A stretch of 64,000 nt of DNA, taken from positions 15,848-79,847 of the forward strand of contig JANWYG010000008.1 in assembly GCA_025057015.1 (NCBI GenBank). The letters are read 5' to 3'. Below the pieces are notes generated by a model, which did no database searches, was not told the origin of the DNA, and worked only from the letters and a program-made list of their open reading frames with translations. The position numbers and the translations under genes were made by a program. This DNA comes from Blastocatellia bacterium (GTDB lineage: Bacteria; Acidobacteriota; Blastocatellia; Chloracidobacteriales; JADJPF01). Shown piece by piece: positions 1 through 64,000 of this stretch (positions are counted from its first letter, which is position 1; the number at the start of each line of letters is the position of its first letter).

Positions 1-758
1 TTGAGCTGCTCGAAACCTACTGTGTACCTTTGTATATAGTCTTCATCGTGCAATCCTTCAGAAACGATGACGTGCATCAGGCCAAGAGCCAATGCTGCAT
101 CTGTGCCAGGTCGAATAAAAATGTGTTCGTCGCTGGCCTCAGCCGTGCGGTTGCGATAGGGATCAATGCAGATTACTTTCGCACCATTCCTTCTAGCCCG
201 TAAGATAAATGGCCACAGATGTACGTTCGACGTGATTATGTTGCTGCCGAATATCGCTATTAATCGAGCATACTTTATGGCTTCTGGATCGTAACCTATG
301 GTCGCACCTATGGTGTATTTGTAACCAGTCGCTCCAGCCGAAGAGCATATCGTTCGTTCTAACAATGACGCTCCGTAACGATGAAAAAAGCGCCTGTCCA
401 TGCTTGCGTAGTTAAGTAGACCTATAGTGCCCGCATAGCTATACGGCAAAACGGCCTGCGGTCCGTACTCATCCGCTACCCTTTTTAACCTATAGGCTAT
501 TTCGTCTAGTGCTTCGTCCCAGCTTACCCTGACAAATTTTCCCTCTCCTTTGGCCCCAACGCGGCGCTGTGGATAAAGAACTCGCTCAGAATGGTAAACT
601 CGCTCTAGATACTTTGAAACTTTGGTGCAAAGAAATCCTGATGTGAATCGGTGATTAGGATCGCCTTCGATTTTAGTAGCACGTCCGTCCCTAACAGTTA
701 CAAGCATGGAACACGTGTCAGGACAGTCATGCGGACAAACAGCCTGTAGTTTGCTCAT
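1..758 (-). CDS. Molybdopterin (Mo/W-bisPGD) oxidoreductase, N-terminal part; gene continues past the left edge
   Basis: Not in the ORF track because it is open at the window edge. My minus-strand translation from ATG at 758-756 gives MSKLQAVCPHDCPDTCSMLVTVRDGRATKIEGDPNHRFTSGFLCTKVSKYLERVYHSERVLYPQRRVGAKGEGKFVRVSWDEALDEIA... It has the N-terminal CxxCxxxC...C 4Fe-4S motif and downstream blocks (IFGSN, IDPYRN, RPGTDAAL) typical of this family. Confidence 0.75.
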   Translation of the reverse strand, partial: MSKLQAVCPHDCPDTCSMLVTVRDGRATKIEGDPNHRFTSGFLCTKVSKYLERVYHSERVLYPQRRVGAKGEGKFVRVSWDEALDEIAYRLKRVADEYGPQAVLPYSYAGTIGLLNYASMDRRFFHRYGASLLERTICSSAGATGYKYTIGATIGYDPEAIKYARLIAIFGSNIITSNVHLWPFILRARRNGAKVICIDPYRNRTAEASDEHIFIRPGTDAALALGLMHVIVSEGLHDEDYIQRYTVGFEQL

Positions 759-763
759 AATAT

Positions 764-937
764 TTATCTGTTGCGAGTGTATAAGTAGAGACCTACGGCA
801 AAATCAGACAACGCCACTATGCCAATAGCTATGCGCACTGCCAAAGGTAAATTAGGCAAAGCTGCTGCTGAAACTACAAGTCCAAATGAGCTAGCTATAC
901 AAATTAAGCCCGCTGTTTTTCTTTGTTCTGACTGCAT
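764..937 (-). CDS. Possible small (57 aa) membrane protein directly upstream of the molybdoenzyme gene
   Basis: My translation gives MQSEQRKTAGLICIASSFGLVVSAAALPNLPLAVRIAIGIVALSDFAVGLYLYTRNR. It has two hydrophobic stretches, and its stop lies 5 nt before the next start. It is below the ORF-track size cutoff and has no homology support. Confidence 0.3.
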   Translation of the reverse strand: MQSEQRKTAGLICIASSFGLVVSAAALPNLPLAVRIAIGIVALSDFAVGLYLYTRNR

Positions 938-1002
938 TTATGCCTCTGAAATCTGATAATTAATTAAGTGCGTATTTTCTCACAAGGAGCAACAAAAAGT
1001 CT

Positions 1003-2544
1003 ATGTCTAGGTTCATTTTCGCAGCAATAGTGATTCTGATCTTTCAACAACCGGCGTTTTGCAGTGAGAAGATAAAGTGGCTTGACTGGTCAGACGAAAT
1101 CTTCAAGCGTGCTGAGCGCGAAAAACGCTTCATACTGCTCGATCTCAAAGCCGTCTGGTGTCACTGGTGTCACGTGATGGACAAAGTCACTTATTCCGAT
1201 CCAGAAGTCGCAGCACTCATTTCGGAAAAGTTCCTCGCTGTTAGAGTTGATCAAGACTCTAGACCAGACCTGTCAAATCGATATGAAGATTACGGCTGGC
1301 CAGCAACTATATTCTTTCATTGGGACGGTAGCGAGATTGTCAAACGCTCAGGCTATATACCACCTAAGGAAATGCTCTCGTTGCTTAAAGCTATAATCGT
1401 CGATCCTAGCCCCGGGCCCTCGGTAAAACCAGAAAAGCCACTTAGCTTTTCAAACAGAAGCTCTTTACCAGAGAAGCTCAAAGAGCAAATGCTGGAGAGT
1501 TTCTTTGAAAGTTATGACTACGAATTAGGCGGCTGGGGTTTTGTTCATAAATTCCTGGATTGGGACTGCGTAGAGTACGCTATGCGTAGGGCTATGGCGG
1601 GCGATCGACGAGCCGAACAAATGGCAAAGCAAACACTCAAAGCTCAACTGCAGTTGCTAGATCCAGCTTGGGGGGGCGTATATCAATACTCTGCCGGTGG
1701 AGTATGGACTGAACCACACTTCGAAAAGATTATGTCCATGCAGGCAGAAAACTTGCGGATTTACTCTCAGGCATATGCCCTCTGGAAAGACCCTGTGTAC
1801 CTAGAGACAGCAAAGAGCATTCGCAGGTACTTGAAAGAGTTTTTGACAAGCCCGCAAGGAGCCTTTTATACAAGCCAAGATGCTGATCTCGTCAAAGGAG
1901 AACATAGTGAGGAATACTTTAAACTTGACGACAAGCAACGCCGCAAGCTAGGTATTCCGAAAGTTGATACTAACATTTATTCAAGAGAGAACGGATGGGC
2001 GATAAATGCTTTGACTGTCTTCTACAGCGTTTCTGGCGATAAAGAAGTATTAGATAGCGCTATCCGTGCGGCAGAGTGGATAATCAACAACCGAGCTATA
2101 GAAGGTGGTGGCTTTAGACACGGCGAAGTAGATCCAGCCGGACCCTATCTTGGCGATACGCTCTATATGGGCAGAGCTTTTCTAAGCTTGTACACAGTAA
2201 CCGGTGATGAAAAGTGGCTGGATAAAGCCAAGAAAGCCGCTGACTTCATTCAAGCAAACTTCGCCGCTGAAGTAGGCTTTGCTACGGCTTCTGTCAAATG
2301 CTCGGCGAAATTTCCGCCAAAACCACAAAGAGACGAAAACATAGCCCTAGCCAGATTTGCAAACCTGCTCTATCGCAATACAGGAAGTAAAACTTACAAA
2401 GATATGACCGACCATGCTATGCGCTACCTTACTACGGAAGAGATAGCTCTGCGTCGACCAACGGCAGGTGTCTTGCTAGCAGATGAAGAGTACGCTTCCG
2501 GACCGATGAATATACCGGTAGTCAGCAAGGAGGCTAAGCAGTAG
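1003..2544 (+). CDS. Thioredoxin-domain protein of the DUF255/YyaL type (thioredoxin-like N-domain plus six-hairpin glycosidase-like C-domain), with N-terminal signal peptide
   Basis: Contains the WCHWCHVM motif in the context LLDLKAVWCHWCHVMDKVTYSDPEVA, characteristic of DUF255. The N-terminus is hydrophobic (MSRFIFAAIVILIFQQPAFC). Confidence 0.8.
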   Translation: MSRFIFAAIVILIFQQPAFCSEKIKWLDWSDEIFKRAEREKRFILLDLKAVWCHWCHVMDKVTYSDPEVAALISEKFLAVRVDQDSRPDLSNRYEDYGWPATIFFHWDGSEIVKRSGYIPPKEMLSLLKAIIVDPSPGPSVKPEKPLSFSNRSSLPEKLKEQMLESFFESYDYELGGWGFVHKFLDWDCVEYAMRRAMAGDRRAEQMAKQTLKAQLQLLDPAWGGVYQYSAGGVWTEPHFEKIMSMQAENLRIYSQAYALWKDPVYLETAKSIRRYLKEFLTSPQGAFYTSQDADLVKGEHSEEYFKLDDKQRRKLGIPKVDTNIYSRENGWAINALTVFYSVSGDKEVLDSAIRAAEWIINNRAIEGGGFRHGEVDPAGPYLGDTLYMGRAFLSLYTVTGDEKWLDKAKKAADFIQANFAAEVGFATASVKCSAKFPPKPQRDENIALARFANLLYRNTGSKTYKDMTDHAMRYLTTEEIALRRPTAGVLLADEEYASGPMNIPVVSKEAKQ

Positions 2545-3404
2545 TGAAGGTCTTCGTATAACTTGACCCCAGGGCAAGTGTAAGCAGTATAACCTCGAGC
2601 TTGCTTATAAACTCCAAGAGTTTTGCTTGCTAAGATGGACAAAGCCGACCTGTTTACTGCCTCTCGATTTCGTTTGCGGGTCGGCAACTACCTCGAATCC
2701 GGCATTTTCACGCTATCCCTACCATCAGCGTTGGAAAGTCATTCTCAGTACGGTCAGCTATCAGCAACTTCTGAAATGCTTTTAGGAAAGACTATGTTCA
2801 AGTTATAGCCATTATCCTTAAGATACTGTTTCTGAAAATACGTCTGGGGGAGCTCTGTGCCAAATATTTACGATAACGTTGAGCAGAAGTTACTAGCTGG
2901 CCTCAAGGATACGGATTAGCAAACTACCTCCTACCAAATGCCCAGCAGCGGGCAAGCACCGAAGAGCAACGCATTATCAACAATAATCTCACCCGAGCAG
3001 GTCGTCGGCTGATTGGTTTTTGTCGAACGAACTTGTTTAAGCGGTTGGAATCCCGGATATAGCTTCTTGTTATCCCTCAAGCGACATATACTGCGCAACC
3101 TCGTCGTGTTGTATGCTCTAGAGAACAACCGCGACGTTCCGATTGGTATTCAGGATGTCGCTCTGCTGGATGCGGCAGTTTCAGACGAAGGCGCCGAAGT
3201 GAGGGGAGAGCTTGATAGCTCGCAGGCAGAGACAGAAAATACGTCATTTGGTTCGTCGTCTAGTTTGAACGCGCTTCGGCAGCAAGCAAAGAAAGTTTAT
3301 CAATGCTATGTTGCTGACTTGTATCGCTCCAAATTTCAATGGCTCAGCAGCCGGTTTTTTACAGCAGACTTGAGAAAGCACCTCGAAGAGAATGTGCACT
3401 CCTT

Positions 3405-3650
3405 GTGCAATCTCTGTGTCCTTTGTGCCTCTGTGGTTTATTTTATTTTTCCACCACAGAGACACAGAGGACACAGAGGGAACACAAAGGGTTGATTGGG
3501 GGAAGGAGGAGCACAAAGGGTTGGTTGGGGGAAGGGAGTAAGCAGCAGAGCGAGTAAGCAGAGCGACTCTGTGCAATCTCTGTGTCCTTTGTGTCTCTGT
3601 GGTGAGGAAGAAAGATAAGACCACAGAGATACAGAGGACACAAAGAGAGA
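3405..3650 (+). repeat. About 1.5 copies of a hairpin-bearing dispersed repeat family, immediately upstream of the methyltransferase gene
   Basis: Unit start gtgcaatctctgtg occurs at 3405 and 3571. Inverted arms lie at 3412-3437/3453-3478 and 3578-3603/3620-3647 (ctctgtgtcctttgtg[ct]ctctgtggt / accacagag..acagaggacacagag). There is an internal duplication of the gcacaaagggttg.ttggggg block. Positions 3541-3604 are near-identical to 6497-6560. Confidence 0.9.
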
Positions 3651-3665
3651 AAGCAGGTAGGAACT

Positions 3666-6368
3666 ATGGAGAAGCGGGTTTTGATTGAAAGAGTTCTGCC
3701 GATAAGGAAGCTGTCCGAAGAAAGTCGGCGGGAGAAAGCTATTCGTCACGGCCATATCTCTACGCTTCACGTCTGGTGGGCAAGAAAACCTCTGGTTGTC
3801 GCTCGTGCTGCCGTGCTTGGTGCGCTACTTGAGGACGATGAAAATGTTTCGTCGGAGTTGATAGAGAGGTTATGTAAGTGGAAGCTGCATGATGGCAAGC
3901 CTGAAGGGCACAGCCTGCTTGAGCAAGTGAGAGGACTGATTCGGGAGCGTTTTTTGGGGAGACGACCTAAGGTTTTGGATTGTTTTGCCGGAGGAGGCAG
4001 CATCCCGCTGGAAGCGTTACGATTAGGCTGTGACACTTATGCCGTAGATTACAATCCTGTTGCGTATGTTGTTTTGAGAGGAACGATAGAATACCCTCAG
4101 CGGTATGGTAGGCAGCTAGTGGCAGCAGTCAGGCGCTGGAGTGAGTGGGTGTTAGAAAAAGCTGGGAAGGAGCTAGAGTGTTTTTATCCTCGTGTTGGTT
4201 GTGAGACGCCTGTTGCGTACATTTGGCGTCGGACAATTCGATGTCCGAACCCATCATGTGGGGTTGAAGTTCCGCTGACAACTCAATGGTGGTTGGCTAA
4301 GAGGGGAAGAAGGAGAGTGGCGTTGAAACCTATCTTGCGGGGTAATAGAGAAGTAGGTTTTGAATTGGTAGGAGATAAGGAGATAGACTTTGAGCCTTCG
4401 CTAGGGACGGTCAAGCGGGGTAGAGCAGTATGTCTAGCTTGCAATACTTCGATGAGAGGAGATTATGTGAAGGCGGAAGCGCGTGAAGGGCGAATAGGGC
4501 AGCGATTAGTAGCAGTGGCAAGGAAAGTGGATAAGAGGCGAGGGCGTAGCTATCGGCTAGCTGGCGAGGAAGATATAGCTGGTTTTCAGAAAGCAGAGAT
4601 GGCTCTAAAAGAGTTGCTTCGTACTCCTTCGCCTTGGGCGTTTGGGCTGTCTTGGGTGCCACAAGAACCGTCGCGCTTGGTAGGAGCGGGACGACAGCAA
4701 AGTGTTGAGGCAAGTTACGGTTTCTTAGAATGGGGCAAGTTCTTCAACAGTCGGCAGTTGATGGCGTTATGCACCTTTGGAAAGTGGGTACGGGAGGCAT
4801 ACAAGGAGATAGTCAATCAGACAGGCGACTATGAGTTCGCAAAAGCAGTGACTACATATTTGGGATTTGCGGTCGATAAAATGGCTGACCTACTTTCAGT
4901 CCTTACCGGTTGGAAACCTAATGCTGAATGTCCAGTGCACTTATTTGCTCATCACGCAATACCGATGTTGTGGGATTATGCAGAGGCCAATCCGCTTGCT
5001 GGGGCCAGTGCAAGCTGGGCAAGTCAGGTTGAAAGAATGCTTTCCGCACTAACTCTCTGTTTTGTGAACAATAGACGAACGGCGACTACTCATCTTGGCT
5101 CGGCAAATAGGCTTTTTTTTGAGGGAGGGAAGTTTGATGCGGTGGTTATAGATCCGCCATATGCAGATAGCGTACCTTACAGTGACCTGAGCGATTTTTT
5201 CTATGTATGGCTTAGGCGGATAATCGGAGACCTGTATCCAGAAGCTTTTAGTACAGAGCTAGTCCCAAAAGACGAAGAAGCAGTGGTCAATGCTGTGCGA
5301 TTTGGGGGAAAGAAACACGGAGAGCAGATAGCTAAGGCGCATTACCAGCGGCTAATGCGAGAGTCGTTTGCAGAGATCTACCGAGTCCTTAACTCAGAGG
5401 GTGTATGTATAGTGATGTTTAGTCATCGTTCGACTAGCGCTTGGGAGAGGCTAGTGAAAAGTCTTCTGGATGCAGGCCTCTATCCTACAGCTTCGTTTCC
5501 GGTACACACGGAGATGGAGGCATCGACGCATCAGCGAGGCAAGGCCGCAGTGCGCAGCACAGTTGTTATGGCATGCCGACGGCGCTCGGAAAATGCTGGA
5601 ATTGGGTGGTATCGAGAAGTAATGTCGGAGTTACGGCAGGTAGTTTGTGAGAGGCTAAGGGAGTTTTGGAGAGAAGGGATTCGTGGAGCGGACTTTCTCA
5701 TTTCTGCGATAGGTCCTGCTGTGGGCATTTTTGGCAAATATAGAGAAGTCAGACACTTGGATGGGACAGAAGTGAAAGTTGCGGAAGTTTTACAAGAGGT
5801 ACGTAAGGCGGTAGTGGAGTTTACTCTGCAACAGTTAGGGTTTGAGGCATTAGATGAGCCGACGCGTTTTTATATTTTCTACCGATGGGCATACGGGAGT
5901 AAGGAGATAGAATATGACGAAGCGAACAAGCTGGCGAAGGGTTTAGGAGTAGAGTTGAGCGAGATGGAGAGGAGGTATGGTTTGATTAATCGGGATGGAG
6001 ATGAGGTAAGAGTGTTGTCTTTCGAGGAGAGAAAAGGAATTTTGGAACAAGGGTGGAAGGTGAAGCGAGGGAATGAGAGATATGGAGTAGGAGAAAGAAG
6101 CTGTGTGATAGACCAGATACAAATTAGTCTTTTGTTATGGGAATATGGGCAAAGGAGTGAGGTGTTGAATTATTTGGCGAGTTTAGGGGTAAAGGAGGAG
6201 GGGCATAGTTTCTGGCGTGTAGCACAAGCAATTATGGAAGTAGAAGGTGGGGTTGTTGGTGTGGATGGAAGGGTAAGTAGAATAGAAAAGGAAGTTCGAG
6301 TGCTAGCCCAGCTTTTAGGGAGCAAGCAGGGTTTGATACGTGAGATGAGGGCAAAGGTAGTGGGGTAG
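3666..6368 (+). CDS. DUF1156-type (COG1743-like) Zn-ribbon DNA methyltransferase, probable N6-adenine/N4-cytosine class
   Basis: The N-terminus IRHGHISTLHVWWARKPLVVARA is the DUF1156 signature. SAM motif I is VLDCFAGGGSIPLEA (nt 3978-3998). The Cys4 ribbon is CPNPSC...CLAC (nt 4242-4442). Catalytic motif IV is VVIDPPYA, with DPPY at nt 5151-5162. Confidence 0.85.
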   Translation: MEKRVLIERVLPIRKLSEESRREKAIRHGHISTLHVWWARKPLVVARAAVLGALLEDDENVSSELIERLCKWKLHDGKPEGHSLLEQVRGLIRERFLGRRPKVLDCFAGGGSIPLEALRLGCDTYAVDYNPVAYVVLRGTIEYPQRYGRQLVAAVRRWSEWVLEKAGKELECFYPRVGCETPVAYIWRRTIRCPNPSCGVEVPLTTQWWLAKRGRRRVALKPILRGNREVGFELVGDKEIDFEPSLGTVKRGRAVCLACNTSMRGDYVKAEAREGRIGQRLVAVARKVDKRRGRSYRLAGEEDIAGFQKAEMALKELLRTPSPWAFGLSWVPQEPSRLVGAGRQQSVEASYGFLEWGKFFNSRQLMALCTFGKWVREAYKEIVNQTGDYEFAKAVTTYLGFAVDKMADLLSVLTGWKPNAECPVHLFAHHAIPMLWDYAEANPLAGASASWASQVERMLSALTLCFVNNRRTATTHLGSANRLFFEGGKFDAVVIDPPYADSVPYSDLSDFFYVWLRRIIGDLYPEAFSTELVPKDEEAVVNAVRFGGKKHGEQIAKAHYQRLMRESFAEIYRVLNSEGVCIVMFSHRSTSAWERLVKSLLDAGLYPTASFPVHTEMEASTHQRGKAAVRSTVVMACRRRSENAGIGWYREVMSELRQVVCERLREFWREGIRGADFLISAIGPAVGIFGKYREVRHLDGTEVKVAEVLQEVRKAVVEFTLQQLGFEALDEPTRFYIFYRWAYGSKEIEYDEANKLAKGLGVELSEMERRYGLINRDGDEVRVLSFEERKGILEQGWKVKRGNERYGVGERSCVIDQIQISLLLWEYGQRSEVLNYLASLGVKEEGHSFWRVAQAIMEVEGGVVGVDGRVSRIEKEVRVLAQLLGSKQGLIREMRAKVVG

Positions 6369-6379
6369 TGTGGGGGGCT

Positions 6380-6858
6380 GCGGCTTTGTGCAATCTCTGT
6401 GTCCTTTGTGTCTCTGCGGTGAGAAAGAAGGATAAAACCACAGAGGCACAGAGGACACAGAGGGAGCACAAAGGGTTGGTTGGGGAAAAGGAGTAAGCAG
6501 CAGAGCGAGTAGGCAGAGCGACTCTGTGCAATCTCTGTGTCCTTTGTGTCTCTGTGGTGGGGAAGAAAGATAAAACCACAGAGGCACAGAGGACACAGAG
6601 GGAGCACGAAGGGTTGGTTGGGGAAAGGAAGTAAGCAGCAGAGCGAGTAAGCACAGAGCGGCTTTGTGCAGTCTCTGTGTCCTTTGTGTCTCTGTGGTGA
6701 GAAAGAAAGATAAAACCACAGAGGCACAGAGGATACAGAGGGAGCACGAAGGGTTGGTTGGGGGAAGGAAGTAAGCAGCAGAGCGAGTAAGCACAGAGCG
6801 GCTTTGTGCAATCTCTGTGTCCTTTGTGTCTCTGTGGTGAGGAAGAAAGATAAAATCA
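6380..6858 (+). repeat. Tandem array (3 full copies plus 1 truncated) of a 138-140-bp unit, each with a 26-bp-stem hairpin, between the methyltransferase and ATPase genes
   Basis: Unit starts (gtgca) are at 6388, 6526, 6666 and 6806. Arm pairs lie at 6395-6420/6437-6462, 6533-6558/6575-6600 and 6673-6698/6715-6740. The last copy stops inside the loop and right arm at about 6858. The inter-arm spacers are conserved between units. Confidence 0.95.
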
Positions 6859-6913
6859 CAAAACTTTAAGACACTTGGTATATACGAACGGGTATTGCTG
6901 AGAGGTAATCAGG

Positions 6914-9550
6914 GTGATGTCAGAAGGAATCCAGCAGATATGGAGAGTGTGCGAGCTACATTCAGATGTTTTGGCTCATGATCTTGCTCCATCGTCATTT
7001 GCTATTAGTTTGCACCATGTAGAACAAGGTACAGCTGATAGGGATTATGCTGATCCAGAGCGGTTTTTCCAGAAAACTTTTATAACTGCGAGTCTAGGCA
7101 GGCTTTTGGAAGGGGTACTGGCACGCCTTGCTGGTGTAGAAAGGCAAGGTGCACCTATCTTGCAGTTGGAGACACATTTTGGTGGCGGCAAGACCCATGC
7201 GATGACGGCGATATTTCACTTGGTACGTCATCCAGAAGTTGCTGAAGGGGAGAAAGCTTTCCAGCCTATCTTGGCAAACCTCAACATTCGCGCTATCCCC
7301 CGCAATATTAGAGTGGCAATACTTGATGGGCGAGGCTTAGATGTTCGAGAGCGGCGACCTGAACGAGGGATAGTTATTCGAACTCTCTGGGGTGAATTAG
7401 GCTACCGATTAGGACAAAAAGAAGGCTACGCGTTAATGGCAGATGCTGATAGAGAGCGTCTCGCTCCTGGTAGCGAGGTGCTGACCGAGTTTCTTAGACA
7501 CTATCAACCTTTTGTTATCCTGATGGATGAAGTTTTGGAGTACTTGGTCAAGGCTCGCAGCGTTAAGGTTGGAGATAGCAGTCTTATGGAACAAACAGGC
7601 ACTTTTCTAGCTGCATTGACTGCAGCAGTGAGTACATGCTCTCGTGGTGTGCTTATTGCATCTTTGCCTGCTTCCTCGCTAGAAGTTCCGGCTGAAAGTA
7701 GCGAAGCTGCTAGAAGGCTGTTTCAATATGCAAAGAAAGTGTTGGGTCGATTGGAGTTGATAGAGGTGCCAGTGGCTCAAGACGAGATATTTGGAGTTTT
7801 GCGAAAGAGACTGTTTAGTGATATCGGCAATGAGCGCAAGCGCGAGAAGGCTGTTGATGCGCTGCAAGGTTACTACAACAAGTACGCTCACTTTTTCCCA
7901 AAGCGACTCTGTTCACTTGAGTACAAGAAGCGGATGCTTTTGGCTTATCCTTTTCATCCTGTACTAATCGACCTGCTTTATGAGCGCTGGGGACTACAGC
8001 CACAGTTTCAACGGACAAGAGGGATTTTGAGGCTTCTAGCTTTGGTATTGCGTCATTTATGGCGGCATCGTCCTAACTCAGCTCTTCTTGTCCAGCCGCA
8101 TCACCTCGACTTTTCCGATCCCCAGATTCGTGGAGAGATTGTGAAACTCCTAGGTAGCTGCTTTGAACCCGTCATTGTGGGTGATATTTTGCGGAGGGCT
8201 GCTGAGGTAGAACAGAAATTGGGCGGTGATTATGATTTGGAGGCATTAGGCAAGGGCGCTGCTACTTGCGCTTTGCTTTACGGCATTTCGGCAGATGCCT
8301 GGGCTGTCGGGGCAACAGAAGAGGAGATCAGTACTGCTTTACTGAGACCTGACGTCAATCCTGCAATGGTTTCAGAGGTGTTAGGACGGCTGCGCGAAGA
8401 GCTTTGGTATCTTCGTTGCCGTGACAAGCGATATTACTTCACTGCTAGGCCTAACCTTAACAAGATAATCTTAGACTATGAGAGTACCTGTGAGGAAAAG
8501 AGATTAGAACAAGAGTTTGACATTTGGCTACGGCGAGTTGCTGGCAGAAATGAAGGGACATTTCAAGTTGTCGTTGCTACTTTAGAGCCAACGGCCGTGC
8601 CGGACTACCCACGTCCGACACTAGTGGTGCTCAGGCCTGAGGTTGAGAACGACCGAGAATGGATGAAGAAAGCGGTGCAGTATGCAGGCAAAGCCATCCG
8701 CAAGCATAAAAACATGCTAATCTTCTTGGCAGCCTTGCGGGATACCTTTGAAGCGATCCGAAGCGTTCTTAAACGGTGGTGGGCACTTCAATATGTCAGT
8801 AACTCTTGTTTATTCAAGGACTTAAGCAATGAAGACAAAGAGCAGCTCAAAGAGCAGTTGAAAGACAAGGAGGCAGAGCTGGAGACTTTGCTGTTGAAGA
8901 CTTACGCTCGTCTTTACCGTCCGACTTGTGATGGTGTGGAAGAGGTTCTACTGCGTCAAACATCCGAGACGTTCAAGGTAAAGACCTTAAGTCAAATTGT
9001 TGAGTTAGCGTTAAAACAAGAGGGCATCTTGTCGGAAGCGTTATCTCCCGAATTTCTTGTAGCGAGTTTACAAAGCATTTTGGAGCAGCGGAGAGAAGTT
9101 TCCTTACAGCAGGTAGAGATGTTACTTACTAGTGTTCCAGGGAAGCCGATAGTAAAAGATCCTCGAAGGGCATTAACCCGGGCTATTCAGGAAGGAGTGC
9201 GGAAAGGCATTTTTGGCATTCGCATTGGTGACAAGGTTTGTATCGATGAAGAGATTCCGGCAGGTAAGCTTCGTGGACCGAATATAGCTGTTGTTCCACT
9301 TAGTACACCACCTCTACCGTCTCTTCGGCCGACACAACCTCTAACTTTGCGCGTTCGGACAGTTACGCGGATGCTTTACCCGTTGTTGCAAGCAGCGGAC
9401 AAACTGAGGGGAGTAGAAGCATCTGTGGTGTTGGAAGTTCAAGATCAGGCAGGAGGAGAGCTGGCAAAGATACGCGAGGAATTAGACAAGCTCTTCCGAG
9501 ATTATAATTGCACTGTGGAGTGGCGGGAAGAGACATCTGAAAACTGCTAA
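6914..9550 (+). CDS. DUF499-type (COG1483-like) P-loop ATPase
   Basis: Walker A-like LETHFGGGKTHAMTA lies at nt 7178-7195. Walker B is PFVILMDEVLEY (nt 7514-7534). The N-terminal block DPERFFQKTFITASL..LL is typical of DUF499 as I recall it. The start is GTG 6914 or ATG 6917, with a gagagg RBS-like site upstream. Confidence 0.8.
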   Translation: MMSEGIQQIWRVCELHSDVLAHDLAPSSFAISLHHVEQGTADRDYADPERFFQKTFITASLGRLLEGVLARLAGVERQGAPILQLETHFGGGKTHAMTAIFHLVRHPEVAEGEKAFQPILANLNIRAIPRNIRVAILDGRGLDVRERRPERGIVIRTLWGELGYRLGQKEGYALMADADRERLAPGSEVLTEFLRHYQPFVILMDEVLEYLVKARSVKVGDSSLMEQTGTFLAALTAAVSTCSRGVLIASLPASSLEVPAESSEAARRLFQYAKKVLGRLELIEVPVAQDEIFGVLRKRLFSDIGNERKREKAVDALQGYYNKYAHFFPKRLCSLEYKKRMLLAYPFHPVLIDLLYERWGLQPQFQRTRGILRLLALVLRHLWRHRPNSALLVQPHHLDFSDPQIRGEIVKLLGSCFEPVIVGDILRRAAEVEQKLGGDYDLEALGKGAATCALLYGISADAWAVGATEEEISTALLRPDVNPAMVSEVLGRLREELWYLRCRDKRYYFTARPNLNKIILDYESTCEEKRLEQEFDIWLRRVAGRNEGTFQVVVATLEPTAVPDYPRPTLVVLRPEVENDREWMKKAVQYAGKAIRKHKNMLIFLAALRDTFEAIRSVLKRWWALQYVSNSCLFKDLSNEDKEQLKEQLKDKEAELETLLLKTYARLYRPTCDGVEEVLLRQTSETFKVKTLSQIVELALKQEGILSEALSPEFLVASLQSILEQRREVSLQQVEMLLTSVPGKPIVKDPRRALTRAIQEGVRKGIFGIRIGDKVCIDEEIPAGKLRGPNIAVVPLSTPPLPSLRPTQPLTLRVRTVTRMLYPLLQAADKLRGVEASVVLEVQDQAGGELAKIREELDKLFRDYNCTVEWREETSENC

Positions 9551-9660
9551 GTTTGGAGCTTCCAGTTTTACTAAGTTGGAGAGTGCAGCGATCTTTCGCA
9601 GGTATAGAATGGATTGAAGCCGTCGATGTCCACAGCGTGGCCTCAATGTTATGAGTTTTT

Positions 9661-9687
9661 GTGCAGCAACAAAGTGCTGTGCTTTTT
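9661..9687 (+). terminator. Candidate intrinsic terminator about 110 nt after the ATPase stop
   Basis: The sequence is gtgcagca-acaaag-tgctgtgc: an 8-bp stem including 2 G:U pairs and a 6-nt loop, followed by ttttt. It is a weak stem. Confidence 0.4.
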
Positions 9688-9729
9688 CGGCATTCGCAGT
9701 AAATGTTTTTATGTGTTGTAGCGATCTTA

Positions 9730-9773
9730 ATAAGTAGTTGCTTACTCTGCTATAAGTAGTTGCTTACTCTGCT
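9730..9773 (+). repeat. Perfect 22-bp tandem duplication (ataagtagttgcttactctgct x2)
   Basis: Read directly from the sequence: 9730-9751 is identical to 9752-9773. Confidence 0.95.
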
Positions 9774-10004
9774 GCTCGTAGGAGGCAATCTCGTTTGCAT
9801 AGTAACCTAATACTCTTTCGGCTAATGAACATGCAGATTGACCAAAGTAGGCAGTGACATCTGGGAAGGGCTCTGTCCTGCTGCCTGCTGTAAGCTAGTA
9901 GGCGAGGCTCGAGGCTGCGAACGAAGGGCCTGCTGAGTTGCTAATAAACCGATTAGCGAATCTACTTCGTAATGTATGTAATTAGAAGCTCTCCAATAAT
10001 GAGC

Positions 10005-10033
10005 TTGACGATGCTACTAGCGTCATATATAAA
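10005..10033 (+). promoter_or_regulatory. Sigma70-like promoter candidate for the Cys-repeat peptide gene
   Basis: ttgacg (10005-10010), a 17-nt spacer, then tataaa (10028-10033). It lies about 70 nt upstream of the ATG. A strong SD, aggagg, sits at 10090-10095. Confidence 0.45.
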
Positions 10034-10102
10034 GACGCTTACCGTACTCTGACTTCAGAAAATGGATTGCGTATATAAAATAATCTAGTAGGAGGAAAGT
10101 TC

Positions 10103-10579
10103 ATGAATCGCAGAGACTTTGCTAAGACAATACTCGGAGCTGCTTTTGCTGGAATAGTGGCAGGAACTGTGTCAGCAGAAGACAAGAAGCCGGAAGAGAA
10201 GAAGGAAGAAAAGAAAGCTGGTCATAGCTGTAGAGGTGAGAAGGCCTCTTGTAAAGGTGAGAAGAAGGCTTCGTGCAAGGGTGAGAAGGCCTCTTGTAAG
10301 GGCGAGAAGGCTTCGTGCAAGGGCGAGAAGGCTTCGTGCAAGGGCGAGAAGGCTTCGTGCAAGGGTGAGAAGGCCTCTTGCAAGGGCGAGAAGGCTTCGT
10401 GCAAGGGTGAGAAGGCCTCTTGCAAGGGCGAGAAGGCTTCGTGCAAGGGTGAGAAGGCCTCTTGTAAGGGCGAGAAGGCTTCGTGCAAGGGTGAGAAGGC
10501 CTCTTGCAAGGGCGAGAAGGCTTCGTGCAAGGGTGAGAAGGCCTCTTGTAAGACTAAGGATAGCTGTAAGTCGGTGTAG
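10103..10579 (+). CDS. Secreted Cys-repeat peptide or small protein (158 aa): Tat-type signal plus 15 CKGEKAS-like heptads; candidate MNIO substrate (RiPP precursor)
   Basis: MNRRDFAKTILGAAFAGIVAGTVSA carries RRxFxK, a hydrophobic core and VSA. A KE-rich spacer follows. Then come CRGEKAS, CKGEKKAS, 13x CKGEKAS, CKTKDS and CKSV, giving 17 Cys. It has a strong SD and lies directly upstream of DUF692/DUF2063 genes. Confidence 0.8.
   Translation: MNRRDFAKTILGAAFAGIVAGTVSAEDKKPEEKKEEKKAGHSCRGEKASCKGEKKASCKGEKASCKGEKASCKGEKASCKGEKASCKGEKASCKGEKASCKGEKASCKGEKASCKGEKASCKGEKASCKGEKASCKGEKASCKGEKASCKTKDSCKSV
10229..10546 (+). repeat. In-frame 21-bp tandem repeat (15 units) encoding the Cys heptads, built from two synonymous unit types
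   Basis: Unit A is aag ggt gag aag gcc tct tgY. Unit B is aag ggc gag aag gct tcg tgc. The order along the array is A, KK-variant, A, B, B, B, A, B, A, B, A, B, A, B, A. Confidence 0.95.
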
Positions 10580-10596
10580 TTTATTCTTTGTTGTGT

Positions 10597-10642
10597 AAAG
10601 GTCGAAGGGAAGTATTTAAAGTTCTTCGACCTTTACTTTTTT
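10597..10642 (+). terminator. Intrinsic terminator or attenuator between the peptide gene and the DUF692 gene
   Basis: aaaggtcgaag (10597-10607) pairs perfectly with cttcgaccttt (10624-10634) across a 16-nt loop, followed by acttttttg. Confidence 0.55.
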
Positions 10643-10655
10643 GAGGTTTTTGCTT

Positions 10656-11498
10656 ATGACGAATCGTTGGAATTTACCTGACTTAGGTCTAGGCGTTGGG
10701 CTTAGGACTGTTCATTATCAGCATATTCTTTCGAACTATCCTAGAGTGGACTGGTTTGAGATCATTTCCGAGAATTTTCTAGATACAGAAGGGCGGCCAA
10801 TGTATGTTCTCGATCAGGTAGCTGAGCGTTATCCCGTGGTGATGCATGGTGTGTCGATGTCTATAGGTAGTACGGATCCGATCAATTTTGAGTATTTGAG
10901 GAAGTTAAAAGCACTCGCAAAGCGGATCAATGCTCCTTGGGTTTCAGATCATCTTTGTTGGACTGGAGTTAGCGGCAAAAACGTACATGATCTTTTGCCT
11001 ATGCCATATAACGAGGAGTCACTCAAGCATACTGTTGAGAGGGTCAAGATAGTCTCAGACTTTTTGGAGCGCCCCTTGGTATTGGAGAATCCGTCGTCAT
11101 ATATAGAATTTGCTAACAGCAGTATGACCGAGTGGGATTTTTTAGCTGCGCTGTTAGAAGAAGCGGACTGTGGAATGTTGCTTGATATAAACAACGTCTA
11201 TGTGAGTTCGTTTAACCACTCGTTTGATCCCAAGCGATATATAGACGCTATACCTGCTGATCGGGTAGTTCAGTATCATTTAGCTGGTCATACGAGCTAT
11301 GGCACGCACATTATAGATACGCACAGCGACTATGTGATAGACGAGGTATGGGGTCTTTATAAGTATGCGAACGAGGTCATAGGCAGTAGGGCGACGTTGT
11401 TAGAGTGGGATGACGACATACCTGATTTCGACACTGTGCATAACGAAGTGCTTAAGGCGCAGGAATATAAGAAGCAGGGGGTTCTTGTCTATGGTTAG
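10656..11498 (+). CDS. DUF692 / MNIO family (multinuclear non-heme iron oxidative) peptide-modifying enzyme, MbnB/BufB/HvfB-like
   Basis: Family blocks are present: LGLGVGLR..H, DWFEIISENF, VMHGVSMSIGS, WVSDHLCW, DLLPMPY, LVLENPSSY, MLLDINNVYVS and YHLAGHT. I prefer ATG at 10656 (MTNRWN...) over the track's TTG at 10641, which lies inside the terminator tail. Confidence 0.85.
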   Translation: MTNRWNLPDLGLGVGLRTVHYQHILSNYPRVDWFEIISENFLDTEGRPMYVLDQVAERYPVVMHGVSMSIGSTDPINFEYLRKLKALAKRINAPWVSDHLCWTGVSGKNVHDLLPMPYNEESLKHTVERVKIVSDFLERPLVLENPSSYIEFANSSMTEWDFLAALLEEADCGMLLDINNVYVSSFNHSFDPKRYIDAIPADRVVQYHLAGHTSYGTHIIDTHSDYVIDEVWGLYKYANEVIGSRATLLEWDDDIPDFDTVHNEVLKAQEYKKQGVLVYG

Positions 11499-12339
11499 TG
11501 AGATTCCGCTTGCTGTAATGCAGCAGTGGATGCAGGCAGTAATAATGGCCAAGGGAGATGATCTCGAGGCGATACATTCACCGGAAGCGACTAAGTTTCT
11601 TTCACCACAACAAGTAGAGTATTTTATCTTGCCGTCCAGAACGCTTGAGCCTATCGAGCGTTTGCACATTTACCGAAGGATGTATATCTTGAGGTTGTGT
11701 GAAGCATTGGCTTCGGATTTTGAAGCATTTAGCGACTATGTTGGTAAGGACAAGTTTGAAGAGTTAGTTACTGACTACGTAGCTATTTATCCTTCTACGA
11801 GTTACAGCCTAAACCCACTTAGTTACCGGTTTCCTGAGTTTCTACGCTCTCGCAAAGATATTGAGCCGAAGCGGTTTCTTGTAGAGCTTGCTGAGTTAGA
11901 GCTTGCTATAACTCAAGTTTTCGACATGCCACAAAGTCCGTTGTTATCTTCAGAGCAGGTTAGTGCGGTACCGCCCGAAGCCTGGGAGAGGGTGATTCTT
12001 CGCCCGATCAAGGCATTGCGACTGCTGAAGTTTGACTATCCTGTAAATGACTACCTTACTGCTTTTAGGAACGAAAGCGTGCTACCGGAGATACGTAGAA
12101 AGAACAACTATGTACTAGTATATCGTCCTGGCTATAGTATGAGGCGTGAGTCATTAAGCAGGCAGGCATATTTGCTGTTGAGGCACTTACTAGATGGTAA
12201 GCCGATAGCTCTTGCTATAGAGAGTTGTATTGGGCAGGGCGTTAGCAGGAAGCTCTTACAGGAGAAGCTATTTTACTGGTTTAGGGATTGGGTGGCCTCT
12301 GGGGTATTTAGCTCTTTGGAGTGTTCAGCTAGAGATTAG
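11491..12339 (+). CDS. DUF2063-type partner protein (MbnC/BufC/HvfC-like peptide-binding subunit)
   Basis: Its position immediately after DUF692 is the canonical pairing. The start ATG at 11491 overlaps the DUF692 stop by 8 nt (atggttag). Size is about 280 aa. The domain call rests mainly on context and general N-terminal resemblance. Confidence 0.65.
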   Translation: MVSEIPLAVMQQWMQAVIMAKGDDLEAIHSPEATKFLSPQQVEYFILPSRTLEPIERLHIYRRMYILRLCEALASDFEAFSDYVGKDKFEELVTDYVAIYPSTSYSLNPLSYRFPEFLRSRKDIEPKRFLVELAELELAITQVFDMPQSPLLSSEQVSAVPPEAWERVILRPIKALRLLKFDYPVNDYLTAFRNESVLPEIRRKNNYVLVYRPGYSMRRESLSRQAYLLLRHLLDGKPIALAIESCIGQGVSRKLLQEKLFYWFRDWVASGVFSSLECSARD

Positions 12340-12358
12340 GATAGGGTTTAAGGTAAGG

Positions 12359-13195
12359 TTAGGTAGATTTTGGATCGCACAAACTTCCTTCAAATACAAT
12401 CTCGGCAGGACCTTGAAAACAGAGTTGTTCATCGCTGTCGAGAGCTATCGTAAGAGTTCCGGCAGGCATTTCTACTTTGACTGGAGGCGTGACTAAGCCT
12501 TTGAGGATTGCTGCCATAGCAGCAGCAGAAGCTCCAGTGCCTGAAGATGCCGTAATGCCTACGCCTCGTTCCCATAGTCGCACTTCTATACTGGTGGAAG
12601 AGTTTGTTTTCCTTATGAACTCGACGTTAGTACGCGAGGGGAAAAGAGGATGCTGTTCTAGCTGGGTGCCTATAGTTTTCCAGTCGAAGTTAAAATCCTC
12701 TACGAAAACACAGCAGTGGGGATTGCCTACAGAAAGTGCCGTGACGAGTACTTGTCCCGAAGGCAGTTGAACGGGGTAATCTATTACGCGTTCGAGCGAG
12801 TCAGGTAGTGCTATGGGTATTAGAGAAGGTGTGAAGGTCGGTTTGCCGATAGTTACTTGGAACTGGTAAGTATAGTTGTTATTAGAGATGAGTTTGAGTG
12901 TTTTTTTTCCCGTGGGCGTCGTTATATCTAGCGATGGAGTTTTGCCATATTTATGGCAGATAAATGCCGCTACGCAGCGAATGCCGTTGCCGGACATTTC
13001 TGCTTCGCTGCCGTCAGCATTGAAGATTTTCATTTGCCATCCTTCCTCGAGTCGCTTTACTACAAGTAATCCGTCAGCACCGACGCCAGTATGTCTGAGG
13101 CAGAGCCTACGTGCTAGCCCTGGATAGTCTACGGAGTCATCTTGCTCGAGGACTATAAAGTCGTTTGCTAGGCCGTGTATCTTGACGAATTTCAT
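12359..13195 (-). CDS. dapF: Diaminopimelate epimerase homolog with both catalytic Cys positions occupied by Ser
   Basis: Colinear with E. coli DapF as I recall it: MKFVKIHGLANDF, RHTGVGADGLLVV, IFNADGSEAEMSGNG, GNPHC, ERGVGITASSGTGA. I prefer the start at 13195 (MKFVK), which forms an ATGA overlap with the upstream kinase stop. Confidence 0.85.
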   Translation of the reverse strand: MKFVKIHGLANDFIVLEQDDSVDYPGLARRLCLRHTGVGADGLLVVKRLEEGWQMKIFNADGSEAEMSGNGIRCVAAFICHKYGKTPSLDITTPTGKKTLKLISNNNYTYQFQVTIGKPTFTPSLIPIALPDSLERVIDYPVQLPSGQVLVTALSVGNPHCCVFVEDFNFDWKTIGTQLEQHPLFPSRTNVEFIRKTNSSTSIEVRLWERGVGITASSGTGASAAAMAAILKGLVTPPVKVEMPAGTLTIALDSDEQLCFQGPAEIVFEGSLCDPKST

Positions 13196-14121
13196 ACACT
13201 TTTGCGTTCGAATTCTATCTCTTCGAAGTGCATTATGCGCTTGAAGTATTTGAAACGTTCGTTTATCTCGCGATAAGTAAGACGAAGCATTCGATCGCAA
13301 CCGAACTCTTCCACGTTGAATGAAGCCATAACGGAAGCATAAATCATGGCTCTGCGCATGTCATTTTCGTCTGTGGAATTAACAGCTGCCAGGTATCCTA
13401 TGAAACCCCCGGCAAAAGTATCACCGGCACCGGTTGGATCGAAGACGTCTTCTGTAGGAAATGCTGGCATAGCAAAGTAGGACTCTTGGGAGAACATAGC
13501 TGCACCGTATTCACCTCTTTTGACGACGAGGCGCTTTGGACCGAAGGAGAGAATCTTTCTAGCTGCTTTTATAAGGTTAGCTTCGCGGGCGAGTTCTCGT
13601 GCTTCTTCGTCGTTAATAATTAGGAGATCTACAAATTGTAATAACTCTCGTAGTTCGTCAGGAGTACTTTCTATCCAGTAGTTCATAGTGTCGAGCGCAG
13701 TAAATCTCGGGCGAGTGTTCTTAAAAACCTCCAGTTGAAGTTTAGGGCTGATGTTTCCTAGGAACAAGAAGGGAGTATCTTTAAATTCCTCTGGAATTTT
13801 GGGATCGAAGTCGGCAAAAACGTTGAGGTGAGTGTAGATTGTCTCCCGCGTATTGAGATCATATCCGTATTTACCTTTCCATCTGAAAGTCTTGCCTGGT
13901 CTACGTTCTAAGCCGGCTGTATTGATCTTGCGAGACTTAAAGACTGCTAACTGCTCGTCTGTGAAGTCTTCACCTACCACTGCAACGACATTGACCGAAG
14001 TGAAAAAAGACGCTGCTATAGCAAAATGAGTACACGAGCCGCCGAGTATCTGCTCGCGGCTGCCGAAGGGCGTTTCTACGGCGTCAAAAGCTATCGACCC
14101 AACTGCTAATATAGACATCAA
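13192..14121 (-). CDS. PfkB-family carbohydrate/nucleoside kinase
   Basis: Has the C-terminal DPTGAGDTFAGGF motif, an N-terminal GG dipeptide region and a ribokinase-like length. Confidence 0.8.
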   Translation of the reverse strand: MMSILAVGSIAFDAVETPFGSREQILGGSCTHFAIAASFFTSVNVVAVVGEDFTDEQLAVFKSRKINTAGLERRPGKTFRWKGKYGYDLNTRETIYTHLNVFADFDPKIPEEFKDTPFLFLGNISPKLQLEVFKNTRPRFTALDTMNYWIESTPDELRELLQFVDLLIINDEEARELAREANLIKAARKILSFGPKRLVVKRGEYGAAMFSQESYFAMPAFPTEDVFDPTGAGDTFAGGFIGYLAAVNSTDENDMRRAMIYASVMASFNVEEFGCDRMLRLTYREINERFKYFKRIMHFEEIEFERKSV

Positions 14122-14526
14122 TTACTCCTTATTCTCTCGGGAATTGGAGGCGGTATTAGAAAAGCCAAATAATTTCTTAGTCTGTTTCGCGTATTGACTT
14201 TCAGGGAACTCGTCTACTAGTTTTTTAGCAAAATTTATAGCATCATCTTTCTTTCCTAGCTTGTCAAGCGAGACAGCAAGTAGCCACAATACTTCATCGA
14301 TTTTTGAGTATTCGGGATATGTGTAAACAATCTCAAACAGCCTGTCAGTGACGCCTTTGTAGGCCTTTTTCTTGAAATAAAATCTAGCTACTTCCAGATT
14401 ATGTTTAGCTTCTCGTTCAAGCTCTGGATTTTTAGGCATTCTTAAGGGTTGTTGTTGGAGAGTTCCCTGTGTTGCGGCGTATATGTGACAGGTTATGAGG
14501 AGAAGTAGAATCAGAGCCTTCTTCAT
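14122..14526 (-). CDS. Small secreted TPR-like protein (BamD/YfiO-like or YbgF-like)
   Basis: Has a signal peptide (MKKALILLLLITCHIYA) and TPR-like helices (ARFYFKKKAYKGV..., LAVSLDKLGKKDDAINFAKKLVDEFPES). Confidence 0.45.
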   Translation of the reverse strand: MKKALILLLLITCHIYAATQGTLQQQPLRMPKNPELEREAKHNLEVARFYFKKKAYKGVTDRLFEIVYTYPEYSKIDEVLWLLAVSLDKLGKKDDAINFAKKLVDEFPESQYAKQTKKLFGFSNTASNSRENKE

Positions 14527-14530
14527 GTTC

Positions 14531-17500
14531 TTAACTTGGTTGGCTTAGTAGCTGCTTCATAGTGTTATGAACTGCTTCTATGCGGAAGGGTTTGAGAAAT
14601 ACCATATCTACTAATTTTCTGTTGTTATGGTTTATTTCAGTATCACAGCCTGTTACTAGTACTACTTTCGAACTACTGTATCGCTGTTTTACTTCGGAAG
14701 CAAACTTCCAACCGTCCATATCTACGAGCACTAGATCGGTGAAAACTACGTCGAACTGGGTCTTGGATAATACCTCGAGTGCTTCTCTACCGCTAGAGGC
14801 TTGGATCACGCTATGTCCTTGCATTTCGAGGGCATCTGAAAGTACTTCTCGCACGGAGTCTTCATCGTCTACGACGAGAACTTTGACTTTTCTTGGCGGC
14901 TCCATCGGCAAGGAGGTGGTATCTTCTGAGTAGGAACTGTCTGATTTATGGTGGTAAGGTAAGGTGATGATGAAGGTAGTGCCTTCGCCAGGGCAGCTTT
15001 GTACTTCTATACGACCGTTGAGGCGCGTGATGATATTTTGAGATACGAAAAGTCCCAAACCTGTACCTGCTTGACCTTTAGTGGTGAAAAATGGTTCGAA
15101 GAGCCGACTCTTTATCTCCTCTGTCATACCTATGCCGGTATCGGTCAATGCTATGTTTACAAAGCCGTCCCCGCAGAAAGTTCCTATATGTATTAGGCCA
15201 CCTTCAGGCATGGCATCTAGGGCATTGAGGATAAGGTTGACGAAAACTTCTCGTAATTCCGAAGGATCGGCCAGAACGGTAGCTGGTTGCTCTAAGCTTG
15301 TTTCTATCTTGTAGGATATTCCTTTTGCTAGGGCATCTTCTCTCCATCTGGAAGAAGTCATTTCTATGCAGTCGATAATTATCTCATTTACATCTACTTC
15401 GGTCGGATAGTGATCCTGGTTAAGGCGGGAAAAGTTCTGTATTCTACGGGCAATATTTGCGCCGTCGAGGGCAGCAGTTTCTATAACTTCCAACCCTCGC
15501 CGCAGCTGTTCGTCTTCGGTAGTTCGCTTAAGGATCTGGGCCTTACCCAAGATAGTCGTCAAAATGTTGTTAAAGTCGTGGGCTATTCCTGAAGCCATCT
15601 GTCCTATGATGTGCAGCTTGTCTGAGTTTGCAGCTACTGCTGCTGCTTGTTTTTCTTCAGTTACGTCCCTAGCTATGACTAATACACCAGATAGTTGGCC
15701 GCTTGTAAACAATGGTGAAAAAGTCAGTATAACTGAACGGTGGCTGCTAGAAATGTGTCTGAAGCAGAGTTCGCATTTTTGAGCTCTACCAAGAGATGCT
15801 ACTTCGAAGGCATGTTTGGCTTGAGAGATGCTTTCTTCAGTTAGAAGCTCGCTGAAGTTGCGACCTATTAATTTGTCTGCTGGTAGTCCGGTTAGTTCTG
15901 CGAGCATTGCGTTTGCTAAAGTTATGTCTCCGTTTCTATCTAACGCAAAAATGGCATCGTAGGCATTTTCTATGAGGTTTATAAAGAAGAGGCGTTGAGT
16001 TTGAGCAGTAGCCTCTGTGCGCCGTAGCTCAGTCAGATCTCGCAGAACACATACTGCTCCATAGCGGCTGTTGGTATTGCCTATAGGGTCTACGGACAAG
16101 AGTAAGAGTCTATCGGTGTAAACCTTTTCGAATTGTCTAGATTCACCTGAAGAGATGGCATTCGCTATTAGGTTTTGTGTTTCTCTGAAAATAGGGTGCA
16201 GCTCAGCAGAGTCTGTACCCTGGATTATACCGGTAGGCCTGTTGAAAAATCTCGTAGCAGCTTCGTTTGCAGTGACTACTAGTTTCTTCTTATCGAGTAT
16301 GACTACCGGATCAGAAACGGCATTAAAAGTAGCTGCCCAGCGCTGTAACTGCCGTTTTAGGTCGCGCAGCTTCTCGGCTGAAGTTACCACTGGTGCAAGC
16401 TGGCTGGCGTAGCGCTGTAATTCTGACACCAATCTTTGCTTGAGCGGTCGTTCTAGCAAGGCGATGAATAATCCTACGGTCTTTGTTTGCGTCACTATTG
16501 GCAGCAGTAATGCATAGTTTACCTTAAACCTGTTATGTAGCCGCTTTATCAGACTTGATGTTTCAAGAATCGTATCTAAATTTTCAAGTAATACTAGCTT
16601 TCCTTGCCTTAGCGCGCTGTTTATGAGGGTGTCTTCTGTAGAGATGATTAGATCGCAACCTTGAATACCAGGTGTTTTGCGGACTTCAGTTTCGAGCAGC
16701 ATTATCTTAGCGTCTTTTTGATCGCTGCCGGGTCTATAAAAGGCAGCTACCGTGGCAGAGGTTATTTCTACGGCTTCAGCCACGAAAAGTTTTATAGCCT
16801 GTGCAGGATCGAGATTGACAGCTAAATTCAAGCAATACCTATCAAATCTTTCTTTTTCTAAATTTAATACTTCTTTGAGGAAGAATTCTTTTGCTATTTC
16901 GGCGAAGTTTGAAACTACTTGCTTTTTGTTGTCGAAATAACCTGCTGCCATGTCGCCAAAGACTAGTATAGTGCAAGTTTGATTGTCAGCATGTATCGGT
17001 ATAAAGGCTAATGCTCTTAGTCCAAAGAGAGTATACTCGTCTTCGTATTTCAGTTCCATTATTGCGTCATGGACTATGGCTATGTCGCAGTTTTCTAAAA
17101 CTTCTCGTAAGGTGGGCGTAGAAGGAAATGTCGTAGCAGCCGTCGCCTCTATGCTCTCCTTTATATCTATCAAACTGCGTGTGAACCTATGGTGAGCTAT
17201 TTGGAGGAATACTTCCTCGCCTTCTTTTTTGCCGATGAGACAAGCACCAAAGTCACACTGCAAAGCGGCACAACCGCGCCTTACTAGTGCCTCTAGGGGA
17301 TCAATTTCTACACTATAACGTTTGTTTCGTTCAGAGTGAGCGTTTTCAATGAGAGCCTTGTCTATAATACCAGAGATTGTGCAAAAGAAATCAGGCCAGT
17401 TGTACTCGCCGCCTTTGAACCTGAATAGCTTAAGTAACGAGTTACGTAGGGCACAAAGTACTTCTGCCGGCGGACAAGAGGAGTTCAAGTACTCTCTAAA

Positions 17501-17650
17501 CGAATCGGTTGAAGACGTAGCCTCGATAAGAGCATCTGTTAGGTCAGTTATTTCCGGCATATCGAATGAAGTGTTTAGTTCACATCCGATTGTATCGATT
17601 AAGGTTAACCTATATTTGCTGAGCAGCTCTTTTAGTTTTGTGAAATCCAT
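14531..17650 (-). CDS. Hybrid sensor histidine kinase (GAF/PAS sensory region, HisKA, HATPase_c, C-terminal receiver)
   Basis: H-box GIAHDFNNILTTILG; N/G boxes LNALDAM, DTGIGM, GTGLGL; receiver KVLVVDDE...TDLVLVDMDG...LKPF. Confidence 0.85.
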   Translation of the reverse strand: MDFTKLKELLSKYRLTLIDTIGCELNTSFDMPEITDLTDALIEATSSTDSFREYLNSSCPPAEVLCALRNSLLKLFRFKGGEYNWPDFFCTISGIIDKALIENAHSERNKRYSVEIDPLEALVRRGCAALQCDFGACLIGKKEGEEVFLQIAHHRFTRSLIDIKESIEATAATTFPSTPTLREVLENCDIAIVHDAIMELKYEDEYTLFGLRALAFIPIHADNQTCTILVFGDMAAGYFDNKKQVVSNFAEIAKEFFLKEVLNLEKERFDRYCLNLAVNLDPAQAIKLFVAEAVEITSATVAAFYRPGSDQKDAKIMLLETEVRKTPGIQGCDLIISTEDTLINSALRQGKLVLLENLDTILETSSLIKRLHNRFKVNYALLLPIVTQTKTVGLFIALLERPLKQRLVSELQRYASQLAPVVTSAEKLRDLKRQLQRWAATFNAVSDPVVILDKKKLVVTANEAATRFFNRPTGIIQGTDSAELHPIFRETQNLIANAISSGESRQFEKVYTDRLLLLSVDPIGNTNSRYGAVCVLRDLTELRRTEATAQTQRLFFINLIENAYDAIFALDRNGDITLANAMLAELTGLPADKLIGRNFSELLTEESISQAKHAFEVASLGRAQKCELCFRHISSSHRSVILTFSPLFTSGQLSGVLVIARDVTEEKQAAAVAANSDKLHIIGQMASGIAHDFNNILTTILGKAQILKRTTEDEQLRRGLEVIETAALDGANIARRIQNFSRLNQDHYPTEVDVNEIIIDCIEMTSSRWREDALAKGISYKIETSLEQPATVLADPSELREVFVNLILNALDAMPEGGLIHIGTFCGDGFVNIALTDTGIGMTEEIKSRLFEPFFTTKGQAGTGLGLFVSQNIITRLNGRIEVQSCPGEGTTFIITLPYHHKSDSSYSEDTTSLPMEPPRKVKVLVVDDEDSVREVLSDALEMQGHSVIQASSGREALEVLSKTQFDVVFTDLVLVDMDGWKFASEVKQRYSSSKVVLVTGCDTEINHNNRKLVDMVFLKPFRIEAVHNTMKQLLSQPS

Positions 17651-17823
17651 GGCAGTTTGGGTATTCTATAAGATAGTTATAATGGTATCAGTTTATGTTG
17701 TGTTCGCTTCTTTCATCTAGAAGCAGAGTCTTCTAAGGCCTCGCTAAAACGCGTTGAGTAAGTGTAACCACATTAGCCGATGCTCGTAAAAAGCTCAAGA
17801 GGTGTTTGTCTGCCCTGAGCGAG

Positions 17824-20253
17824 TTAGTGATTTTTCGTGGCTCTTACCTGTTGCGATAGGTCTTTCTCGGCAATATCTCGGAGCTTATTTATCGCTTCAG
17901 GTTTGCCTATACGTAGCAGAGCTTCTGCTGCTGCCGAACGTACTTTCTCGTCCTTGTCTAAGCTGAGCATCTTTAAGATATCTAGACTGTCAGAACAGTT
18001 AAGGTATTTTAACACTGTTGCTACGCCAGCCCTGCGCGTGGGATTCTTGTCTTTAGCTGCTTTTTCTAGCTGCGGAATTATTTCTCTCCCTAATTTGGCA
18101 AGACTAGCTGCTACGGCATCCCTTACATAGAATCGCTCATCGCTGAGAGCTTCTATAAGATACGCTGCAGCGGTTATGTCGCCGATCTCGCCTAGCACGA
18201 TAGCAGCTGAAGCCTTGTCTTGCCCTGTAGATGCTTGAAGTAGGTTACATAGCGATGCAACTGCCGGTTTACCTATCGATGCTAAAGCTTGAGCTATAGC
18301 TTGTTTGTTGCTGTTTTCACTTACTAGAGCCTTTACTAATAGATCAACTGCTGGAGCACCTATAGAGACGAGGGCATTTCTGGCATAGTATCTGACAGGA
18401 GCTGCTTTATCTTGTAGCAGCTCTACCATCCGCGGTACGGCTTGAACTAAACGCCACTCACCTAGGATGCGTGCCGCATATGCTCGTACACGCCAGCGAT
18501 TTGACTTGGTCAGCTCTAACAAGCGCTTGGCAACTTCGCTGTCTGTAGGTAATAAAAGCATCTGTTCTGCTGCTAGACCTGCCAGGGTGCTGTCAGATTC
18601 TAGTATTTCGGTCAGCGCAACAAGTGCCCTTTTATGCTTCATCTGCCCTAGGGCCATGATTGCAGCAAACCTCACTCCTTGAGAGCTGTCTCTCAGTGCT
18701 TGAACGATGCGTTCTAAGTGTTCTGGGCTTTCGAGCTTGCCTAGTGCTGTCAGAGCGGCTGTTCTTACTGCTGGATGCTCATCGAACGAAGCTATCAGCA
18801 AAGCTGAATCAAGATCCTTGTACTTCATCTTTCCACAAAGTTCGGCAGCGTCAGCCCTAACACGCCAGTCCTCTGAAGATAAGCGCCGTTCGATGTGGAT
18901 GCGGTCAATGCCTAGCTTTTCTAGAGCAGAACGGGTAGTGTCGGATACAAACTCGACTTCATCATCCAGTAACGGCAGCAACATTTCCACAAACTGCGTG
19001 CCTTTATGCTCAGCTGCTATGTTTACTGCTTCCTGCCGTATCCGTGGATCTGGATGAGATAACGCAACTAGTAGTACCTCTACGGGAGAACCTTCGACAA
19101 GACGGCCGTACCAGCGTAACGCTTGCTGCTGATCGTACCAATAAGATGATTCGCCTTTGATGCTTCTTACCAAGTTGTCTAAAGTTACATCTAGCGCCGC
19201 TAATACCGGCAGTAGCTCGGACTTTCGCCTTTCGGAAGATATTAGCTGCTCAACTGCCCAGGCAGACTTGTATCTTGTCAATCCCTCAATTAAGTGTTGT
19301 CTGATAGACTCATTACCCCTGCCGAGAGCATTGAGCAAGCCTTCTAGGGCTTCTTCAGAGTTACGTTCAGCCAAAGCTTCGATTATCTTGAGCTGTAAGC
19401 TTTCATCTTCGAGCTCTAGAAGTAGCTTCGATAAGGCTGTGGTGGCAGTCCTGCCTACTGTTTTACATAATGCAGAAACTGCTGCTTTCTGCAATCTAGG
19501 ATCACCTTCCTTTGCAAAAGAAGCAATTAGTTCTACTGATTGAGGATCGCCTAGTAGGCAGATCGCCAACTTTAGGCGCAAGTCATACGGCGCAGGAACA
19601 CTTGCAAGGCTACTAACTAACGGCTGTAGATACTCGAACTTTCCAAGCAGATAAGCTGCTGCCCAGTAAGCTGCATCAGTCGGAGTTTCAGCAAGTAGGC
19701 TTAAAGCTTTTTGACCTTTTCTGCTTGCTAAAGCAAAGGTCACTTCCCATCTGACCCTGGGCGCCCTATCCGACTTCAGTTTGTCAAGTAGTTGGAACGC
19801 TAGCTCGTCATCTGGAAGCAGGGCAGTTGTTTTTGCTACCTGCTGACGCACGAAAGCGTCTTCATCTTCGGCTAAGCTTGAGAGTAGACCGTAAACTTCT
19901 GAGAGGTTCTCTAAACTGCAAGCCAGATTACCTAGGGCTAAGGCTGCGTTGCCTCTTACAAACCAGTGACTATCGGTTGCTAAGCGAGGCAACTCTGCTC
20001 GTAGCTCGTTTGTTATTAACCCAGCTGCGCGTCCACGTAGTACCCAATCAGAATCTCTCGTAGCCGCAAGTAGCAGTGGCTGTGCACGTTTGGCATTTCG
20101 TTCTACAAGTAATGGCAACAGTTTGAAGCGTTCTTGTGGTTCTGATTGATAGCGTCGCTCTAGCTCGGCAAAGTCTTGTGCTTGTACGAGCGCTAATATG
20201 CACAGCAGAAAGTTAATTCTCAACGCGAGTCCAACTGCCATATATTTCTCCAA
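17824..20253 (-). CDS. Secreted HEAT-repeat (PBS-lyase HEAT-like) protein, about 805 aa
   Basis: About 30-aa repeats recur (..VR..AA.ALG.....AV..L...L.D..). It has an N-terminal signal-like segment. The true start may be the ATG at 20241. Confidence 0.7.
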   Translation of the reverse strand: MEKYMAVGLALRINFLLCILALVQAQDFAELERRYQSEPQERFKLLPLLVERNAKRAQPLLLAATRDSDWVLRGRAAGLITNELRAELPRLATDSHWFVRGNAALALGNLACSLENLSEVYGLLSSLAEDEDAFVRQQVAKTTALLPDDELAFQLLDKLKSDRAPRVRWEVTFALASRKGQKALSLLAETPTDAAYWAAAYLLGKFEYLQPLVSSLASVPAPYDLRLKLAICLLGDPQSVELIASFAKEGDPRLQKAAVSALCKTVGRTATTALSKLLLELEDESLQLKIIEALAERNSEEALEGLLNALGRGNESIRQHLIEGLTRYKSAWAVEQLISSERRKSELLPVLAALDVTLDNLVRSIKGESSYWYDQQQALRWYGRLVEGSPVEVLLVALSHPDPRIRQEAVNIAAEHKGTQFVEMLLPLLDDEVEFVSDTTRSALEKLGIDRIHIERRLSSEDWRVRADAAELCGKMKYKDLDSALLIASFDEHPAVRTAALTALGKLESPEHLERIVQALRDSSQGVRFAAIMALGQMKHKRALVALTEILESDSTLAGLAAEQMLLLPTDSEVAKRLLELTKSNRWRVRAYAARILGEWRLVQAVPRMVELLQDKAAPVRYYARNALVSIGAPAVDLLVKALVSENSNKQAIAQALASIGKPAVASLCNLLQASTGQDKASAAIVLGEIGDITAAAYLIEALSDERFYVRDAVAASLAKLGREIIPQLEKAAKDKNPTRRAGVATVLKYLNCSDSLDILKMLSLDKDEKVRSAAAEALLRIGKPEAINKLRDIAEKDLSQQVRATKNH

Positions 20254-22669
20254 CGTGGACTTTAGCAGGTAGGAAGGTCGATCTCAATACCTCATCTTCA
20301 TCTACAAAGAAAGCACGCAAGCTTTTGTCTATAGGCACAGCAAGGATAAAGTAACTCGCCGCTCGGCGCTTCGTGGCTGCGCTAACGTAGAGCCTTATCT
20401 CGTAACCTGCTATTTCTCCGCTTTCAAGCTGTTGTCTTGCTAGTCCTTCGCTGACAAGCTGGTCTAGCGTAGCATAGCTACCACGCCTGCCGAAATAACT
20501 TCTTTGCGCTGTTACTAGTGCCTTAAGGGTCTCCAATATTGCGGTTTCATCACCAACAGTTGGATCTAGTTGCAGAGTAGGTCTGGTCGGTAATGTAATA
20601 TCTAGAGGTAAGGGTGAGATTATGAGAGAGGGTAGGTTGTGCTCTATATCGGCTATAGAGATTGCTGCCTGTGGTAGTTGCGTAACTTCAGGCAGTTTCG
20701 GAACATCTGTGACTGTTGATGTTGGCATTGGTATTGCCATAGTTTCTGCCGAAGCTTCGAGTTCAAAGGTGCTTGACTCTACAGTAGTTGGTAAAGATGC
20801 CAGGGCAACTTCTTGAAATATGCGGTTCGGCTGAACTGGTTCTAGCAGAGCCTCAATCAGGTTTGGTGCTAGCATAGCTAGTTGTGGCTCGACTTCTGGT
20901 GGGCTTTCTAGCGGTGGAAGCAAAACTACAAGTTTGTGCGGTGCTGGCTGGATTGCTAGTGTAGCAACAGGTGGGATTTCTTCAAAGTTTAGTAAGACGG
21001 CAGTAGGTAGTTGATGTGCCGGTAGCCCTTTGGCCTTCAGAATAGCTGCTGCGAAGTTGCGTACAGTTATATCTGAGTCTTCCGAAACTGTGCGTTGTAG
21101 ACGAGCTAGGATTTCGGGACGATTGCTGTTTGCAAGTAGTTCTAGGGCTAGCAGGCGATTGTCTGCAATAGGGTCTTCTAGACCGTCGATGATTAGTTCT
21201 AGTTTGCTAATAGTAGCTGCTATCAGGAGTGCCCTGCGGCGTGTTTGAGCATTACTTGTCTGTGCTGCCGTCTCAAGTGAAGAGAGAGCTTTTGGAGCTT
21301 GGCGAAAGTAAGCTTCAAGGGCATCGGCTGAAAGTTGTCGTTTTTGAGAGAAGATATTTGCAAGTACGTCGTCTGGATCTAGACGAGCTAGCTCTGTGGC
21401 TGCTGCCAGGCGTATCTCTATGCTGTTGTCTGAGAGCTTTTCTACGAGTATAGGCAGGGAGCGCTTCGGATCGAGTTTTGCTAGCACAGATATTATCGAC
21501 GTCTGGATGCTATCTCTGTCTTTAGCAAGTAGTTCTAGAAGAGGTTCGAATGCCTGAACGTCGCCTATATTTCCGAGCGCTAGGATAGCAGCACGTCTTA
21601 ATTCAGCATCGCTATCTCGCAGAATTCGTATTAGGGATTCTGTGGCACGTCGGTCACCTATACGACCTAGTGCAATGGTGGCACTGATCTTGACTAATCG
21701 ATTTGTTTCATCAAGTAACGCTACGAGCGGTTCTATTGCCTTTGGGTCACCTATAGCAGCAAGTGCTTCGGCGGCTCGTATCTTGACACGTGGTTCGTCG
21801 AGTCGCAGTGTGTCGATAAGTGGCTCGATAGCTTGACGACTGCCAAGTTTGCCAAGAGCATGTGCTGCGTTAGTACGTACGAACGGGTCGAGATCGGTTA
21901 GTGCTTCTATGAGAATATGTATGGCACGTTCGTCACGACTACGTCCAAGAGATTCGGCTGCCACTGCCCGCACCATGCGGTCTTCATCTTTCATTGCTGT
22001 AACAAGTGCTTCGAATGAACTATCGTCAATACTTAGCTGGCCTAGTGCTGCTGCTACCGCTGTGCGTACATAATTGCTTTTATCTTTGATTGCAGATACA
22101 AGAGCTGTTTTTGCGCTTGGGTCTGCTAAAGCACCCAAAGCTTCGGCTGCTGATGTACGGACTTGTGTGTCAGGGTCATTTAGTAATAGAGCAGTCAAGT
22201 GTATGGTTGCCCGATTTGAGCCTATTCGTCCCAAAGCTGTGGCAGCAGAGGCTCTTGGGAATGGTTTAGGATCTTTTAGTAGTTCAAGTAGTGCAGGTAC
22301 GGCTTTGGGATCGGCTATACGTCCAAGTGCGATTGCTGCGTTCGAACGCAGGTCCTCGTCTAGATCAGAGAGTGCTGCTATCAGGTGCGGAACGGCAGTG
22401 CTTGATTTCAGCTCTCCTAGCGAGAGCGCCGCTTGTGCAGCAACCATTCGATCAGGATCTTTTAGCGCGCCAAGTAATCCTTCTATTACGGCCTCGCTTG
22501 TACCGCTTCGGCCTAGTTCTTCAGCTGCTTTGCGCCGTATTCTTCTGTCTTCAGACTTAAGCTCGGAAAGTAATTTCGCCTGTCGGCTAGGTACTTGTGT
22601 TAAGTCTTGTGCTTGCAGCGGCGTATTTGCTGCGAAGATTAGGATTAGTAAAAAAGCAAGAGTTTTCAT
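20213..22669 (-). CDS. Secreted HEAT-repeat protein with Pro-rich linker and distinct C-terminal domain, 818 aa
   Basis: Has a signal peptide (MKTLAFLLILIFAANTPLQA) and more than 12 HEAT-like units (DPDRMVAAQAALSLGELKSSTAVPHLIAAL...). The last ~130 aa are not HEAT-like. Confidence 0.7.
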   Translation of the reverse strand: MKTLAFLLILIFAANTPLQAQDLTQVPSRQAKLLSELKSEDRRIRRKAAEELGRSGTSEAVIEGLLGALKDPDRMVAAQAALSLGELKSSTAVPHLIAALSDLDEDLRSNAAIALGRIADPKAVPALLELLKDPKPFPRASAATALGRIGSNRATIHLTALLLNDPDTQVRTSAAEALGALADPSAKTALVSAIKDKSNYVRTAVAAALGQLSIDDSSFEALVTAMKDEDRMVRAVAAESLGRSRDERAIHILIEALTDLDPFVRTNAAHALGKLGSRQAIEPLIDTLRLDEPRVKIRAAEALAAIGDPKAIEPLVALLDETNRLVKISATIALGRIGDRRATESLIRILRDSDAELRRAAILALGNIGDVQAFEPLLELLAKDRDSIQTSIISVLAKLDPKRSLPILVEKLSDNSIEIRLAAATELARLDPDDVLANIFSQKRQLSADALEAYFRQAPKALSSLETAAQTSNAQTRRRALLIAATISKLELIIDGLEDPIADNRLLALELLANSNRPEILARLQRTVSEDSDITVRNFAAAILKAKGLPAHQLPTAVLLNFEEIPPVATLAIQPAPHKLVVLLPPLESPPEVEPQLAMLAPNLIEALLEPVQPNRIFQEVALASLPTTVESSTFELEASAETMAIPMPTSTVTDVPKLPEVTQLPQAAISIADIEHNLPSLIISPLPLDITLPTRPTLQLDPTVGDETAILETLKALVTAQRSYFGRRGSYATLDQLVSEGLARQQLESGEIAGYEIRLYVSAATKRRAASYFILAVPIDKSLRAFFVDEDEVLRSTFLPAKVHVGEIYGSWTRVEN

Positions 22670-22728
22670 AATTGCCTTGGAGTTTGCTAAAATTGGTCTA
22701 CGATTACTTAAACTCTAGGATTGTGTAT

Positions 22729-25700
22729 ATGCTAGCTGTCAAGAGAGTTTTGTCGCTTCTTTTTCTAATATTGGCAGTTGATGTTTTTGCACAACTTAAG
22801 TCAGCAGAATCTGAGATAGAGAAAAGCTATCATGACAAGTTTGAAGATGATCCTGAAGAGCGCGCTAAATGGTTCTACTCGCTGCGCGCTTATCCTTACA
22901 AGAGCATACCTTCAGAAGCACGGCGCAGGGCCTGGGAGACTCGCACTCGCGTACTACCTCAACAAGCTGAGGGTGGTTGGGTGAGTATCGGACCTGCTCC
23001 TACTATTTCTGCTGTACCGAATAACTGGAAGGAGACGAGCGGACGGATAAACGCTATAGCTGTCTCTCCGGCAAACTCTCAGTTAGTACTCGTGGGGGCT
23101 TCTACTGGCGGGATTTGGCGTTCTACGGATGGTGGTGTTACGTTCCTTCCTGTAAGCGATGACCAAGTAGATTTGGCTGTTGGGGCGATTGCATTTGCAC
23201 CTACTAATCCAAACATAGTCTATGCTGGCATGGGGGATATAGACAACGGTTACTTTGGTAGTGGAGTACTTAAGTCTACTGATGCAGGCTTAACTTGGCA
23301 ACGGGTAAATGATGCTTCATTACCTTCACGTGGCTGGAGTGCTGACATAGCCGTCGATCCTACTGATCCAAATCGTGTCTATCTAGCTCAATATGCTCGG
23401 TTAAATGAGGGAAGGGCTTTTTCTAGCGGGTTTTATATCTCGACTAACGGGGGAGTGACTTGGACACGTACGCTTGGTGGCTTGCCTACGAACGTAGTGA
23501 TCGATCCTCGTAATTCCAACGTGCTCTATCTTGCAGTAACGAGGGTGGATGACGGTAGTGGTGCAGCAGGTATATTTCGATCTACTGATAGGGGGCAAAC
23601 CTGGCGGCAACTTTTCACAACTCCCTACGGCAATGCCGCTACCTACGATATTCGTGTAGCAGTTTCGGCTGCAAACACCAACGTGATCTATGGTTACACA
23701 GGTGGGATTTTGCAGGGAAGGTTTGACGTTAGAGTAGTAGTCAGTAAAGATGGCGGAAACCAATGGGTGAATCTTGGGTCTAGAGAGATAGATACGGGAC
23801 AGTTTGGATATAATACCTATCTGCAGGTAGATCCGAGAAACGCAGATATAGTCTATGTTGGCTCCCGCGACGTCTATAAAAGCACAAATGGTGGCGTCAA
23901 CTTCACGAATCTGAACAACAGTTTTACCGTAAGTGGCAGTTTTACCCCTGGTCGTTCTAACGCCCATCCTGATCAACACTGCTTGGCCTTTGATCCGAGA
24001 GACTCGAATATATTCTACATAGGCGGTGATGGCGGAATATATAAGACTACCGATGGAGGAAGAACTTTTGCCTCGCTCAATCAGACTTTGACTTTGCAAC
24101 AGACTTATGGAATAACGCTTCATCCTCTGGATCGTAAAGTCACTTATATAGGCACGCAGGATAACGGATTTCAAGTGCGGATTGCTGACAAGACTTGGCG
24201 CGAGCTGTTTACTGGTGATTACGGCACCGTAGTGATCAATCCCAAGGATACTTCGGCGTTTGTAACTAACTACGTACGGGGCGATATATTTTTGTTTCGT
24301 AACAATTCGTTTGCTGAGCAGGTAGCTACTAATTCAACCTTTGGCGAAAGCAGCAATCCTCGTATAGCGTTTATAGCTCCGCTTGTTGGAAACGGCGTGG
24401 ATGAAAGATTGTACTTTGGCACGTGGCGACTGTTTGTCTCACCGAACTTTGGGCGCACTTGGCAGGCGCCGGCAGGCGATCTGGATCTGACGAAAGGTAA
24501 TAGAGATGTGTTGAATACCATAGCGGTAAGTAGCAGTAACCCGGATGTTATCTACACTGGATCGGCTCAAGGCCGAGCTATGGTAAGTCGTGATGGAGGT
24601 AAGACTTGGACCGATATTACTGCTGGGCTTCCAAACAGAGCTATCACGGATATAGAAATATCTAGCTCAGATCCGGCGACAGCTTTTCTTACAGTGTCGG
24701 GCTATGGTTCTGGCCATATTTTTAAGACGACCGACTTTGGTGCTACCTGGAAAGATGTAAGTAGCGGTGTTCCAGATATTCCAGCAAACGCTGTAAAGAT
24801 AGATCCTATCTTTGCGAACATAATTTATTTGGGTACTGACATAGGTTGTTATAGATCGACCAACGGAGGAGAGACTTTTACGGAGTTTAACTTCGGGCTT
24901 CCGCCTGTGGTAGTAGCAGACTTTGCTTCGCAAAGCAGCGGGCTAGTGCAGCTTTCTACTTATGGACGGGGAGTATATGAGCTAGTCACCGTAGCTGATA
25001 CAGAGCCACCTAAAATTGAGATTACTTCGCCTGCTGGTGGCGAGGTACTGCAGGCAGGTAGCAGTTTCTCGATAGCCTGGAATTCTAGTGATAACTTTTC
25101 GCTGTTACGGCACGATATATCGCTATCTACTGACGCCGGTGTGAGTTTTCCGATAACTATAGCCTCAGGACTTGCAGCTACGGCGAAGACTTTCAATTGG
25201 TCTGTACCGCAACTTGACTCGAACCGTGCAGTTATAAGGGTTACTGCAACTGACCAAGCAAACAACTCGGCGAGCGCCGATAGCAGAGTATTTACTATAA
25301 AGAAGGGTGGTAGTGGCCCAACCGTCAAGGTCATCGCACCTAAAGGGGGAGAAGAACTGGTAGTCGGCAGTAATTTCTCTGTAGAATGGACTATCGTTGA
25401 GGACGTGGCTATCGAACGCCAGTCAATAGAGCTTTCGACTGATGGTGGAACGACGTTTCCTATAACGATTGTTTCGGGCTTAGCTGGAAATGTCAATAAG
25501 TTTACTTGGCGGGTGGCTGATGTTGTAACTGAAACTGCTGTTATTCGCGTCTCTGCCGTAGATACTGCGGGTAGAGAAGGTAAAGGCAATAGCGCGGTAT
25601 TTCATATCGTAAGGCCGGACTTTGCCTTGTTCTTCGCTCCCGATATGCTCAAAGTGAGCAGGGGACAGAAGGGACAGCTAACGGTAAATATTCGTCGCAC

Positions 25701-25917
25701 TGGCGGTTTTGCTGATACGGTAACTATAACTGCGCCTAATACTTCGGCATTCAAGGTGAAACTTACGCCGTCGCAAGTGTCGACTAATGGTAATGCTGCT
25801 AGCTTTAATTTCACCGTCAAAAAGAAAGCCCCTCTAGGCACACAGCAGCTGGTCTTTTCTGGAAAAGATCCTTCTGGAAGAGTCCGAGAGGCAGTGTTGC
25901 AGATGGTGATTGAGTAG
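22729..25917 (+). CDS. Secreted BNR/Asp-box beta-propeller protein (sortilin/VPS10- or GH74-like) with two C-terminal ~100-aa Ig-like modules
   Basis: About 10 Asp-boxes of SxDxGxTW type: STDGGVTF, STDAGLTW, STNGGVTW, STDRGQTW, SKDGGNQW, TTDGGRTF, SRDGGKTW, TTDFGATW, STNGGETF. I prefer the start at ATG 22729 (MLAVKRVLSLLFLILA...). Confidence 0.7.
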   Translation: MLAVKRVLSLLFLILAVDVFAQLKSAESEIEKSYHDKFEDDPEERAKWFYSLRAYPYKSIPSEARRRAWETRTRVLPQQAEGGWVSIGPAPTISAVPNNWKETSGRINAIAVSPANSQLVLVGASTGGIWRSTDGGVTFLPVSDDQVDLAVGAIAFAPTNPNIVYAGMGDIDNGYFGSGVLKSTDAGLTWQRVNDASLPSRGWSADIAVDPTDPNRVYLAQYARLNEGRAFSSGFYISTNGGVTWTRTLGGLPTNVVIDPRNSNVLYLAVTRVDDGSGAAGIFRSTDRGQTWRQLFTTPYGNAATYDIRVAVSAANTNVIYGYTGGILQGRFDVRVVVSKDGGNQWVNLGSREIDTGQFGYNTYLQVDPRNADIVYVGSRDVYKSTNGGVNFTNLNNSFTVSGSFTPGRSNAHPDQHCLAFDPRDSNIFYIGGDGGIYKTTDGGRTFASLNQTLTLQQTYGITLHPLDRKVTYIGTQDNGFQVRIADKTWRELFTGDYGTVVINPKDTSAFVTNYVRGDIFLFRNNSFAEQVATNSTFGESSNPRIAFIAPLVGNGVDERLYFGTWRLFVSPNFGRTWQAPAGDLDLTKGNRDVLNTIAVSSSNPDVIYTGSAQGRAMVSRDGGKTWTDITAGLPNRAITDIEISSSDPATAFLTVSGYGSGHIFKTTDFGATWKDVSSGVPDIPANAVKIDPIFANIIYLGTDIGCYRSTNGGETFTEFNFGLPPVVVADFASQSSGLVQLSTYGRGVYELVTVADTEPPKIEITSPAGGEVLQAGSSFSIAWNSSDNFSLLRHDISLSTDAGVSFPITIASGLAATAKTFNWSVPQLDSNRAVIRVTATDQANNSASADSRVFTIKKGGSGPTVKVIAPKGGEELVVGSNFSVEWTIVEDVAIERQSIELSTDGGTTFPITIVSGLAGNVNKFTWRVADVVTETAVIRVSAVDTAGREGKGNSAVFHIVRPDFALFFAPDMLKVSRGQKGQLTVNIRRTGGFADTVTITAPNTSAFKVKLTPSQVSTNGNAASFNFTVKKKAPLGTQQLVFSGKDPSGRVREAVLQMVIE

Positions 25918-26175
25918 AAATGTCCTGAGAAGACATGTTTCTGTTCTCAAAACGCAGCTCTTAAGCTATCGTATGCGTTGTCGAGCAGAGGCAGAGAGGG
26001 CTTTCTCTTAGTCCAGGCTTCGTTTTACAAGGTAGGCTGCTCTGAGTAGGGCAGAATGTTTGTAAAATCCGGAGGAAGTTCTTTTGTAGTGTAAAGCCTA
26101 AAGTTTTAGAGCTTTTGCTATCCAAGAGCAGTGCCCCTTCAGCTGCGGGATAGTTTACTTAAGGGAGATTGTTAA

Positions 26176-26727
26176 ATGTATCCGTCGAACTCAGCTTTCC
26201 AAGTACAAGCAGAAGATGCTGGTGTATCCAAAGTGTTATTTTGGCAAAAGGTTTACTGTGCTGCTATGGGGCTAATGTACTTGTCAGTTATGGTACTAGG
26301 AGCTGTGCTGATGCTGTTTGCTGATGAGTTTGCGAGCGCTGGTCGCGATGTACCTGAGCTATTGATCCAAGGTTTTGTTTTCGCTGCTATGGGGGCGATC
26401 TTTACTGCAGCCTTTTTGGCTTCATTCTTTTTACCTCGCAGGCCTTGGGCATGGGTTTATAACTTAGTTTTAATTTCAGTAGGGCTTACAAGTTGCTGCT
26501 GTATACCAGCAGCTATACCGCTACTTATCTTTTGGATAAAGCCGGAAGTAAAAGGGTTCTTTAGCAAGGCAGATTATGCGCCTTTTGTTTATCAAGCTTC
26601 ATCGGAAGAGCCTGCTTCTACGCAAGAAGGAGTTGGAATGGCAGAAGAGGCTACTGAAAAGCAAGGTGACGTTGAAGCGCAGAATAAAGCACAGAATAAT
26701 GAAGGGTCAGAGAACCCGCCAGCATAG
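26176..26727 (+). CDS. Hypothetical membrane protein (4 predicted TM segments, acidic C-tail)
   Basis: Supported only by ORF length and hydrophobic segments. I recognise no family. Confidence 0.45.
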   Translation: MYPSNSAFQVQAEDAGVSKVLFWQKVYCAAMGLMYLSVMVLGAVLMLFADEFASAGRDVPELLIQGFVFAAMGAIFTAAFLASFFLPRRPWAWVYNLVLISVGLTSCCCIPAAIPLLIFWIKPEVKGFFSKADYAPFVYQASSEEPASTQEGVGMAEEATEKQGDVEAQNKAQNNEGSENPPA

Positions 26728-26756
26728 GCTGGCGGCTTTCTTCTTTTTGTTATACG

Positions 26757-29700
26757 TCACTTTTTCTTATCATCTCCTGAATATTTTATACCTACTTTCT
26801 GTAGGAATTCTTTTGGAGGTATGCTGCCAACCAAAGCGAAGACTATGTCGTTTGGGATGGTTCCTATTATTTGGTCGTCACGTGTTTTGGCAAGTACGAC
26901 TTCTTTTTCTCTAATTTCTTTGATTGCTGCGCCGAAATAGGCCTTAATCTTACCGTGGTCTATGCAGTAATAGACCCACATTTTGTTTTCAAGAGTTAGG
27001 TCTTTGGGAAAGTCTGAGCGGATAACGAGGGTGACTTCGTTTGCTCCTTCTTTGGGAAAGATGACTGTGCCGTCGGGTTGGCGCTTACCGGTCAGATCTA
27101 CTGCGGCTTCGACGGCAGAATTGCCTGCTCCTACCACCACTATGTGCTTACCTTTGTAGGCGGATGGATCTTGCAGCCGATATTCTACCCGTCCTTCTAC
27201 TTCACCGGGTACTCCAAGTTTACGTGGTTCGCCGGCATTACCGAGCGCTAGTACTACCTTACGGGCTTTGTATCCGGCTGGGTTCTTCTTAGTTTTGACG
27301 ATGAAGAAGCCTTTTTCTTTGACTATTTCAGTACAGCCCTCGTACTCATTTATCTTGAGTTTGAGCTTAGCACAAGCTTCATCCCACCAGCGCAGCATAT
27401 TTTCTTTAAGATCGCCGGGGCCTTCAAGTCTAATTGCACCAAGTGGGGGATCAGTAGGGTTAAACGGATTGAAGGCTACATACTTACCTGCTGGATACTT
27501 TTCTGCTATCGTCGAATACTTGCAGCTTTGTTCAAGGGCGATGTATGAAAGCCCTAGTTCTGCGGCACGGGCTGTAGCTGAGATGCCGCCCGGGCCTATG
27601 CCTACTATCGCTACGTCGTACTCAGCAGCGGGAACACGACCTTCGGCCTTAAGTTTCTCAGCTATTTTCTCTACAGCGATACGGCCTTCTTTGATGGCGT
27701 TACGGATAAGCGGTACGCCTGAGACATCGCCTACTAGGTAGATGCCTTCTACGTGTTCTGTTTCGAATCCTTCGCTTGCTCCCTTACGCAGAGGTTTTGG
27801 GGCCTCACGTATGGTTTTCTTTGTATTGATAAGCACGCACGACTGCGGCACGGTTGGACAGGCTTGTTGACAGCCTGTATCTTCCATGCATTGCTCGTAG
27901 TTGACTACTATGGCGTGATGCTCTTGTTCGTCAAATCCAAGGACGTCTTGGGGGCAGACGAGTATGCAACTATGGCAGCCGATGCAAGTACTATAGTTAA
28001 TGATAGGTTGTGGCACAGGTCGTAGTTTAGCTGCTTCTTCTGCACGTTTGATCCATTCTTGATCCCATTTTAGGGCGTATTTGATATCGGCAGGCTCGCT
28101 ACGGCTCTTACCTATTTCTATCTCCTTACCTTTGATTTTGTCTTGTGTTTTGCGTTTGCGCCTTGAATCAAAGAGGACAAATCCGATGATGGAAATTGGC
28201 AACAGGCTCAGTAGCATTGCCCAGCCTGCGGGAGTAAGGCCACCAAACTTTGCTGCAAACGAGGTCCATTCCCAGGCTGAACCTCCTCGATAGACGGTGT
28301 CTACTTTGTAGACCTGTTCTGAAGTGAGCTTACGGCCTCGGCCGCCGGCAGGTCGAAGTGTTGCCACCAGTGCTGGGCTTTCGCTGTGTTGTATATGGCA
28401 GGAATTGCAATCTATATCAAAAGTGCCTGCAAGAGAGGTCAACTTTTGTACGTCCTCTATGTCTTGTGGATTACCTTGAGGGTCATACTCTACTGTGTGG
28501 CAGACGGCACACTTCTTTTGGTCTATTTCTTTTGGTTTGTCGAGTGATGTATGACAGTCGGTACAGCGAGCAGTGTTGTTGCGGTCGCCACGCATATGAA
28601 CGAAGTGAAATTTGCCTTTTGGGTCGAGTATTTCTGCATCTGGGATCTGGATCTTCTTGTTTATCGGCTCAGTCCACTTCCACTCGCCGTTAACTACGGG
28701 GTAGCCAAGCCGGCCTCCATGGGGTATGCCGAGCGGTTCGCCGGTTTGTTTACGTGCTTTTGGGTGGCTTGGGTTAGCTTTGTGGCAATCAAAACACATA
28801 GTACGGGCTACGGTTGCCGGCCTAAAGTCTGTGCCTTTATGTTCTGTGTGGCAGTCTACGCAGGCGAGGCCTGCAGCATTATGTGCTGCAATGGCATTTT
28901 GAGGATTGAAATGTTCGGTTGTGTGACAACCTATACAGGTTTTCTGCATAGGTCCTGCGGCAGCGTGGCAAGCTGAGCATTTGTTTCCTGCTGTAGTCTT
29001 TGCAGCAAGCAGGATGCCACTTTCGGGCAAGAAGGACGCGAGGTTTATGCGGTCACTTTCCGTAGCGGCGTGTGGGGCAGAAACGTTGCCTGGAGAGTAA
29101 AGATCTTCCCAGAAGAATATCGCAATGGCGCCTATCAGAAGGATAAAGGAGCCAAAAGTAAGCAAGAAACCTTTGGGCCAGGGACGGATCAAATCAGCAG
29201 TAGGTCTCCAGTTAAACCTTTTTTTTCCAAGGTGTAAATTGAACTGTTTATATTCGGGAGCTATTTCTTTGGGGTGTAATTCTGACTTGTCGGCGAGTTT
29301 TTGAGCCCCGCCGGTCTGAGCAAGTTTGCGACGCTCCCAGAAGGCATCCATAGTCTGCTGGAAGCGTTTTTGTTCTTCTTCAGGTAGAGCTAGTATCGAA
29401 GTGAGCAAACCAGTCATCCCACGTTGTAGTCGCCCGGTGGTACCTAGCAACCCGCTCAATCTACCTGAAGCTTTAGCTAGTGGAGCTGTCTTAAACCCTG
29501 ATCCTTCAAGTACCTTAAGTATGTCTTGACTAAGCAGAGCTGTTTTGCCAGCTGCCATTGCAGCGCGCGGATCACCTAGTAATCTGTTACCTAGATTACC
29601 TGCTGCGACTGAATCGACGGTACGCTCCACTTCGATAATAATATCCTCGTTATCTAGATCGATTTTGAGGATGAATACACCGATTTGAACAGTGTCTCCT

Positions 29701-29942
29701 GGCTGTATCTGCACGATTTCTATAGGTGATCCGTTGACAAGCGTGCCATTTGATTTCGAGAGGTTTTGTATCCAAAAATCCCCTTCAATGATCGCTATGC
29801 CTGCATGTAAACGCGACACGGATGGATGGTTGAGCAGCAAGTCATTTTCCGTACTCGATCCTATGGTTAGGTTATCACTTTCTATGACTAGTTCATCAGT
29901 TACTATGTCTTTGCGTCTTACTATGAACTTTGCCTCTCGCAT
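26757..29942 (-). CDS. Multidomain redox protein: FHA domain, TM, 7x CxxCH multiheme region, TM, 4Fe-4S ferredoxin motif, FAD/NAD(P)-dependent oxidoreductase
   Basis: FHA block (residues ~5-95): GSSTENDLLLNHPSVSRLHAGI...NLSKSNGTLVNG. Heme motifs: CSACH, CIGCH, CVDCH, CFDCH, CTDCH, CAVCH, CNSCH (residues 322-517, nt 28392-28979). TM segments lie at about residues 258-278 and 573-591. Fe-S motif: CIGCHSCILVCP. Dinucleotide motifs: VAIVGIGPGG and IVVVGAGNSA. Confidence 0.8.
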   Translation of the reverse strand: MREAKFIVRRKDIVTDELVIESDNLTIGSSTENDLLLNHPSVSRLHAGIAIIEGDFWIQNLSKSNGTLVNGSPIEIVQIQPGDTVQIGVFILKIDLDNEDIIIEVERTVDSVAAGNLGNRLLGDPRAAMAAGKTALLSQDILKVLEGSGFKTAPLAKASGRLSGLLGTTGRLQRGMTGLLTSILALPEEEQKRFQQTMDAFWERRKLAQTGGAQKLADKSELHPKEIAPEYKQFNLHLGKKRFNWRPTADLIRPWPKGFLLTFGSFILLIGAIAIFFWEDLYSPGNVSAPHAATESDRINLASFLPESGILLAAKTTAGNKCSACHAAAGPMQKTCIGCHTTEHFNPQNAIAAHNAAGLACVDCHTEHKGTDFRPATVARTMCFDCHKANPSHPKARKQTGEPLGIPHGGRLGYPVVNGEWKWTEPINKKIQIPDAEILDPKGKFHFVHMRGDRNNTARCTDCHTSLDKPKEIDQKKCAVCHTVEYDPQGNPQDIEDVQKLTSLAGTFDIDCNSCHIQHSESPALVATLRPAGGRGRKLTSEQVYKVDTVYRGGSAWEWTSFAAKFGGLTPAGWAMLLSLLPISIIGFVLFDSRRKRKTQDKIKGKEIEIGKSRSEPADIKYALKWDQEWIKRAEEAAKLRPVPQPIINYSTCIGCHSCILVCPQDVLGFDEQEHHAIVVNYEQCMEDTGCQQACPTVPQSCVLINTKKTIREAPKPLRKGASEGFETEHVEGIYLVGDVSGVPLIRNAIKEGRIAVEKIAEKLKAEGRVPAAEYDVAIVGIGPGGISATARAAELGLSYIALEQSCKYSTIAEKYPAGKYVAFNPFNPTDPPLGAIRLEGPGDLKENMLRWWDEACAKLKLKINEYEGCTEIVKEKGFFIVKTKKNPAGYKARKVVLALGNAGEPRKLGVPGEVEGRVEYRLQDPSAYKGKHIVVVGAGNSAVEAAVDLTGKRQPDGTVIFPKEGANEVTLVIRSDFPKDLTLENKMWVYYCIDHGKIKAYFGAAIKEIREKEVVLAKTRDDQIIGTIPNDIVFALVGSIPPKEFLQKVGIKYSGDDKKK

Positions 29943-29961
29943 TTCTTACTTTCCTTTTTGT

Positions 29962-32484
29962 CTAGCGCCACAAATAGTATACGACCTGAACTATGTGGAT
30001 CAGCATACAAGCAAGCATCAGCGATGTCAGAATTACATGTGGAGGTAGCCACAGCTTTAGAGCTCTGTGTATGTAGAGCAAAGCGTCGATACGCCTTGCT
30101 GTCACAGCTGCCTTAATCAGCAGTGCCAGTCGCTCTGCATCTTGCTTTTCTAGAGAAGCCAGCTCCTTGCTAAACAGCTCTTGAGTTGCTCTTACTAACT
30201 CGTCGAGCGTTTCTCTTTTGAGGTATTGACGTATTAGAAAGCCGGGAGAGTAGGTACTATTGAGTATCTCTTCTCGCGCAGCGAGAAATTTGCTAAAGTC
30301 GCCTTCGCGGCCAGCTTTCTTCATGTTTATCTCGGTCGTTAAGGTATAGTCTGCTATCTCTTGATAGAGCTCCTCTCGACGTCTTTCAAGATCTTCTCGA
30401 AGTAGGGGTTCACCTTCGATCTTGGTAAGTAACCTCGGCCCTATCCAGTAAAGAAATATGCCTATTAGGCCGGTAAGAATTACCAAGTCGAACAGTATCA
30501 TCAGGATAGCGGTAAAAGGCCCGCCAAGGCTAGTACCTCCATGTAGGAGCAATACTATTCCTGCGATAACTCCGGCATAGACATGCGCCAGCATCCAGTA
30601 ACGAAGGGCTCCGGCACGTCTTTGCCATATTTGGCGACGTATCGGATAAAGCATTACTACTATTATGCCAAGCAGTCCCACTATACCGGTAATCCATCGG
30701 AAATTGAACCAACTTGTCTTTAATAGTGGTACGCCTAGTCCATAGGTTACTATGCCAGCGAGGTTGCCTCCTACAAGTAGCAAGGTAAGCAACAAACCTA
30801 TGAGGTGTGCTACCTGCTTGCCTCTGTCACGAATTAGCAGCCTGCGGCCGTAGATTAGGTTAGCTTCTCGCTTAAGTGCCTTACCGAGCAAGCCTTTTAT
30901 TTCGTCGAATTCAGCCGTAGGTTGGATGCGCATGCAAGCGCCTGTTGGACAATTTTCTACACAGTTATATTTGTGCGTTTTATAAAGCTTGTTTCCTTCT
31001 TTATCTGTAGGATTGAGAGGGGTATTGTTGCATAAATTACACTTTATAGCTACTAAGTCTTCTTCTGCGGTGACCGGCTTAGGTTTCTCATCGTACCGTA
31101 ACTGAAGCAGTTGTAGAAAACCTTTTGGTTTATCCTGGATACTAGAGGAGGTTTTATTGTCTTTTGGTTTACCCTTGGCAGCTGCAGAAGGAGTTCGAGT
31201 CAGTTCTTTTCTTTGAATGAGGGAAATTGCGTTGTACGGGCACTGGGTAGCACAATCACCACAGCCTATGCAGATTGCCGGGTTGATGTCAACTTGCCCG
31301 CCTTGAAATCTCCCTATAGCACCTGTAGGGCAGCCGGTCATGCATTCAGGATCTTTGCAGTGCAAGCAGACGGAAGGTGCAAGTAAGCTTTGGTTAAGTT
31401 GTGCAGTGAGAGACTTTGACCTTAGCAAGTGAATACCGCGCCGTACGAGTCTCGACTTGCCGTGAATATTGTGACAAGCAAGTGAACAATTGCCGCAGCG
31501 CACGCATAGATCCATGTCCATAACCATCAGGTTGGTTGCATCTGCAAGGCCCTTGTCTAAGATCTTTTCCTGGGCTTGCTTAACTGCTGGAGTGTAGGCT
31601 AATTCTTTTGCAGGCTGGGTCGGAGTACCGATTTGTCCAAACGGAGAGAGTTCTTTGAATAATGCGGATTTCAGTTCAGGAGTGAGTTTTTTGTACTGTA
31701 TTTCGAGCACTTCTGTGCGGCTAACTACGGAGCTTTTATATGGCCAGCGAGCGTTATCTAAAGAGAGTCCTTCTAAACCTAGGCAATATCCAGAGCCTAT
31801 GAAATCAAAATCTTCACCTGAAGAACGCCTTAACCACCCGTCGCGAATTATTATTACCCTATCCATGGGGCGGCCTTCTTGAGATAGAACGTGTCCTCTT
31901 GAGAGAACCTTAAAATCAGATATGCTAGAAATTTGCTTTTTGATTTCTTCATTGACTTGCAGTTCGGTCAAAGTAGAGCTTCGGCCGTTGTTTCTGTAAG
32001 CAAGGTCAAGTGCAGCACCAAACTTTTTGAGCTTGCGTAGTACTCTAAGGGCAGGGCGTTGGATTTCAAGCAAAGTAGCTCCTTCTTCGTGATGAGCTTT
32101 TACAGTAGCACTGCGCTGTACGCCTGCAAGGACTGACATTTCCCCAAAGGGGCTGCCACGCCTAAACACGGCTACCGGCTCGGTTTTTTCTTTGATAAAG
32201 ACCTCGACGGCGCCTTCGACAACTATGAAAAATGTGTTCGTGTCCCAGTCACCTTGCTTTACCACTTCCAGCCCTGGTGGATACTTATACAGCTTGATGT
32301 AAGGGCCTACTTTCTTTCCAGGTCCGTAGTTGCGACCGTAGACAGCCACCTCTAGATCTACCGCATAGGTGTATCCATGACCTTCTTCAAATTCGGCAAG
32401 TTCTTCTATTGCAGATATGCCTTTGATTGCTTGTAGTACCGTATGGTGATTTTCTATCTGTTGGCGTTTTAATTCTTTGCCCAT
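29962..32484 (-). CDS. Cyclic-nucleotide-binding-domain protein fused to poly-ferredoxin (4Fe-4S dicluster) domains and a C-terminal polytopic membrane domain
   Basis: cNMP motif FGEMSVLAGVQRSATVKA plus a second degenerate cNMP-like domain. Cys clusters: CVRCGNCSLAC, CLHCKDPECMTGCP, CIGCGDCATQCP, CNLCNN...CVENCP. At least 4 TM helices carry conserved-looking His residues. Confidence 0.8.
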   Translation of the reverse strand: MGKELKRQQIENHHTVLQAIKGISAIEELAEFEEGHGYTYAVDLEVAVYGRNYGPGKKVGPYIKLYKYPPGLEVVKQGDWDTNTFFIVVEGAVEVFIKEKTEPVAVFRRGSPFGEMSVLAGVQRSATVKAHHEEGATLLEIQRPALRVLRKLKKFGAALDLAYRNNGRSSTLTELQVNEEIKKQISSISDFKVLSRGHVLSQEGRPMDRVIIIRDGWLRRSSGEDFDFIGSGYCLGLEGLSLDNARWPYKSSVVSRTEVLEIQYKKLTPELKSALFKELSPFGQIGTPTQPAKELAYTPAVKQAQEKILDKGLADATNLMVMDMDLCVRCGNCSLACHNIHGKSRLVRRGIHLLRSKSLTAQLNQSLLAPSVCLHCKDPECMTGCPTGAIGRFQGGQVDINPAICIGCGDCATQCPYNAISLIQRKELTRTPSAAAKGKPKDNKTSSSIQDKPKGFLQLLQLRYDEKPKPVTAEEDLVAIKCNLCNNTPLNPTDKEGNKLYKTHKYNCVENCPTGACMRIQPTAEFDEIKGLLGKALKREANLIYGRRLLIRDRGKQVAHLIGLLLTLLLVGGNLAGIVTYGLGVPLLKTSWFNFRWITGIVGLLGIIVVMLYPIRRQIWQRRAGALRYWMLAHVYAGVIAGIVLLLHGGTSLGGPFTAILMILFDLVILTGLIGIFLYWIGPRLLTKIEGEPLLREDLERRREELYQEIADYTLTTEINMKKAGREGDFSKFLAAREEILNSTYSPGFLIRQYLKRETLDELVRATQELFSKELASLEKQDAERLALLIKAAVTARRIDALLYIHRALKLWLPPHVILTSLMLACMLIHIVQVVYYLWR

Positions 32485-32595
32485 AACGCCCTCTTTGACT
32501 ACACAAATTCTACTGCCTTGATTACCTAGTCAGTAGGTGATCCTAGTTGGAAAGACTATTATAAAAGCGAACTGCTTCTTACGAGTAACTAAAAG

Positions 32596-34251
32596 TTAAG
32601 ACTTTTTCTTTGCAAGTATTAGGTGTTTAGTGGGTGAGGATGATGATTGACCGAAAAAATTCTCTAAGCGCAATTGTAGTAGAGGTTTACTGTCTATTAT
32701 TTGTAACGGTATAGGTGTTCTTGCCTGCAGTTGCTCGAAGTAATCTGCCCGAGTTACGAAGTAAACCTGGTTAGGCTGGTCCAATTTTTTGAGCATCTCG
32801 TCATAATCTGAGCACTCGAAGATCTTTCTCCTGGTGTAGAACATGAGGCTAGGTGTGTCTACAAGAAAAGTACCCACTTCGTCCTCAGGGCGTATGTTCT
32901 GTTTTATCACTTCGGCGAAGTGTGGTATCGGACGGTAGTACTCCAAGCTAGGTAGTAACAGTGTCAAGCTGAAGATGAAAATATAACTGGTCATACCTAG
33001 CAAGAGTGCTTGCTGCTCGAAGCTCTTTCTTATGATTACCCAAATTTGGCTGAGGCCGATGAGAAGAAGCGTTCCTATGCAGAGGTATGTTAGCTTTGTC
33101 TGGTGGTCGAGTTTTTTATGGGCTATGAAAACTGCTGCTGAGCTGATGAAGCAAGCTGCTGCGAGTGTTAAAGTAGCAGCTTTGTGCAAAAACCGCAGCT
33201 TGCTGCTGCCGTTATAAAGTGAGCTAGTGAAGTAGTTGGCTATTAATATAGCGGAAGCTGGGTAAAGTGGAACTATATACACTGCTCGTTTGCCTACTGA
33301 GAGGCTGAAAAAGACAAGAACAAAAGCAAACCAAACTAGCGGTAGAGTCTGAAGTCCGAGAGATATTTCCAATACCTTGACGCGCTTCCACTCCTTGTGA
33401 AGCCATTTTGCCCAGTATATGAAGACAGGAACGATGAATATTGACCAAGGGGAAGCTTCTGCAAAGTATATCCAGAGGTAGTAATCTATAGCGCGGCTGC
33501 CCAAAGCATCGCTTACGTACCGCATGACGGTCTCTTGTAGGATGTTGACTTTGACAAACTCTAAACCGTATCTGTATGTCATCAGCAAGTACCAGGGCAG
33601 TCCTATCAGAATGATCATGAGGTATCCTAGCGGATCAAAGACTAGTTTTAGGTGAGACCAGTAGCGTATCAGCAGCAGGAAGAGAGCTGTAACTGATAGC
33701 GGAATAACTGCAGCTACGATGCCTTTATCCAGTATGCCAAAGGCTATGCAAGTGTATCCCAACAGTGGGTATAGCCTGCTTGATTTATCGTCCAGCATAG
33801 CCTTGGTAAAGCAGGTCAGAGCACAAGTGATGAACAGCGTAAGAAATATGTCTCCAGCAAACTGCCGCGAGTAGACCATAAACTTGAGCGTGGTTGCTAG
33901 AATTACCGCTGCTAAGAGGGCAGCATCTTGACCGTAGAGCATCTGTGCGAGCAGGTACGTCAGCAGTATCGTAAGCACAGATGCTACTGCTATGGGTAAT
34001 CTTTCAGAGAACTCAGAGACGCCAAAGAGTTTGTAGCTTGCACCTATGATCCAGGTCGTAAGAGGTGGTTTTTTAAATCTGGGAACATAGTTATATGTGG
34101 GTACAAGCCAATCTCCTGTTTCTAGCATTTCCCTAGGCGGTTCGGCATAAAAGCCCTCGTTTCCATCCCAGAGCGAATTGGCGCCAAGGTTTACGAAGTA
34201 AGGTATGAAAAGAAATAAAAGTAGCGTGTATCTGTGTTCGCGCAAGAACAT
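32596..34251 (-). CDS. ArnT/PMT-like glycosyltransferase (GT39/GT83-type, polytopic membrane protein)
   Basis: N-terminal block WDGNEGFYAEPPREMLETGDWLVPTYNYVPRFKKPPLTTW, followed by more than 10 TM helices. Confidence 0.8.
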   Translation of the reverse strand: MFLREHRYTLLLFLFIPYFVNLGANSLWDGNEGFYAEPPREMLETGDWLVPTYNYVPRFKKPPLTTWIIGASYKLFGVSEFSERLPIAVASVLTILLTYLLAQMLYGQDAALLAAVILATTLKFMVYSRQFAGDIFLTLFITCALTCFTKAMLDDKSSRLYPLLGYTCIAFGILDKGIVAAVIPLSVTALFLLLIRYWSHLKLVFDPLGYLMIILIGLPWYLLMTYRYGLEFVKVNILQETVMRYVSDALGSRAIDYYLWIYFAEASPWSIFIVPVFIYWAKWLHKEWKRVKVLEISLGLQTLPLVWFAFVLVFFSLSVGKRAVYIVPLYPASAILIANYFTSSLYNGSSKLRFLHKAATLTLAAACFISSAAVFIAHKKLDHQTKLTYLCIGTLLLIGLSQIWVIIRKSFEQQALLLGMTSYIFIFSLTLLLPSLEYYRPIPHFAEVIKQNIRPEDEVGTFLVDTPSLMFYTRRKIFECSDYDEMLKKLDQPNQVYFVTRADYFEQLQARTPIPLQIIDSKPLLQLRLENFFGQSSSSPTKHLILAKKKS

Positions 34252-34274
34252 ATTTGTATTGGCTGTGCAGTGAA

Positions 34275-35330
34275 TTAACGAAACTTGGACTGTACAAAAG
34301 CACGATCCTGAGCCTTTTCGAGTGCTGCTTCTAGCGTTACTACCTGCTCTTGTACTAATTTAATCAGCGCCATATCCATGGTTTGCATTCCTTCAGCCGC
34401 TCCAGCTTGCATGTATGAAGCTATCAAGTTTGTTTTACCTTCGCGTATCATGTTAGCTAAAGCAGGGCTACTGATGAGTACTTCGACGGCAGCGATTCGG
34501 CCACGGCCATCGGCAGTTTTCAGTAGCTGCTGTGCTATTACGCCTCGTAGCACTTCTGCCAGCATTACTCTGATTTGAGGTTGCTCTTCTGGTGGATAGA
34601 CGTCTATTATTCTATCAACCGTCTTCATGGCGCTGTTAGTGTGTAACGTCCCGAAGACTAATATTCCGAACGAGGCTAGAGTTAGCGCTAGGGAGATGGT
34701 CTCTAGGTCTCGCATCTCGCCTACGAGTAGTATGTCTGGGTCCTGACGACCGGCAACTTTGAGTGCAGAGTGGAAACTTGAGGTGTGCGCTCCTATCTCG
34801 CGTTGCGTAATGAGCGAGCGTTTGTTCTGATGCACAAACTCTATGGGATCTTCTATGGATAGAATGTGCTCTTCGCGAGTTTCGTTTATGTAATCTATCA
34901 TAGCAGCTAGCGTAGTAGACTTGCCGCTACCTGTAGGCCCTGTGACCAATATGAGCCCAGAACGTGAATCAGCTAGTTTCTTCACAAGTGGCGGCATGCG
35001 AAGCTGCTCTAGGGAGGAAACCTTGCTAGGGATCAATCTAAACACTGCACCAAGGCCTCGGTGCTGAAAGAAGATATTTCCGCGAAAACGGCCTACGCCG
35101 GCTAATTCATAGGCAAAGTCCAGATCTAAATTCTTTTCTAAGTGCTCACGTTGAGCCGGTGTGAGTATCTCATAGACGTACTCACGGTTGGACTTCTGGG
35201 TGAGTACGGGAAATTTTGTCGGTACTAGGTCGCCATTTAGCCTTAGCATCGGTGGCCGACCCACTACCATATGCAGATCAGAGGCTCCAACTCGCTTGGT
35301 CTCTCTGAAAAAATCATCTATTGCTGCCAT
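34275..35330 (-). CDS. pilT: Type IV pilus retraction ATPase PilT
   Basis: GASDLHMVVGRPPMLR, Walker A GPTGSGKSTT, HILSIEDPIEF, ILVGEMRD, GTLHTNSA and AIERIID-like blocks. Confidence 0.9.
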   Translation of the reverse strand: MAAIDDFFRETKRVGASDLHMVVGRPPMLRLNGDLVPTKFPVLTQKSNREYVYEILTPAQREHLEKNLDLDFAYELAGVGRFRGNIFFQHRGLGAVFRLIPSKVSSLEQLRMPPLVKKLADSRSGLILVTGPTGSGKSTTLAAMIDYINETREEHILSIEDPIEFVHQNKRSLITQREIGAHTSSFHSALKVAGRQDPDILLVGEMRDLETISLALTLASFGILVFGTLHTNSAMKTVDRIIDVYPPEEQPQIRVMLAEVLRGVIAQQLLKTADGRGRIAAVEVLISSPALANMIREGKTNLIASYMQAGAAEGMQTMDMALIKLVQEQVVTLEAALEKAQDRAFVQSKFR

Positions 35331-35334
35331 TTCC

Positions 35335-37119
35335 TTATCCTCTGGCTGCTAGTAGCTCTAGCTGTTTTTTATCTACAGCATATTCTAAAGCACGCTGCAG
35401 AGTTATCTTTCTACTTTGTACGAGTTCTAACAGAGCATCGTCCATTCGCTTCATGCCTATGTTTCTCGATGTTTGCATAATGCTAGGTATCTGAAAGGTC
35501 TTTTTGTCACGAATAAGATTAGCTACTGCAGGAGTACCGAGCAGTATCTCAGCTGCTAGGACCATGCCTGAATCGTCTACAAGTGGTATGAGTCTTTGAG
35601 AGATGACAGCTCTCAAGGACTCAGAAAGCATCGTGCGTATCTGATTCTGTTGGCTTGGAGGAAAAGATTCTAATATTCTTTCTATTGTTTGATGGGCACT
35701 AGACGTCATTAGCGTACCCATGACAAGATGGCCTGTTTCGGCTGCTGTGACCGCAAGCGAGATAGTCTCAGGGTCACGTAGCTCACCTACTACGAGTACG
35801 TCGGGATCCTCTCTAAGTGCTGCTCTTAAGGCGTTAGCATAAGATAGAGTGTGCCGCCCTACTTCGCGCTGATTTACTATAGCACGTTTGTTAATCGAGT
35901 GAACAAACTCTATCGGATCCTCTATAGTGATGACATGAAGCGGCCGTTCTGAGTTTATAACGTCTACAAGAGAAGCTATGGTAGTTGACTTACCTTGACC
36001 AGCAGGCCCTGTGACAAGTATTAGGCCTTGGTGATATCGAGTCAGCTCGCGTACCAGAGATGGTAGTCCGAGGGCCTCTGGTGGTAGTATCTCGCTTGGC
36101 ACGACATGAAAAGTCAGATCTATGCCACGGTGTTGACGCAAAACGTTCGCTCGAAACCGTCCTATGCCGACTAGCTCATAGCTGAAATCTAGATCACCTT
36201 CGGAATCAAATTTTTTGAACTGCTCTTCAGTGAGGATCTCTTTGACTAAAAGCCGAGCCTTATCTATGTCCATAGCTTCGGCTTCCAGTCGGATGAGCGA
36301 GCCAAAGCGACGTAGTATAGGCGGAGCGCCTGTGGCAAGATGAACATCTGAGCATTTCATCTTTACAGCCCGCTCTAAGAGCTTTTCTAACTCCAGTTTG
36401 ACCTTTTCTCGGTCTGTCAGACTAGGACTTTTAGGAGCTGTACTTAACGTGAGGGAAGGTAGCGGCCCTGAAGCTCTCTTTAAAGTCAGCGCAGGAGGGA
36501 GATTCAGAGGCTTTTCACTATCGCTTACACTGACATGTTGTGGAAGTGGTGCCGTAGTATCAGTGGTACCTGTAGGTTGTTGTGGTGGTGTGCTAGGCAG
36601 TTCTGCTGCAGGATGTGAGACGGGCTCCTGAACTTTACTCGGTTGTGGCTTGCCTACAGGTGGTAGCGGAACTGTCTGAGCGGAAACAGTTGAAGGCTCC
36701 TGTAACGGCTGCGCAGTCGGTATTGCTTTTGGTGGCAAAGGTCGCACGGGCTGTGCCATAGGAGGTGGTTCGTCGGTGGTCAATGGCTGTGCCATCAACA
36801 GTGGCTTTGCCCGAGGTAAAGCTGGACTGAAGATAGCTTTTATACCATTACTTTCCTTGGTTATGGCGACTTCAACGGTGCTCATGCCTTCTGGAGAATA
36901 CTGAAAGCTGGTAGAGGGTTTGCCTACCAGGTCTACCTTCTTGCTTTCAGGCATAATCGGTGAAACCAGTCTGAACACGTCGTAGGGTGTAAGTGGTGAC
37001 TTAGTTATGTCTTTCGTGCCTACTGGAGTTACTACGAAGGCGTTCTTACCTGCCTCTAGAACCAGTCTGTCTGCTCCTAGCGAATGCATTGCCTTCAGAA
37101 GTTGATCTATGGGTAACAT
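35335..37119 (-). CDS. PilT/PilU-family ATPase paralog with an extra N-terminal domain and a ~150-aa Pro-rich linker
   Basis: The C-terminal 350 aa are PilT-like (CSDVHLATGAPPILR, GPAGQGKSTT, ITIEDPIEF, VVGELRD). The N-terminal ~100 aa resemble a degenerate PilT N-domain. The middle is P/Q/T-rich. Confidence 0.8.
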   Translation of the reverse strand: MLPIDQLLKAMHSLGADRLVLEAGKNAFVVTPVGTKDITKSPLTPYDVFRLVSPIMPESKKVDLVGKPSTSFQYSPEGMSTVEVAITKESNGIKAIFSPALPRAKPLLMAQPLTTDEPPPMAQPVRPLPPKAIPTAQPLQEPSTVSAQTVPLPPVGKPQPSKVQEPVSHPAAELPSTPPQQPTGTTDTTAPLPQHVSVSDSEKPLNLPPALTLKRASGPLPSLTLSTAPKSPSLTDREKVKLELEKLLERAVKMKCSDVHLATGAPPILRRFGSLIRLEAEAMDIDKARLLVKEILTEEQFKKFDSEGDLDFSYELVGIGRFRANVLRQHRGIDLTFHVVPSEILPPEALGLPSLVRELTRYHQGLILVTGPAGQGKSTTIASLVDVINSERPLHVITIEDPIEFVHSINKRAIVNQREVGRHTLSYANALRAALREDPDVLVVGELRDPETISLAVTAAETGHLVMGTLMTSSAHQTIERILESFPPSQQNQIRTMLSESLRAVISQRLIPLVDDSGMVLAAEILLGTPAVANLIRDKKTFQIPSIMQTSRNIGMKRMDDALLELVQSRKITLQRALEYAVDKKQLELLAARG

Positions 37120-37147
37120 AGCAGTTCCTTCATATAGTCAAAGACGG

Positions 37148-38707
37148 TTAAAGTGTTTGCAGTGGCGCCGTAGATATTTCACGACCGAGCTTCTGGACAG
37201 TGTGTACTCGCCAGCGCTCGTTGTCCTTTTCTGGAAAGTCTGTTCTGTAATGGCCACCGCGGCTTTCAGTCCTAAACAGTGCTGCTTCAGTAATCAAGTT
37301 GGCTACTGTGACAAAGTTTGCCGTGGCGGTATTCCTAGCCTGCTCGGCGAGCAAGCTGAGTTCGTTATGTGCTGTTTGTAGTCCGTGAGCACTACGGCAG
37401 ATGCCAACATAACGCCACATGATCTGCTTTACTCGGTGCTTTATTTCTGGATCTATATGCTCTTTTGGCAGTAGTCCTTCTTCATCTGACGACAACTCAT
37501 GCCGTGGCTGTGGAAGAGATAGCTTGTCGCTAAGTGCTGCTTGTGCAGCACGAGCTCCAAAGACAAGTCCCTCAAGCAGTGAGTTGCTTGCTAAGCGGTT
37601 TGCTCCGTGTACTCCGGTAGAAGCTACTTCTCCAGCAGCATAAAGCCTCGGTACTGAAGTGCGCCCCCACAGATCTGTTCGGACACCGCCCATAAGATAA
37701 TGTGCTGCGGGACTTACTGGGATGTAATCTTTGGTGATATCGTAGCCGTATGTGAGGCAGGTCTCGAATATCTTTGGGAAGCGTTCTCGCAGAAACTTGG
37801 AAGGAAGATGCGTCATGTCTAGATAGACGACGTTGCTTGCAGACTCGCTCATCTCTGAAACGATAGCTCGACTTACTATGTCACGAGGTGCAAGCTCGCC
37901 GCGCGGATCATACTTTTGCATAAAGCGCTTGCCAGCACGATTGAGCAAGTAGCCACCCTCACCACGTACAGCTTCGGAGATGAGAAAACGAGGTGCGTCT
38001 GGTATGCATAGCGCTGTAGGATGAAACTGCACAAATTCCATGTCGTATATCGCTGCGCCCGCATGGTATGCCATAGCTATTCCATCGCCTGTAGCTACAT
38101 CAGGATTAGTTGTATGGGAATAGAGTTGTCCTCCGCCACCTGTTGCTAGAATGACCGCACGTGCATAAATTAGTTTCCTTTGCTGCTGATCGATGAATCT
38201 TACGCCTACCGCTTCGCCGTCTTTCAGCAGCAGGTCTAGAGTGATTGCATGCGCTAGCATATGTATCTGTTTGCTGCGACGGGCTACGGCAAGTAACGAC
38301 CTGACTATTTCCCTGCCTGTAGAGTCTCCTTGCGCATGTAGTATTCTGTTGCGCGAGTGAGCCGCTTCTTTAGTGAATACTAGCCTGTTACCCTCGCGAT
38401 CGAACTGTGTCCCCCAGTCGATCAATTCGGTTATGTATTTGGGACCTTCCTCGACTAGGACCTTGACGGCAGCTTCGTCACATAGCTCTGCTCCTGCTGC
38501 TATAGTATCGTGAAAATGAAGAGCCACCTCGTCGTCATCGCTGAGCGCAACAGCTATGCCACCTTGTGCGTATTCTGTATTCGACTCACTGATCCTATCC
38601 TTAGTAAGCACAGTTACTTCAGCACCGGCTTCAGCTAGTCCAATAGCAGCGCGCAGACCTGCAATCCCGCTACCTATTACTATATAGTCTGTTTGGTTGG
38701 AACTCAT
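37148..38707 (-). CDS. nadB: L-aspartate oxidase
   Basis: DYIVIGSGIAGLRAA FAD motif, succinate dehydrogenase/fumarate reductase flavoprotein-like blocks, GLYAAGE-type motif (RLYAAGEVASTG) and a length of about 520 aa. Confidence 0.9.
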   Translation of the reverse strand: MSSNQTDYIVIGSGIAGLRAAIGLAEAGAEVTVLTKDRISESNTEYAQGGIAVALSDDDEVALHFHDTIAAGAELCDEAAVKVLVEEGPKYITELIDWGTQFDREGNRLVFTKEAAHSRNRILHAQGDSTGREIVRSLLAVARRSKQIHMLAHAITLDLLLKDGEAVGVRFIDQQQRKLIYARAVILATGGGGQLYSHTTNPDVATGDGIAMAYHAGAAIYDMEFVQFHPTALCIPDAPRFLISEAVRGEGGYLLNRAGKRFMQKYDPRGELAPRDIVSRAIVSEMSESASNVVYLDMTHLPSKFLRERFPKIFETCLTYGYDITKDYIPVSPAAHYLMGGVRTDLWGRTSVPRLYAAGEVASTGVHGANRLASNSLLEGLVFGARAAQAALSDKLSLPQPRHELSSDEEGLLPKEHIDPEIKHRVKQIMWRYVGICRSAHGLQTAHNELSLLAEQARNTATANFVTVANLITEAALFRTESRGGHYRTDFPEKDNERWRVHTVQKLGREISTAPLQTL

Positions 38708-41316
38708 TTTTGTGCTCCCACTACGACTACAGTTAAGTTAACTGGGTCTAAATACTTCTTAGCTACATGATAGACCTCATCGACGCTTATTGCTTCAATA
38801 ATAGTAGGAAAACGCTCCAAGTAATCCAAACCTAGATCAAAGATCTCAGCTTTTACCAAAAAACCGGCTATCTGGGCATTCGTCTCCAGATTAAAAACAA
38901 AGCTGCCTGTCAGATAGTCTTTTGCAACTTGTAGCTCTTCTCCTGTAACAGGCGTTTCTGTAATAAGCTTAAGCTCTTCTATTATCAAGTCTGTTGCTTT
39001 CTGACGGTTCTCTGGTGAGGTACCTATGAACGCAACAAAACGGCCCGGATCTATTCCAGCCGAACGAGTTATATTGCTGTAGGTATGATAGGCAAGACCT
39101 TGTTCGTCGCGCAGACGCCTTGGTATCCGCGAGGTAAAACCCGGTGAACTGCCCAGTATGGTGTCTAGCACAAGCAGCGCATAGTAGTCAGGATTGGTGC
39201 GCTTAATCCCCAAATGCCCCATAAAGATATTCACTTGCTCCTTTTCTTTATGGATATACTTGCTTATAGGTTCACGCTGCCTATTAATCTCTGGTACAGC
39301 AGGCAACCTAAGCTGCTTGGGCTTCCATAAAGCAAGGGCTCGCTCCAGTTTTAGTTTTACTTCTTCGCGGTTTATGTCACCTACAACCGCTAGAATGGCG
39401 TTGTTTGGGCAGAAGTATTCTTCGTGAAAAGCAACTAGATCGTCTCTGCTGATGTTGCTAACCGTATGAAGATAGCCTATTCTTGGGCGATGAGCAGGAT
39501 GCCCTCTATATATTATTTCGTTTAGTGCGTCAGAAGCTACCGTCTTTGGATTGTCCTCTCGGCTTTTTATCTGAGCTATGTGACGATCAAGCTGTTTATC
39601 AAGCCTTTGCTTGGGAAAAGTAGGCCTCGTTAAGATGTCGGCTAGCAGGTCTATACCCAAATCTAAATCGGATTTAAGAACGGTAATCGAAATACCGCTT
39701 TGGGCATAGCCACCAAATGAGCGCAAGTGGCCTCCGACATTTTCAATCTGCTCGGCTATCTCCTCGAAGGATCGACGCTCTGTACCTTCATCGAGCATTT
39801 CACCTAGTAAAGATGAAAGGCCTGCTTTTTCTTCGGGTTCGTATCGTGCGCCTGCGTTTACTACTGCGTGTAGCGATACTGCTGGAACGTTATTCGTTAC
39901 TGCAGTCAAGAGTTTTAAGCCCGAGTCTAGCGTCGTACGTTCTATATCAGGTTTAGGCATTTTTCTGTAACAAATGCCATATCTGGAATGCTTGTAGTGG
40001 CCTAGCGTCACTTTGGCTGAGGTGCTTCTAGCAGAATTACCGTCGTTGACAAGCAAGCCTACGGTACGGCTGCGATCAGAAAAGTATTTTGCAGCAACGC
40101 GCATTATGTCTTCTGCTGTTACTGCTTTAATGTGTTCAAGGTAGTGATCTAGATACAGGTAGCCGCGCTCAGTTTCTGGTAATTCAGTACTCTGTGCTAT
40201 CGTCTCGAACTGTCCTAGCAACATTGCCTGTTCTAGCACAGTTTCATGGCCAAGTATGAAGTTTGCCTCGATCTGTCGCTTGACGCGTTCTAGTTCAGCT
40301 TCCGATACTGGTTTTGTAGCTAGCTCTTCAAGCACTTCAAGAATAGCTGCTTCTACCGAGCTGAGCGTCTTGCCAGGCCTAACTTCAGCTTGTATGTAAA
40401 ACAATGGCGGATCTATGTGATCATGAAAGCTAGCTTTGGCATAGGTAACTGATTGGTCTTCTTCTTGAAGTCTTTGGTAAAGCCTTGAACGCCGGCCTGA
40501 GGAAAGTAGCATCGCAAGCAGCTGCATAGGAAAAGAGTCGCTGTTGCTAACGCTTGGCGCGTGAAAGGCTATCATTAGCCGCTCAACAGGAGTAGGGCGT
40601 TTTACAACAACTCGTTTTTCACCTCGCTGAGGTGGCTCGACTATGGAAAAACGCTTGGGTTCAGGCCCTGCTGGAATGTGCCCAAATAGCCGCTCGATAC
40701 GCTCAAGAGCATCATCTGTGTTGAAATCGCCTGTCAGTACAAGTATAGCGTTGCGGGGATGATACCATTGATCATAGTAGGCTCGCATGTCTTCTACAGT
40801 GGCGTTGATGAGATCGTTCATCCAACCGACGGTAGGATTGTGGTAAGGATGCTGTTTAAACGCCGTCGCCCAAACTTCCTCTTCGAGGGCATCCCAAGGT
40901 CCATCTTGTCCTATTTGTAACTCTTCTATGACGACCTGCTTTTCAGCAGCGAACTCTTCAGGTGAAAAAATAGTCTCTCGCATCCTGGAAGCTTCTATGT
41001 CGAGTGCTATATGCCAACGGTCGCTTGCAAAGGTAAAGTAATAACTAGTGAAATCAAGCCAAGTGAAGGCATTGTTGTGTCCGCCGTTCTTTGTAGTAAC
41101 TAAGTCTATCTCGCCTTTCGCATATTTATTCGTGCCCTTAAAGAGCATATGTTCCAGAAAGTGAGACTTGCCTGTTTGTCCAAGCTCTTCGTTCCTAGAA
41201 CCAACTCTATACCAGATCATTTGTGAGACTATTGGCCGCGAATGTACTTCTTTGGTTAATACTGTAAGACCGTTCGAAAGTACTGTGCGTCTGACGTCTG
41301 AACAGAGAGAGATCAT
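38704..41316 (-). CDS. Fused double M16 (pitrilysin/insulinase) zinc peptidase
   Basis: The first half carries HFLEHMLFKGT (HxxEH). The second half is M16B-like and non-catalytic. A 4-nt overlap with nadB lies downstream. Confidence 0.85.
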   Translation of the reverse strand: MISLCSDVRRTVLSNGLTVLTKEVHSRPIVSQMIWYRVGSRNEELGQTGKSHFLEHMLFKGTNKYAKGEIDLVTTKNGGHNNAFTWLDFTSYYFTFASDRWHIALDIEASRMRETIFSPEEFAAEKQVVIEELQIGQDGPWDALEEEVWATAFKQHPYHNPTVGWMNDLINATVEDMRAYYDQWYHPRNAILVLTGDFNTDDALERIERLFGHIPAGPEPKRFSIVEPPQRGEKRVVVKRPTPVERLMIAFHAPSVSNSDSFPMQLLAMLLSSGRRSRLYQRLQEEDQSVTYAKASFHDHIDPPLFYIQAEVRPGKTLSSVEAAILEVLEELATKPVSEAELERVKRQIEANFILGHETVLEQAMLLGQFETIAQSTELPETERGYLYLDHYLEHIKAVTAEDIMRVAAKYFSDRSRTVGLLVNDGNSARSTSAKVTLGHYKHSRYGICYRKMPKPDIERTTLDSGLKLLTAVTNNVPAVSLHAVVNAGARYEPEEKAGLSSLLGEMLDEGTERRSFEEIAEQIENVGGHLRSFGGYAQSGISITVLKSDLDLGIDLLADILTRPTFPKQRLDKQLDRHIAQIKSREDNPKTVASDALNEIIYRGHPAHRPRIGYLHTVSNISRDDLVAFHEEYFCPNNAILAVVGDINREEVKLKLERALALWKPKQLRLPAVPEINRQREPISKYIHKEKEQVNIFMGHLGIKRTNPDYYALLVLDTILGSSPGFTSRIPRRLRDEQGLAYHTYSNITRSAGIDPGRFVAFIGTSPENRQKATDLIIEELKLITETPVTGEELQVAKDYLTGSFVFNLETNAQIAGFLVKAEIFDLGLDYLERFPTIIEAISVDEVYHVAKKYLDPVNLTVVVVGAQK

Positions 41317-41861
41317 CTTGCTGTTCCTCCGCTGTACCTATCCGTAACTGAGTTCCAAAGTAATCTTGCCTTTAATATAAACTCTATGCTTTCACGTACG
41401 GCACCTTGGCCGCCGCTTTTAGAGGTGATGATATGTGCTGCTGCTTTCACTTCGTCGACCGCATCTCGAACAGCTATGGCGAGACCAACATAACGCATAG
41501 CCGGCAGGTCTGGTAGATCATCGCCTATAAAAGCGGCTTCTTGCGCAGAGACTCCTGCTAGCTCTAGTATTCTTATAAGCTCAACAAGCTTATCCGACGA
41601 CTGCTGTACTAGAAAATCTATACCTAGCTCTCGAGCTCTATACTCTAAAGCTTTAGAGCTCCTTCCGGAAATAATAGCAGTCCTAAGCCCGGCCGCCTTA
41701 GCAAGAGTCAGACCTTGTCCGTCGCGTGAATGAAAACGTTTTATATCTTCACCGCCGGACGACAAAATAATTGACCCATCGGTAAGTACTCCGTCACAGT
41801 CCATAGCTAGAAGTTTTATTCGAGATGCACGCTCTACAGCAGGACCTTCTGTTTTGTACAC
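41313..41861 (-). CDS. kdsC: KDO-8-phosphate phosphatase (KdsC family HAD hydrolase)
   Basis: IKLLAMDCDGVLTDG, IISGRSS, FIGDDLPDL and GGQGAVRE blocks. Confidence 0.75.
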   Translation of the reverse strand: MYKTEGPAVERASRIKLLAMDCDGVLTDGSIILSSGGEDIKRFHSRDGQGLTLAKAAGLRTAIISGRSSKALEYRARELGIDFLVQQSSDKLVELIRILELAGVSAQEAAFIGDDLPDLPAMRYVGLAIAVRDAVDEVKAAAHIITSKSGGQGAVRESIEFILKARLLWNSVTDRYSGGTAR

Positions 41862-42049
41862 TTGTCTATCCTAGTATCTCAAGAGGCTAGCTTTGCACAG
41901 GCAAGCACCTGGTGTTTAATATACAGCAGCAATAGTCTTATTCAAGATAGGCACTTCCGCGCTAAATAGCCAATGGCTTTAATTTTTAAATTGCGATTCA
42001 CTGCTGGTATTGCCTATAGTTTCCGTCATATTTATTAGAAAGGAAGCAG

Positions 42050-43372
42050 ATGCGAAAGCCGTTAGCTCTACATACTAGGATCTTAGTAGGTTTGTTGACA
42101 GGTACGATTTTAGGAATAACAGTAAACTACTTCCTTGGCGGTGCACATCCTGCGGTCGAGTGGACGGTACGTAATGTGACCGAGCCTGTGGGTACGCTCT
42201 TCTTGAGGCTGCTGCTGATGATAGTCATACCACTTGTGTTTTCCTCACTCATAATAGGAATAGCAGGCGTAGGTGATGTTAGTAAGCTCGGCAGAATAGG
42301 TGCAAAGTCGTTTCTTTACACCTTTGTCTTTTCTGCTATTTCTGTAGTGATAGGGCTAGTGCTAGCAAATACTATCCAACCAGGACGTAAGCTCGATCCT
42401 AACACCTCTGCTAGTCTAAGAGCTCGCTACGGACAAGACGCAATGGCTCGTGTAGAGTCAATCAAAGCCGACCCAGTGAGCAAAGACTCGATGATGATGC
42501 AGTTCGTGAAGACTATCGTGCCGTCTAATCCCATATCAGCGGTTTCTTCGGAAACGCCAAACATGCTTCACCTGATGTTCTTTGCTCTTATCATAGGGAT
42601 AGCAGTAACGCTTCTGCCTGAGGATTCTACCGCAAGTTTGTTGTCCGTGCTGCAAGCTGTGTATGAAGTGACGGCGAAGATAATACAATTGATAATGAAT
42701 CTTGCACCGTATGCCGTAGCATGCTTGCTGTTTAGCAATACCTCTCGTTTCGGATTAGACCTTCTGAAAGCACTTTCCTGGTTTGTTATAACCGTGTTAC
42801 TTGGCTTGTCGATACATATGTTTGTGGTTTACTCTCTGTCGCTACGGTTGCTATCACGAATTTCGCCTATAGAGTTCTTTAGGCGTATCAAGGTAGTGGT
42901 AATAACTGCTTTTTCTACTTCTTCATCAAACGCAACCTTGCCTACAGCACTCAAAGCGACGGAGGAAAACCTAGGAGTACCGCAGCAGATTTGTAGCTTC
43001 GTTCTTACCGTAGGAGCTACAGCAAATCAAAATGGTACGGCACTTTACGAAGGCGTGACAGTGCTGTTTATAGCTCAGCTTGCCGGCGTAGAGCTTAGCT
43101 TGTTTCAGCAGTTGTTGGTCGTATATCTAGCTATTCTCGGCGGCATAGGCACGGCTGGTGTGCCTTCTGGCTCAATCCCTTTCGTAATAGGTGTGCTTGT
43201 GAGCTTGAACATAGATGCCGGGTTGATAGCAGTCATCCTAGGAATAGATAGATTTCTGGATATGTGTCGTACTACGTTAAACGTAGTGGGAGACATAACA
43301 GTAGCTACTTACGTGGCTCGTTCAGAAGGTTATGAGTTACTAAAAAGGCAAGAGGTAATGGCAGATGCATAA
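42050..43372 (+). CDS. Dicarboxylate/amino acid:cation symporter (DAACS, GltP-like)
   Basis: About 440 aa. Has SSSNATLP and the NQNGTALYEG and VGDITVA motif regions typical of the DAACS family. Confidence 0.85.
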   Translation: MRKPLALHTRILVGLLTGTILGITVNYFLGGAHPAVEWTVRNVTEPVGTLFLRLLLMIVIPLVFSSLIIGIAGVGDVSKLGRIGAKSFLYTFVFSAISVVIGLVLANTIQPGRKLDPNTSASLRARYGQDAMARVESIKADPVSKDSMMMQFVKTIVPSNPISAVSSETPNMLHLMFFALIIGIAVTLLPEDSTASLLSVLQAVYEVTAKIIQLIMNLAPYAVACLLFSNTSRFGLDLLKALSWFVITVLLGLSIHMFVVYSLSLRLLSRISPIEFFRRIKVVVITAFSTSSSNATLPTALKATEENLGVPQQICSFVLTVGATANQNGTALYEGVTVLFIAQLAGVELSLFQQLLVVYLAILGGIGTAGVPSGSIPFVIGVLVSLNIDAGLIAVILGIDRFLDMCRTTLNVVGDITVATYVARSEGYELLKRQEVMADA

Positions 43373-43889
43373 GATGTCAGCGTTAATATTGTTTGCTTTG
43401 TGTTTACTTTATCAGTCGGTACCGGCGCAACGAGAACCAACGGCCGAAAAGAAGGCGGATGATAAGATGGCTAAATTGATAGACGAAGTCTCAAAGTTGA
43501 GTGCTAGCATAGAGAGGCTAAGCCGTAGTCAAATGGCTCTAGTGCTTGCGCTGCAGCTTGAAAATCAGCAGCGTAGGGCCGAACGTTTAGAAGACAGACT
43601 GAGCAATATAGAAGACATGTCTAATACTCTAAAGTCAGAGATAGATGCGCTTGAATCTCGATTGGCAAATATAGAGAAGGAGCTGCTATCTAGTAGCAAC
43701 ATTAACCGTCGCGAAGCTGAGCAGCAGGCCCGCAACTCAATAAGAGAGCAAAAGGGTGATCTCGAACAACAGCTTCTCGAACTTGACGCAAAGCGGCTAA
43801 AAATAAACAGCGAGCTAGACGAACTACGTCGTAATATAGAGGTATTAACTACACGTGTTATGCGTTACGCCGTACAGATGGATGACTAG
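43365..43889 (+). CDS. Secreted coiled-coil protein, unknown function
   Basis: Has a signal peptide and a heptad-rich, E/L/R-rich sequence. It overlaps the upstream gene by 8 nt. Confidence 0.45.
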   Translation: MHKMSALILFALCLLYQSVPAQREPTAEKKADDKMAKLIDEVSKLSASIERLSRSQMALVLALQLENQQRRAERLEDRLSNIEDMSNTLKSEIDALESRLANIEKELLSSSNINRREAEQQARNSIREQKGDLEQQLLELDAKRLKINSELDELRRNIEVLTTRVMRYAVQMDD

Positions 43890-44953
43890 CGTTCTTGGTA
43901 TGACTGCCGATAAGTCAGTATCAGCCGCTTGTTGTCAGGCTGACCATCACCATCTATATCTACATGAACTTCTATTTTGCGTTTCTTACCTTGGCGACGA
44001 GTGTTCGTAGGTGAGTAAGCTAAGGTGTACTGGCTTCTAAGCAGCATTGTTATTGCCTCTAGAGTAGTTGGTAGCTCGCCTTGAAATGTTACAGGGAAAT
44101 AAGCCCCTCCGGAGAGTTGAGAAAAAGAACGTAGCTGATTGGCTGCTTGTAGCCAAGTCAGACGCTGTTCAGGAGCCATTCTGTCTTCGTAAATCTTGAA
44201 AAAGAGGTTACCTATGCCGATGCTGTAGATCGGGATGCCAGCATTTTCTACGAGTTTTAGTGCCTGGCTGTAGTTGATCTTGCTGAAAGTATCCAAACCA
44301 GAGCTTATAAGTAGTATCGCTGCGTTTCCTTGTAGCTCCTGGATACCGCCATACTCTACACCATCCAATTTGCCGCCTTGTATTACGAATTTCAAGGCAT
44401 CGAAGAGATTACTCTCGCTCCAGGCAGGTAGATTTCGGATGAGTATTCCTATGCTGCCGCTGAGTACCGCTGGATCGTCGGTAAAGTCGTTTAGTACGGC
44501 CGGCTTGATATCGTAGGCGACTATGGCAACTTGATCCTTCGGACGTACGAAACGCGTGACAAATAGTCCGGCAGGATTAATTATTTCATTGCGAAATAGC
44601 GTTATCTGCCGACTGAATTCAAGCAGCAGTACGAGAGTAAAGGGAGCTTCAGTTGCTGCAAAATTGACGATTTCTTGTTTTACTCCGTCTTCGTATACAG
44701 CGAAATTGCTTGCCTTAAGGCCTTGATATATCCCTCCGGTCTTTTTGTCTCTTACAGTGATCGGCACCGTGACCAAAGAAGTCTCTATCTTGATGGTTTC
44801 TCCTTGGACGGTTTCGTCTTCTATCTTCTGCACGTCTTTTTTCTTTACGTCTTTCTCGTTTTCAGTACGCACCTTACCAGATTGAGCGTCGACTTGTAAT
44901 ACGGTGACTGAACCAAGCACCAAGGTTAGCAACAAGATGATACCTTTTTTCAT
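43886..44953 (-). CDS. VWA-domain protein of the 'VWFA-related acidobacterial domain' type
   Basis: Signal peptide followed by IKIETSLVTVPITVRDKKTGGIYQGLKASNFAVYEDGVKQEIVNF, which matches the N-terminal signature of that family as I remember it. Confidence 0.7.
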   Translation of the reverse strand: MKKGIILLLTLVLGSVTVLQVDAQSGKVRTENEKDVKKKDVQKIEDETVQGETIKIETSLVTVPITVRDKKTGGIYQGLKASNFAVYEDGVKQEIVNFAATEAPFTLVLLLEFSRQITLFRNEIINPAGLFVTRFVRPKDQVAIVAYDIKPAVLNDFTDDPAVLSGSIGILIRNLPAWSESNLFDALKFVIQGGKLDGVEYGGIQELQGNAAILLISSGLDTFSKINYSQALKLVENAGIPIYSIGIGNLFFKIYEDRMAPEQRLTWLQAANQLRSFSQLSGGAYFPVTFQGELPTTLEAITMLLRSQYTLAYSPTNTRRQGKKRKIEVHVDIDGDGQPDNKRLILTYRQSYQER

Positions 44954-45099
44954 CAGCGAATCCCCTTTTTTCTTCAGATTACAACAGTTTCTGTAGAGTT
45001 GTCATCGATGTATAAGCGTTCCAAATGTGATTGTTTGTATGTTGTCAGATAAGATAAACTAGTTGTGTTGGTAAATTGTATTACTACAAGAAGTTAGCG

Positions 45100-46089
45100 A
45101 TGAAATTGATCTGCGGTTATATCTATAGTCCAGCTCGATATGAACAGCCCAAGTCTCGCTTTATCATATGTGTCTTGATTTCTGTCTTGCTGCATGTGGG
45201 CTTCCTAGCTTGGAGTTTCTACGAGAGTGTCATCGCACCGTTTACCGAAATACGTATAGTCGATGCAGATTACACAGTAAATTGGGTAGAGATAAAAAAG
45301 CCACTGAAATATCCTCCTTCGGTTTTTCCACTGCGGGCCCTACCTCCGAGTAACATAAAGCTGGAGAAGATTGCTCGTTCACGTGCAAAGCCTGATGAGC
45401 CTGAAAAGAAGAACGAAGAACCTAAGAAGAATGAGGAAGATAAGCCTGAGCACGAGGAGAGTCAGGAAGTGAACCAGGAGGCAGAACAGAAAGAGGTAGC
45501 AAAAGAGCCGCCGCGATTTGGACTGATAAATGCTAGGCCTATCAGAGAGATCGTAGGACGGGTCTATTCCGTGTATAAAAGCGGAGGCTTGGATCTCAAA
45601 GAGGCAATATTTTCGATCAAATTGGGTTTCGAGATAGCAGAAGACGGGTCATTACGTCATGTTGAAATACTTGAATCTTCTGGTTCTGAACAGATAGACG
45701 CTGCTGCTTTGAACATAGCAAGCGCAATAGGAGCTTCTAATGCTTTGATGCCACTTGCAGTACTCAGTTCAAGTACGGCTACCTTGGTGCTTACACACTC
45801 GGACGTGTCGCTGGAAATAGCAGGCACGGTGCCTAGCGAACGACAGGCTTCAGAACTGGCCTCAAACTTTAGTCAGCAACTTGCAGGGCTGCGCTTTCTG
45901 ATGAGTTTACGCAACAAGGATGCCGCCGAAATACTCTCGCATATGTCAGTTTTTAACACGCGTAATCAACTCGTAGCTAAATTAAAAATGTCGCGTGCAG
46001 ATGCTTCGGCTCTGATGCAGAAAAATTTTACTGTAGTTCCTCAGGCACCAACGGTGCTTAACGAGGTAGAGCCTGTTGAAGTACCATAA
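45100..46089 (+). CDS. Membrane-anchored protein with charged KE-rich linker and possible TonB-like C-terminal domain
   Basis: One N-terminal TM helix and a PEKKNEEPKKNEEDKPEHEE linker. The C-terminal block GSLRHVEILESSGSEQIDAAALNIA resembles TonB_C. I prefer the start at ATG 45100. Confidence 0.4.
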   Translation: MKLICGYIYSPARYEQPKSRFIICVLISVLLHVGFLAWSFYESVIAPFTEIRIVDADYTVNWVEIKKPLKYPPSVFPLRALPPSNIKLEKIARSRAKPDEPEKKNEEPKKNEEDKPEHEESQEVNQEAEQKEVAKEPPRFGLINARPIREIVGRVYSVYKSGGLDLKEAIFSIKLGFEIAEDGSLRHVEILESSGSEQIDAAALNIASAIGASNALMPLAVLSSSTATLVLTHSDVSLEIAGTVPSERQASELASNFSQQLAGLRFLMSLRNKDAAEILSHMSVFNTRNQLVAKLKMSRADASALMQKNFTVVPQAPTVLNEVEPVEVP

Positions 46090-46094
46090 AGGCT

Positions 46095-48725
46095 ATGAAG
46101 AGTCTGAAACTAGTATTCTTGCTTTTAGCACTACATATAGCCGTTATAGGACAAAGTGGTAGGCAGCGACCGGCTGGACAAACGCCCAAAGGACAAGCGC
46201 CGAGAAAGCAGGAATCAGTCACCCCGCCGCCAGTCGATGCAAAAACCAATAGCACTGCTGCTACGCCGATAAAAGTAGCAGCAGGTGCGGCTGTAGTAAA
46301 ACAAGAAGTTGTTGGAGCGACCTCGCGATACGTCTTTAAGAACGGTCTAACTCTAATAGTTCGCGAACAGCACTCTACATCGCTTGCAGCCGCAGCCGTA
46401 TATGTTCGAGCAGGCCTAGTAGATGGCCAGCAGGCTAGCATTGTGGCCGCTCTACTTTCTAACTTCCCTAAAGGGGTACTTGCGGAAATAAGCTCGAAAG
46501 GCGGTATTAGTCAGAGCGCTACTTCGTACGGACATACCGTTTATACTCTTGTTGGACCTTCGTCGAACTTTCAGAATTTGCTAGAAATGTACCTGAAAGT
46601 GTTTGCAAATCGAGTCTTTACCCCTGACGAAGTAACAGCTGCAGAGGCTCTGGTTGTAGCAGGATCGCCTTTCGAGCAGGCGAAACTACGGACGGTAAAG
46701 CAAGCCTTTGCCAGAACGCAGTCGGATAACCTCGACCTTAAAGCAATACAAAACTTTTATGAAACCTACTACACTGCAGACCAGATTATCATCGTAGTGA
46801 CTGGAGACGTAGGCCCTGAGCGTGTTAGGCTCGTCGTACAACGTTGTCTTGGGACACTCAAACCAGGTGGCAAAAAGGCAGAGTTGCAGCCTACATCACC
46901 AGAAGTGAGGTACATTGACGAACGTCGTAGTGATGTCACGAAGACTGCAGTTACCGTAGCATATCCCGTGGACTTGCCAAGGCCGGTAGCCGAAGCTCTT
47001 GTTATTTGGCTTACCAAGGGACAGAGCGCTTTTCTGCGGGATTTTTCTCCTTCTCTGGAGTATGTAAGTACCAGCTTAGGTGGGCTGCTGCTTTTTCAGC
47101 TACAGACTTCGCCGCAGGAGCTTGCACGTACTGAAGGCAACTTCTTCGATCGTATAGAGGATGTGCGCCGGACGTTGGTTTCTACTGCTGAGCTGCAGCG
47201 CATTAGATCACTAGGTGAACTTGCTCATACGAAAGCTAGTGCAGACATACTTGAACTTGCATTTAAGTTAGCTGAAGCTGAGGCCGAAACCAGCTATAAG
47301 GATTTTGACGACTATGTCAAGCAACTTCAGGCAGTTACTGCAGAGCAGTTGCAACAGGTGGCGGCGAAATATTTGGCTTTTAGCTCTGCCTTGGTGCATG
47401 AGCTTCAACCGCAATCTGCACCGGCTCGCCTTGCCGGAAGTGATCCGATTTACACTCCAGAACGGTTTCAGGCACTGATAGCTGTTCTTGCAGCACGCAC
47501 GGCACGCTCGGAAATAGAGAAAAATGAACTGGTACTTGCGCCAAACATGGCTGTTGTGGCTCAAGGAACGCCGCGAAACACCTCTACGAAAGAGGGTATA
47601 TTCACCATTTCACTGCTACCGCAACCGGTGAGAGATTTCTCTACGCTCAACGGGCCTCGCGCATACGTGCGCGAAGATCAGTCTAAGCCTCTTCTTTCTG
47701 TCGGTATCTACTTCCTTGGTGGGCGCGCCCTAGAGTCTGAAGCCGATGCAGGGGTGACACAGTTGATGCTACGAATGTTACTACGTGGTAGCAAGCGGTT
47801 TTCAGCAGCTGCCGTGGCAAGCTTTCTTGATCAACTTGGTGCAGAAATCGAGATTGTAAACGAAGCGGATTTTTGCGGCCTAGTTCTGACGGTTCTTTCG
47901 CGCAATGCAGAGGAAGCACTCAAACTCCTGGTTGAATTGATAGAAAATCCGCTTCTGCCTGAGGAAGATCTTGAGTTAGTTAAGGCTGAACTGAAGGCGA
48001 GACTGGACCTTGTCGGCAAAATCGCTTGCGATGCTGTGCCTTATCGCCGATCTCCTTTGAGTCTTACTGCTGGAGCGGTGGCGAAGTTGACCCAGAAAGA
48101 CGTTGTCGAATGTTATAGGAGGGTGGTAAAAAGCCAGTTGCCGGTAGTTATCCTAGTAGGTGACACCGATGGATCAGCTTTGGTGGGTCGGGTTATAGCA
48201 AGGGGTTTTCAGCGAAGAGAAAGTAGCCTGAAGCTTCCTGCTTTGGTTGGTACACCTTCGGAAAGGCAAATTGTGGTAGATGGGCCTAGCAGCAGCGTAA
48301 CACTTTGTTTTGTTGGTTCAGATTGCCGCAAGTCGGAGGTCCTGGACGTCGCTGCTCTGTTGCTTAGAGCTGCCTTTCCTACAGCGGAGATAAATAAAAG
48401 ATTTTTCCAGGCTAGCCTGAGTGTTTCTTTAGATGTACTTACTGGCAAGGAGCAAGATGCGGTTCGCGAGGTAGTTGAGAGGCTAAAGCAGATTGCTAAT
48501 CTATCTGAAGAGGGACTTCGAGCGGCCAGTACAGCCCAAGAGACAGCTCGGGTATATGCTTCTACTGACCATGCTAAGCGTGCTACTATGTATGCAAGAG
48601 CAGTGTTTTGTGGGCTTGCGGCAAGCGAGGTAGATACTACTGAAAGGTATAAGTCAGTTGCAATGGCCGAGCTGATTAAGTATTTAACAAATCCTACAGT
48701 TGTTGTCAGTGTCGGGGAAAAATAG
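46095..48725 (+). CDS. Secreted double M16-like protein lacking the HxxEH zinc motif in both halves (probable non-catalytic)
   Basis: M16-like entry block FKNGLTLIVREQHSTSLAAAAVYVRAG. The position expected for HxxEH reads QQASIVAALLSNFPKG, and the second half reads GVTQLMLRMLLRGS. Confidence 0.65.
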   Translation: MKSLKLVFLLLALHIAVIGQSGRQRPAGQTPKGQAPRKQESVTPPPVDAKTNSTAATPIKVAAGAAVVKQEVVGATSRYVFKNGLTLIVREQHSTSLAAAAVYVRAGLVDGQQASIVAALLSNFPKGVLAEISSKGGISQSATSYGHTVYTLVGPSSNFQNLLEMYLKVFANRVFTPDEVTAAEALVVAGSPFEQAKLRTVKQAFARTQSDNLDLKAIQNFYETYYTADQIIIVVTGDVGPERVRLVVQRCLGTLKPGGKKAELQPTSPEVRYIDERRSDVTKTAVTVAYPVDLPRPVAEALVIWLTKGQSAFLRDFSPSLEYVSTSLGGLLLFQLQTSPQELARTEGNFFDRIEDVRRTLVSTAELQRIRSLGELAHTKASADILELAFKLAEAEAETSYKDFDDYVKQLQAVTAEQLQQVAAKYLAFSSALVHELQPQSAPARLAGSDPIYTPERFQALIAVLAARTARSEIEKNELVLAPNMAVVAQGTPRNTSTKEGIFTISLLPQPVRDFSTLNGPRAYVREDQSKPLLSVGIYFLGGRALESEADAGVTQLMLRMLLRGSKRFSAAAVASFLDQLGAEIEIVNEADFCGLVLTVLSRNAEEALKLLVELIENPLLPEEDLELVKAELKARLDLVGKIACDAVPYRRSPLSLTAGAVAKLTQKDVVECYRRVVKSQLPVVILVGDTDGSALVGRVIARGFQRRESSLKLPALVGTPSERQIVVDGPSSSVTLCFVGSDCRKSEVLDVAALLLRAAFPTAEINKRFFQASLSVSLDVLTGKEQDAVREVVERLKQIANLSEEGLRAASTAQETARVYASTDHAKRATMYARAVFCGLAASEVDTTERYKSVAMAELIKYLTNPTVVVSVGEK

Positions 48726-48800
48726 CGCTGGTTGCTCTAGGATCTACTTGTTTGTTAAAGTTTGAATGGTGATTCATTTTAATTTTAGGAAAAGCAGTAG

Positions 48801-50657
48801 ATGTGTGGGATAGTAGGCTACGTAGGAAACAAGCACGTAGTAGACGTAATAGTTGAAGGTTTAAGGCGTCTTGAGTACCGAGGATATGATTCAGCCGGGT
48901 TGGCGGTAGCCAGGAATGGGAAGATAGAGATAAGACGCGCTTCTGGCAAGCTGCGTAATCTCGAAGAGGCGATCCGACTCGATCCGTTAGACGGTTCATA
49001 TGGTGTCGGCCACACTCGCTGGGCTACACATGGTAGGCCGACTGAAGAAAACGCCCATCCGCATCGTGACTCAAGTGGCAAAATCGTTGTCGTGCATAAT
49101 GGAATAATAGAGAACTACTTACAACTTAAGCGTGAGCTTCAGCGGGAGGATTGTCAATTTGTTACCGAGACTGATACAGAGGCCATAGCTCAGCTTATAG
49201 GCAAGTTTGCTCGCAGTGAGCCAAGTCTGGAGGCAGCAGTAAGGAAGGCTGTCAAGCAGCTTAAAGGGATATTTGCCATAGCTGTAATTTCAGCAGACGA
49301 GCCGGATAAGATAGTTGCTGTAAGGCAAGGGCCACCTGTAGTGATAGGACTAGGTAACGATGAGTATTTTGTGGCTTCAGATATACCGGCTGTGCTTTAT
49401 CACACGCGTGACTTTATCTTCCTCGGTGACGGTGAGGTAGCGGTTCTCACGCGCGAAGGCGTAACGGTCACCGATTTTGATGCCAATCCCATAGCTCCTA
49501 TGCGGCAGCGTATCACCTGGGATCCAATTATGGCTGAAAAAGGTGGCTTTAAGCATTTCATGCTTAAAGAAATATATGAGCAGCCTAGGGCGGTACGTGA
49601 GACTATGCAGAACAGATTTTCACTCGAAACTGGCTGTATCTACTTAGACGATATGGATATCTCCGAGGAAGAGTTGCGGGCATTTACCTCGCTCAAGATA
49701 GCTGCTTGTGGGACAAGTTGGCATGCGGCTCTTGTTGGCAAGTATATGCTTGAGGAGCTAGTACGCATACCTGTGGAAGTCGACTATGCTAGCGAGTTTA
49801 GATATCGCAATCCTATTCTTGATGAGAAGACGCTGGTGATGGTGATCACTCAGTCTGGTGAGACAGCGGACACTTTAGCTGCATTGCGGCAGGCTAAAGA
49901 GGCCGGTTGCAAGGTGCTTGCTATATGCAACGTAAACGGTTCTATGGTAACGCGTGAGGCACACGGCACTATACTCACGCATGCTGGACCGGAAATAGGC
50001 GTAGCTTCTACGAAAGCGTTTACGGCACAAATGACGGCACTTTACCTGTTTGCGCTCTACTTAGCTCAGGTCCGCAATCTTTTGAGTGCTGAGAAGCGCT
50101 ACAAGTATATCTGCGATATGATAGAGCTGCCAGTGAAGATAGAGTCTCTACTTAGCCATGACGACGCAATAGAAGACCTGGCCAAGGAATTCTTTCGCTC
50201 GACCGATTTTCTTTATCTTGGTCGCGGGATAAACTTCCCTATAGCGCTTGAAGGGGCACTGAAGCTGAAGGAAATAAGCTATATACACGCCGAGGGTTAT
50301 CCTGCCGGTGAGATGAAGCATGGGCCTAATGCGCTCATAGATGGACAGTTGCCTGTTGTCTTCGTAGCTCCTTATGAACCTGGTAATCCTGCTTCGCAGC
50401 TACGGCATGAAAAGACGCTCTCGAACATAACTGAGGTCAAAGCACGTGATGGTAAAGTGATATCTGTGATTACTGAAGGTGATACTGAGACTTCCGAATT
50501 GAGCGACTATGTTATAGAAATTCCGCCTACTACTGACCTTCTCTCGCCTATATTGTCCGTAGTGCCGTTGCAACTGCTGGCATATCACATAGCAGTAAGG
50601 CGTGGCTGCGACGTCGATCAACCAAGAAATCTGGCAAAGTCTGTAACCGTAGAGTGA
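48801..50657 (+). CDS. glmS: Glutamine--fructose-6-phosphate aminotransferase
   Basis: [10 protein letters not shown]-terminal nucleophile, two SIS domains and a C-terminal ...LAKSVTVE. Confidence 0.95.
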
Positions 50658-50709
50658 CTTGCCTAAGTCGACCGGTAGCTCACTGGTGCTCCAAATGCTG
50701 AAGCGTAGC

Positions 50710-52062
50710 TTACTTACCGATGCAGAAGGTGGAGAAGATGAGGCCTAACAGGTCCTCTACGGTGGTTTCTCCAGTAAGTTCTGCCAAAGCAGAAAGGGTA
50801 TTATGTAGGTGGAATAAGGCGATTTCTTCTGAGAAACCTTCTTTGAGACGTGACTTAGCAAGGTTTAGTTCCGATAGAGCTGTCTCTATAAGGTTGTGAT
50901 GACGTGCATCGACAAGCAGCAGGTCAGGACGTTCTTCGGCAGCAGAAAAGTAGTTGAATATGGCTTGGCGTAGTTCGTCTATGCCTTCTCCGGTCTTGGC
51001 TGATACTTTGAAACCTTTGTAGTCTTTCAGCAGATTTTCGTTCACACCTAAGTCGCATTTGTTAAAGACTACAAAATGTTTGCTACAGCGGCAACTTTCT
51101 AATATCCTGAAATCTTCGTCGCAGAGCGGTTTGGAACTGTCCAGGACGATGAGCGTCAGATCGGCATCTGCTATAGCAGCGTAGCTGCGCTCTATGCCCA
51201 GCTTCTCGACGACGTCTTCGGTCTGTCTTATCCCGGCCGTATCTACTAGGTGTACAGGTAGACCATTGATAGAGGTTACTTCTGTGAGCGTGTCTCTAGT
51301 GGTGCCAGGTATGTCGGTCACTATCGCTCGGTCACGCTGTAGCAATGCGTTAAACAAACTCGATTTACCTACGTTTGGTCGTCCTACTATAGCTAGCTTG
51401 ATACCTTCACGGACTAGTCTGCCGAAACGATAGCTATCTACTAGCCGTCTAAGTTGAGTGGCTACTTTTGCAAGCTGCTGTTCAAGTTGTTCTATCGAGT
51501 GTGTGTCCAGTGCTTCGTCTACAAACTCGACGCGAGACTCAAGGTGAATCACAGCTTCAAGGATAGTTGCTTTTATTGGCTGGAGATAGCGTGAGAGTTC
51601 GCCTTGAAGTTGTCTTGCGGCGAGCTTTGCTTGATATTCAGACTGTGCATTGATTAAATCACGTATTGCTTCAGCTTGTACAAGGTCAATCTTGTGGTTG
51701 AGGAAGGCTCGCAATGTGAATTCTCCAGGCAGAGCGGGTCTTGCTCCTTGAGCGTAACATAGCCGTAGAATGCGAGCTAGTACGAAAGGGCTACCGTGAC
51801 AATTAAACTCTGCACAGTCTTGCCCAGTAAATGATGCCGGTGCTCTGTAGAGTATCAAGACACATCGGTCTATTTTTTCGTTTGTTTCTGGGTCTATAAT
51901 GTCACAAGTTTGGGCATAGCGTACTTTTTGAAGCTTGCAATTTGGAGCAAGTGTTGTGGCTATTTTGTGTGAAAGTCTACCGCTCAGACGCAAAACACCT
52001 ATAGCTCCACGGCCAGGCGGAGTCGACACGGCTGCTATAGTGTCTTCTATCTCAGCATACAT
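50710..52062 (-). CDS. mnmE: tRNA modification GTPase MnmE (TrmE)
   Basis: G1 motif [18 protein letters not shown] and a C-terminal CIGK. Confidence 0.95.
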
Positions 52063-52068
52063 TTTCGT

Positions 52069-52521
52069 TTAAGTTGGATAAACTACTACCTTGCGACTGC
52101 TACCTTCTCCAACACTTTCTGTCCTTACGCCGGGCTCTTTTAACAGTTCGAGGTGTATTATTCGGCGTTCGGCAGGCGGCATAGGCTCGAAAGTAAAACT
52201 TTTGCCTAGATATCTCACGCGTTGAGCTACATATCTAGCCATCATTTTCAACTCGTCGGCACGCTTGTTCCTAAAGCCCATGCAATCGAAGCTTATATAC
52301 TTTCCTTCGGGAACGATGGGAGCATAGAGTTTGTTCGTCAAGTATTCGAGAGCGTTAAGTAGCTCGCCGTTTTTGCCTAGTAGAAGGGAGCTATCTTCTC
52401 CGCTGAGCTCGACAAATATTCCACTCGGTTTTAGCAGAATGTCAAAACGTAGTCTTAAGCCAGAGAGTTGTATTATAGTATCGAGGAATTCAGCGATCTT
52501 TTCTACGGCACTATCTCGCAT
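52069..52521 (-). CDS. Jag/KhpB-like RNA-binding protein (KH plus R3H), short form
   Basis: Sits at the conserved position after yidC. Has an R3H-like block (PMPPAERRIIHLEL) and is 150 aa long. Confidence 0.7.
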   Translation of the reverse strand: MRDSAVEKIAEFLDTIIQLSGLRLRFDILLKPSGIFVELSGEDSSLLLGKNGELLNALEYLTNKLYAPIVPEGKYISFDCMGFRNKRADELKMMARYVAQRVRYLGKSFTFEPMPPAERRIIHLELLKEPGVRTESVGEGSSRKVVVYPT

Positions 52522-54307
52522 TTGCTAGATCTCTAGCTTGCTCTTTTCTCTTAGCCTTGTCAACCGGGGCTAACTTCTCTGCTTCAGGCTCTTCGGTCAT
52601 CTTGTTGATAACAAGCTGCTGAGCTACTGAGACGATACTGCTAAACATCCAGTACAGCACCAGCCCACTTGGAGCATTTGCGAAGAAAAAGATTAGGAAG
52701 ATGATGGGCATCACAAATGAAGTGAAGTATTTTTGCACTCGTTGGGCTGGATCATCTGGTGTAGGTGAAAGAAAAGTCGAAGCCATCATCGCTATCGTCA
52801 TCAGTATCGGCAGTATCCAGGTTCTGTCAGGTGCAGCTAGATCTTTTATCCAGAAAATGAACGGAGAATGACGTATATCTATAGAGATCGAGAGGAAAAC
52901 GAAAAAGGCCCAGAAGATAGGCATCTGTAGCAACAAAGGTAGGCAACCAGTGAGTGGGTTACCTTCCCGCATCAGTTTCATCTGCTCCATTTGTATCTCT
53001 TGCATGCGGGGATCGTTGGGCTTGAGCTTCTTCATCTCGTCCTGCAACTGCTTCATTCGCGGCTGGATCTTTATCGTCTTCTTCATAGCTACCGAACTTT
53101 TCCATCTGAGCGGAAATAGTAGCATGTTGATTACAAAGGTAAGTATTACTATTGCCCAGCCATAATTGCCGGTTAGTTTGTAGAAAAGTTTCAGTAGAAT
53201 GTCTAGAAGAGGTATGAATGGCCTTACCATGAATGAGAAAATGCCGTAATCAATTAGTGCTTCCATGTCCACTCTGCCTTTGAATTGGGCAGATAACTCT
53301 AGTAGTAAGTTATGATCTTTAGGCCCTACGAATACAGTGTACTGCTCGCCATTTAGTACGGGGATCTCTATCGAGAGCTGATGCTTGTATACTTGCTCCC
53401 CTTCAGCAGTTTCTGTGTAGAAGTCGTTGCGAATGCTGGCGCGGGGTAGCTCTTTTGGTGCTATTAAAGTCATCACGAAGTAGTGGTCACAGGCAGCTAT
53501 CCAATCTACTCCGCCGGAGAACTCTTTTAGAGTGTCCGGTGCCGCTCCGCTATGTTCTAGTGAAGCCGCAGTGACGTATTCGACTTGACCGTTACTGTGC
53601 TCGATGACAGCTTGCTGTGGCGTGTTGATGTAGGTATCTATCTTTTTTACCGACTGATCACCGAAGTTCGGGCCTATCAATAGGTTTACGTCTAGTGGCT
53701 GACCGTTATGTGAAGCTTCGACAATTGCGTCAAATGTGTATTTGCCTCCGTAGAACTTGAATGTCTTCTTTACTTGTGTGCCAGATGCATCGCGCAGCTT
53801 AAACGAGAGCTGAGTTGTAGCTTCTTTTGAAACAGAGATCTCTGAAGCAGGTGCATCTATTTCAAACAGCGACTCGTTCAGCTTCTTGCTTAGCTCGGCG
53901 TTGTTGGCTACGGCAAGCCGTAGCGGTGCTCCCACTCGTTTTAGGCCCTCCTCAGAGATAACTTCTAGTTGTCCATATTCAGAGTTGAGTAAGGGTCTGC
54001 CGTTAGGTAAGGCCTTAAGAACAAACGACCGCAGTACAGCCCCTCGGTTATCAAAAACTGCCCGCCAAAGTGGAGTATCTACGGTTACTAGCTGTGGATG
54101 CACTTCTGCAGTGCTGTCGGCTACTGGCTCTGAGGCCTTTTGATCGTTTGTATGCTGTGGAGCTGTATGTTGCTCTGGCAGCTTTGTAACTTGCTGTAGG
54201 CTGTTTGGCGAACGCTGTGGGCGAGGATAGAATCTTTCTAGAACTATCTGCCACACTGCTAAGATGACGAAAGAAATTACTATAAAGATTATGAAGCGTT
54301 TCTCCAC
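52511..54307 (-). CDS. yidC: Membrane protein insertase YidC
   Basis: Large periplasmic domain plus the C-terminal 5-TM core (GWAIVILTFVINMLLFPL, KLMREGNPLTGCLPLLLQMPIF). GTG start. Conserved synteny. Confidence 0.9.
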   Translation of the reverse strand: MEKRFIIFIVISFVILAVWQIVLERFYPRPQRSPNSLQQVTKLPEQHTAPQHTNDQKASEPVADSTAEVHPQLVTVDTPLWRAVFDNRGAVLRSFVLKALPNGRPLLNSEYGQLEVISEEGLKRVGAPLRLAVANNAELSKKLNESLFEIDAPASEISVSKEATTQLSFKLRDASGTQVKKTFKFYGGKYTFDAIVEASHNGQPLDVNLLIGPNFGDQSVKKIDTYINTPQQAVIEHSNGQVEYVTAASLEHSGAAPDTLKEFSGGVDWIAACDHYFVMTLIAPKELPRASIRNDFYTETAEGEQVYKHQLSIEIPVLNGEQYTVFVGPKDHNLLLELSAQFKGRVDMEALIDYGIFSFMVRPFIPLLDILLKLFYKLTGNYGWAIVILTFVINMLLFPLRWKSSVAMKKTIKIQPRMKQLQDEMKKLKPNDPRMQEIQMEQMKLMREGNPLTGCLPLLLQMPIFWAFFVFLSISIDIRHSPFIFWIKDLAAPDRTWILPILMTIAMMASTFLSPTPDDPAQRVQKYFTSFVMPIIFLIFFFANAPSGLVLYWMFSSIVSVAQQLVINKMTEEPEAEKLAPVDKAKRKEQARDLANAR

Positions 54308-54316
54308 AGATGACCC

Positions 54317-54529
54317 TCAATCTACCGGGTCATAGCCACCCGGATGAAATGGATTACAGCGTAGTATCCTACGCATGCCTTTGTAGCTACCTATTAAGAC
54401 ACCGTAACGCTCGATTGCTTCGAATGTATATTGTGAGCAAGTAGGATAAAAACGGCAGGAAGGTGGAAGTAAGGGCGAAATAGCTGTCTGGTAGGTCTGA
54501 ATCAGAAGTAAAGCTAGGTACCGACCCAT
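54317..54529 (-). CDS. yidD: Membrane protein insertion efficiency factor YidD
   Basis: [31 protein letters not shown]...[15 protein letters not shown] prefer the start at ATG 54529 ([10 protein letters not shown]). Confidence 0.85.
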
Positions 54530-54864
54530 ATTGAGGAGAGAAGACGTAAAAACTCCGCCTCGATTTGACGAAACGACGCATCCACCATTGCTTTCTTTAC
54601 TTTGAAAACAAGGTCTGTTCCTGGTTTCAGTAAGTGCTTGTTGTGCCTGAAAAGCTCTCTCAGAATCCTCTTGCATCTATTTCTCTTAACTGCATTTCCG
54701 ACTTTTCTGGTTGCTGTTATACCAAGCCTGACTGACTCACTAGCAGGACGTTCGTATACAAACAAAGTGAAAAACTGGCAGCCATACGGCTGCCCCTCTG
54801 TATATGCTTTTTTGAACTCTCGAAAGTCTCGTAGACGCTCGGTTTTGCAAAGACCATAGCGCAT
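54514..54864 (-). CDS. rnpA: RNase P protein component
   Basis: [15 protein letters not shown]..., [23 protein letters not shown]. It lies between rpmH and yidD and overlaps yidD by 16 nt. Confidence 0.85.
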
Positions 54865-54878
54865 CTCATTCTTAAAAA

Positions 54879-55022
54879 TTAGTAGTGAGCTGGAGTCAAT
54901 CTCTTACGTCCCTTAGCCCTTCGACGCTTGAGAACCTTTCTGCCACCTTTAGTACTCATCCGCTTGCGAAAACCATGCTTTTTCGCCCTACGCCTGTTGT
55001 TTGGCTGATACGTCCTCTTCAT
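54879..55022 (-). CDS. rpmH: 50S ribosomal protein L34
   Basis: Missing from the ORF track because it is only 47 aa. My translation gives [47 protein letters not shown]. Confidence 0.9.
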
Positions 55023-55138
55023 TTACGTTCTCCTAATGAGGGATAACTTATCAATTCGTCGAAAATACATACATTACCACGCATTACAAGCTGGGTCAAG
55101 CAAGGGTAGAGCTTTCTGGAAGGCTAGTAAGGATGTAG

Positions 55139-55165
55139 CTGGCCTCGTCAGCTAGACGAGGCCAG
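55139..55165 (-). terminator. Stem-loop just after the IPT/TIG gene stop (possible terminator, no clear U-tract)
   Basis: ctggcctcgtc-agcta-gacgaggccag is a perfect 11-bp stem lying 6 nt from the stop at 55171. Confidence 0.4.
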
Positions 55166-55170
55166 CCTAG

Positions 55171-56793
55171 TTACTGGGGAGTTATGAGCTTTTCAAGTGA
55201 GATCGTTCCATCGGGGTTTCTTACTCGCACTCGGATTTGCTTGCCTATGAGCGAACTACTCAGTTTCTTAGCTTGGAGCGTAGTGTTTGATTTGAACTTG
55301 GTATTTACAGCCGAGCCGTCAACTTCAATGACGCTGCCATTGACAAAACCGCTGCCGGTGACTTTCAGTTTAACAGTAGAGGTAACTGTGGCAGTGACAT
55401 TGTTGATGATCGGTGCCGGTAGTATCTTGAAGTCAGCATCGCTTGTATCTGTGTATGCTACTCCGTTGTCTATTGCCGTAATACGTATCCGTGCTCGCTC
55501 ACTACTGATACCTGCTGGAACAGCGTACTCGAATGAAGTTTTATCTGCTTTGAGATTGCTTGCTATGGTGGTGCTAAAGGTGTTACCGCTATCGAGCGAG
55601 AGTTCTATTTTCTGAGTTGCTGTGCTGCTCAGTGACTGGGTCCAACGTATCTCAAAGGGCAGGCCACCAGAACTAAGCACTTCACCGCCGTTTGGAGCAA
55701 GTAGTGATATGGAGGGCTGTGTGCCACCACCTATGTAGTTAAATGCTGCTGCAAGTCTTGCGCTCTGTCCGTCGGGATTGATAACTACAACGTCTACAAC
55801 ACCTGCTTCGTTCGGCTGGGTCACAGCTTTAATTTGTGTAGGAGTGACCGAAGTAACGCTCGCCTCTTTTCCTATGATTACTTTTGCCCCTTGAGCAAAG
55901 TTATTTCCGGTCAAGGTTACGGTAGTACCACCAGAGGTAGGCCCGCTTGTGGGATCTATTCCAGCAAGTATAGGTGCTGGGGCCTGAGCTTCTTCATAAG
56001 TGAATGCTGATGCAAGCCTTGCTACCTGCCCGTCGGGGTTGGTCACTGTTATGTCTACCGTACCAGTGCCAGCCGGAGATACGGCTACTAGGTTACTGCT
56101 ATCCACAAATGTCGTCGAAGCTTGTTTGCTGCCGAAGCCGACGATAGCACCGTTCTTGAAGTTACTCCCCGTGACCGTGACCGTAGTACCGCCGCTAGAA
56201 GGCCCTTTGGTTGGATTGATTAGGCTGATACTTGGTGCTGCTGCAGCTGGGGCAGATACTTTTGCAGTAGTCAAATAGACGTTATCACCCGAAGAAGCTC
56301 CGTTGTTATTGGCAGCGTTGGCGGCAATGTAAAAAGTAACTTGCCCTACGTCAGAGGAAGGAGCTATCCAAATAAAATTGAAAGTTACGGATCCGCTAGT
56401 GCCTCGCCTTGTACCAGTAGAGGTATGTTGTATGTAGTTGCGAGTCTTACCTTGAACTGTACCTGTAGTTGTTTGTGTGTTGCCGTCTACGGATTGGAAA
56501 GTGCCTGCTGCTGATCCGTCGTCTGTCAACGCTGTCGCTTGGAAGCCCCAGCGTGAACGATCTGATCTTGAGATCGTCAACGTTAAGTTATATCTCGTGC
56601 CTGGAACATAAGATTGTGGTAAACCAGAAATCGTCGCACTTCCACCGCTAGCGTTGACCGTACCTGTGTGACACTGCGAACAATTGGACTCGCCAGGAGC
56701 ACCTGTATTCGAAGGTGGCGGCCCGGAAGAGAAGGCCAGTACTATGGCTGTGCAGCCTAGTATAAAGACTGAGATTTTAAATTTTTTCAACAT
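55171..56793 (-). CDS. Secreted protein: N-terminal ~170-aa module with one CxxCH, three IPT/TIG-like domains, and a C-terminal Ig-like module
   Basis: Signal peptide, then GAPGESNCSQCHTG. Repeated blocks follow (P.I..I.PT.GP.SGGTTVT.TG.NF..GA.V), then a module similar to the BNR protein C-terminus. Confidence 0.65.
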   Translation of the reverse strand: MLKKFKISVFILGCTAIVLAFSSGPPPSNTGAPGESNCSQCHTGTVNASGGSATISGLPQSYVPGTRYNLTLTISRSDRSRWGFQATALTDDGSAAGTFQSVDGNTQTTTGTVQGKTRNYIQHTSTGTRRGTSGSVTFNFIWIAPSSDVGQVTFYIAANAANNNGASSGDNVYLTTAKVSAPAAAAPSISLINPTKGPSSGGTTVTVTGSNFKNGAIVGFGSKQASTTFVDSSNLVAVSPAGTGTVDITVTNPDGQVARLASAFTYEEAQAPAPILAGIDPTSGPTSGGTTVTLTGNNFAQGAKVIIGKEASVTSVTPTQIKAVTQPNEAGVVDVVVINPDGQSARLAAAFNYIGGGTQPSISLLAPNGGEVLSSGGLPFEIRWTQSLSSTATQKIELSLDSGNTFSTTIASNLKADKTSFEYAVPAGISSERARIRITAIDNGVAYTDTSDADFKILPAPIINNVTATVTSTVKLKVTGSGFVNGSVIEVDGSAVNTKFKSNTTLQAKKLSSSLIGKQIRVRVRNPDGTISLEKLITPQ

Positions 56794-56907
56794 GCTTCCT
56801 CCTGCTGGATACCTTAGTCAAACTTGCGGTTGTTGGCTTTAGAATAATTAGACGGAAGTTTCTTATAAAAAGTCTAGATTCTTCGTGTTCTCAAAGCAAT
56901 TTTTGGT

Positions 56908-58398
56908 ATGCAAAAACTCAACGTAGGTTTCATAGGCTGTGGCAGAATAGCAGATTTGCACTACAAGGCGTACTGTGCTGATAAGAGGGCACGGGTTTAT
57001 GCGCTGTGTGATATAGACCAAGAGCTGCTCCAAGCGAGAGCTACTGAATGGAAAGTAGCCAAGATCTACCGTGACTACCGCGAGCTACTTGCTGATAAGG
57101 AAGTGGACGCTGTGGAGATACTCGTGCCACACTCTGATAGTCTGCACGAGAAGATCGCTTTGCAAGCGATCGCTTCTGGTAAACATGTAGCTTTGCAAAA
57201 GCCTATTACTACAGATCTTGCCGGTGCTGACCGAATAGTTACCGCTGCTAGACAGACTAGTAAGGTCTTTAAGGTGACCGAAAACTACGTTTTCTACCCA
57301 CCGATACAACTTGCGCGCAAGATGATAGATGAAGGAGAGGTTGGCGAACCACTGTCTGTGAGAATAAAGTTCATCAGCGGTAGCTACGGTGGTTGGCCAG
57401 TGCCGCCTCAGTCGTGGCGCTGGCGTGTGCATGAAATGTCGCAGGGTCGCGGCACAGCTACTTTTGACCACGGCCATCACTTGTGGGCTACTGCGTGGTT
57501 TCTACTCGGCGAAGTTGATGAAGTAATCGCATGGATAGACCGTAAGACTATAGTAGACTGCCCGGCAACTGTGATGTGGAAATATCGCCATAGCGGTAGA
57601 TATGGTAGCGCTGATCTGACACACTGCCCTGAGCTACTTATACCTTCAGACTATTATACCAACGATGAATGGATAGAAATCGCTGGTACACGTGGACTGA
57701 TACGAATTAATCGTTGCTCTGCACGAGTAAATGAAGGTGCTGCTGTAAGTGTTTTCGATAGTAGTGGTTGGAAGCACTATGATGTAGAATCTGACTGGGC
57801 TATAGGTTTTGTCGAAGCTACAAAAAACTTTATCGACGCCATAGTTTGTAGCAAGAAGCCGCTACTAAATGCAGAAGAAGGACGCGAGATTTTGCGCTTT
57901 GCCCTTGCTGTGCGAAAATCAGCTGTTTGTAATCGCTCCGTTTGCCTAGACGAACTGGATAGCAAGTTTCCTACCTTTTATAGAATGAAAAGACAGGTGG
58001 AAGAGAGGATAGAGAAGTTGAAGGGAGTTAGGATTTCAAATTTCTTCGAAGATACTTCAAAATATGCTCCACAGGCTCTGCCGCTTACACGTAAATATCT
58101 CAGCAATTTTGATGCCTCAGCCGCTGCTGGTTGGGACATAGTGATCGGACTACATCTGACAGCCGACGGTGATGTCCAAGAAGAGCTTCTGGCTATAACT
58201 ATTCGTGACGGTAAGCTTACTCTCGATTTTGGAGACATACCAGCTAATGCTGCTCTGCGCATATGTATGCCGCATGGTGTCTGGGCAGCTATCTTGCTTA
58301 GAAAGAAACGTCCTGAAGTGGCTTTCTTTCAAGGTAAGATCAAAGTGGAAGGGCAGCTAGAGCAAGGACTTAAGCTACGCGAACTTTTTAAGCTCTAG
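56908..58398 (+). CDS. Gfo/Idh/MocA-family oxidoreductase with C-terminal SCP2-like extension
   Basis: Rossmann start LNVGFIGCGRIADLHY and an EKP-like motif (LQKPIT). The C-terminal ~110 aa end in FFQGKIKVEGQLEQGLKLRELF, which is SCP2-like. Confidence 0.75.
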   Translation: MQKLNVGFIGCGRIADLHYKAYCADKRARVYALCDIDQELLQARATEWKVAKIYRDYRELLADKEVDAVEILVPHSDSLHEKIALQAIASGKHVALQKPITTDLAGADRIVTAARQTSKVFKVTENYVFYPPIQLARKMIDEGEVGEPLSVRIKFISGSYGGWPVPPQSWRWRVHEMSQGRGTATFDHGHHLWATAWFLLGEVDEVIAWIDRKTIVDCPATVMWKYRHSGRYGSADLTHCPELLIPSDYYTNDEWIEIAGTRGLIRINRCSARVNEGAAVSVFDSSGWKHYDVESDWAIGFVEATKNFIDAIVCSKKPLLNAEEGREILRFALAVRKSAVCNRSVCLDELDSKFPTFYRMKRQVEERIEKLKGVRISNFFEDTSKYAPQALPLTRKYLSNFDASAAAGWDIVIGLHLTADGDVQEELLAITIRDGKLTLDFGDIPANAALRICMPHGVWAAILLRKKRPEVAFFQGKIKVEGQLEQGLKLRELFKL

Positions 58399-58537
58399 AC
58401 TCAAATTGATTTGGTTAAATTCTGACTAACTTTCAATGGTAGCTAAACTGCATGCTCGTTGAGCTTTCTTTGAAGAGGAATCTAGCTCCTCAGCAGGCAT
58501 TGACATCTTCTTTCAAATATGCGTTAAAATCGTTCTC

Positions 58538-59560
58538 ATGCAAAATCAGGTAAACTGTCCAAAATGTAATAGGAAAACGACTCCTCTTCGTGGCAAGTGT
58601 ATATACTGTGGTGGAGAGTTGCCTGTAGAAAAAGTATCGCTAGAGGTAGTGGCTGCTAGAATCGCCCAGAGTCGTAACTTACAGCCTAGCGAAGCTACTC
58701 CAGATACTTTGACTCAGATGTCTAGAGAACTACAGCAATCTCTGGCTGTAGTAAGCGTGGTTGTAATTCCACCGGATGGAGGCCCTTCGGCGGCGTACTT
58801 GTCTTCTATAGCCACCTTTTCAGTTCTCTCAGAAGATGAGCTGCGGCAGCTGCTTTCACAGAATCGTCCTGTACCAATAGCTTGTACTTTTGATCTGTTA
58901 GAAGCAAAAGCTATAGAAGAGAAGCTGCGCAGAGACGGTATCGAGGTGTATGTGCTTGGAGATGATGTGCTTGCTCCACAGCAACCGCCTCAACGCGTCC
59001 GTAAGCTGGAATTTGAGAGGGATGAGATCGTGCTATTTCCTGAAGTTACTGTGGAAGCGCCCAAGAGGATCAAGACGGAATCTATCCGACTTATCGTCGA
59101 AGGAAGAATTGTGCGCCGGCAGATAGAAGCCAGAGAGGAGAATAAAAGTTTTGCCCGAACAGAGCGGGAGCTTGTCGATGTTATTGAGTTTGTTGATCAA
59201 AACTCGCTTGCGGATTTTTATACAGATTCACCTCAGTCTTGTTTTCGTGTTCGTGAGGAATCTTTTGACTATTCCGGTTTAAGAGGCAGAATGCAACTTA
59301 CGGCAGCGGCAAATTTCCGCTTGCTGATAGATATGCTCTGTGAAATGGCGCGTCCTGTCTATGATAATACTTATCGAAAGGCCTCTAAATTGCTAGATCC
59401 ACTTTGGCCATCTACGAAACGTACTGAGTCGCTTGGAGTTAAACGGACTTCTCTCAGTCCAGGTAAAGTCCCTACAGCTTCACGACAAGTGATAGATAAC
59501 GAGCTACAGTTTAATAGATACTCTAGACTTGGCTATAAGTTACTCAAGATGTCGTTATGA
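58538..59560 (+). CDS. Hypothetical protein with N-terminal zinc ribbon
   Basis: CPKCNRKTTPLRGKCIYCGG. The remainder matches nothing I recognise. It overlaps rlmB by 4 nt. Confidence 0.45.
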   Translation: MQNQVNCPKCNRKTTPLRGKCIYCGGELPVEKVSLEVVAARIAQSRNLQPSEATPDTLTQMSRELQQSLAVVSVVVIPPDGGPSAAYLSSIATFSVLSEDELRQLLSQNRPVPIACTFDLLEAKAIEEKLRRDGIEVYVLGDDVLAPQQPPQRVRKLEFERDEIVLFPEVTVEAPKRIKTESIRLIVEGRIVRRQIEAREENKSFARTERELVDVIEFVDQNSLADFYTDSPQSCFRVREESFDYSGLRGRMQLTAAANFRLLIDMLCEMARPVYDNTYRKASKLLDPLWPSTKRTESLGVKRTSLSPGKVPTASRQVIDNELQFNRYSRLGYKLLKMSL

Positions 59561-60300
59561 AATACATCTACGGAGTAAATCCTGTACTGGAAGCCCTGCG
59601 CTCAGGCCAGCATAATCTGACTAGACTATACATAGCAAGGGACGTACACAACAGCAAAATAGAATCCATACTGACGCTTGCTAGGAGTGGCTCTGTACCT
59701 GTACAGTTTGAGTCGCGTCATAAAATTGACGCGTTGGTGCCTGCTGCAACACATCAAGGTGTAGTAGCTGTTCTGCAAAAAAACAAGTTTAAGTACGCAG
59801 ACTTTGATCAGATGATACATTTCGTGCCCTCAGGCTCACTGCTATTGATACTTGACTGCATACAAGATCCTCGTAACCTTGGTGCAGCAATACGTACTGC
59901 TGAATGTGCGGGCGTCAGCCTCGTGATAATTCCAGAACATCATTCGTCTGCAGTAAACGAAACTGTAGCGAAAGCTTCGGCTGGTGCAATAGAATATCTT
60001 CCTATATGTCGCGTAACGAATTTGGTTAATACTATAGAGAAGCTCAAAAACAGAAATATTTGGATCGTAGGTCTGGACGCTGCAGCAACTACCGAGTATA
60101 CCAGTTGGGATTATACTACATCGACAGCTATAGTGTTAGGTAACGAAGGGCGCGGCATGCGTCGACTAGTAAGAGAGCATTGCGACATTGTCGTGTCAAT
60201 TCCTCTAATTGGTCAAGTGAGTTCGCTCAATGTGAGTGCTGCTGCTGCTGTAGTGCTCTATGAAGCTGTGCGTCAACGTCGAGCTAAGTCGAGCTTATGA
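59557..60300 (+). CDS. rlmB: 23S rRNA (guanosine-2'-O)-methyltransferase, RlmB/TrmH (SpoU) family
   Basis: IYGVNPVLEAL N-terminal SpoU_sub_bind block, LDCIQDPRNLGAAIRTAE, LGNEGRGM and SLNVSAAAAVVLYE. Confidence 0.8.
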   Translation: MKYIYGVNPVLEALRSGQHNLTRLYIARDVHNSKIESILTLARSGSVPVQFESRHKIDALVPAATHQGVVAVLQKNKFKYADFDQMIHFVPSGSLLLILDCIQDPRNLGAAIRTAECAGVSLVIIPEHHSSAVNETVAKASAGAIEYLPICRVTNLVNTIEKLKNRNIWIVGLDAAATTEYTSWDYTTSTAIVLGNEGRGMRRLVREHCDIVVSIPLIGQVSSLNVSAAAAVVLYEAVRQRRAKSSL

Positions 60301-61829
60301 TAGCCGTATCAATCTCTGCAAAGACGCTAGATCAAGCTCTACAGCACATCTCTGAAGTGCAAGTCAAAACAGACCTAATAGAACTACGATTAGATCTTAT
60401 AAAAGACTTCAATCCTTATCTCGACGCTAAACGAGTTCTCTCTGCTGCAGTGGCAGCTTCAAATGTACCTATAATATTTACCTTTCGCGAACAACCTAAT
60501 TCTAGTAACTCCTCTAAATCCTGTGACTTTATATCTGAGTTGAGAAACCTAATCTCTTTGCGTACTTTACCGCTTGCAAGAGACTATTTTGACTTTGACT
60601 GCAGTCACAAATGCGACGTCACTTTCTATCTTTATAAAGTCTACTCGGAACTCTTCGGTAGATCAGCACGCGTCATAGCTTCTTATCATGATTTTAATGG
60701 AATACCAACAAACTTGGATGATTTGGTCATAAAGCTGAAATCTACCTCTGCCGATGTGATCAAAATTGCTGTTACCGCAGGAAATTTTGAAGATAACGTA
60801 AGGATACTGCGAATATTGAGGGATTCTTCTTTACCTATGATATCATTAGCAATGGGCGAATTTGGAAAACCGAGCCGTTTGCTAGCTTTGCTTGGTGGCA
60901 GTTTCTTAACTTTTGCCTGCACTAAACCTGCTCTAGAGACTGCTGCAGGTCAATTCACACTAGAAGAACTTTGCTCGGTTTACCGCGTCAAGATGATAAA
61001 TCGAGAGACACGGTTTTACTGCTTGCTGGGCTACCCTGTAGCACACTCTGCATCGCCTTATATCCACAACGCGGCATTTGCTGCTGCAGGCTTAAACAGC
61101 GTCTACTTACCGATAGCTTTATCGCCTTCAGAACTTGCGTCGTTTGTTCGAAACTACGTTCATCCTAAAACTCGTCAGCCAGAATGGCATGTACTCGGTG
61201 CTAGTGTTACCTTACCTCATAAACTGGCTGTTAGGAAGTATCTTGACGCGATGGATCAGATAGCTGAACAAGTTGGAGCAGTAAATACGTTGGTCGTTTC
61301 AGAAGGCAAGCTGCTTGGCTACAATACGGATGTAATGGGTGCTGTTGCGCCTCTAAAAAAATACAAGCTGAAAGGACTACGCGTAGCTATCTTAGGTAGT
61401 GGAGGTGCGGCCCGTGCTGTTATTGTGGGACTCAAAAGGGAAGGTGCTAGGATCACAATCTACGCGCGTAATTTCGAACAACGTCGGTTGTTAGCTGCAG
61501 AATTTAATGTACTACACGATGATTTTGCGAATATAAAAGGTGGCGAACTGTTAATCAATGCTACCCCAATAGGCATGCGCGGAACCTCGTTAGAAGATGC
61601 CTTGCCGTTGGCTGAGCATCTCGTGACGCGCTTTGATGTAGTCTATGACCTAGTCTATAACCCCGTGATGACAAAGCTACTGCAAGTCGCACAGGCTGCC
61701 GGGAAAGACATCGTCACAGGATTAGAAATGCTGGTACTTCAAGCTGGCGAGCAGTATAGATTGTGGACTAGTCTTGAACCACCGCTTGATTTGATGCGTT
61801 TAGCTGCTGAAAGATGGTTAGAAAGGTAG
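60297..61829 (+). CDS. aroDE: Bifunctional 3-dehydroquinate dehydratase (type I) / shikimate 5-dehydrogenase
   Basis: The N-terminal half carries ELRLD, SYHDF and ADVIKIAV (catalytic Lys context). The C-terminal half carries GYPVAHSASPYIHN, SVTLPHK, GAVNT, GYNTD and GSGGAARA. Confidence 0.85.
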   Translation: MIAVSISAKTLDQALQHISEVQVKTDLIELRLDLIKDFNPYLDAKRVLSAAVAASNVPIIFTFREQPNSSNSSKSCDFISELRNLISLRTLPLARDYFDFDCSHKCDVTFYLYKVYSELFGRSARVIASYHDFNGIPTNLDDLVIKLKSTSADVIKIAVTAGNFEDNVRILRILRDSSLPMISLAMGEFGKPSRLLALLGGSFLTFACTKPALETAAGQFTLEELCSVYRVKMINRETRFYCLLGYPVAHSASPYIHNAAFAAAGLNSVYLPIALSPSELASFVRNYVHPKTRQPEWHVLGASVTLPHKLAVRKYLDAMDQIAEQVGAVNTLVVSEGKLLGYNTDVMGAVAPLKKYKLKGLRVAILGSGGAARAVIVGLKREGARITIYARNFEQRRLLAAEFNVLHDDFANIKGGELLINATPIGMRGTSLEDALPLAEHLVTRFDVVYDLVYNPVMTKLLQVAQAAGKDIVTGLEMLVLQAGEQYRLWTSLEPPLDLMRLAAERWLER

Positions 61830-62656
61830 GCTTTCAGGGCGAGCAAGGAGCATACAGTGAGATTGCCGCTATGCGTATAGGCGAACCAGTGGCAATCCGT
61901 ACCTTCGAAGACGTCTTCAAGGCGATAACAGATGGTAGAGTAGATTGTGGAGTACTGCCTATAGAAAATTCTCTCGGTGGTGCTGTGTATGAGAACTACG
62001 ACTTGATGCTCAAATATCCTGTAGAAGTCTTGGCAGAGATGTATGTGAAAATAGAGCACTGTTTATTGGGGTTGCAAGGAGCAAGTGTAGAGAGTGCGAG
62101 GGAAGTACTTTCTCATCCACAGGCACTTTCGCAGTGCGTCAAATTTCTTGAGGAGAATAAGCACATTCTACCTGTAGCCACTTATGACACGGCTGGTAGT
62201 GCAAAGATGATCAGAGCTAGTGGAGATATTAAGCAGCTTGCTATCGCTAGCGAACGTGCTGCTGAAATGTATGGGCTAAAGGTTCTTCGTCGAGATCTTT
62301 CAGATAGCAGGGATAATTACACCAGGTTTTTGGTACTTGCGAAGCGAGCTGTGAGGCAAGAATGGCTGGCAGCACCGACTAAGCTTTCAATAGCTCTTGC
62401 CTTGATGAACGGTACGGACTCGTTGGTTGAAGTGTTGTCGCTTTTTAAATCGCTCGGCATTAGGCTTACTAAAATAGATTCACGGCCGCTGCGTAGCCGT
62501 CCCTTTGAATACATTTTCTATCTAGACGTTGTTATACCTGAAAATGTAACAAGTATAGCAGTTGATGAAGTGCTGTCAAAACTGGGTAATTTGACTACAC
62601 TGCTTGTTCACTTCGGTAGTTATAAAGCGCTGTCAGATTGTTATGGCAGTCAATGA
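61814..62656 (+). CDS. pheA: Prephenate dehydratase (PDT plus ACT domain)
   Basis: VGFQGEQGAYSE, VLPIENSLGG, NYTRFLVL and LTKIDSRPL (ESRP-type motif) blocks. Confidence 0.85.
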   Translation: MVRKVGFQGEQGAYSEIAAMRIGEPVAIRTFEDVFKAITDGRVDCGVLPIENSLGGAVYENYDLMLKYPVEVLAEMYVKIEHCLLGLQGASVESAREVLSHPQALSQCVKFLEENKHILPVATYDTAGSAKMIRASGDIKQLAIASERAAEMYGLKVLRRDLSDSRDNYTRFLVLAKRAVRQEWLAAPTKLSIALALMNGTDSLVEVLSLFKSLGIRLTKIDSRPLRSRPFEYIFYLDVVIPENVTSIAVDEVLSKLGNLTTLLVHFGSYKALSDCYGSQ

Positions 62657-62670
62657 GTGCCGAGTTTAGA

Positions 62671-62850
62671 AAAGTTAAGGAAACTTTGTGAAACCTCTGA
62701 GTTCTTGTGTGTGGTGGTGTGGGTCAGGTGTTGGTCAGGCGGAAAGTTAAGGAAACTTTGTGAAATCTCTGTGTTCTCTGTGTCTCTGTGGTGAAAAATA
62801 AATAAAATCTCCAGAGGAGACACAAGGACGCAAATGAAGCGCAAAGGAAG
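62671..62850 (+). repeat. Diverged, decayed member of the same hairpin repeat family, starting 15 nt after the pheA stop
   Basis: aaagttaaggaaactttgtgaaa occurs at 62671 and again at 62743 (72-bp period). The left arm is ctctgtgttctctgtgtctctgtggtg (62767-62793), followed by an A-rich loop and a degenerate right arm. Confidence 0.75.
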
Positions 62851-63036
62851 TTGAGAAGTGAGGAGGAGGGAGTTAAATTCACCTTGCAGTCTTCATACTG
62901 CCTAGTGCTAGCAATAAGTAAGAGGTGATTGCAGCATATGACAACTTTAGATTTGTTTCTCCTAGTTTGTTAATGATTTTTGTAGTGCGATAGAGAGTAA
63001 ACTTTTTACGTGATATTAAAACATTCAGCTTTTGTA

Positions 63037-63062
63037 TTGTAGGAGAGGGAGCTCTCCTACAA
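63037..63062 (-). terminator. Stem-loop 3 nt after the fusA stop (possible terminator, weak U-tract)
   Basis: ttgtaggagag-ggag-ctctcctacaa is a perfect 11-bp stem. Confidence 0.4.
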
Positions 63063-63065
63063 AGT

Positions 63066-64000
63066 TTACTCTTCCTCTTGAGCTTTGACGCGGCCTTCAG
63101 CTTGAGCTTCAGCTATGACTTTTTGTGCTATTTGTGGTGGAACTTCGTCATAGTGGGAAAACTCCATGCTGTAAGAGCCTCGCGCGCCGGTGATGGAGTT
63201 AAGCGTAGGCTGATAGTTCAGCATTTCAGCAAGGGGAACTTGGGCTTTGATTACCTGTTGTCCGCCTCGTGAATCCATACCTTGAATACGGCCTCGGCGT
63301 GCGTTTATGTCGCCCATAAGATCGCCCGAGAATTCTTGAGGTGCTACTACTTCGACATTCATGATAGGTTCTAGCAGTACTGGCTTAGCCTTTTCCATAG
63401 CTGCACGAAAGGCTTTACGTCCAGCTAGCTTGAAAGATAGTTCATCGGAGTCGACGGGATGAAACGAGCCATCTATCAGTTCTACTTTAAAGTCGACTAC
63501 AGGATAGCCGGCTAGTGAGCCGGTAGTGGCAGCTTCAAGGATACCTTTTTCTACTGCGGGACGGAACTGCGAAGGTATTGCACCTCCGAAGATTTTGTCC
63601 ACAAATTGAAAGCCAGCACCACGTTCCAAAGGTTCAAATATGCACTTACAATCGCCAAACTGACCACGACCGCCGGTCTGTTTTTTGTGTCTGCCTTGGA
63701 CCTCGACACGTGCCTTAAAGGTCTCTTTGTAAGGTACTTTTGGTGTGTGCAATTGAACCTCGACGTTATACCGCTTCTTGAGTTTTTCTACTACTACCTC
63801 GACGTGCAGTTGTCCTGAGCCAGACAGGAGAAATTCTTTCGTCTGTTCATCTCTTTTGTAACGCAGCGCAAGATCTTCTTCTAAAAGTTTTCCTATAGCA
63901 GTTGAGAGTTTATCTTCATCCTGTCTGGACTTAGGTTCTATGGCGAAGTTTATCGCTGGTTCTGGGAAGCGTACTGGTTCGTAAAGTATGGGAGTAGCTT
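63066..64000 (-). CDS. fusA: Elongation factor G, C-terminal part; gene continues past the right edge
   Basis: Domain IV/V blocks are present: YKETF..., GGRGQFG, FVDKIFGGAIPSQFRPAVEKG, GYPVVDFKV, DGSFHPVDS, LLEPIM, GDLMGDINARRGRIQGM. The frame stays open upstream of the track's Met at 63752, through to position 64000. Confidence 0.9.
   Translation of the reverse strand, partial: ATPILYEPVRFPEPAINFAIEPKSRQDEDKLSTAIGKLLEEDLALRYKRDEQTKEFLLSGSGQLHVEVVVEKLKKRYNVEVQLHTPKVPYKETFKARVEVQGRHKKQTGGRGQFGDCKCIFEPLERGAGFQFVDKIFGGAIPSQFRPAVEKGILEAATTGSLAGYPVVDFKVELIDGSFHPVDSDELSFKLAGRKAFRAAMEKAKPVLLEPIMNVEVVAPQEFSGDLMGDINARRGRIQGMDSRGGQQVIKAQVPLAEMLNYQPTLNSITGARGSYSMEFSHYDEVPPQIAQKVIAEAQAEGRVKAQEEE

Follow-up and report, generated by a model that had tools for sequence, protein, structure and literature searches.

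Among the described systems closest to the locus studied here is the buf2ABC operon of Caulobacter vibrioides (BufA2, BufB2 and BufC2; BUF_6/12Cys bufferins), the DoxX-free three-gene prototype, in which four central Cys residues of the precursor lose 4 Da each and which provides protection against copper (PMC11626156). The literature presents bufferins as Sec substrates, and Sec-type export was demonstrated for BufA1 in one bufferin paper. Bufferins rely on general export and signal peptidase, and no bufferin cluster is known to code for a dedicated protease or exporter. In bufferin/captophorin clusters, an iron enzyme, the MNIO, converts Cys residues of an exported peptide into rings that bind copper, and MNIO substrates that carry a signal peptide face the problem of avoiding premature export. 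With respect to the enzymes, an Asp residue following the catalytic Asp is the signature of the MNIOs of the 'Cys-Lys' group, as illustrated by D251 of BufB2 versus Phe250 of FonB (PMC13097082).

We analysed a 64-kb stretch of DNA from an Acidobacteriota MAG (hereafter the window), the phylum being the one guessed in the original prediction, and compared its MNIO locus with 80 fetched relatives, the closest of which is L097. The plus strand holds, between positions 10005 and 12339, a candidate promoter, a precursor gene, a hairpin followed by T6, an MNIO gene and a DUF2063 gene; direct reading of the sequence and the ORF list bore out the coordinates proposed for this three-gene cluster in the original prediction. 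The next gene is convergent, as had been noted: dapF, on the minus strand (12359-13300; TIGR00652, 235 bits), forms the downstream boundary and is followed by pfkB, a yfiO-like gene and a histidine kinase gene. Synteny with relatives had been proposed as a check, and the operon of L097 is indeed syntenic and has the same dapF neighbour. On the upstream side, the cluster is flanked by hmaC-like/DUF499 coding sequence, and a terminator-like hairpin with a T-run found by a generic scan after the hmaC-like gene (9661-9692, plus strand) marks the boundary, which argues for a promoter belonging to the cluster itself.

The gene content, i.e. a BufB-type MNIO, an adjacent DUF2063 protein and a Cys-rich, signal-bearing precursor encoded before the MNIO, identifies the cluster as a Buf2-type bufferin/captophorin operon of the 'Cys-Lys' group. 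The MNIO (DUF692) maturase (10656-11498, plus strand; 280 aa; stop codon TAG at 11496-11498) matches Pfam PF05114 with an E value of 1.4e-108. It passes the MNIO_BufB equivalog model NF050167 (359.9 bits, cutoff 310), in support of the initial reading of the locus as a bufferin-type RiPP operon, and it falls below the cutoffs of the HvfB (259.8 versus 360 bits) and MbnB (just 54.7 bits, cutoff 325) models. Its metal-ligand motifs align with those of PDB 3BWW, with EWDD in the window protein where 3BWW, an enzyme of the Lys-Cys type, has ERDF. The partner protein (11491-12339, plus strand; 282 aa) is a BufC-like PME of type 1 (PF09836, 60.5 bits, cutoff 27.2), which does not reach the HvfC equivalog cutoff (50.5 versus 142 bits) and has no sequence match in the PDB. 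As predicted, its ATG at 11491 and the MNIO stop lie in an 8-nt overlap (ATGGTTAG); start/stop overlaps of 1-20 nt join the two genes in 53 of 79 relatives, with the ATGA type accounting for 33 cases, and are thus the norm in the family. Two other types were considered and rejected. The BufA1 (DUF2282) and EGKCG/oxazolin (HvfA) types do not fit, as the precursor has no Pfam match, DUF2282 included, and no EGKCG motif in its sequence, and the MNIO is below the HvfB cutoff. The four-gene gig/buf1 layout does not fit either, with no DoxX gene in the window and no sigma factor or NrsF among the annotated neighbours.

The original prediction presented the lack of DoxX, protease and exporter genes as a particular trait of the cluster. 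The absence itself holds: an HMM built from four Pfam-confirmed seeds detected no DoxX anywhere in the window, and no protease or transporter gene lies in or next to the cluster. M16 peptidase genes are found at the closest more than 26 kb away. However, this is the usual situation for bufferins, since buf2ABC is also devoid of DoxX, as are 61 of the 80 relatives. With DoxX present in only 19 of them, this protein is not necessary for membership of the bufferin family. A survey of the annotated ORFs of 120 aa or more located before ~59.5 kb revealed no sigF/nrsF, no other metal regulator and no copper gene; metal induction of the cluster would therefore be proposed by pure analogy.

The precursor gene (10103-10579, plus strand) comes just before the MNIO gene, a position that it also has in the relatives, and codes for a protein of 158 aa with 17 Cys residues. 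In this protein the GEKASCK heptad is repeated 15 times in tandem, with one unit reading GEKKASCK (10235-10552, plus strand; 21-bp period). The Cys residues are found in an S-C-K/R context throughout, followed by Lys in 16 of 17 cases and by Arg in the remaining one. Together with the Asp-Asp pair of the MNIO, these Cys-Lys pairs correspond to the features of Cys-Lys captophorins. Tandem Repeats Finder (TRF) described the array as 14.5 copies of 21 bp or 7.5 copies of 42 bp at 94%, the 42-bp higher-order unit corresponding to two synonymous codon variants of the heptad. In a per-unit table, the 13 perfect heptads differ at only four third-codon positions, all synonymous, which we count as an indication of selection on the peptide.

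In 62 of the 80 relatives, a Cys-rich precursor could be recognized before the MNIO gene, and most of these precursors are BufA2-like. That of L007 passes the BufA2 model NF050166, which describes proteins with 6 or 12 conserved Cys residues, at 64.1 bits. In contrast, the window precursor fails it (11.1 bits, E = 0.35, cutoff 60). The precursors of L097 and L093 share its signal peptide, behind which they have a single 6-Cys Buf2 module and a short tail with xKASCKG units, and in the alignment this module is absent from the window precursor. Comparison of the series comprising L097, L093 and L001 shows that the window precursor, as judged from these sequences, arose recently from a canonical BufA2 protein through loss of the module and expansion of the GEKASCK unit, in 42-bp double units, to 15 copies. 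A precursor made of heptads, devoid of the 6-Cys module and outside the BufA2 model, appears to be new. Neither the mismatch with the model nor the recent loss of the module had been noticed in the original prediction.

The sigma70-like promoter candidate comprises TTGACG (10005-10010) and TATAAA (10028-10033) on the plus strand, separated by 17 nt, at the position originally given. In L097 both hexamers and their spacing are identical, and only 7 of the 17 spacer bases match, a pattern indicative of a phylogenetic footprint. A generic promoter scan yielded chance-level numbers of sites in the window. It did not call this candidate owing to the missing T at -7 of TATAAA, and the site that it called itself (10054-10081) has no conserved counterpart in L097. 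The -10 hexamer lies between the arms of an inverted repeat, AGCGTC-N9-GACGCT (10019-10039). The strong Shine-Dalgarno sequence announced for the precursor gene was also found, AGGAGG (10090-10095, plus strand), 7 nt upstream of the ATG at 10103, and the surrounding block CTAGGAGGA...TTCATGAATCG is kept in L097 and L093.

Between the precursor and MNIO genes lies a terminator-like hairpin followed by T6 (10595-10642, plus strand), with a 15-bp stem and a 12-nt loop. The predicted perfect 11-bp stem, in which AAAGGTCGAAG (10597-10607) pairs with CTTCGACCTTT (10624-10634), and the T-tract were both found, and an orthologous hairpin is present in L097; flanking A-U and G-U pairs extend the stem to 15 bp (10595-10609/10622-10636). 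The hairpin has an energy of -19.9 kcal/mol (z = -5.0), the T6 stretch (10637-10642) is directly 3' of the stem, and the precursor stop codon is 15 nt upstream of it. The sequence features of Rho-independent terminators, namely a stable GC-containing stem with a direct U-tract, situated between cistrons, are all present. A generic tool limited to loops of up to 8 nt missed the hairpin. When both strands of the 64-kb window were searched strictly for perfect stems of at least 9 bp, loops of 3-16 nt and a T-rich tail, it was the sole match, and none was found in 30 dinucleotide shuffles. The hairpin of L097 has one compensatory pair (A-U to G-C) and one G.U to U.G swap, and hairpins of different sequences are found in L093 and L001. 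More generally, a single spacer hairpin of -12 kcal/mol or below occurs in 52 of 58 loci, and 57 fetched relatives compared with shuffles gave a median z of -3.0, with 68% below -2, versus a median of -0.2 and 9% for coding controls. Many of the relatives' hairpins consist of a canonical GC stem with a T-run behind it. We propose that the hairpin is a leaky terminator, or attenuator, between the precursor and enzyme genes; these comparative data support the regulatory reading made at the outset.

The Tat reading of the precursor signal also fits the sequence. The signal peptide, MNRRDFAKTILGAAFAGIVAGTVSA (10103-10177, plus strand), has a Tat-type RRxFxK motif in N-R-R-D-F-A-K, followed by the G/A-rich h-region TILGAAFAGIVAGT and a VSA cleavage motif. 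Signals of the RR-[DE]-F-x-[KR] type are present in 36 of 64 related precursors from several phyla, and a twin-arginine signal is common to about half of the Acidobacteriota and Planctomycetota relatives. Their consensus is [NSKD]-R-R-[DE]-F-x-[KR] followed by a G/A-rich h-region. Since the bufferin literature describes Sec signals only, a putative Tat-type signal on bufferin-type precursors appears to be new. The annotated ORFs of 120 aa or more located before ~59.5 kb included no tat genes, TatA-sized genes being below that size limit.

Several of these elements can be read differently. The hairpin might mainly be an mRNA-stability element, with a single transcript being processed and the stem-loop shielding the 3' end of the precursor message from exonucleases; the same excess of precursor mRNA would then arise through decay instead of termination. 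The strong hairpins in 52 of 58 loci, with a clear T-rich tail scored in only 11, a number to be taken as a lower bound, agree with that view. So do the loops of 12-17 nt in the window, L097 and L001, as loops this large are atypical of efficient intrinsic terminators. Nevertheless, protection from decay needs no U-run, yet a U-run immediately follows the stem in the window and in five relatives (L097, L007, L009, L012 and L015), and an A-tract upstream of the stem forms a counterpart to the U-tract, a feature of classical terminators. We thus consider a role mainly in stability unlikely. Still less probable is a complete terminator with the enzyme genes under their own promoter. Weak hexamers can be read at around 10591-10618 (TTGTGT-16-TATTTA, 3/6 and 3/6 matches), but the promoter scan placed no plus-strand promoter-like site between 10082 and 11920. 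Moreover, the MNIO ATG at 10656 comes just 13 nt after the U-tract, close to the 14 nt first estimated. The GAGG ribosome-binding site (10643-10646, plus strand) adjoins the T-tract, with 9 nt between it and the ATG, and this tight arrangement of U-tract, SD and ATG is kept in the same order in L097.

As for the precursor, it is possible, although we rather doubt it, that export takes place through Sec as for published bufferins, the twin arginines being incidental: the RR motif is missing from 28 of the 64 related precursors, whose clear signals are of Sec or lipoprotein types, and Tat-specific HMMs all remain below threshold (TIGR02811 formate_TAT, weak match with E = 0.019; Pfam TAT_signal, no match). 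However, within the 36 RR signals, F is invariant at +2 and K or R occupies +4 in 30 cases, in otherwise variable signals, and this conserved pattern equals the Tat consensus S/T-R-R-x-F-L-K in one account (PMC7317946). That the heptad protein is not, or not necessarily, an MNIO substrate, being rather an unmodified exported thiolate protein for metal binding or redox buffering, similar to metallothioneins, seems quite improbable. In addition to the failed BufA2 model, it could be argued from a landscape paper, in which many precursor genes are unlinked to MNIO genes, and from a 72-member family of uncharacterized proteins of Candidatus Obscuribacterales with signal peptides and 4-8 perfect GKEGSCK heptads. 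These share the S-C-K-G core and K/E-rich filler with the window protein, although their signals are of the Sec type (non-RR), and no MNIO or DUF2063 gene occurs within 4 kb of their genes at three loci, which suggests that such arrays may also work unmodified. Yet the window gene occupies the precursor position in an intact syntenic operon, its L097 orthologue is a bona fide BufA2-type precursor, the S-C-K-G context is also found inside BufA2 modules, and the intact enzyme genes are coupled, with the Cys-Lys-type Asp in the MNIO. Finally, it is very unlikely that the long perfect array results from misassembly or belongs to a gene in decay. Two further public assemblies of this organism stop within the array, so that the copy number of 15 comes from a single assembly, and the positions of TGT and TGC codons differ between the window and one of them, L081; that assembly nevertheless has at least 11 in-frame heptads with the same two DNA variants, the ORF is intact with all its variation synonymous, and relatives such as L093 and L097 carry shorter versions of the tail.

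Taken as a whole, the best explanation, to which we assign a probability of about 0.6, is a Buf2-type operon with attenuation and coupled enzymes that makes a Tat-exported thiooxazole copper chelator from a derived BufA2 precursor. Transcription would start near 10040 from the conserved TTGACG-17-TATAAA promoter, and the first cistron, with its strong SD, would yield the precursor. The hairpin and U6 (10595-10642) are predicted to terminate, or to stabilize, the majority of transcripts. As the MNIO ribosome-binding site directly follows the U-tract, only read-through transcripts would encode the enzymes, which would make the precursor much more abundant than they are. The MNIO and the DUF2063 protein, translationally coupled through the 8-nt overlap and perhaps made at the 1:1 ratio first suggested, would presumably act as a heterodimer and, by homology, oxidize up to 17 Cys residues in their S-C-K context to 5-thiooxazoles in the cytoplasm, with a loss of 4 Da each. 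The very hydrophilic, K/E/S/G-rich product would then be exported, the RRDFAK signal suggesting the Tat pathway, and cut by signal peptidase after VSA to serve as a high-capacity periplasmic chelator of copper or other soft metals. More tentatively, we envisage a 'poly-thiooxazole' polymer, (GEKASCK)x15, with all 17 Cys modified in the cytoplasm before post-translational Tat export. The twin-arginine signal would then be the means by which this lineage keeps MNIO substrates from being exported before modification, and changes in array length by 42-bp steps would tune the chelating capacity.

These features can be set against those of known systems. The window cluster shares with buf2ABC the gene order precursor, MNIO and DUF2063 without DoxX, an N-terminal signal peptide, C-K-G motifs, the Cys-Lys-type Asp and the lack of a dedicated protease or exporter. 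It differs by a precursor with 15 heptads and 17 Cys instead of a 6-Cys module, devoid of the flanking Cys pair able to form a stabilizing disulfide, by its twin-arginine-type signal and by the lack of SigF/NrsF regulators nearby. In the methanobactin system MbnABC, an MNIO and its partner also modify Cys residues of a ribosomal peptide to generate a copper chelator, but the partner in the window is a DUF2063 protein rather than MbnC. Methanobactin has no signal peptide, has dedicated export and serves copper acquisition instead of buffering. The layout of the expression signals resembles that of other RiPP operons in which a terminator separates precursor and enzyme genes, such as that of microcin C, where a short precursor gene, an intrinsic terminator and enzymes produced by read-through (mccA-terminator-mccB) yield an abundant monocistronic precursor mRNA (PMC6495379); however, the chemistry and family are unrelated, and termination there is ribosome-induced on a 7-codon ORF. 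Lastly, the EGKCG-repeat precursors of oxazolin (HvfABC of Haemophilus influenzae), fontiphorin (FonABC) and gonophorin are repetitive, hydrophilic and multi-Cys, like that of the window. In those systems every repeat is processed by the MNIO-PME1 pair, and copper may be bound stochastically at several sites. Their K-C-G motifs occur in 5-mers within 17-residue super-repeats, in contrast with C-K-G in 7-mers here; FonBC leaves substrates with a charged residue after Cys unprocessed, and EGKCG-type enzymes have Phe where the window MNIO has Asp. Nevertheless, published AlphaFold models of EGKCG-repeat precursors are beta-helices, and the window precursor is likewise predicted, from a single-sequence model, to form a beta-solenoid.

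Every element of the original prediction was located by direct reading of the sequence and in the ORF list; the finding is real, and its reading is largely right. The precursor ORF (10103-10579, 158 codons) is preceded by a Shine-Dalgarno sequence, AGGAGG, at 10090-10095, 7 nt 5′ of its ATG at 10103. The ribosome-binding site of the MNIO (DUF692) gene, GAGG at 10643-10646, is followed by an ATG at 10656, 13 nt 3′ of the T-tract of the hairpin that separates the two genes. At the junction of the MNIO and DUF2063 genes, ATGGTTAG, the ATG at 11491 and the TAG at 11496-11498 produce an 8-nt overlap. The DUF2063 gene, the third of the cluster, ends at 12339. All these features are on the + strand, and the next gene, dapF, is convergent and ends at 12359.

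The product of the second gene is an MNIO enzyme (Pfam PF05114, 1.4e-108), and NCBI assigns a 100% identical protein to an Acidobacteriota MAG. It scores above the cutoff of the NCBI BufB equivalog model (359.9 bits for a cutoff of 310) and under those of the HvfB, ApyH, MbnB and ChrH models. The third gene product harbours a DUF2063 domain (60.5 bits, cutoff 27.2), which makes it a PME type 1 partner; it has no match among PDB sequences. A genome scan with the MNIO of the window as the query yielded 80 loci, mostly from Acidobacteriota, Planctomycetota and Myxococcota. In 53 of 79 loci, the MNIO stop and DUF2063 start overlap by 1-20 nt (4 nt in 33 of them), and thus the translational coupling proposed for the two enzyme genes is the norm in this family. 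The predicted absence of DoxX was borne out, as a profile built from four Pfam-confirmed sequences detected none anywhere in the window, but it is not distinctive: by the same profile, only 19 of the 80 loci have DoxX within 6 kb, so that its absence is the majority state, and buf2 also lacks it. Similarly, having no dedicated protease or exporter is ordinary for Buf2-type clusters and does not set this one apart. The annotated ORFs of 120 aa or more, as far as ~59.5 kb, yielded neither a metal regulator nor a copper gene.

The precursor consists of MNRRDFAKTILGAAFAGIVAGTVSA, a K/E-rich linker, 15 GEKASCK units (one of them GEKKASCK) and a TKDSCKSV end; its 17 Cys residues are all found within S-C-K/R. 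It does not fit the BufA2 model (11 bits for a cutoff of 60), which the precursor of one relative passes with 64. Searches of Pfam and NCBIfam at E <= 10 returned only noise and sub-threshold BufA2 and formate_TAT matches. At the DNA level, the array has a 42-bp higher-order unit with 94% identity (TRF), made of two alternating 21-bp variants that differ at only four third-codon positions, all synonymous. This pattern argues for a recent expansion of the array in double units together with selection on the peptide. The copy number of 15 is provisional because the two other public assemblies for this organism, GCA_033583975.1 (L081) and the Logan assembly of SRR25904939 (L082), both begin within the array. 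L081 and the window have the TGT and TGC codons of the units in different patterns, a sign of either assembly ambiguity or strain variation. AlphaFold2 predicted a beta-solenoid for the precursor in single-sequence mode, with high pLDDT in one of five models, and the model had no significant match among PDB folds. As published models of EGKCG precursors are beta-helices, the predicted solenoid echoes them, as a hint only. With fifteen identical heptads carrying one S-C-K site each, this precursor would make a clean system to study the threading and iterative processing of a long repetitive substrate by an MNIO-PME1 pair, and it could show how many thiooxazoles are needed per bound copper ion.

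Comparison with the closest relatives shows how such a precursor arose. A Cys-rich precursor was identified 5′ of the MNIO gene in 62 of the 80 loci, and most of these precursors are BufA2-like, with CKGxNxCKGxGGC motifs. The closest relative, L097, whose MNIO is 85% identical to that of the window, proved fully syntenic in the comparison that had been proposed as a check: a DsbH-like thioredoxin gene, the precursor, MNIO and DUF2063 genes, and then dapF, pfkB and a yfiO-like gene on the opposite strand. The L097 precursor shares its signal peptide and linker with that of the window; next come a single canonical 6-Cys Buf2 module and seven short xKASCKG/ESSCKG units. The metagenome contig L093, with an MNIO N-terminus 85% identical to that of the window, encodes a precursor of the same plan as that of L097. 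In L001 (75% identical), several Buf2 modules are linked by CKVEKASCKS and followed by a KESCKS tail. Aligned with these relatives, the precursor of the window has no Buf2 module and GEKASCK x15 instead. This series captures the passage from a structured 6-Cys domain to a simple repeat among closely related genomes.

The precursor had two weak matches among 5.8 billion proteins, P0002, which adjoins an MNIO gene, and P0001, which does not. No other array of the GEKASCK kind was found among those proteins or in JGI metagenome contigs. The metagenome scan gave no match for two consecutive GEKASCK units, and seven for the looser pattern GEKASCKGE, of which only L093 and L088 were relevant. Approximately 1000 phmmer matches among 1.84 billion representatives were nearly all compositional, corresponding to unrelated heptad-periodic low-complexity proteins, and were set aside. 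The only relevant match was to a GKEGSCK family of Candidatus Obscuribacterales, which also represents the only other pure heptad arrays found: ~72 small secreted proteins with 4-8 perfect heptads each. No MNIO or DUF2063 gene is present within 4 kb of the GKEGSCK genes in the three contigs inspected (L094, L095 and L096); one GKEGSCK gene adjoins msrAB and an ECF sigma factor gene, and another is located 3′ of a TetR gene. Motif searches in the supplements of two survey papers gave no match.

Two other types of loci were noted. On a contig of GCA_965191245.1 (L083), a lipoprotein-type precursor with four EKASCKG-like motifs is encoded between ECF sigma/NrsF genes and an MNIO gene whose product is 56% identical to that of the window; this is a classic SigF/NrsF-regulated bufferin layout with the same motif. 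Loci of Ignavibacteriales, Bacteroidota and Kapaibacterium (L026, L031 and L045) encode (GKDGCK)n hexad-repeat precursors 5′ of closely related MNIO genes, with DoxX after the DUF2063 gene. These precursors are another simple-repeat Cys-Lys variant.

We analysed the hairpin between the precursor and MNIO genes. The predicted perfect 11-bp stem (10597-10607/10624-10634) lies at the core of a hairpin (10595-10636) with 15 bp in the stem and 12 nt in the loop, and T6 (10637-10642) comes immediately after it. The free energy of the hairpin is -19.9 kcal/mol (z = -5.0 relative to dinucleotide shuffles). A strict scan for perfect stems of at least 9 bp with loops of 3-16 nt and a T-rich tail retrieved this site alone in the 64 kb, both strands included, and none in 30 shuffles. 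The orthologous hairpin of L097 (-25.5 kcal/mol, z = -4.6) has a 17-nt loop, and its U-rich tail precedes a Shine-Dalgarno sequence and an ATG; its stem has G-C in place of one A-U pair and U.G in place of one G.U. L093 and L001 have hairpins of equal strength, with different sequences, at this position. The precursor-MNIO spacers of 57 fetched relatives, with a median length of ~95 nt, have a median z of -3.0, and 68% are below -2, versus a median of -0.2 and 9% for length-matched MNIO coding segments. A single hairpin of -12 kcal/mol or lower is present in 52 of 58 spacers (the 57 relatives and L093); many of these hairpins combine a canonical GC stem with a T-run. Its uniqueness in the window, its orthologue and equivalents in relatives and the family-wide statistics thus indicate that the hairpin is not a chance structure. 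No Rfam family matched the 9400-12500 region at E <= 1.

Since the MNIO ribosome-binding site begins right after the U-tract, transcripts terminated there cannot encode the enzymes. The hairpin may terminate transcription, stabilize the transcript or do both, and its large loop suggests that, as a terminator, it would be weak. Such a layout has been documented for mccA-terminator-mccB (PMC6495379), and we found no mention of a terminator or hairpin in the bufferin literature searched. A terminator-like hairpin conserved across phyla between precursor and maturase genes would be a simple built-in device to set the substrate:enzyme ratio.

The proposed promoter, TTGACG (10005-10010) and TATAAA (10028-10033) with a 17-nt spacer, is the best candidate. 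A consensus scan found promoter-like sites only in chance-level numbers. It missed this one because TATAAA lacks the -7 T, and selected a site at 10054-10081, which was dropped for lack of conservation in L097. Both genomes have identical CTTGACG and TATAAAGA elements 17 nt apart, with only 7 of 17 spacer positions matching. We retained the 10005-10033 site on account of this conservation and of a terminator-like hairpin 3′ of the upstream hmaC-like gene. L093 is more distant, and its alignment gave no information on the -35/-10 hexamers. An inverted repeat, AGCGTC-N9-GACGCT (10019-10039), surrounds the -10 hexamer, and one of unlike sequence, GGCTCTT-N15-AAGAGCC, does so in L097 (~2484-2512); they may represent an operator or a 5′-end structure.

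The N-terminus of the precursor, N-R-R-D-F-A-K, matches the Tat consensus. R-R-[DE]-F-x-[KR] followed by a G/A-rich h-region is present in 36 of 64 related precursors, with an invariant F and K/R in 30 of the 36. The other 28 have no RR motif, and their clear signals are of the Sec or lipoprotein type, some of these ORFs being truncated or having doubtful starts. Tat-specific models gave no match above threshold for the precursor. We consider Tat export of the precursor a well-founded inference from the motif. The Tat system is able to carry small, hydrophilic, unstructured substrates, a range that suits this K/E/S/G-rich peptide. The bufferin literature describes Sec and lipoprotein signals only, and our literature search found no paper tying twin-arginine signals to MNIO or bufferin systems. 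How export is delayed until modification is complete is a recognized problem (PMC12452194), on which a twin-arginine signal conserved in many non-proteobacterial Buf2-type precursors bears directly.

The gene identities and architecture, the conservation of promoter, hairpin, gene overlap and RR motif, and the evolutionary series of precursors are observed here. In the model that we propose, transcription would start from the 10005-10033 promoter, and partial termination or 3′ stabilization at 10595-10642 would yield an excess of precursor. Coupled synthesis would produce an MNIO-PME1 heterodimer, which would convert up to 17 Cys residues to 5-thiooxazoles. The peptide would then be exported by Tat and cleaved after VSA, and it might buffer copper or another soft metal in the periplasm.

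Relative to L097, a ~7.4-kb block (2530-9900) is inserted between the DsbH-like gene and the precursor gene. It encodes an HmaB-like DNA adenine methylase (3666-6368; PADLOC 3.5e-126, Pfam DUF1156) and an HmaC-like AAA+ ATPase (6914-9550; 5.4e-130, DUF499), and no HmaA helicase was seen with them. The DsbH-like protein (1003-2544; DUF255, thioredoxin and six-hairpin domains) is 73% identical to its L097 orthologue. It stops at residue 513 of 587, without the C-terminal 77 residues found in L097 and L093, which were apparently cut off by the insertion. Because of this missing segment, the upstream ORF of L093 had no match with the window protein; the synteny was confirmed with L097. We rejected the possibility that the DsbH-like gene belongs to the conserved cluster in place of DoxX, as it adjoins the cluster in the closest relatives only. 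Near the right end of the block, ~230 nt 5′ of the promoter, ATAAGTAGTTGCTTACTCTGCT occurs twice in tandem as a perfect 22-bp direct repeat (9730-9773) that is unique in the window; it may mark the end of an island or be a site for a regulator. A ~30-nt element (GTGCAATCTCTGTGTCCTTTGTG.CTCTGTGGT / CCACAGAGACACAGAGGACACAGAGG) recurs, partly in inverted orientation, in the non-coding stretch 5′ of the hmaB-like gene (3396-3640). Further away, two adjacent ~810-aa proteins made almost wholly of HEAT/PBS-lyase repeats (17824-22669, minus strand) adjoin a large hybrid histidine kinase with GAF, PAS and receiver domains (14531-17650). The mnmE, jag (R3H) and yidC genes lie in a row at 50710-54307 on the minus strand, a gene string that typically adjoins the replication origin.

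Bufferins and captophorins constitute one of the largest RiPP classes, few members of which have been studied; to our knowledge, these all come from Pseudomonadota and have been described as Sec substrates. More than 24,000 MNIO-PME1 loci have been reported. Bufferins (PMC11626156), and more broadly captophorins (PMC13097082), derive from Cys-rich precursors bearing a signal peptide, in which an MNIO-PME1 pair converts Cys residues to copper-binding 5-thiooxazoles. Three precursor groups have been described: DUF2282, Lys-Cys (EGKCG repeats) and Cys-Lys (BufA2-like). MNIO enzymes of the Cys-Lys group are reported to have an Asp after the catalytic Asp, where the Lys-Cys enzymes have a Phe (PMC13097082). 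The MNIO of the window reads EWDD where PDB 3BWW, from an H. somni locus counted among MNIO-PME1 clusters in the same study, has ERDF, with Phe at that position, and all metal-ligand motifs align. On this evidence, the enzyme side fits the Cys-Lys bufferin type. The gene layout is also that of the C. vibrioides buf2 operon, bufA2-bufB2-bufC2, which has no DoxX gene (PMC11626156). Unusual here are the heptad-only precursor, which scores below the cutoff of the family model, a twin-arginine signal that is conserved, and the family-wide hairpin between precursor and maturase genes.

What the first reader, a model, noticed from the sequence alone, without database searches (positions are those of the whole stretch)
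10103..10579. Tat-signal peptide with 17 Cys in 15 CKGEKAS heptads: candidate new repetitive precursor for an MNIO (DUF692) enzyme
Seen in sequence: the ORF encodes MNRRDFAKTILGAAFAGIVAGTVSA, which has a twin-arginine RRxFxK motif, a hydrophobic core and a VSA cleavage-like site. A Lys/Glu-rich spacer follows. Then come CRGEKAS, CKGEKKAS, 13 perfect CKGEKAS units, CKTKDS and CKSV. The repeat region has no aromatic or hydrophobic residues, so a conventional folded domain is unlikely. Established knowledge: DUF692/MNIO enzymes with DUF2063 partners oxidatively modify Cys in ribosomal peptides and proteins to give copper-binding heterocycle/thioamide groups. Examples I recall are methanobactin MbnBC, bufferin BufBC and Haemophilus HvfBC acting on repeated EGKCG motifs. 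Inference: this product is an exported, highly polyvalent metal-binding polymer-like peptide. As far as I recall, the known families use Sec signals and different motifs. The heptad motif, the copy number and the Tat-type signal would therefore make this a distinct precursor class. A Tat signal would also fit export after cytoplasmic modification or metal loading.
Basis: partly seen in the sequence, partly recalled or inferred. Interest (0 to 1): 0.85.

Follow-up and report, generated by a model that had tools for sequence, protein, structure and literature searches.

The report
Heptad-repeat cysteine peptide for a bufferin enzyme
A soil Acidobacteriota genome encodes an exported peptide made almost only of 15 CKGEKAS repeats, placed in front of the enzyme pair that makes copper-binding bufferin peptides; it is an extreme, repeat-expanded offshoot of a known precursor family, not a new class.

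Summary
ORF 10103-10579 encodes 158 aa: a twin-arginine-type signal (MNRRDFAK…VSA), a Lys/Glu spacer, then CRGEKAS, CKGEKKAS, 13 perfect CKGEKAS, CKTKDS and CKSV (17 Cys). A hairpin follows, then an MNIO that passes NCBIfam's BufB cut-off, then an overlapping DUF2063 partner gene.

The peptide matches no precursor model, but it descends from the BufA2 ("Cys-Lys" captophorin) lineage:
- The closest MNIOs (58-75% identity) nearly all sit behind BufA2-like precursors.
- Metagenome contig L089 carries almost the same signal peptide, one BufA2 six-Cys module and a KASCKG heptad tail.
- L007 has several BufA2 modules and a CKSKES tail.

The RRxFxK signal is not special to this peptide. At least 35 of 80 related precursors have it, although the papers I read describe only Sec signals. 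CKG heptad arrays also occur elsewhere, some of them without an adjacent MNIO.

Most likely product: an exported, polyvalent 5-thiooxazole Cu(I) binder.

The copy number is uncertain, because two short-read assemblies break inside the array.

Verdict: new variant of a known kind, moderate interest.

The parts
10090..10095 (+). Shine-Dalgarno-like AGGAGG, 7 nt upstream of the precursor ATG
   Evidence: Read directly from the sequence.
10103..10177 (+). Signal peptide, residues 1-25: MNRRDFAKTILGAAFAGIVAGTVSA. It has a twin-arginine motif N-R-R-D-F-A-K, a Gly/Ala/Thr-rich h-region and a V-S-A cleavage-type end.
   Evidence: The same RR-x-F-x-[KR] motif occurs in 36 related precursors, with RR and F invariant and K/R at +5 in 32 of 37. 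L089 begins with the near-identical MNRRDFAKIMLGAAVAGIVSGSTAMA. The Tat route is inferred, not shown.
10178..10228 (+). Lys/Glu-rich spacer EDKKPEEKKEEKKAGHS. It ends in the His that precedes the first Cys, as in the BufA2 'KHxCKG' core start.
   Evidence: and alignment A1. H41, C43 and G45 fall in columns that are conserved in the BufA2-like relatives.
10229..10546 (+). Array of 15 heptad-type units: CRGEKAS, CKGEKKAS and 13 x CKGEKAS. At DNA level it is a 42-nt super-repeat made of two synonymous 21-nt variants.
   Evidence: All differences between units are synonymous third-position changes.
10547..10579 (+). Degenerate C-terminal units CKTKDS and CKSV, plus the stop codon. They resemble the CKSKES…CKSR tail of the L007 precursor.
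10595..10643 (+). 15-bp hairpin followed by a U-run, lying between the precursor gene and the MNIO gene. It is a likely partial terminator or mRNA-stabilising element.
   Evidence: Folding gives -23 kcal/mol, z = -3.95, and 0 of 200 shuffles fold as well. Hairpins at the same position but with unrelated sequence occur in L089 (z = -3.9) and L007 (z = -4.9). The consensus terminator scan missed it because its loop is 12 nt. The function is inferred.
10656..11498 (+). MNIO (DUF692) enzyme of BufB type, 280 aa.
   Evidence: Pfam PF05114 at 1.5e-108. NCBIfam BufB equivalog 359.8 bits (cut-off 310); HvfB 259.7 (below 360); MbnB 54.6 (below 325). The exact protein is on record as MCS6884394.1 and MDW8412476.1, from Acidobacteriota / Blastocatellia MAGs. 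The C-terminal motif is LLEWDDD, against LLERDFN in the HvfB-type structure 3BWW.
11491..12339 (+). DUF2063 / HvfC-like partner protein (BufC, PME-type 1), 282 aa. It overlaps the MNIO stop by 8 nt.
   Evidence: Pfam PF09836 scores 60.1 bits (cut-off 27.2). NCBIfam HvfC scores 50.1 bits over profile positions 24-233 of 237, below its cut-off of 142. The gene call and start come from the MAG annotation.

Best explanation
This is a three-gene bufferin-2-type ('captophorin', Cys-Lys group) operon from a Blastocatellia (Acidobacteriota) genome. Its precursor has lost the canonical BufA2 six-Cys module. What remains is an amplified version of the short KASCKG tail motif that its relatives carry.

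Proposed mechanism:
1. The precursor is made in excess over the enzymes, because a hairpin and U-tract lie after its gene.
2. In the cytoplasm the BufB-type MNIO and its DUF2063-RRE partner oxidise Cys residues that are followed by Lys into 5-thiooxazoles. This is a four-electron oxidation, -4 Da per site.
3. The hydrophilic product is exported through its twin-arginine-type signal peptide and cleaved after VSA.
4. The resulting ~133-residue polycationic/anionic chain, carrying up to 17 thiooxazole thiolates, sequesters Cu(I) in the periplasm.

Shown here: the sequence, the operon, the family assignment of both enzymes, homology of the N-terminus to BufA2-like precursors, and the existence of intermediate forms.

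Inferred: the modification itself, how many Cys are modified, the Tat route, and copper as the ligand.
For: - Operon and enzyme identity.
- The 20 or so nearest MNIOs (63-75% identity; Acidobacteriota, Planctomycetota) almost all follow BufA2-like precursors. Eleven of 13 aligned precursors hit NCBIfam BufA2.
- L089 has almost the same signal peptide, one BufA2 module (NF050166, E = 8e-10) and the tail KASCKGKSSCKGTEPKASCKGKDAKASCKGEKASCKGEKSSCKG. A hairpin follows, then an MNIO starting MKPNRWNLPDLGFGIGLRTVHY, against MTNRWNLPDLGLGVGLRTVHY in the window.
- L007, which has the closest MNIO (75%), carries an RR signal, at least 4 BufA2 modules joined by KVEKASCKS linkers, and a CKSKES tail.
- All 17 Cys are followed by Lys or Arg. 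The MNIO has Asp after the putative catalytic Asp (EWDDD), where the Lys-Cys-type enzyme 3BWW has Phe. PMC13097082 describes this as the Cys-Lys-type determinant.
- Chemistry and function come from the literature. BufB/BufC install 5-thiooxazoles, bufferins bind Cu and protect against copper stress (PMC11626156). All characterised MNIO-PME1 clusters install 5-thiooxazoles (PMC13097082).
- Tat: the RR-x-F-x-[KR] motif is conserved in 36 relatives, and their h-regions are less hydrophobic than those of non-RR relatives (2.05 vs 2.36, p = 7e-5).
Against: - There is no experimental data for this or any heptad-type precursor.
- The BufA2 model scores only 11 bits on this peptide.
- In Buf1 and Buf2 only the central Cys are modified and the outer ones form a disulfide (PMC11626156), so full modification of 17 Cys is not assured.
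- Among the 80 related MNIOs the residue after EWD is mostly Ala. Asp or Glu occurs in only about 13, so the specificity argument is weak in this clade.
- No Tat component and no other RR-signal protein is present in the 64-kb window. No dedicated predictor could be run.
- The window's own h-region hydrophobicity (2.24) lies between the RR and non-RR group means.
- No DoxX, copper sensor or ECF sigma/NrsF gene is adjacent, so copper regulation is not indicated locally.
- A CKGKEGS heptad family in Obscuribacterales has no MNIO within 5 kb. Such arrays can therefore exist without a neighbouring maturase.
Confidence: 0.68

Rival explanations
1. The chemistry and function are as proposed, but export is through Sec. 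The RR motif would be tolerated, or would serve another purpose such as contact with the RRE partner.
For: Every experimentally studied bufferin or oxazolin signal is described as Sec-type, and Sec export was shown for BufA1 (PMC11626156). The window's h-region hydrophobicity (2.24) is close to that of the non-RR relatives (2.36). There is no basic 'Sec-avoidance' residue before the VSA site. An unfolded hydrophilic chain is a natural Sec substrate.
Against: RR and F are invariant, and K/R at +5 is present in 32 of 37 relatives whose mature parts differ widely. That is the canonical S/T-R-R-x-F-L-K pattern. NCBIfam's only signal-type hit is a TAT-target model, and it is weak (E = 0.019). Small unstructured hydrophilic proteins can be Tat substrates (Richter et al. 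2007, J Biol Chem 282:33257, listed in the references of PMC13186574; content recalled from memory).
Confidence: 0.25
2. The peptide is a multi-core precursor. After modification and export it is cut at its many Lys residues into short thiooxazole-containing peptides of about 7 residues, which act as small diffusible metallophores.
For: There are 13 identical units, each containing two Lys. PMC13097082 states it is still unknown whether EGKCG products stay as one polypeptide or are digested.
Against: No protease or dedicated exporter is encoded in or next to the operon. Buf1 and Buf2 are found as intact core peptides in the periplasm (PMC11626156).
Confidence: 0.12
3. The Cys residues are not modified. 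The peptide acts as a periplasmic metallothionein-like thiolate binder or redox buffer, and the MNIO acts on something else or on only a few sites.
For: Obscuribacterales peptides with (CKGKEGS)4-8 and a Sec signal sit next to a TetR gene, with no MNIO within 5 kb. P0001 and P0007 also lack an adjacent MNIO.
Against: The gene order A-B-C is tight and B and C are translationally coupled. There is no other Cys-containing candidate ORF upstream of the MNIO. Every close MNIO relative has a Cys-Lys precursor directly upstream. Free thiols in an oxidising periplasm would form disulfides.
Confidence: 0.07

Closest known systems
Bufferin 2 (BufA2 / Buf_6/12Cys; 'Cys-Lys' group of captophorins) with BufB2/BufC2, as in Caulobacter vibrioides buf2ABC (PMC11626156, PMC12452194, PMC13097082)
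   Same: Three-gene A-B-C operon without DoxX. The MNIO passes the BufB equivalog cut-off and the partner is a DUF2063 protein. The precursor has an N-terminal signal peptide. Cys residues are followed by Lys-Gly, and a His precedes the first Cys. The closest MNIO relatives all have BufA2-like precursors.
   Different: The canonical six-Cys module (CKGxNxCKGxGGC…CAGKNxCKGKGGC) is absent, and the BufA2 HMM scores 11 bits against a cut-off of 60. The Cys spacing is a uniform C-x6-C heptad repeated 15 times. There are 17 Cys and no obvious pair of flanking Cys to form a disulfide. The signal is twin-arginine-type, whereas the literature describes only Sec signals.
Oxazolin / fontiphorin / gonophorin (HvfA, FonA; Buf_EGKCG, 'Lys-Cys' captophorins)
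   Same: A repetitive, low-complexity, Cys-containing exported precursor with many modification sites (7 in FonA, up to 58 Cys in the family). It is processed by a closely related MNIO with a DUF2063-RRE partner and binds Cu polyvalently.
   Different: The motif is Lys-Cys-Gly (EGKCG), in 5-mers or 17-residue repeats, not Cys-Lys-Gly heptads. The window's MNIO is below the HvfB cut-off (259.7 vs 360) and has Asp where HvfB-type enzymes have Phe. FonBC did not process substrates with a charged residue after Cys (PMC13097082).
Unclassified MNIO-adjacent small ORFs with 1-18 Cys and signal peptides (PMC12452194); related peptides found here (P0002, P0004, P0012, P0014, L032, L037)
   Same: Short signal-peptide proteins with SCKGE/CKGKDG-type low-complexity repeats, lying directly upstream of BufB-like MNIO and DUF2063 genes, with or without DoxX.
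   Different: Those found here have 2-6 imperfect units and Sec or lipoprotein signals. The window has 15 near-perfect units and an RR signal.
Candidatus Obscuribacterales CKGKEGS-heptad peptides (P0141, P0169 and about 90 relatives, found here)
   Same: Signal peptide, charged spacer, then perfect C-K-G-x4 heptads (4-8 copies), about 110-125 aa in total.
   Different: The signal is Sec-type with an unrelated sequence. The genes sit after a TetR gene, with no MNIO or DUF2063 within 5 kb. Whether the similarity is homology or convergence cannot be decided.

Membership tests
Captophorin / bufferin-type MNIO-PME1 gene cluster | MNIO of the BufB/HvfB clade | tested here: met
   NCBIfam NF050167 BufB scores 359.8 bits against a cut-off of 310. 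Pfam PF05114 gives E = 1.5e-108.
Captophorin / bufferin-type MNIO-PME1 gene cluster | DUF2063-RRE partner (PME-type 1) encoded directly after the MNIO | tested here: met
   Pfam PF09836 scores 60.1 bits against a cut-off of 27.2. HvfC model positions 24-233 of 237 are aligned, but at 50.1 bits against a cut-off of 142. The partner gene overlaps the MNIO gene by 8 nt. The RRE fold itself was not tested, and no PDB sequence hit was found.
Captophorin / bufferin-type MNIO-PME1 gene cluster | Cys-containing precursor with an N-terminal signal peptide directly upstream (order A-B-C) | tested here: met
   The signal is of twin-arginine type.
Captophorin / bufferin-type MNIO-PME1 gene cluster | Cys converted to 5-thiooxazole; product binds Cu | not testable with these tools
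   Needs mass spectrometry, UV, NMR and metal titration.
BufA2 (Buf_6/12Cys) precursor family | Match to the family HMM at its curated threshold | tested here: not met
   NF050166 scores 11.1 bits (E = 0.35) against a cut-off of 60, and gives no hit at E <= 0.01. The relatives L089 (38.7 bits) and L007 (51.4 bits) match significantly but also fall below the cut-off.
BufA2 (Buf_6/12Cys) precursor family | Six (or twelve) conserved Cys in the module CKGxNxCKGxGGC…CAGKNxCKGKGGC | tested here: not met
   The module is absent. Only C-[KR]-G-E-K-(K)-A-S units are present.
BufA2 (Buf_6/12Cys) precursor family | Common descent: shared signal peptide, shared core start, and intermediate forms | tested here: met
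   The signal peptide is near-identical to that of L089, and H-x-C-[KR]-G aligns with the BufA2 start. L089 and L007 combine BufA2 modules with KASCK-type tails.
Buf_EGKCG / oxazolin (HvfA) precursors | Repeated E-G-K-C-G (Lys-Cys) motifs, and an MNIO of HvfB type | tested here: not met
   There is no KCG motif, because every Cys is preceded by Ser. HvfB scores 259.7 against a cut-off of 360. The enzyme motif is EWDD, not ERDF.
BufA1 (DUF2282) precursors | Pfam PF10048 match, four conserved Cys | tested here: not met
   No Pfam family matches at E <= 1.
Methanobactin (MbnA/MbnB/MbnC) | MbnB equivalog; leader-core precursor without a signal peptide | tested here: not met
   TIGR04159 scores 54.6 against a cut-off of 325. 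The precursor has a signal peptide.
Tat substrates | S/T-R-R-x-F-L-K motif before a moderately hydrophobic h-region | tested here: met
   The window has N-R-R-D-F-A-K followed by TILGAAFAGIVAGTVSA. The motif is conserved in 36 relatives.
Tat substrates | Export depends on TatABC; Tat genes present in the genome | not testable with these tools
   No TatA-like motif and no other RR signal was found in the 64-kb window. The rest of the genome is not available, and TatP/SignalP are not available.

The most novel reading that the evidence does not exclude
A whole clade of bufferin-2-type RiPP precursors in Acidobacteriota, Planctomycetota and Verrucomicrobiota, this one included, would be exported by the Tat pathway, some of them as Tat lipoproteins. 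Export after cytoplasmic heterocycle installation, and possibly after folding or metal loading, would then be a natural, so far undescribed route for a RiPP.

Within that clade, the window's peptide would show that a bare C-K-G heptad, with no BufA2 fold and no separate leader, is sufficient for iterative processing by BufBC. The product would be a 17-site thiooxazole 'copper sponge'.
Probability: 0.4. Interest if true: 0.7.

Novelty: new variant of a known kind. Interest (0 to 1): 0.5.

Why it matters
1. It offers a natural minimal substrate. A 7-residue unit repeated 15 times could show what BufB/BufC really recognise, and whether they act processively along a chain. PMC12452194 raises that question for long EGKCG proteins.

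2. Together with L089 and L007, it shows how these metallophore precursors evolve. Short Cys-Lys tail motifs are amplified and the ancestral module is lost.

3. The conserved RRxFxK signal in this clade makes a Tat export route for a post-translationally modified peptide directly testable. The bufferin, MNIO-landscape and captophorin papers I read (PMC11626156, PMC12452194, PMC13097082) mention only Sec. A full-text search for natural RiPP precursors with twin-arginine signals returned only engineered or unrelated uses.

4. Practical point: arrays like this break short-read assemblies, so public protein sets under-represent them.

Tried and rejected
- Pfam and NCBIfam scans of the precursor gave nothing above threshold.
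- The first homologue search at E <= 1e-3 gave only two hits, one of them (P0001) not MNIO-linked. It was repeated at E <= 10 to see the weak 'cloud' of relatives.
- An exact look-up of the precursor found no record, because public contigs break in the array.
- Supplement text searches for CKGEKAS/KASCKG found nothing relevant in PMC12452194 or PMC13097082. The 'CKGEK' hits are FonA test constructs.
- The exhaustive HMMER search of 1.84 billion representatives gave 1012 hits at E <= 0.001. Most of the 150 listed were composition-driven long or spurious repeat proteins; only P0141 and P0162 were relevant.
- Aligning the upstream region with L089 showed no conserved operator beyond the RBS and start codon.
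- A synteny idea, that the DUF255 gene at 1003-2544 corresponds to L089's upstream ORF, was rejected because the two show no similarity.
- A search of the window for TatA-like motifs or other RR signals found none.
- The PDB sequence search for the partner protein gave no hit.
- The AlphaFold2 single-sequence model had pLDDT 80.8 for the best model and 49-81 across the five. Foldseek against the PDB found no match with E < 1. I treat this as inconclusive, because perfect repeats can give over-confident solenoid models (my own knowledge).
- The consensus terminator scan missed the hairpin after the precursor gene, which folding then recovered.
- A literature look-up of the MAG and run accessions found nothing.
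Full report
**1. What is there**

- MNRRDFAKTILGAAFAGIVAGTVSA (residues 1-25)
- EDKKPEEKKEEKKAGHS
- CRGEKAS, CKGEKKAS and 13 perfect CKGEKAS units
- CKTKDS and CKSV

There are 17 Cys, and each is followed by Lys (16) or Arg (1). After residue 25 the composition is K39 E20 S18 C17 A16 G16, with no aromatic residue and a single Val.

Tandem Repeats Finder reports a 21-nt period and a stronger 42-nt period (7.5 copies, 94% match) at 10235-10552.

Three reading frames are open across the array, but the CKGEKAS frame is the coding one:
- AGGAGG lies 7 nt before the ATG.
- The two 21-nt unit variants differ only at third codon positions, and the changes are synonymous in this frame.
- Related loci encode homologous signal peptides followed by CKG motifs.

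**2. Surroundings**

A 15-bp hairpin with a U-run lies 16 nt after the stop codon (10595-10643; -23 kcal/mol, z = -3.95). Hairpins of unrelated sequence occupy the same place in L089 and L007 (z = -3.9 and -4.9). This suggests a conserved attenuator or stabiliser that raises the precursor:enzyme ratio. That is an inference.

Gene 10656-11498 encodes a 280-aa MNIO:
- Pfam PF05114, E = 1.5e-108.
- NCBIfam BufB equivalog 359.8 bits, above its cut-off of 310.
- HvfB 259.7 bits, below 360; MbnB 54.6 bits, below 325.

Gene 11491-12339 overlaps it by 8 nt and encodes a DUF2063/HvfC-like partner.

There is no DoxX gene, no ECF sigma/NrsF pair and no copper gene nearby. Upstream are DUF1156 methylase-like and DUF499 ATPase-like genes. 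Downstream, on the other strand, are dapF, a PfkB kinase and others.

The identical MNIO and partner are on record from MAGs named Acidobacteriota / Blastocatellia bacterium.

**3. Assembly caveat**

The near-identical MAG contig L005 starts inside the array, and the Logan contig L006 starts just before its end. L005 differs from the window at only five positions in 11 kb, and all five are inside the array. They reflect a different order of unit variants.

The array is therefore real: an independent assembly shows at least 11 CKGEKAS units plus the two terminal units. The exact count of 13 perfect units depends on one assembly.

The closest relative, L007, has a 100-N gap inside its own repetitive precursor gene. 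Such genes are systematically under-assembled.

**4. What it is related to**

*Survey starting from the MNIO.* A scan of one genome per species returned 80 loci with 56-75% identical MNIOs, mostly from Acidobacteriota, Planctomycetota, Myxococcota and Verrucomicrobiota. The ORF directly upstream is in most cases a BufA2-like protein (…KHxCKGxNxCKGxGGC…CAGKNSCKGKGGCAVP), with one or two modules or, in L007, several. In an alignment of the window with 12 such precursors, 11 hit NCBIfam BufA2 and the window does not.

The window peptide still aligns with them over the signal peptide and the start of the core (H41-x-C43-[KR]-G45).

*Two intermediate forms.*
- L089, found by a motif-only scan of metagenomes, encodes:
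  - MNRRDFAKIMLGAAVAGIVSGSTAMA
  - one BufA2 module (NF050166, E = 8e-10)
  - the tail HKASCKGKSSCKGTEPKASCKGKDAKASCKGEKASCKGEKSSCKGAEKK

  A hairpin follows, then an MNIO whose first 30 residues are nearly those of the window's enzyme.
- L007 has the closest MNIO (75% identity). Its precursor has an RR signal, at least four BufA2 modules joined by KVEKASCKS linkers, and a C-terminal CKSKES x4 tail.

The simplest reading is that the window's precursor arose in this lineage by losing the canonical module and amplifying the tail motif. The 42-nt DNA super-repeat with only synonymous differences points to recent amplification.

*Survey starting from the motif.* Weak sequence relatives form a cloud of small signal-peptide proteins with SCKGE-type repeats. 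Context could be read for some of them:
- P0002, P0004, P0012, P0014 and L089 are followed by MNIO plus DUF2063, with or without DoxX or a preceding ECF sigma/NrsF pair.
- P0001 and P0007/L088 are not.
- P0003's contig ends too early to tell.

The exhaustive search did reveal a separate family of about 90 proteins in Candidatus Obscuribacterales. They have a Sec signal, a spacer and (CKGKEGS)4-8. In the two contexts read, they sit after a TetR gene with no MNIO within 5 kb. CKG heptad arrays as such are therefore neither unique to this window nor always MNIO-linked.

**5. The signal peptide**

N-R-R-D-F-A-K followed by a Gly/Ala/Thr-rich h-region and V-S-A is a textbook twin-arginine signal.

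It is not peculiar to this peptide. At least 35 of the 80 related precursors carry it: 32 by pattern match plus L007, L020 and L066 by eye. L089 carries it too. Across these 36 relatives and the window:
- RR and F are invariant.
- K/R at +5 is present in 32 of 37.
- The consensus is [NS]-R-R-[DE]-F-x-[KR].
- Their h-regions are less hydrophobic than those of the non-RR relatives (2.05 vs 2.36; Mann-Whitney p = 7e-5). The window, at 2.24, lies in between.
- Several Planctomycetota members combine RR with a lipobox Cys.

The bufferin, MNIO-landscape, captophorin and Antarctic-soil papers never use the words Tat or twin-arginine and speak of Sec signals. A full-text search for twin-arginine plus RiPP plus precursor peptide returned only engineered or unrelated uses.

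The Tat route remains an inference. No Tat gene is present in the window and no predictor was available. It is plausible for this substrate, because small unstructured hydrophilic proteins can pass the Tat system (Richter et al. 2007, cited in PMC13186574; content from my own knowledge). The bufferin authors themselves note that bulky modified peptides would be poor Sec substrates (PMC11626156).

**6. Mechanism**

From the literature:
- BufB/BufC are necessary and sufficient to convert Cys into 5-thiooxazoles (-4 Da each).
- Buf1 and Buf2 are periplasmic, bind copper and protect against copper stress. In Buf2 the four central Cys are modified and the outer two form a disulfide (PMC11626156).
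- All characterised MNIO-PME1 clusters install 5-thiooxazoles. [quoted passage not shown]

The window's peptide belongs by motif to the Cys-Lys group. Its MNIO has LLEWDDD where the HvfB-type structure 3BWW has LLERDFN. This fits the reported Phe-to-Asp switch next to the catalytic Asp in Cys-Lys enzymes. The argument is weak, though, because in the 80 relatives that position is mostly Ala.

I therefore propose this sequence of events:
1. Cytoplasmic, probably iterative, thiooxazole formation along the array.
2. Export, most likely by Tat.
3. Cleavage after VSA.
4. Polyvalent Cu(I) sequestration in the periplasm.

How many of the 17 Cys are modified is unknown. So is whether the chain stays intact.

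**7. Fold**

AlphaFold2 without an alignment gave a beta-solenoid-like model for the array: 5-residue strands, 2-residue turns and pLDDT above 90 in the best model. The five models ranged from 49 to 81 in mean pLDDT. Foldseek found only non-significant beta-helix matches. Perfect repeats are prone to such predictions, and modification rewrites the backbone at every Cys.

**8. Verdict**

- The peptide is very probably an MNIO substrate and an exported polyvalent metal binder.
- It is a new variant within the BufA2 / Cys-Lys captophorin lineage, not a distinct precursor class.
- Its Tat-type signal is a property of a whole clade.

Two points go beyond the literature I read. One is the evolutionary route from folded six-Cys module to pure heptad polymer. 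The other is the conserved twin-arginine signal on these RiPP precursors.

Noticed in passing
window 6380-6860: A 140-nt tandem repeat (3.5 copies, 93% match) fills the gap between a DUF1156 methylase-like gene (3666-6368) and a DUF499 ATPase-like gene (6914-9550). The gene pair looks like a defence system.
   Followed up: no
window 9730-9773: A perfect 22-nt direct repeat (ATAAGTAGTTGCTTACTCTGCT x2) lies about 330 nt upstream of the precursor start. It could be a regulator-binding site. It is not conserved upstream of the L089 precursor.
   Followed up: partly
L005:1-273; L006:1-60; L007:3535-3634: Short-read contigs begin inside or just after the heptad array. The closest relative has a 100-N scaffold gap inside its multi-module precursor gene. 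Repetitive bufferin-type precursors are therefore under-represented in public protein sets.
   Followed up: yes
L095:5001-5375; L097:5001-5342 (P0141, P0169 and about 90 relatives): A Candidatus Obscuribacterales family of Sec-signal peptides with (CKGKEGS)4-8 heptads. In both loci read, a TetR gene precedes them and no MNIO lies within 5 kb. Their function is unknown.
   Followed up: partly
L034, L036, L038, L041, L050, L074, L076 (upstream of the MNIO match): These mostly Planctomycetota BufA2-like precursors (L036 is labelled Acidobacteriota) combine the RR-x-F-x-K motif with a lipobox Cys. That suggests Tat-exported lipoprotein bufferins.
   Followed up: no
L092:4342-6030; L091:3525-4359: In L092 the MNIO and DUF2063 domains are fused in one 562-aa product, downstream of an ECF sigma, NrsF and precursor P0012. 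In L091 the MNIO is split into two ORFs, possibly by a frameshift.
   Followed up: no
L032 and L037 (upstream of the MNIO match): Ignavibacteriales and Bacteroidota precursors made of CKGKDG hexad repeats sit in front of related MNIOs. This is a second, independent low-complexity Cys-Lys array type.
   Followed up: no
window 26757-29942 (-) and 29962-32484 (-): A 1061-aa protein combines FHA, cytochrome c3, 4Fe-4S and pyridine-nucleotide disulphide oxidoreductase domains. Next to it is an 840-aa protein with cNMP-binding and 4Fe-4S domains. Both architectures are unusual.
   Followed up: no

Follow-up and report, generated by a model that had tools for sequence, protein, structure and literature searches.

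A gene in the window (the whole stretch of DNA analysed, 64,000 nucleotides from a Blastocatellia bacterium) encodes a protein that, judged by homology, belongs to the DapF family of diaminopimelate (DAP) epimerases, yet departs from the mechanistic hallmark of that family, the catalytic thiol pair: serine occupies both columns. The Ser/Ser state is a property of a whole clade and not an accident of the source genome. Sequence comparison, structural modelling and analogy with known racemases lead us to favour, at a probability of about 0.55, the reading in which the Acidobacteriota have inherited this gene vertically as their ordinary DapF orthologue and its product epimerises DAP by a hydroxyl/alkoxide pair. 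We infer that the protein would be active on DAP, would use the serines as base and acid, and would provide the sole cellular route from LL-DAP to meso-DAP. For the wider claim, that Acidobacteriota and Methylomirabilota make meso-diaminopimelate by a thiol-free, cofactor-independent epimerase, we would put the chances at about even.

DapF is a textbook cofactor-independent racemase, in which a thiolate, a weak base, takes off an alpha-proton of very low acidity, and it is an antibiotic target that has been addressed with thiol-reactive DAP analogues. The Cys/Cys pair is treated as general both in a 2021 review (PMC8142540) and in a structural paper of 2025 (PMC12039745). No description of a natural Ser/Ser DapF was found in a full-text literature search. 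Either the two-thiol mechanism is not universal, or the carriers of the Ser/Ser protein obtain meso-DAP otherwise and have kept a DAP-binding protein for another purpose. The Ser/Ser clade is large, ancient and strictly conserved, and it occurs in a phylum that is among the most abundant in soil. Should hydroxyls be able to run the chemistry, this would bear on the mechanism, on enzyme engineering, on redox robustness and on the inhibitor spectrum: the protein would be the first two-base amino-acid racemase with a natural Ser/Ser pair, and such an epimerase would by its nature resist oxidation as well as thiol-directed inhibitors of DapF. If these organisms have another source of meso-DAP, the automated annotation 'diaminopimelate epimerase' and pathway reconstruction would be affected; annotation is at stake because the equivalog model TIGR00652 scores Ser/Ser proteins far above its cutoff.

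The features of the locus are collected in Table 1. The reading frame starts with the ATG at 13195 and ends with the stop codon at 12359-12361. An in-frame TTG at 13300, which would add 35 residues, was rejected as the start, since the homologues all begin at the methionine of MKF... Public databases list an identical protein, annotated as 'diaminopimelate epimerase', from a Blastocatellia/Acidobacteriota MAG (P0001).

Table 1. Features at the dapF-like locus, with positions counted in the window.
Feature	Position	Strand	Remark
dapF-like gene, 278 aa plus stop codon	12359..13195	(-)	pair of DAP_epimerase domains; serine in both catalytic columns
Ser218 codon TCA	12542..12544	(-)	second catalytic Cys column (E. 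coli C217 / Anabaena C224)
Ser68 codon TCC	12992..12994	(-)	first catalytic Cys column (E. coli C73 / Anabaena C75)
PfkB-family kinase gene	13192..14121	(-)	upstream of dapF; Pfam PfkB 1.6e-30
YfiO/TPR-like small lipoprotein gene	14122..14526	(-)	directly upstream of the PfkB gene; YfiO 1.9e-10, TPR_6 (Pfam)

Pfam detected PF01678 (DAP_epimerase) in two stretches of the window protein (2.7e-50), and TIGR00652, the NCBIfam equivalog for DapF, scored it at 236 bits against a cutoff of 114.65. The model for the bifunctional DapF/glutamate racemase of the Chlamydia type (NF038284) gave 72.3 bits against a cutoff of 350. In a phmmer search of all PDB chains, the best match was the Anabaena enzyme 9mro (5.6e-54), and end-to-end alignments were also obtained with Arabidopsis 3ejx and E. 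coli 5ygu/4ijz. These alignments to solved DapF structures bear out the colinearity with DapF that the sequence-only reading of this DNA had proposed. Whichever solved DapF was aligned, Ser68 (motif FNADGSEAEM-S-GNG) lay under the cysteine of ...M/Q-C-GNG and Ser218 (motif ERGVGITAS-S-GTGA) under that of ...A-C-G[ST]G. Ser68 and Ser218 thereby fall in the catalytic columns listed in Table 1, and the claimed replacement of both cysteines at these two codons stands. C74 (GIRC) and C161/C162 (GNPHCC) had been named as residues that might turn out to be the true catalytic cysteines. This possibility was rejected, as they align with other cysteines that are conserved in Cys/Cys enzymes. A loss of the second cysteine in C-G-[ST]-G-A-C holds for the window protein itself (GTGAS), but not throughout the clade, where this position is S, C or A.

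A model of the window protein was built with AlphaFold (AF2) from a 56-sequence alignment (A1) and reached a pLDDT of 94.8 and a pTM of 0.91. Comparison with closed Anabaena DapF (9mro) using Foldseek yielded a TM score of 0.91 and an rmsd of 1.8 A, and the top 26 Foldseek matches were all DapF or DcsC. The predicted structure has the pseudo-symmetric two-domain DapF fold, whose active site lies between the N-termini of two helices, and it places Ser68 at the N-terminus of helix 69-83 and Ser218 at that of helix 219-231, as the catalytic cysteines are placed. Structures of the proline racemase superfamily were matched at 12-18% identity (E about 1e-13 to 1e-14), much weaker than the matches to DapF, and the window protein falls outside the proline racemase branch; the likeness is one of mechanism only.

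The canonical DapFs (EC 5.1.1.7; E. coli, H. influenzae, Anabaena 9mro, Arabidopsis 3ejx) share length, PF01678 pair and fold with the window protein (TM scores of 0.80-0.91); over the structural alignments they are 34-40% identical to it. The window protein matches them at every DAP contact and in the G-N-G and G-[ST]-G motifs, and before the first catalytic residue it has the E-M of the plant/cyanobacterial type. Unlike them, it has no thiol/thiolate pair, no possible catalytic disulfide and no thiol target for inhibitors of the aziridino-DAP type.

The residues that contact DAP in the Anabaena enzyme have been described as N13, N66, G76, N77, N164, N197, E215, R216, G225 and T226 (PMC12039745). 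The window protein has the identical residue in each of these ten places, namely N11, N59, G69, N70, N158, N190, E209, R210, G219 and T220. Conservation exceeds 90% for N11, N59, G69, N70, N190, E209, R210 and G219 in Ser/Ser and Cys/Cys representatives alike; N158 is invariant in alignment A1 (n=56), and in either group the column of T220 is occupied by Ser or Thr (G-[ST]-G). H160 is kept as well, as is E66, which salt-bridges R210 in the plant/cyanobacterial type (A1). The G-N-G and G-[ST]-G motifs at the helix N-termini stay invariant. The Ser/Ser clade differs from the Cys/Cys clade, and thus from the canonical enzymes, at columns q207 (F/I/L versus V/T), q243 (T/M versus L) and q77 (A versus K/R), at S217, and by a two-residue insert at q110-111. 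A new compensating acid/base residue was sought in these clade-specific columns, and none was convincing.

The conservation of the Ser/Ser form in related Acidobacteriota, raised earlier as a point to be checked, was confirmed. Both serines were present in 120 of the 120 closest homologues (43-61% identical; the best 120 among 5.8 billion proteins), which cross class boundaries and of which the named ones are Acidobacteriota, Blastocatellia, Pyrinomonas, Terriglobia and Candidatus Saccharicenans/Aminicenantes, and the form extends to Methylomirabilota. An exhaustive search of 1.84 billion representatives at 50% identity yielded 19,684 matches at E<=1e-3 and 2,074 at E<=1e-30. Among the best 149 new representatives, 49 were Ser/Ser, 93 Cys/Cys and six mixed (three Cys/Ser and three Ser/Cys), and one was truncated. 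Over the 269 sequences of both sets (120 + 149), the catalytic pair was thus Ser/Ser in 169, Cys/Cys in 93 and mixed in 6. Ala, Gly or Thr was never found at either catalytic position in more than 300 sequences. Ser68 and Ser218 were invariant in A1 (56/56 sequences), and 70 of 92 related loci were Ser/Ser.

A search with a profile built from 38 divergent Ser/Ser representatives added 119 new proteins, of which 90 were Ser/Ser; the labels of these 90 included Rokubacteria, NC10, 'Deltaproteobacteria' and 'Zetaproteobacteria' MAGs, and their motifs were EKSGNG and ASG[ST]S. Cys/Cys matches from Moorella, Clostridia and Peptococcaceae were interleaved with them. Because all 38 divergent representatives match TIGR00652, annotation pipelines call every one of them DapF. 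A contig scan that used non-conserved peptides of the lone protein as the query recovered four distant loci, all of them Cys/Cys.

Neighbour-joining trees were built without the catalytic columns. In one tree, 161 of the 169 Ser/Ser sequences fell into a single pure clade; in a second tree, 95 of 102 did. The deep topology was unstable over 100 bootstraps: monophyly of all Ser/Ser sequences was recovered in 1/100, and the median largest pure clade comprised 49 of 102. Two proteins, P0187 from Pyrinomonadaceae (38% identical) and P0031 from Pyrinomonas (45% identical), were considered as paralogues and rejected as such; both are encoded a few genes upstream of a DUF3108 gene, and they look like orthologues in different genera.

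The codons of the catalytic serines carry a record of their history. TCY is a single step from the cysteine codons TGY, and a change from TCN to AGY must pass through a residue other than serine. In the 70 Ser/Ser genes, the window gene included, all 143 readable catalytic serine codons were TCN, with all four third bases in use and AGY in none, and AGY made up 29.7% of the 1016 other serine codons of the same genes. The conserved serine of DG-S-E uses both codon families. A naive binomial P of 1e-22 for the exclusive use of TCN takes no account of shared ancestry and should not be read as a real probability. The codon pattern indicates that the catalytic serines descended from cysteine by one transversion, followed by uninterrupted selection for serine at both sites.

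The genomic setting of Ser/Ser dapF is a housekeeping one, in part related to the cell envelope. Among 145 genes located within two positions of a Ser/Ser dapF, Pfam found HtrA/PDZ (14-16), thymidylate kinase (15), PfkB (12) and peptidase S13, a PBP4-type D-Ala-D-Ala carboxypeptidase (7); PBP1 and PG_binding_1 were further neighbours. The 25 commonest neighbour families contained no dap or lys genes. No specialised catabolic cluster and no conserved partner gene were found near Ser/Ser dapF, and a second dapF was absent within 10 kb on either side in 92 loci. The suggestion that the protein is an inactive or repurposed paralogue is not supported over these intervals: the gene behaves as a vertically inherited orthologue in a housekeeping context.

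The variant chemistry peculiar to a lineage, which had been listed among several options, thus fits best with the clade-wide Ser/Ser state, the intact DAP-binding residues and the selection on the codons. In the mechanism that we propose for a hydroxyl-based epimerase, the substrate carboxylate would be held by two helix N-termini (G69/N70 and G219/T220), the alpha-ammonium group of DAP by N11, and the distal L-centre by N59, N158, N190, E209 and R210. Ser68 and Ser218 would flank C-alpha, one as the alkoxide and the other as the hydroxyl, in place of the thiolate/thiol pair. The near-absence of mixed pairs fits this arrangement, because a reversible 1,1-proton transfer needs two matched groups. 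A natural precedent is 4-hydroxyproline 2-epimerase (UniProt B9K4G4), which has Ser93/Cys255 and still runs a two-base epimerisation (PMC4113996); only one of its bases is serine, and it belongs to another superfamily branch and acts on another substrate.

A Ser/Ser enzyme of low turnover could still suffice, and a rate of about 0.15 s-1 is given for M. tuberculosis DapF (review PMC8142540). As a plausible but speculative benefit, the exchange might confer insensitivity to an oxidative disulfide between the catalytic residues; inactivation of C. glutamicum DapF by such a disulfide is reported (PMC5296763). The cost might be a slower enzyme, which would be tolerable for slow-growing organisms. 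Terriglobales isolates need no nitrogen source but N2 for growth in a vitamin-only minimal medium (PMC13362970) and must therefore make lysine, and the Terriglobia-labelled DapF proteins among the homologues are Ser/Ser. Chloracidobacterium, a member of the Blastocatellia, is a lysine auxotroph (PMC4376005, PMC8245765), so that the status of the DAP pathway varies within this class. That auxotrophy weakens our preferred reading, as does the absence of dap/lys from the commonest neighbour families. It is weakened further because engineered Cys-to-Ser variants of DapF and related racemases were made to hinder catalysis (PMC12039745) and because the clade-specific columns offer no obvious general base. 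A co-resident Cys/Cys DapF, Ddh or PLP-type DapF2, if present, would remove the need for activity of the Ser/Ser protein. The literature search found no data on the peptidoglycan diamino acid of Acidobacteriota.

The alternative that survives best, although we regard it as unlikely, is that of a repurposed enzyme. The protein would bind DAP or an analogue (lanthionine or another L-configured diamino-dicarboxylate) and catalyse a reaction other than reversible epimerisation, for example a slow or unidirectional conversion or a different proton transfer, and meso-DAP would come from Ddh, a PLP-dependent epimerase of the DapF2 type or another racemase. The hindrance of DapF catalysis by Cys-to-Ser exchanges is in line with such a role. 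H. influenzae DapF C73S and C217S (PDB 2q9h, 2q9j), which were among our sequence and structure matches, have the same fold with serine at a catalytic position. However, they are single laboratory substitutions, whereas in the window protein both serines are natural and conserved over a large clade. Related enzymes show what a hydroxyl residue can do in this place: trans-3-hydroxyproline dehydratase of a related fold has Cys/Thr (PMC4113996), and the aspartate/glutamate racemase EcL-DER is made unidirectional by its Thr/Cys pair (PMC8142540). As in the window protein, a catalytic cysteine is naturally replaced by a hydroxyl residue, but in both enzymes only one is exchanged, for threonine, and the reaction becomes dehydration or unidirectional. 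A joint and lasting switch to serine is more in keeping with a matched acid/base pair than with an enzyme that uses one base. A reaction of the dehydratase type would need a beta leaving group, which DAP lacks, and this also makes the earlier analogy with lyases and dehydratases a weak one.

In favour of repurposing, other sources of meso-DAP are known. The DAP epimerase DapF2 is non-homologous, and E. coli without dapF grows normally, from which the authors infer that another racemase supplies meso-DAP (bioRxiv 10.1101/2024.10.14.618325). Because the deletion causes no growth defect, growth complementation of an E. coli dapF mutant, which had been proposed as an assay, would be uninformative. 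Plant/cyanobacterial DapFs, the closest solved relatives, tolerate lanthionine (PMC12039745), but the residues that recognise both ends of DAP are kept in the Ser/Ser proteins as strictly as in true DapFs, and a specialised gene neighbourhood is lacking. Fold relatives with other substrates are known: DcsC (O-ureidoserine racemase, 7vdy) has the fold of the window protein and matched it at 9.8e-34 by sequence and with TM scores of 0.85-0.87, and HisR (histidine racemase, 9cr6) and PddB (2,4-diaminobutyrate racemase) also have this fold. The three are more distant than the true DapFs. In the literature they are presented as cofactor-independent racemases of the thiol class; the window protein keeps the DAP-specific residues of the distal site.

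It is improbable that the protein is a catalytically dead DAP binder with a non-enzymatic role as a sensor, regulator or partner protein. The loss of both thiols would agree with this, and E. coli DapF is reported to moonlight by stimulating the RNA pyrophosphohydrolase RppH (PDB 6d13). However, binding would not require serine specifically, and Ala, Gly or Thr never takes its place in more than 300 sequences; the codons show unbroken selection for serine, the catalytic motifs G-N-G and G-[ST]-G are invariant, and a conserved partner gene was not found among the neighbours. An artefact or pseudogene, whether from faulty sequencing or assembly or from decay of a gene copy, has practically no chance of being correct: its only support is the unusual residues themselves, and it is refuted by the identical public record, the intact reading frame, the high-confidence model and the recurrence of Ser/Ser, encoded by varying synonymous codons, across hundreds of independent assemblies.

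The linkage of dapF to the PfkB gene was followed across the relatives. The TGA of the kinase gene overlaps the ATG of dapF as ATGA at 13192-13195, as the sequence-only reading had noticed, and the two genes are probably co-transcribed. The kinase matched PDB 3kd6 ('Carbohydrate kinase, PfkB family', structural genomics, uncharacterised) at 4.2e-99 and scored below every NCBIfam equivalog cutoff. For the synteny count, 47 Ser/Ser loci with at least 1.5 kb of upstream DNA were used, and the window itself was excluded, since automated ORF calling had missed its PfkB gene. A PfkB orthologue was adjacent to dapF in 8/47 and one gene away (about 1.65 kb upstream) in 10/47, which gives 18/47 in total. 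The spacing between the two genes in relatives ranges from 2 to 175 nt, and the ATGA coupling is therefore particular to the source genome. The kinase had been pointed out as an unusual neighbour for dapF; with partial synteny, a non-conserved overlap and no link of the kinase or of 3kd6 to DAP, it was rejected as a functional partner, and we treat its adjacency as gene-order inheritance in the lineage. The order histidine kinase, YfiO-like gene, PfkB, dapF is shared with two relatives (L001, 61% identity; L004, 46%). Loci of the Terriglobia type have the order PNP_UDP_1, PfkB, a gene for a 530-aa protein (with a weak DUF6020 match at one locus) and dapF, and loci of the Saccharicenans/Aminicenantes type have the order tmk, htrA, dapF, lon, with PBP1 nearby and PfkB absent.

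The mechanical ORF listing extended the dapF frame to window 12359-13300 on the minus strand, giving a protein of 313 aa that starts at a TTG codon at position 13300 and reaches 109 nt inside the PfkB kinase gene. This start was ruled out by the homologues, and the true start is the ATG at position 13195.

Convergent with dapF lies a cluster of three genes, which looks like a RiPP cluster of the multinuclear-iron-oxidase type, similar to those for bufferins or methanobactins. The tandem repeats of its first gene encode the heptapeptide GEKASCK, and the 158-aa product looks like a highly repetitive, cysteine-containing precursor. The same trio of repeat protein, DUF692 enzyme, and DUF2063 protein adjoins dapF at the locus of a relative with 61% identity (L001, 10830-12946).

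Features of the window and of related dapF loci
Feature	Location	Strand	Remarks
Three-gene cluster	10103-12339	+	convergent with dapF
158-aa signal-peptide protein	repeats at 10235-10542	+	about 14.5 tandem 21-nt repeats
MbnB/TglH/ChrH (DUF692) enzyme	10641-11498	+	Pfam 1.5e-108; follows the 158-aa protein
DUF2063/HvfC-like protein	11410-12339	+	follows the DUF692 enzyme
DUF1156 protein, 900 aa	within 3666-9550	+	methylase-like N-terminus
DUF499 protein, 878 aa	within 3666-9550	+	adjoins the DUF1156 gene
Pair of successive proteins, each about 810 aa	17824-22669	-	HEAT_2, 1.6e-78 and 2e-103
1061-aa fusion protein	within 26757-32484	-	FHA, cytochrome c3-like, 4Fe-4S dicluster, pyridine-nucleotide-disulfide oxidoreductase domains
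840-aa cNMP-binding and 4Fe-4S protein	within 26757-32484	-	adjoins the 1061-aa fusion
Conserved 530-aa protein	L002 and L009, 6340-7932		between PfkB and dapF
Ser/Cys DapF homologue	L084, 10001-10810

In the Terriglobia-type loci (L002 and L009), a PNP_UDP_1 phosphorylase is encoded upstream of PfkB, which suggests that a nucleoside-salvage block adjoins dapF. For the conserved 530-aa protein of these loci, Pfam yielded no match in L002 and a weak match to DUF6020 in L009.

Natural DapF homologues with a mixed catalytic pair were rare. The pair was Cys/Ser in the database proteins P0141, P0211, and P0216, and Ser/Cys in P0163, P0166, and P0186 as well as at locus L084. By distance, the mixed-pair homologues were closest to Cys/Cys sequences; they may represent either a transitional state or enzymes that work in one direction only. 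Ser/Ser homologues from outside Acidobacteriota, of the Rokubacteria/NC10 type (P0394, P0399, P0404, P0405, P0410, and P0412) contained a lysine preceding the first serine (EKSGNG), and their second helix motif was G-S-S or G-T-S instead of G-[ST]-G. These changes remodel the active-site cap further.

Elsewhere in the window, the adjoining DUF1156 and DUF499 genes may form a restriction- or defence-type module. HEAT/PBS-lyase repeats make up nearly the whole length of both proteins of about 810 aa, and the gene pair at 26757-32484 exhibits an unusual architecture that combines redox and signalling domains.
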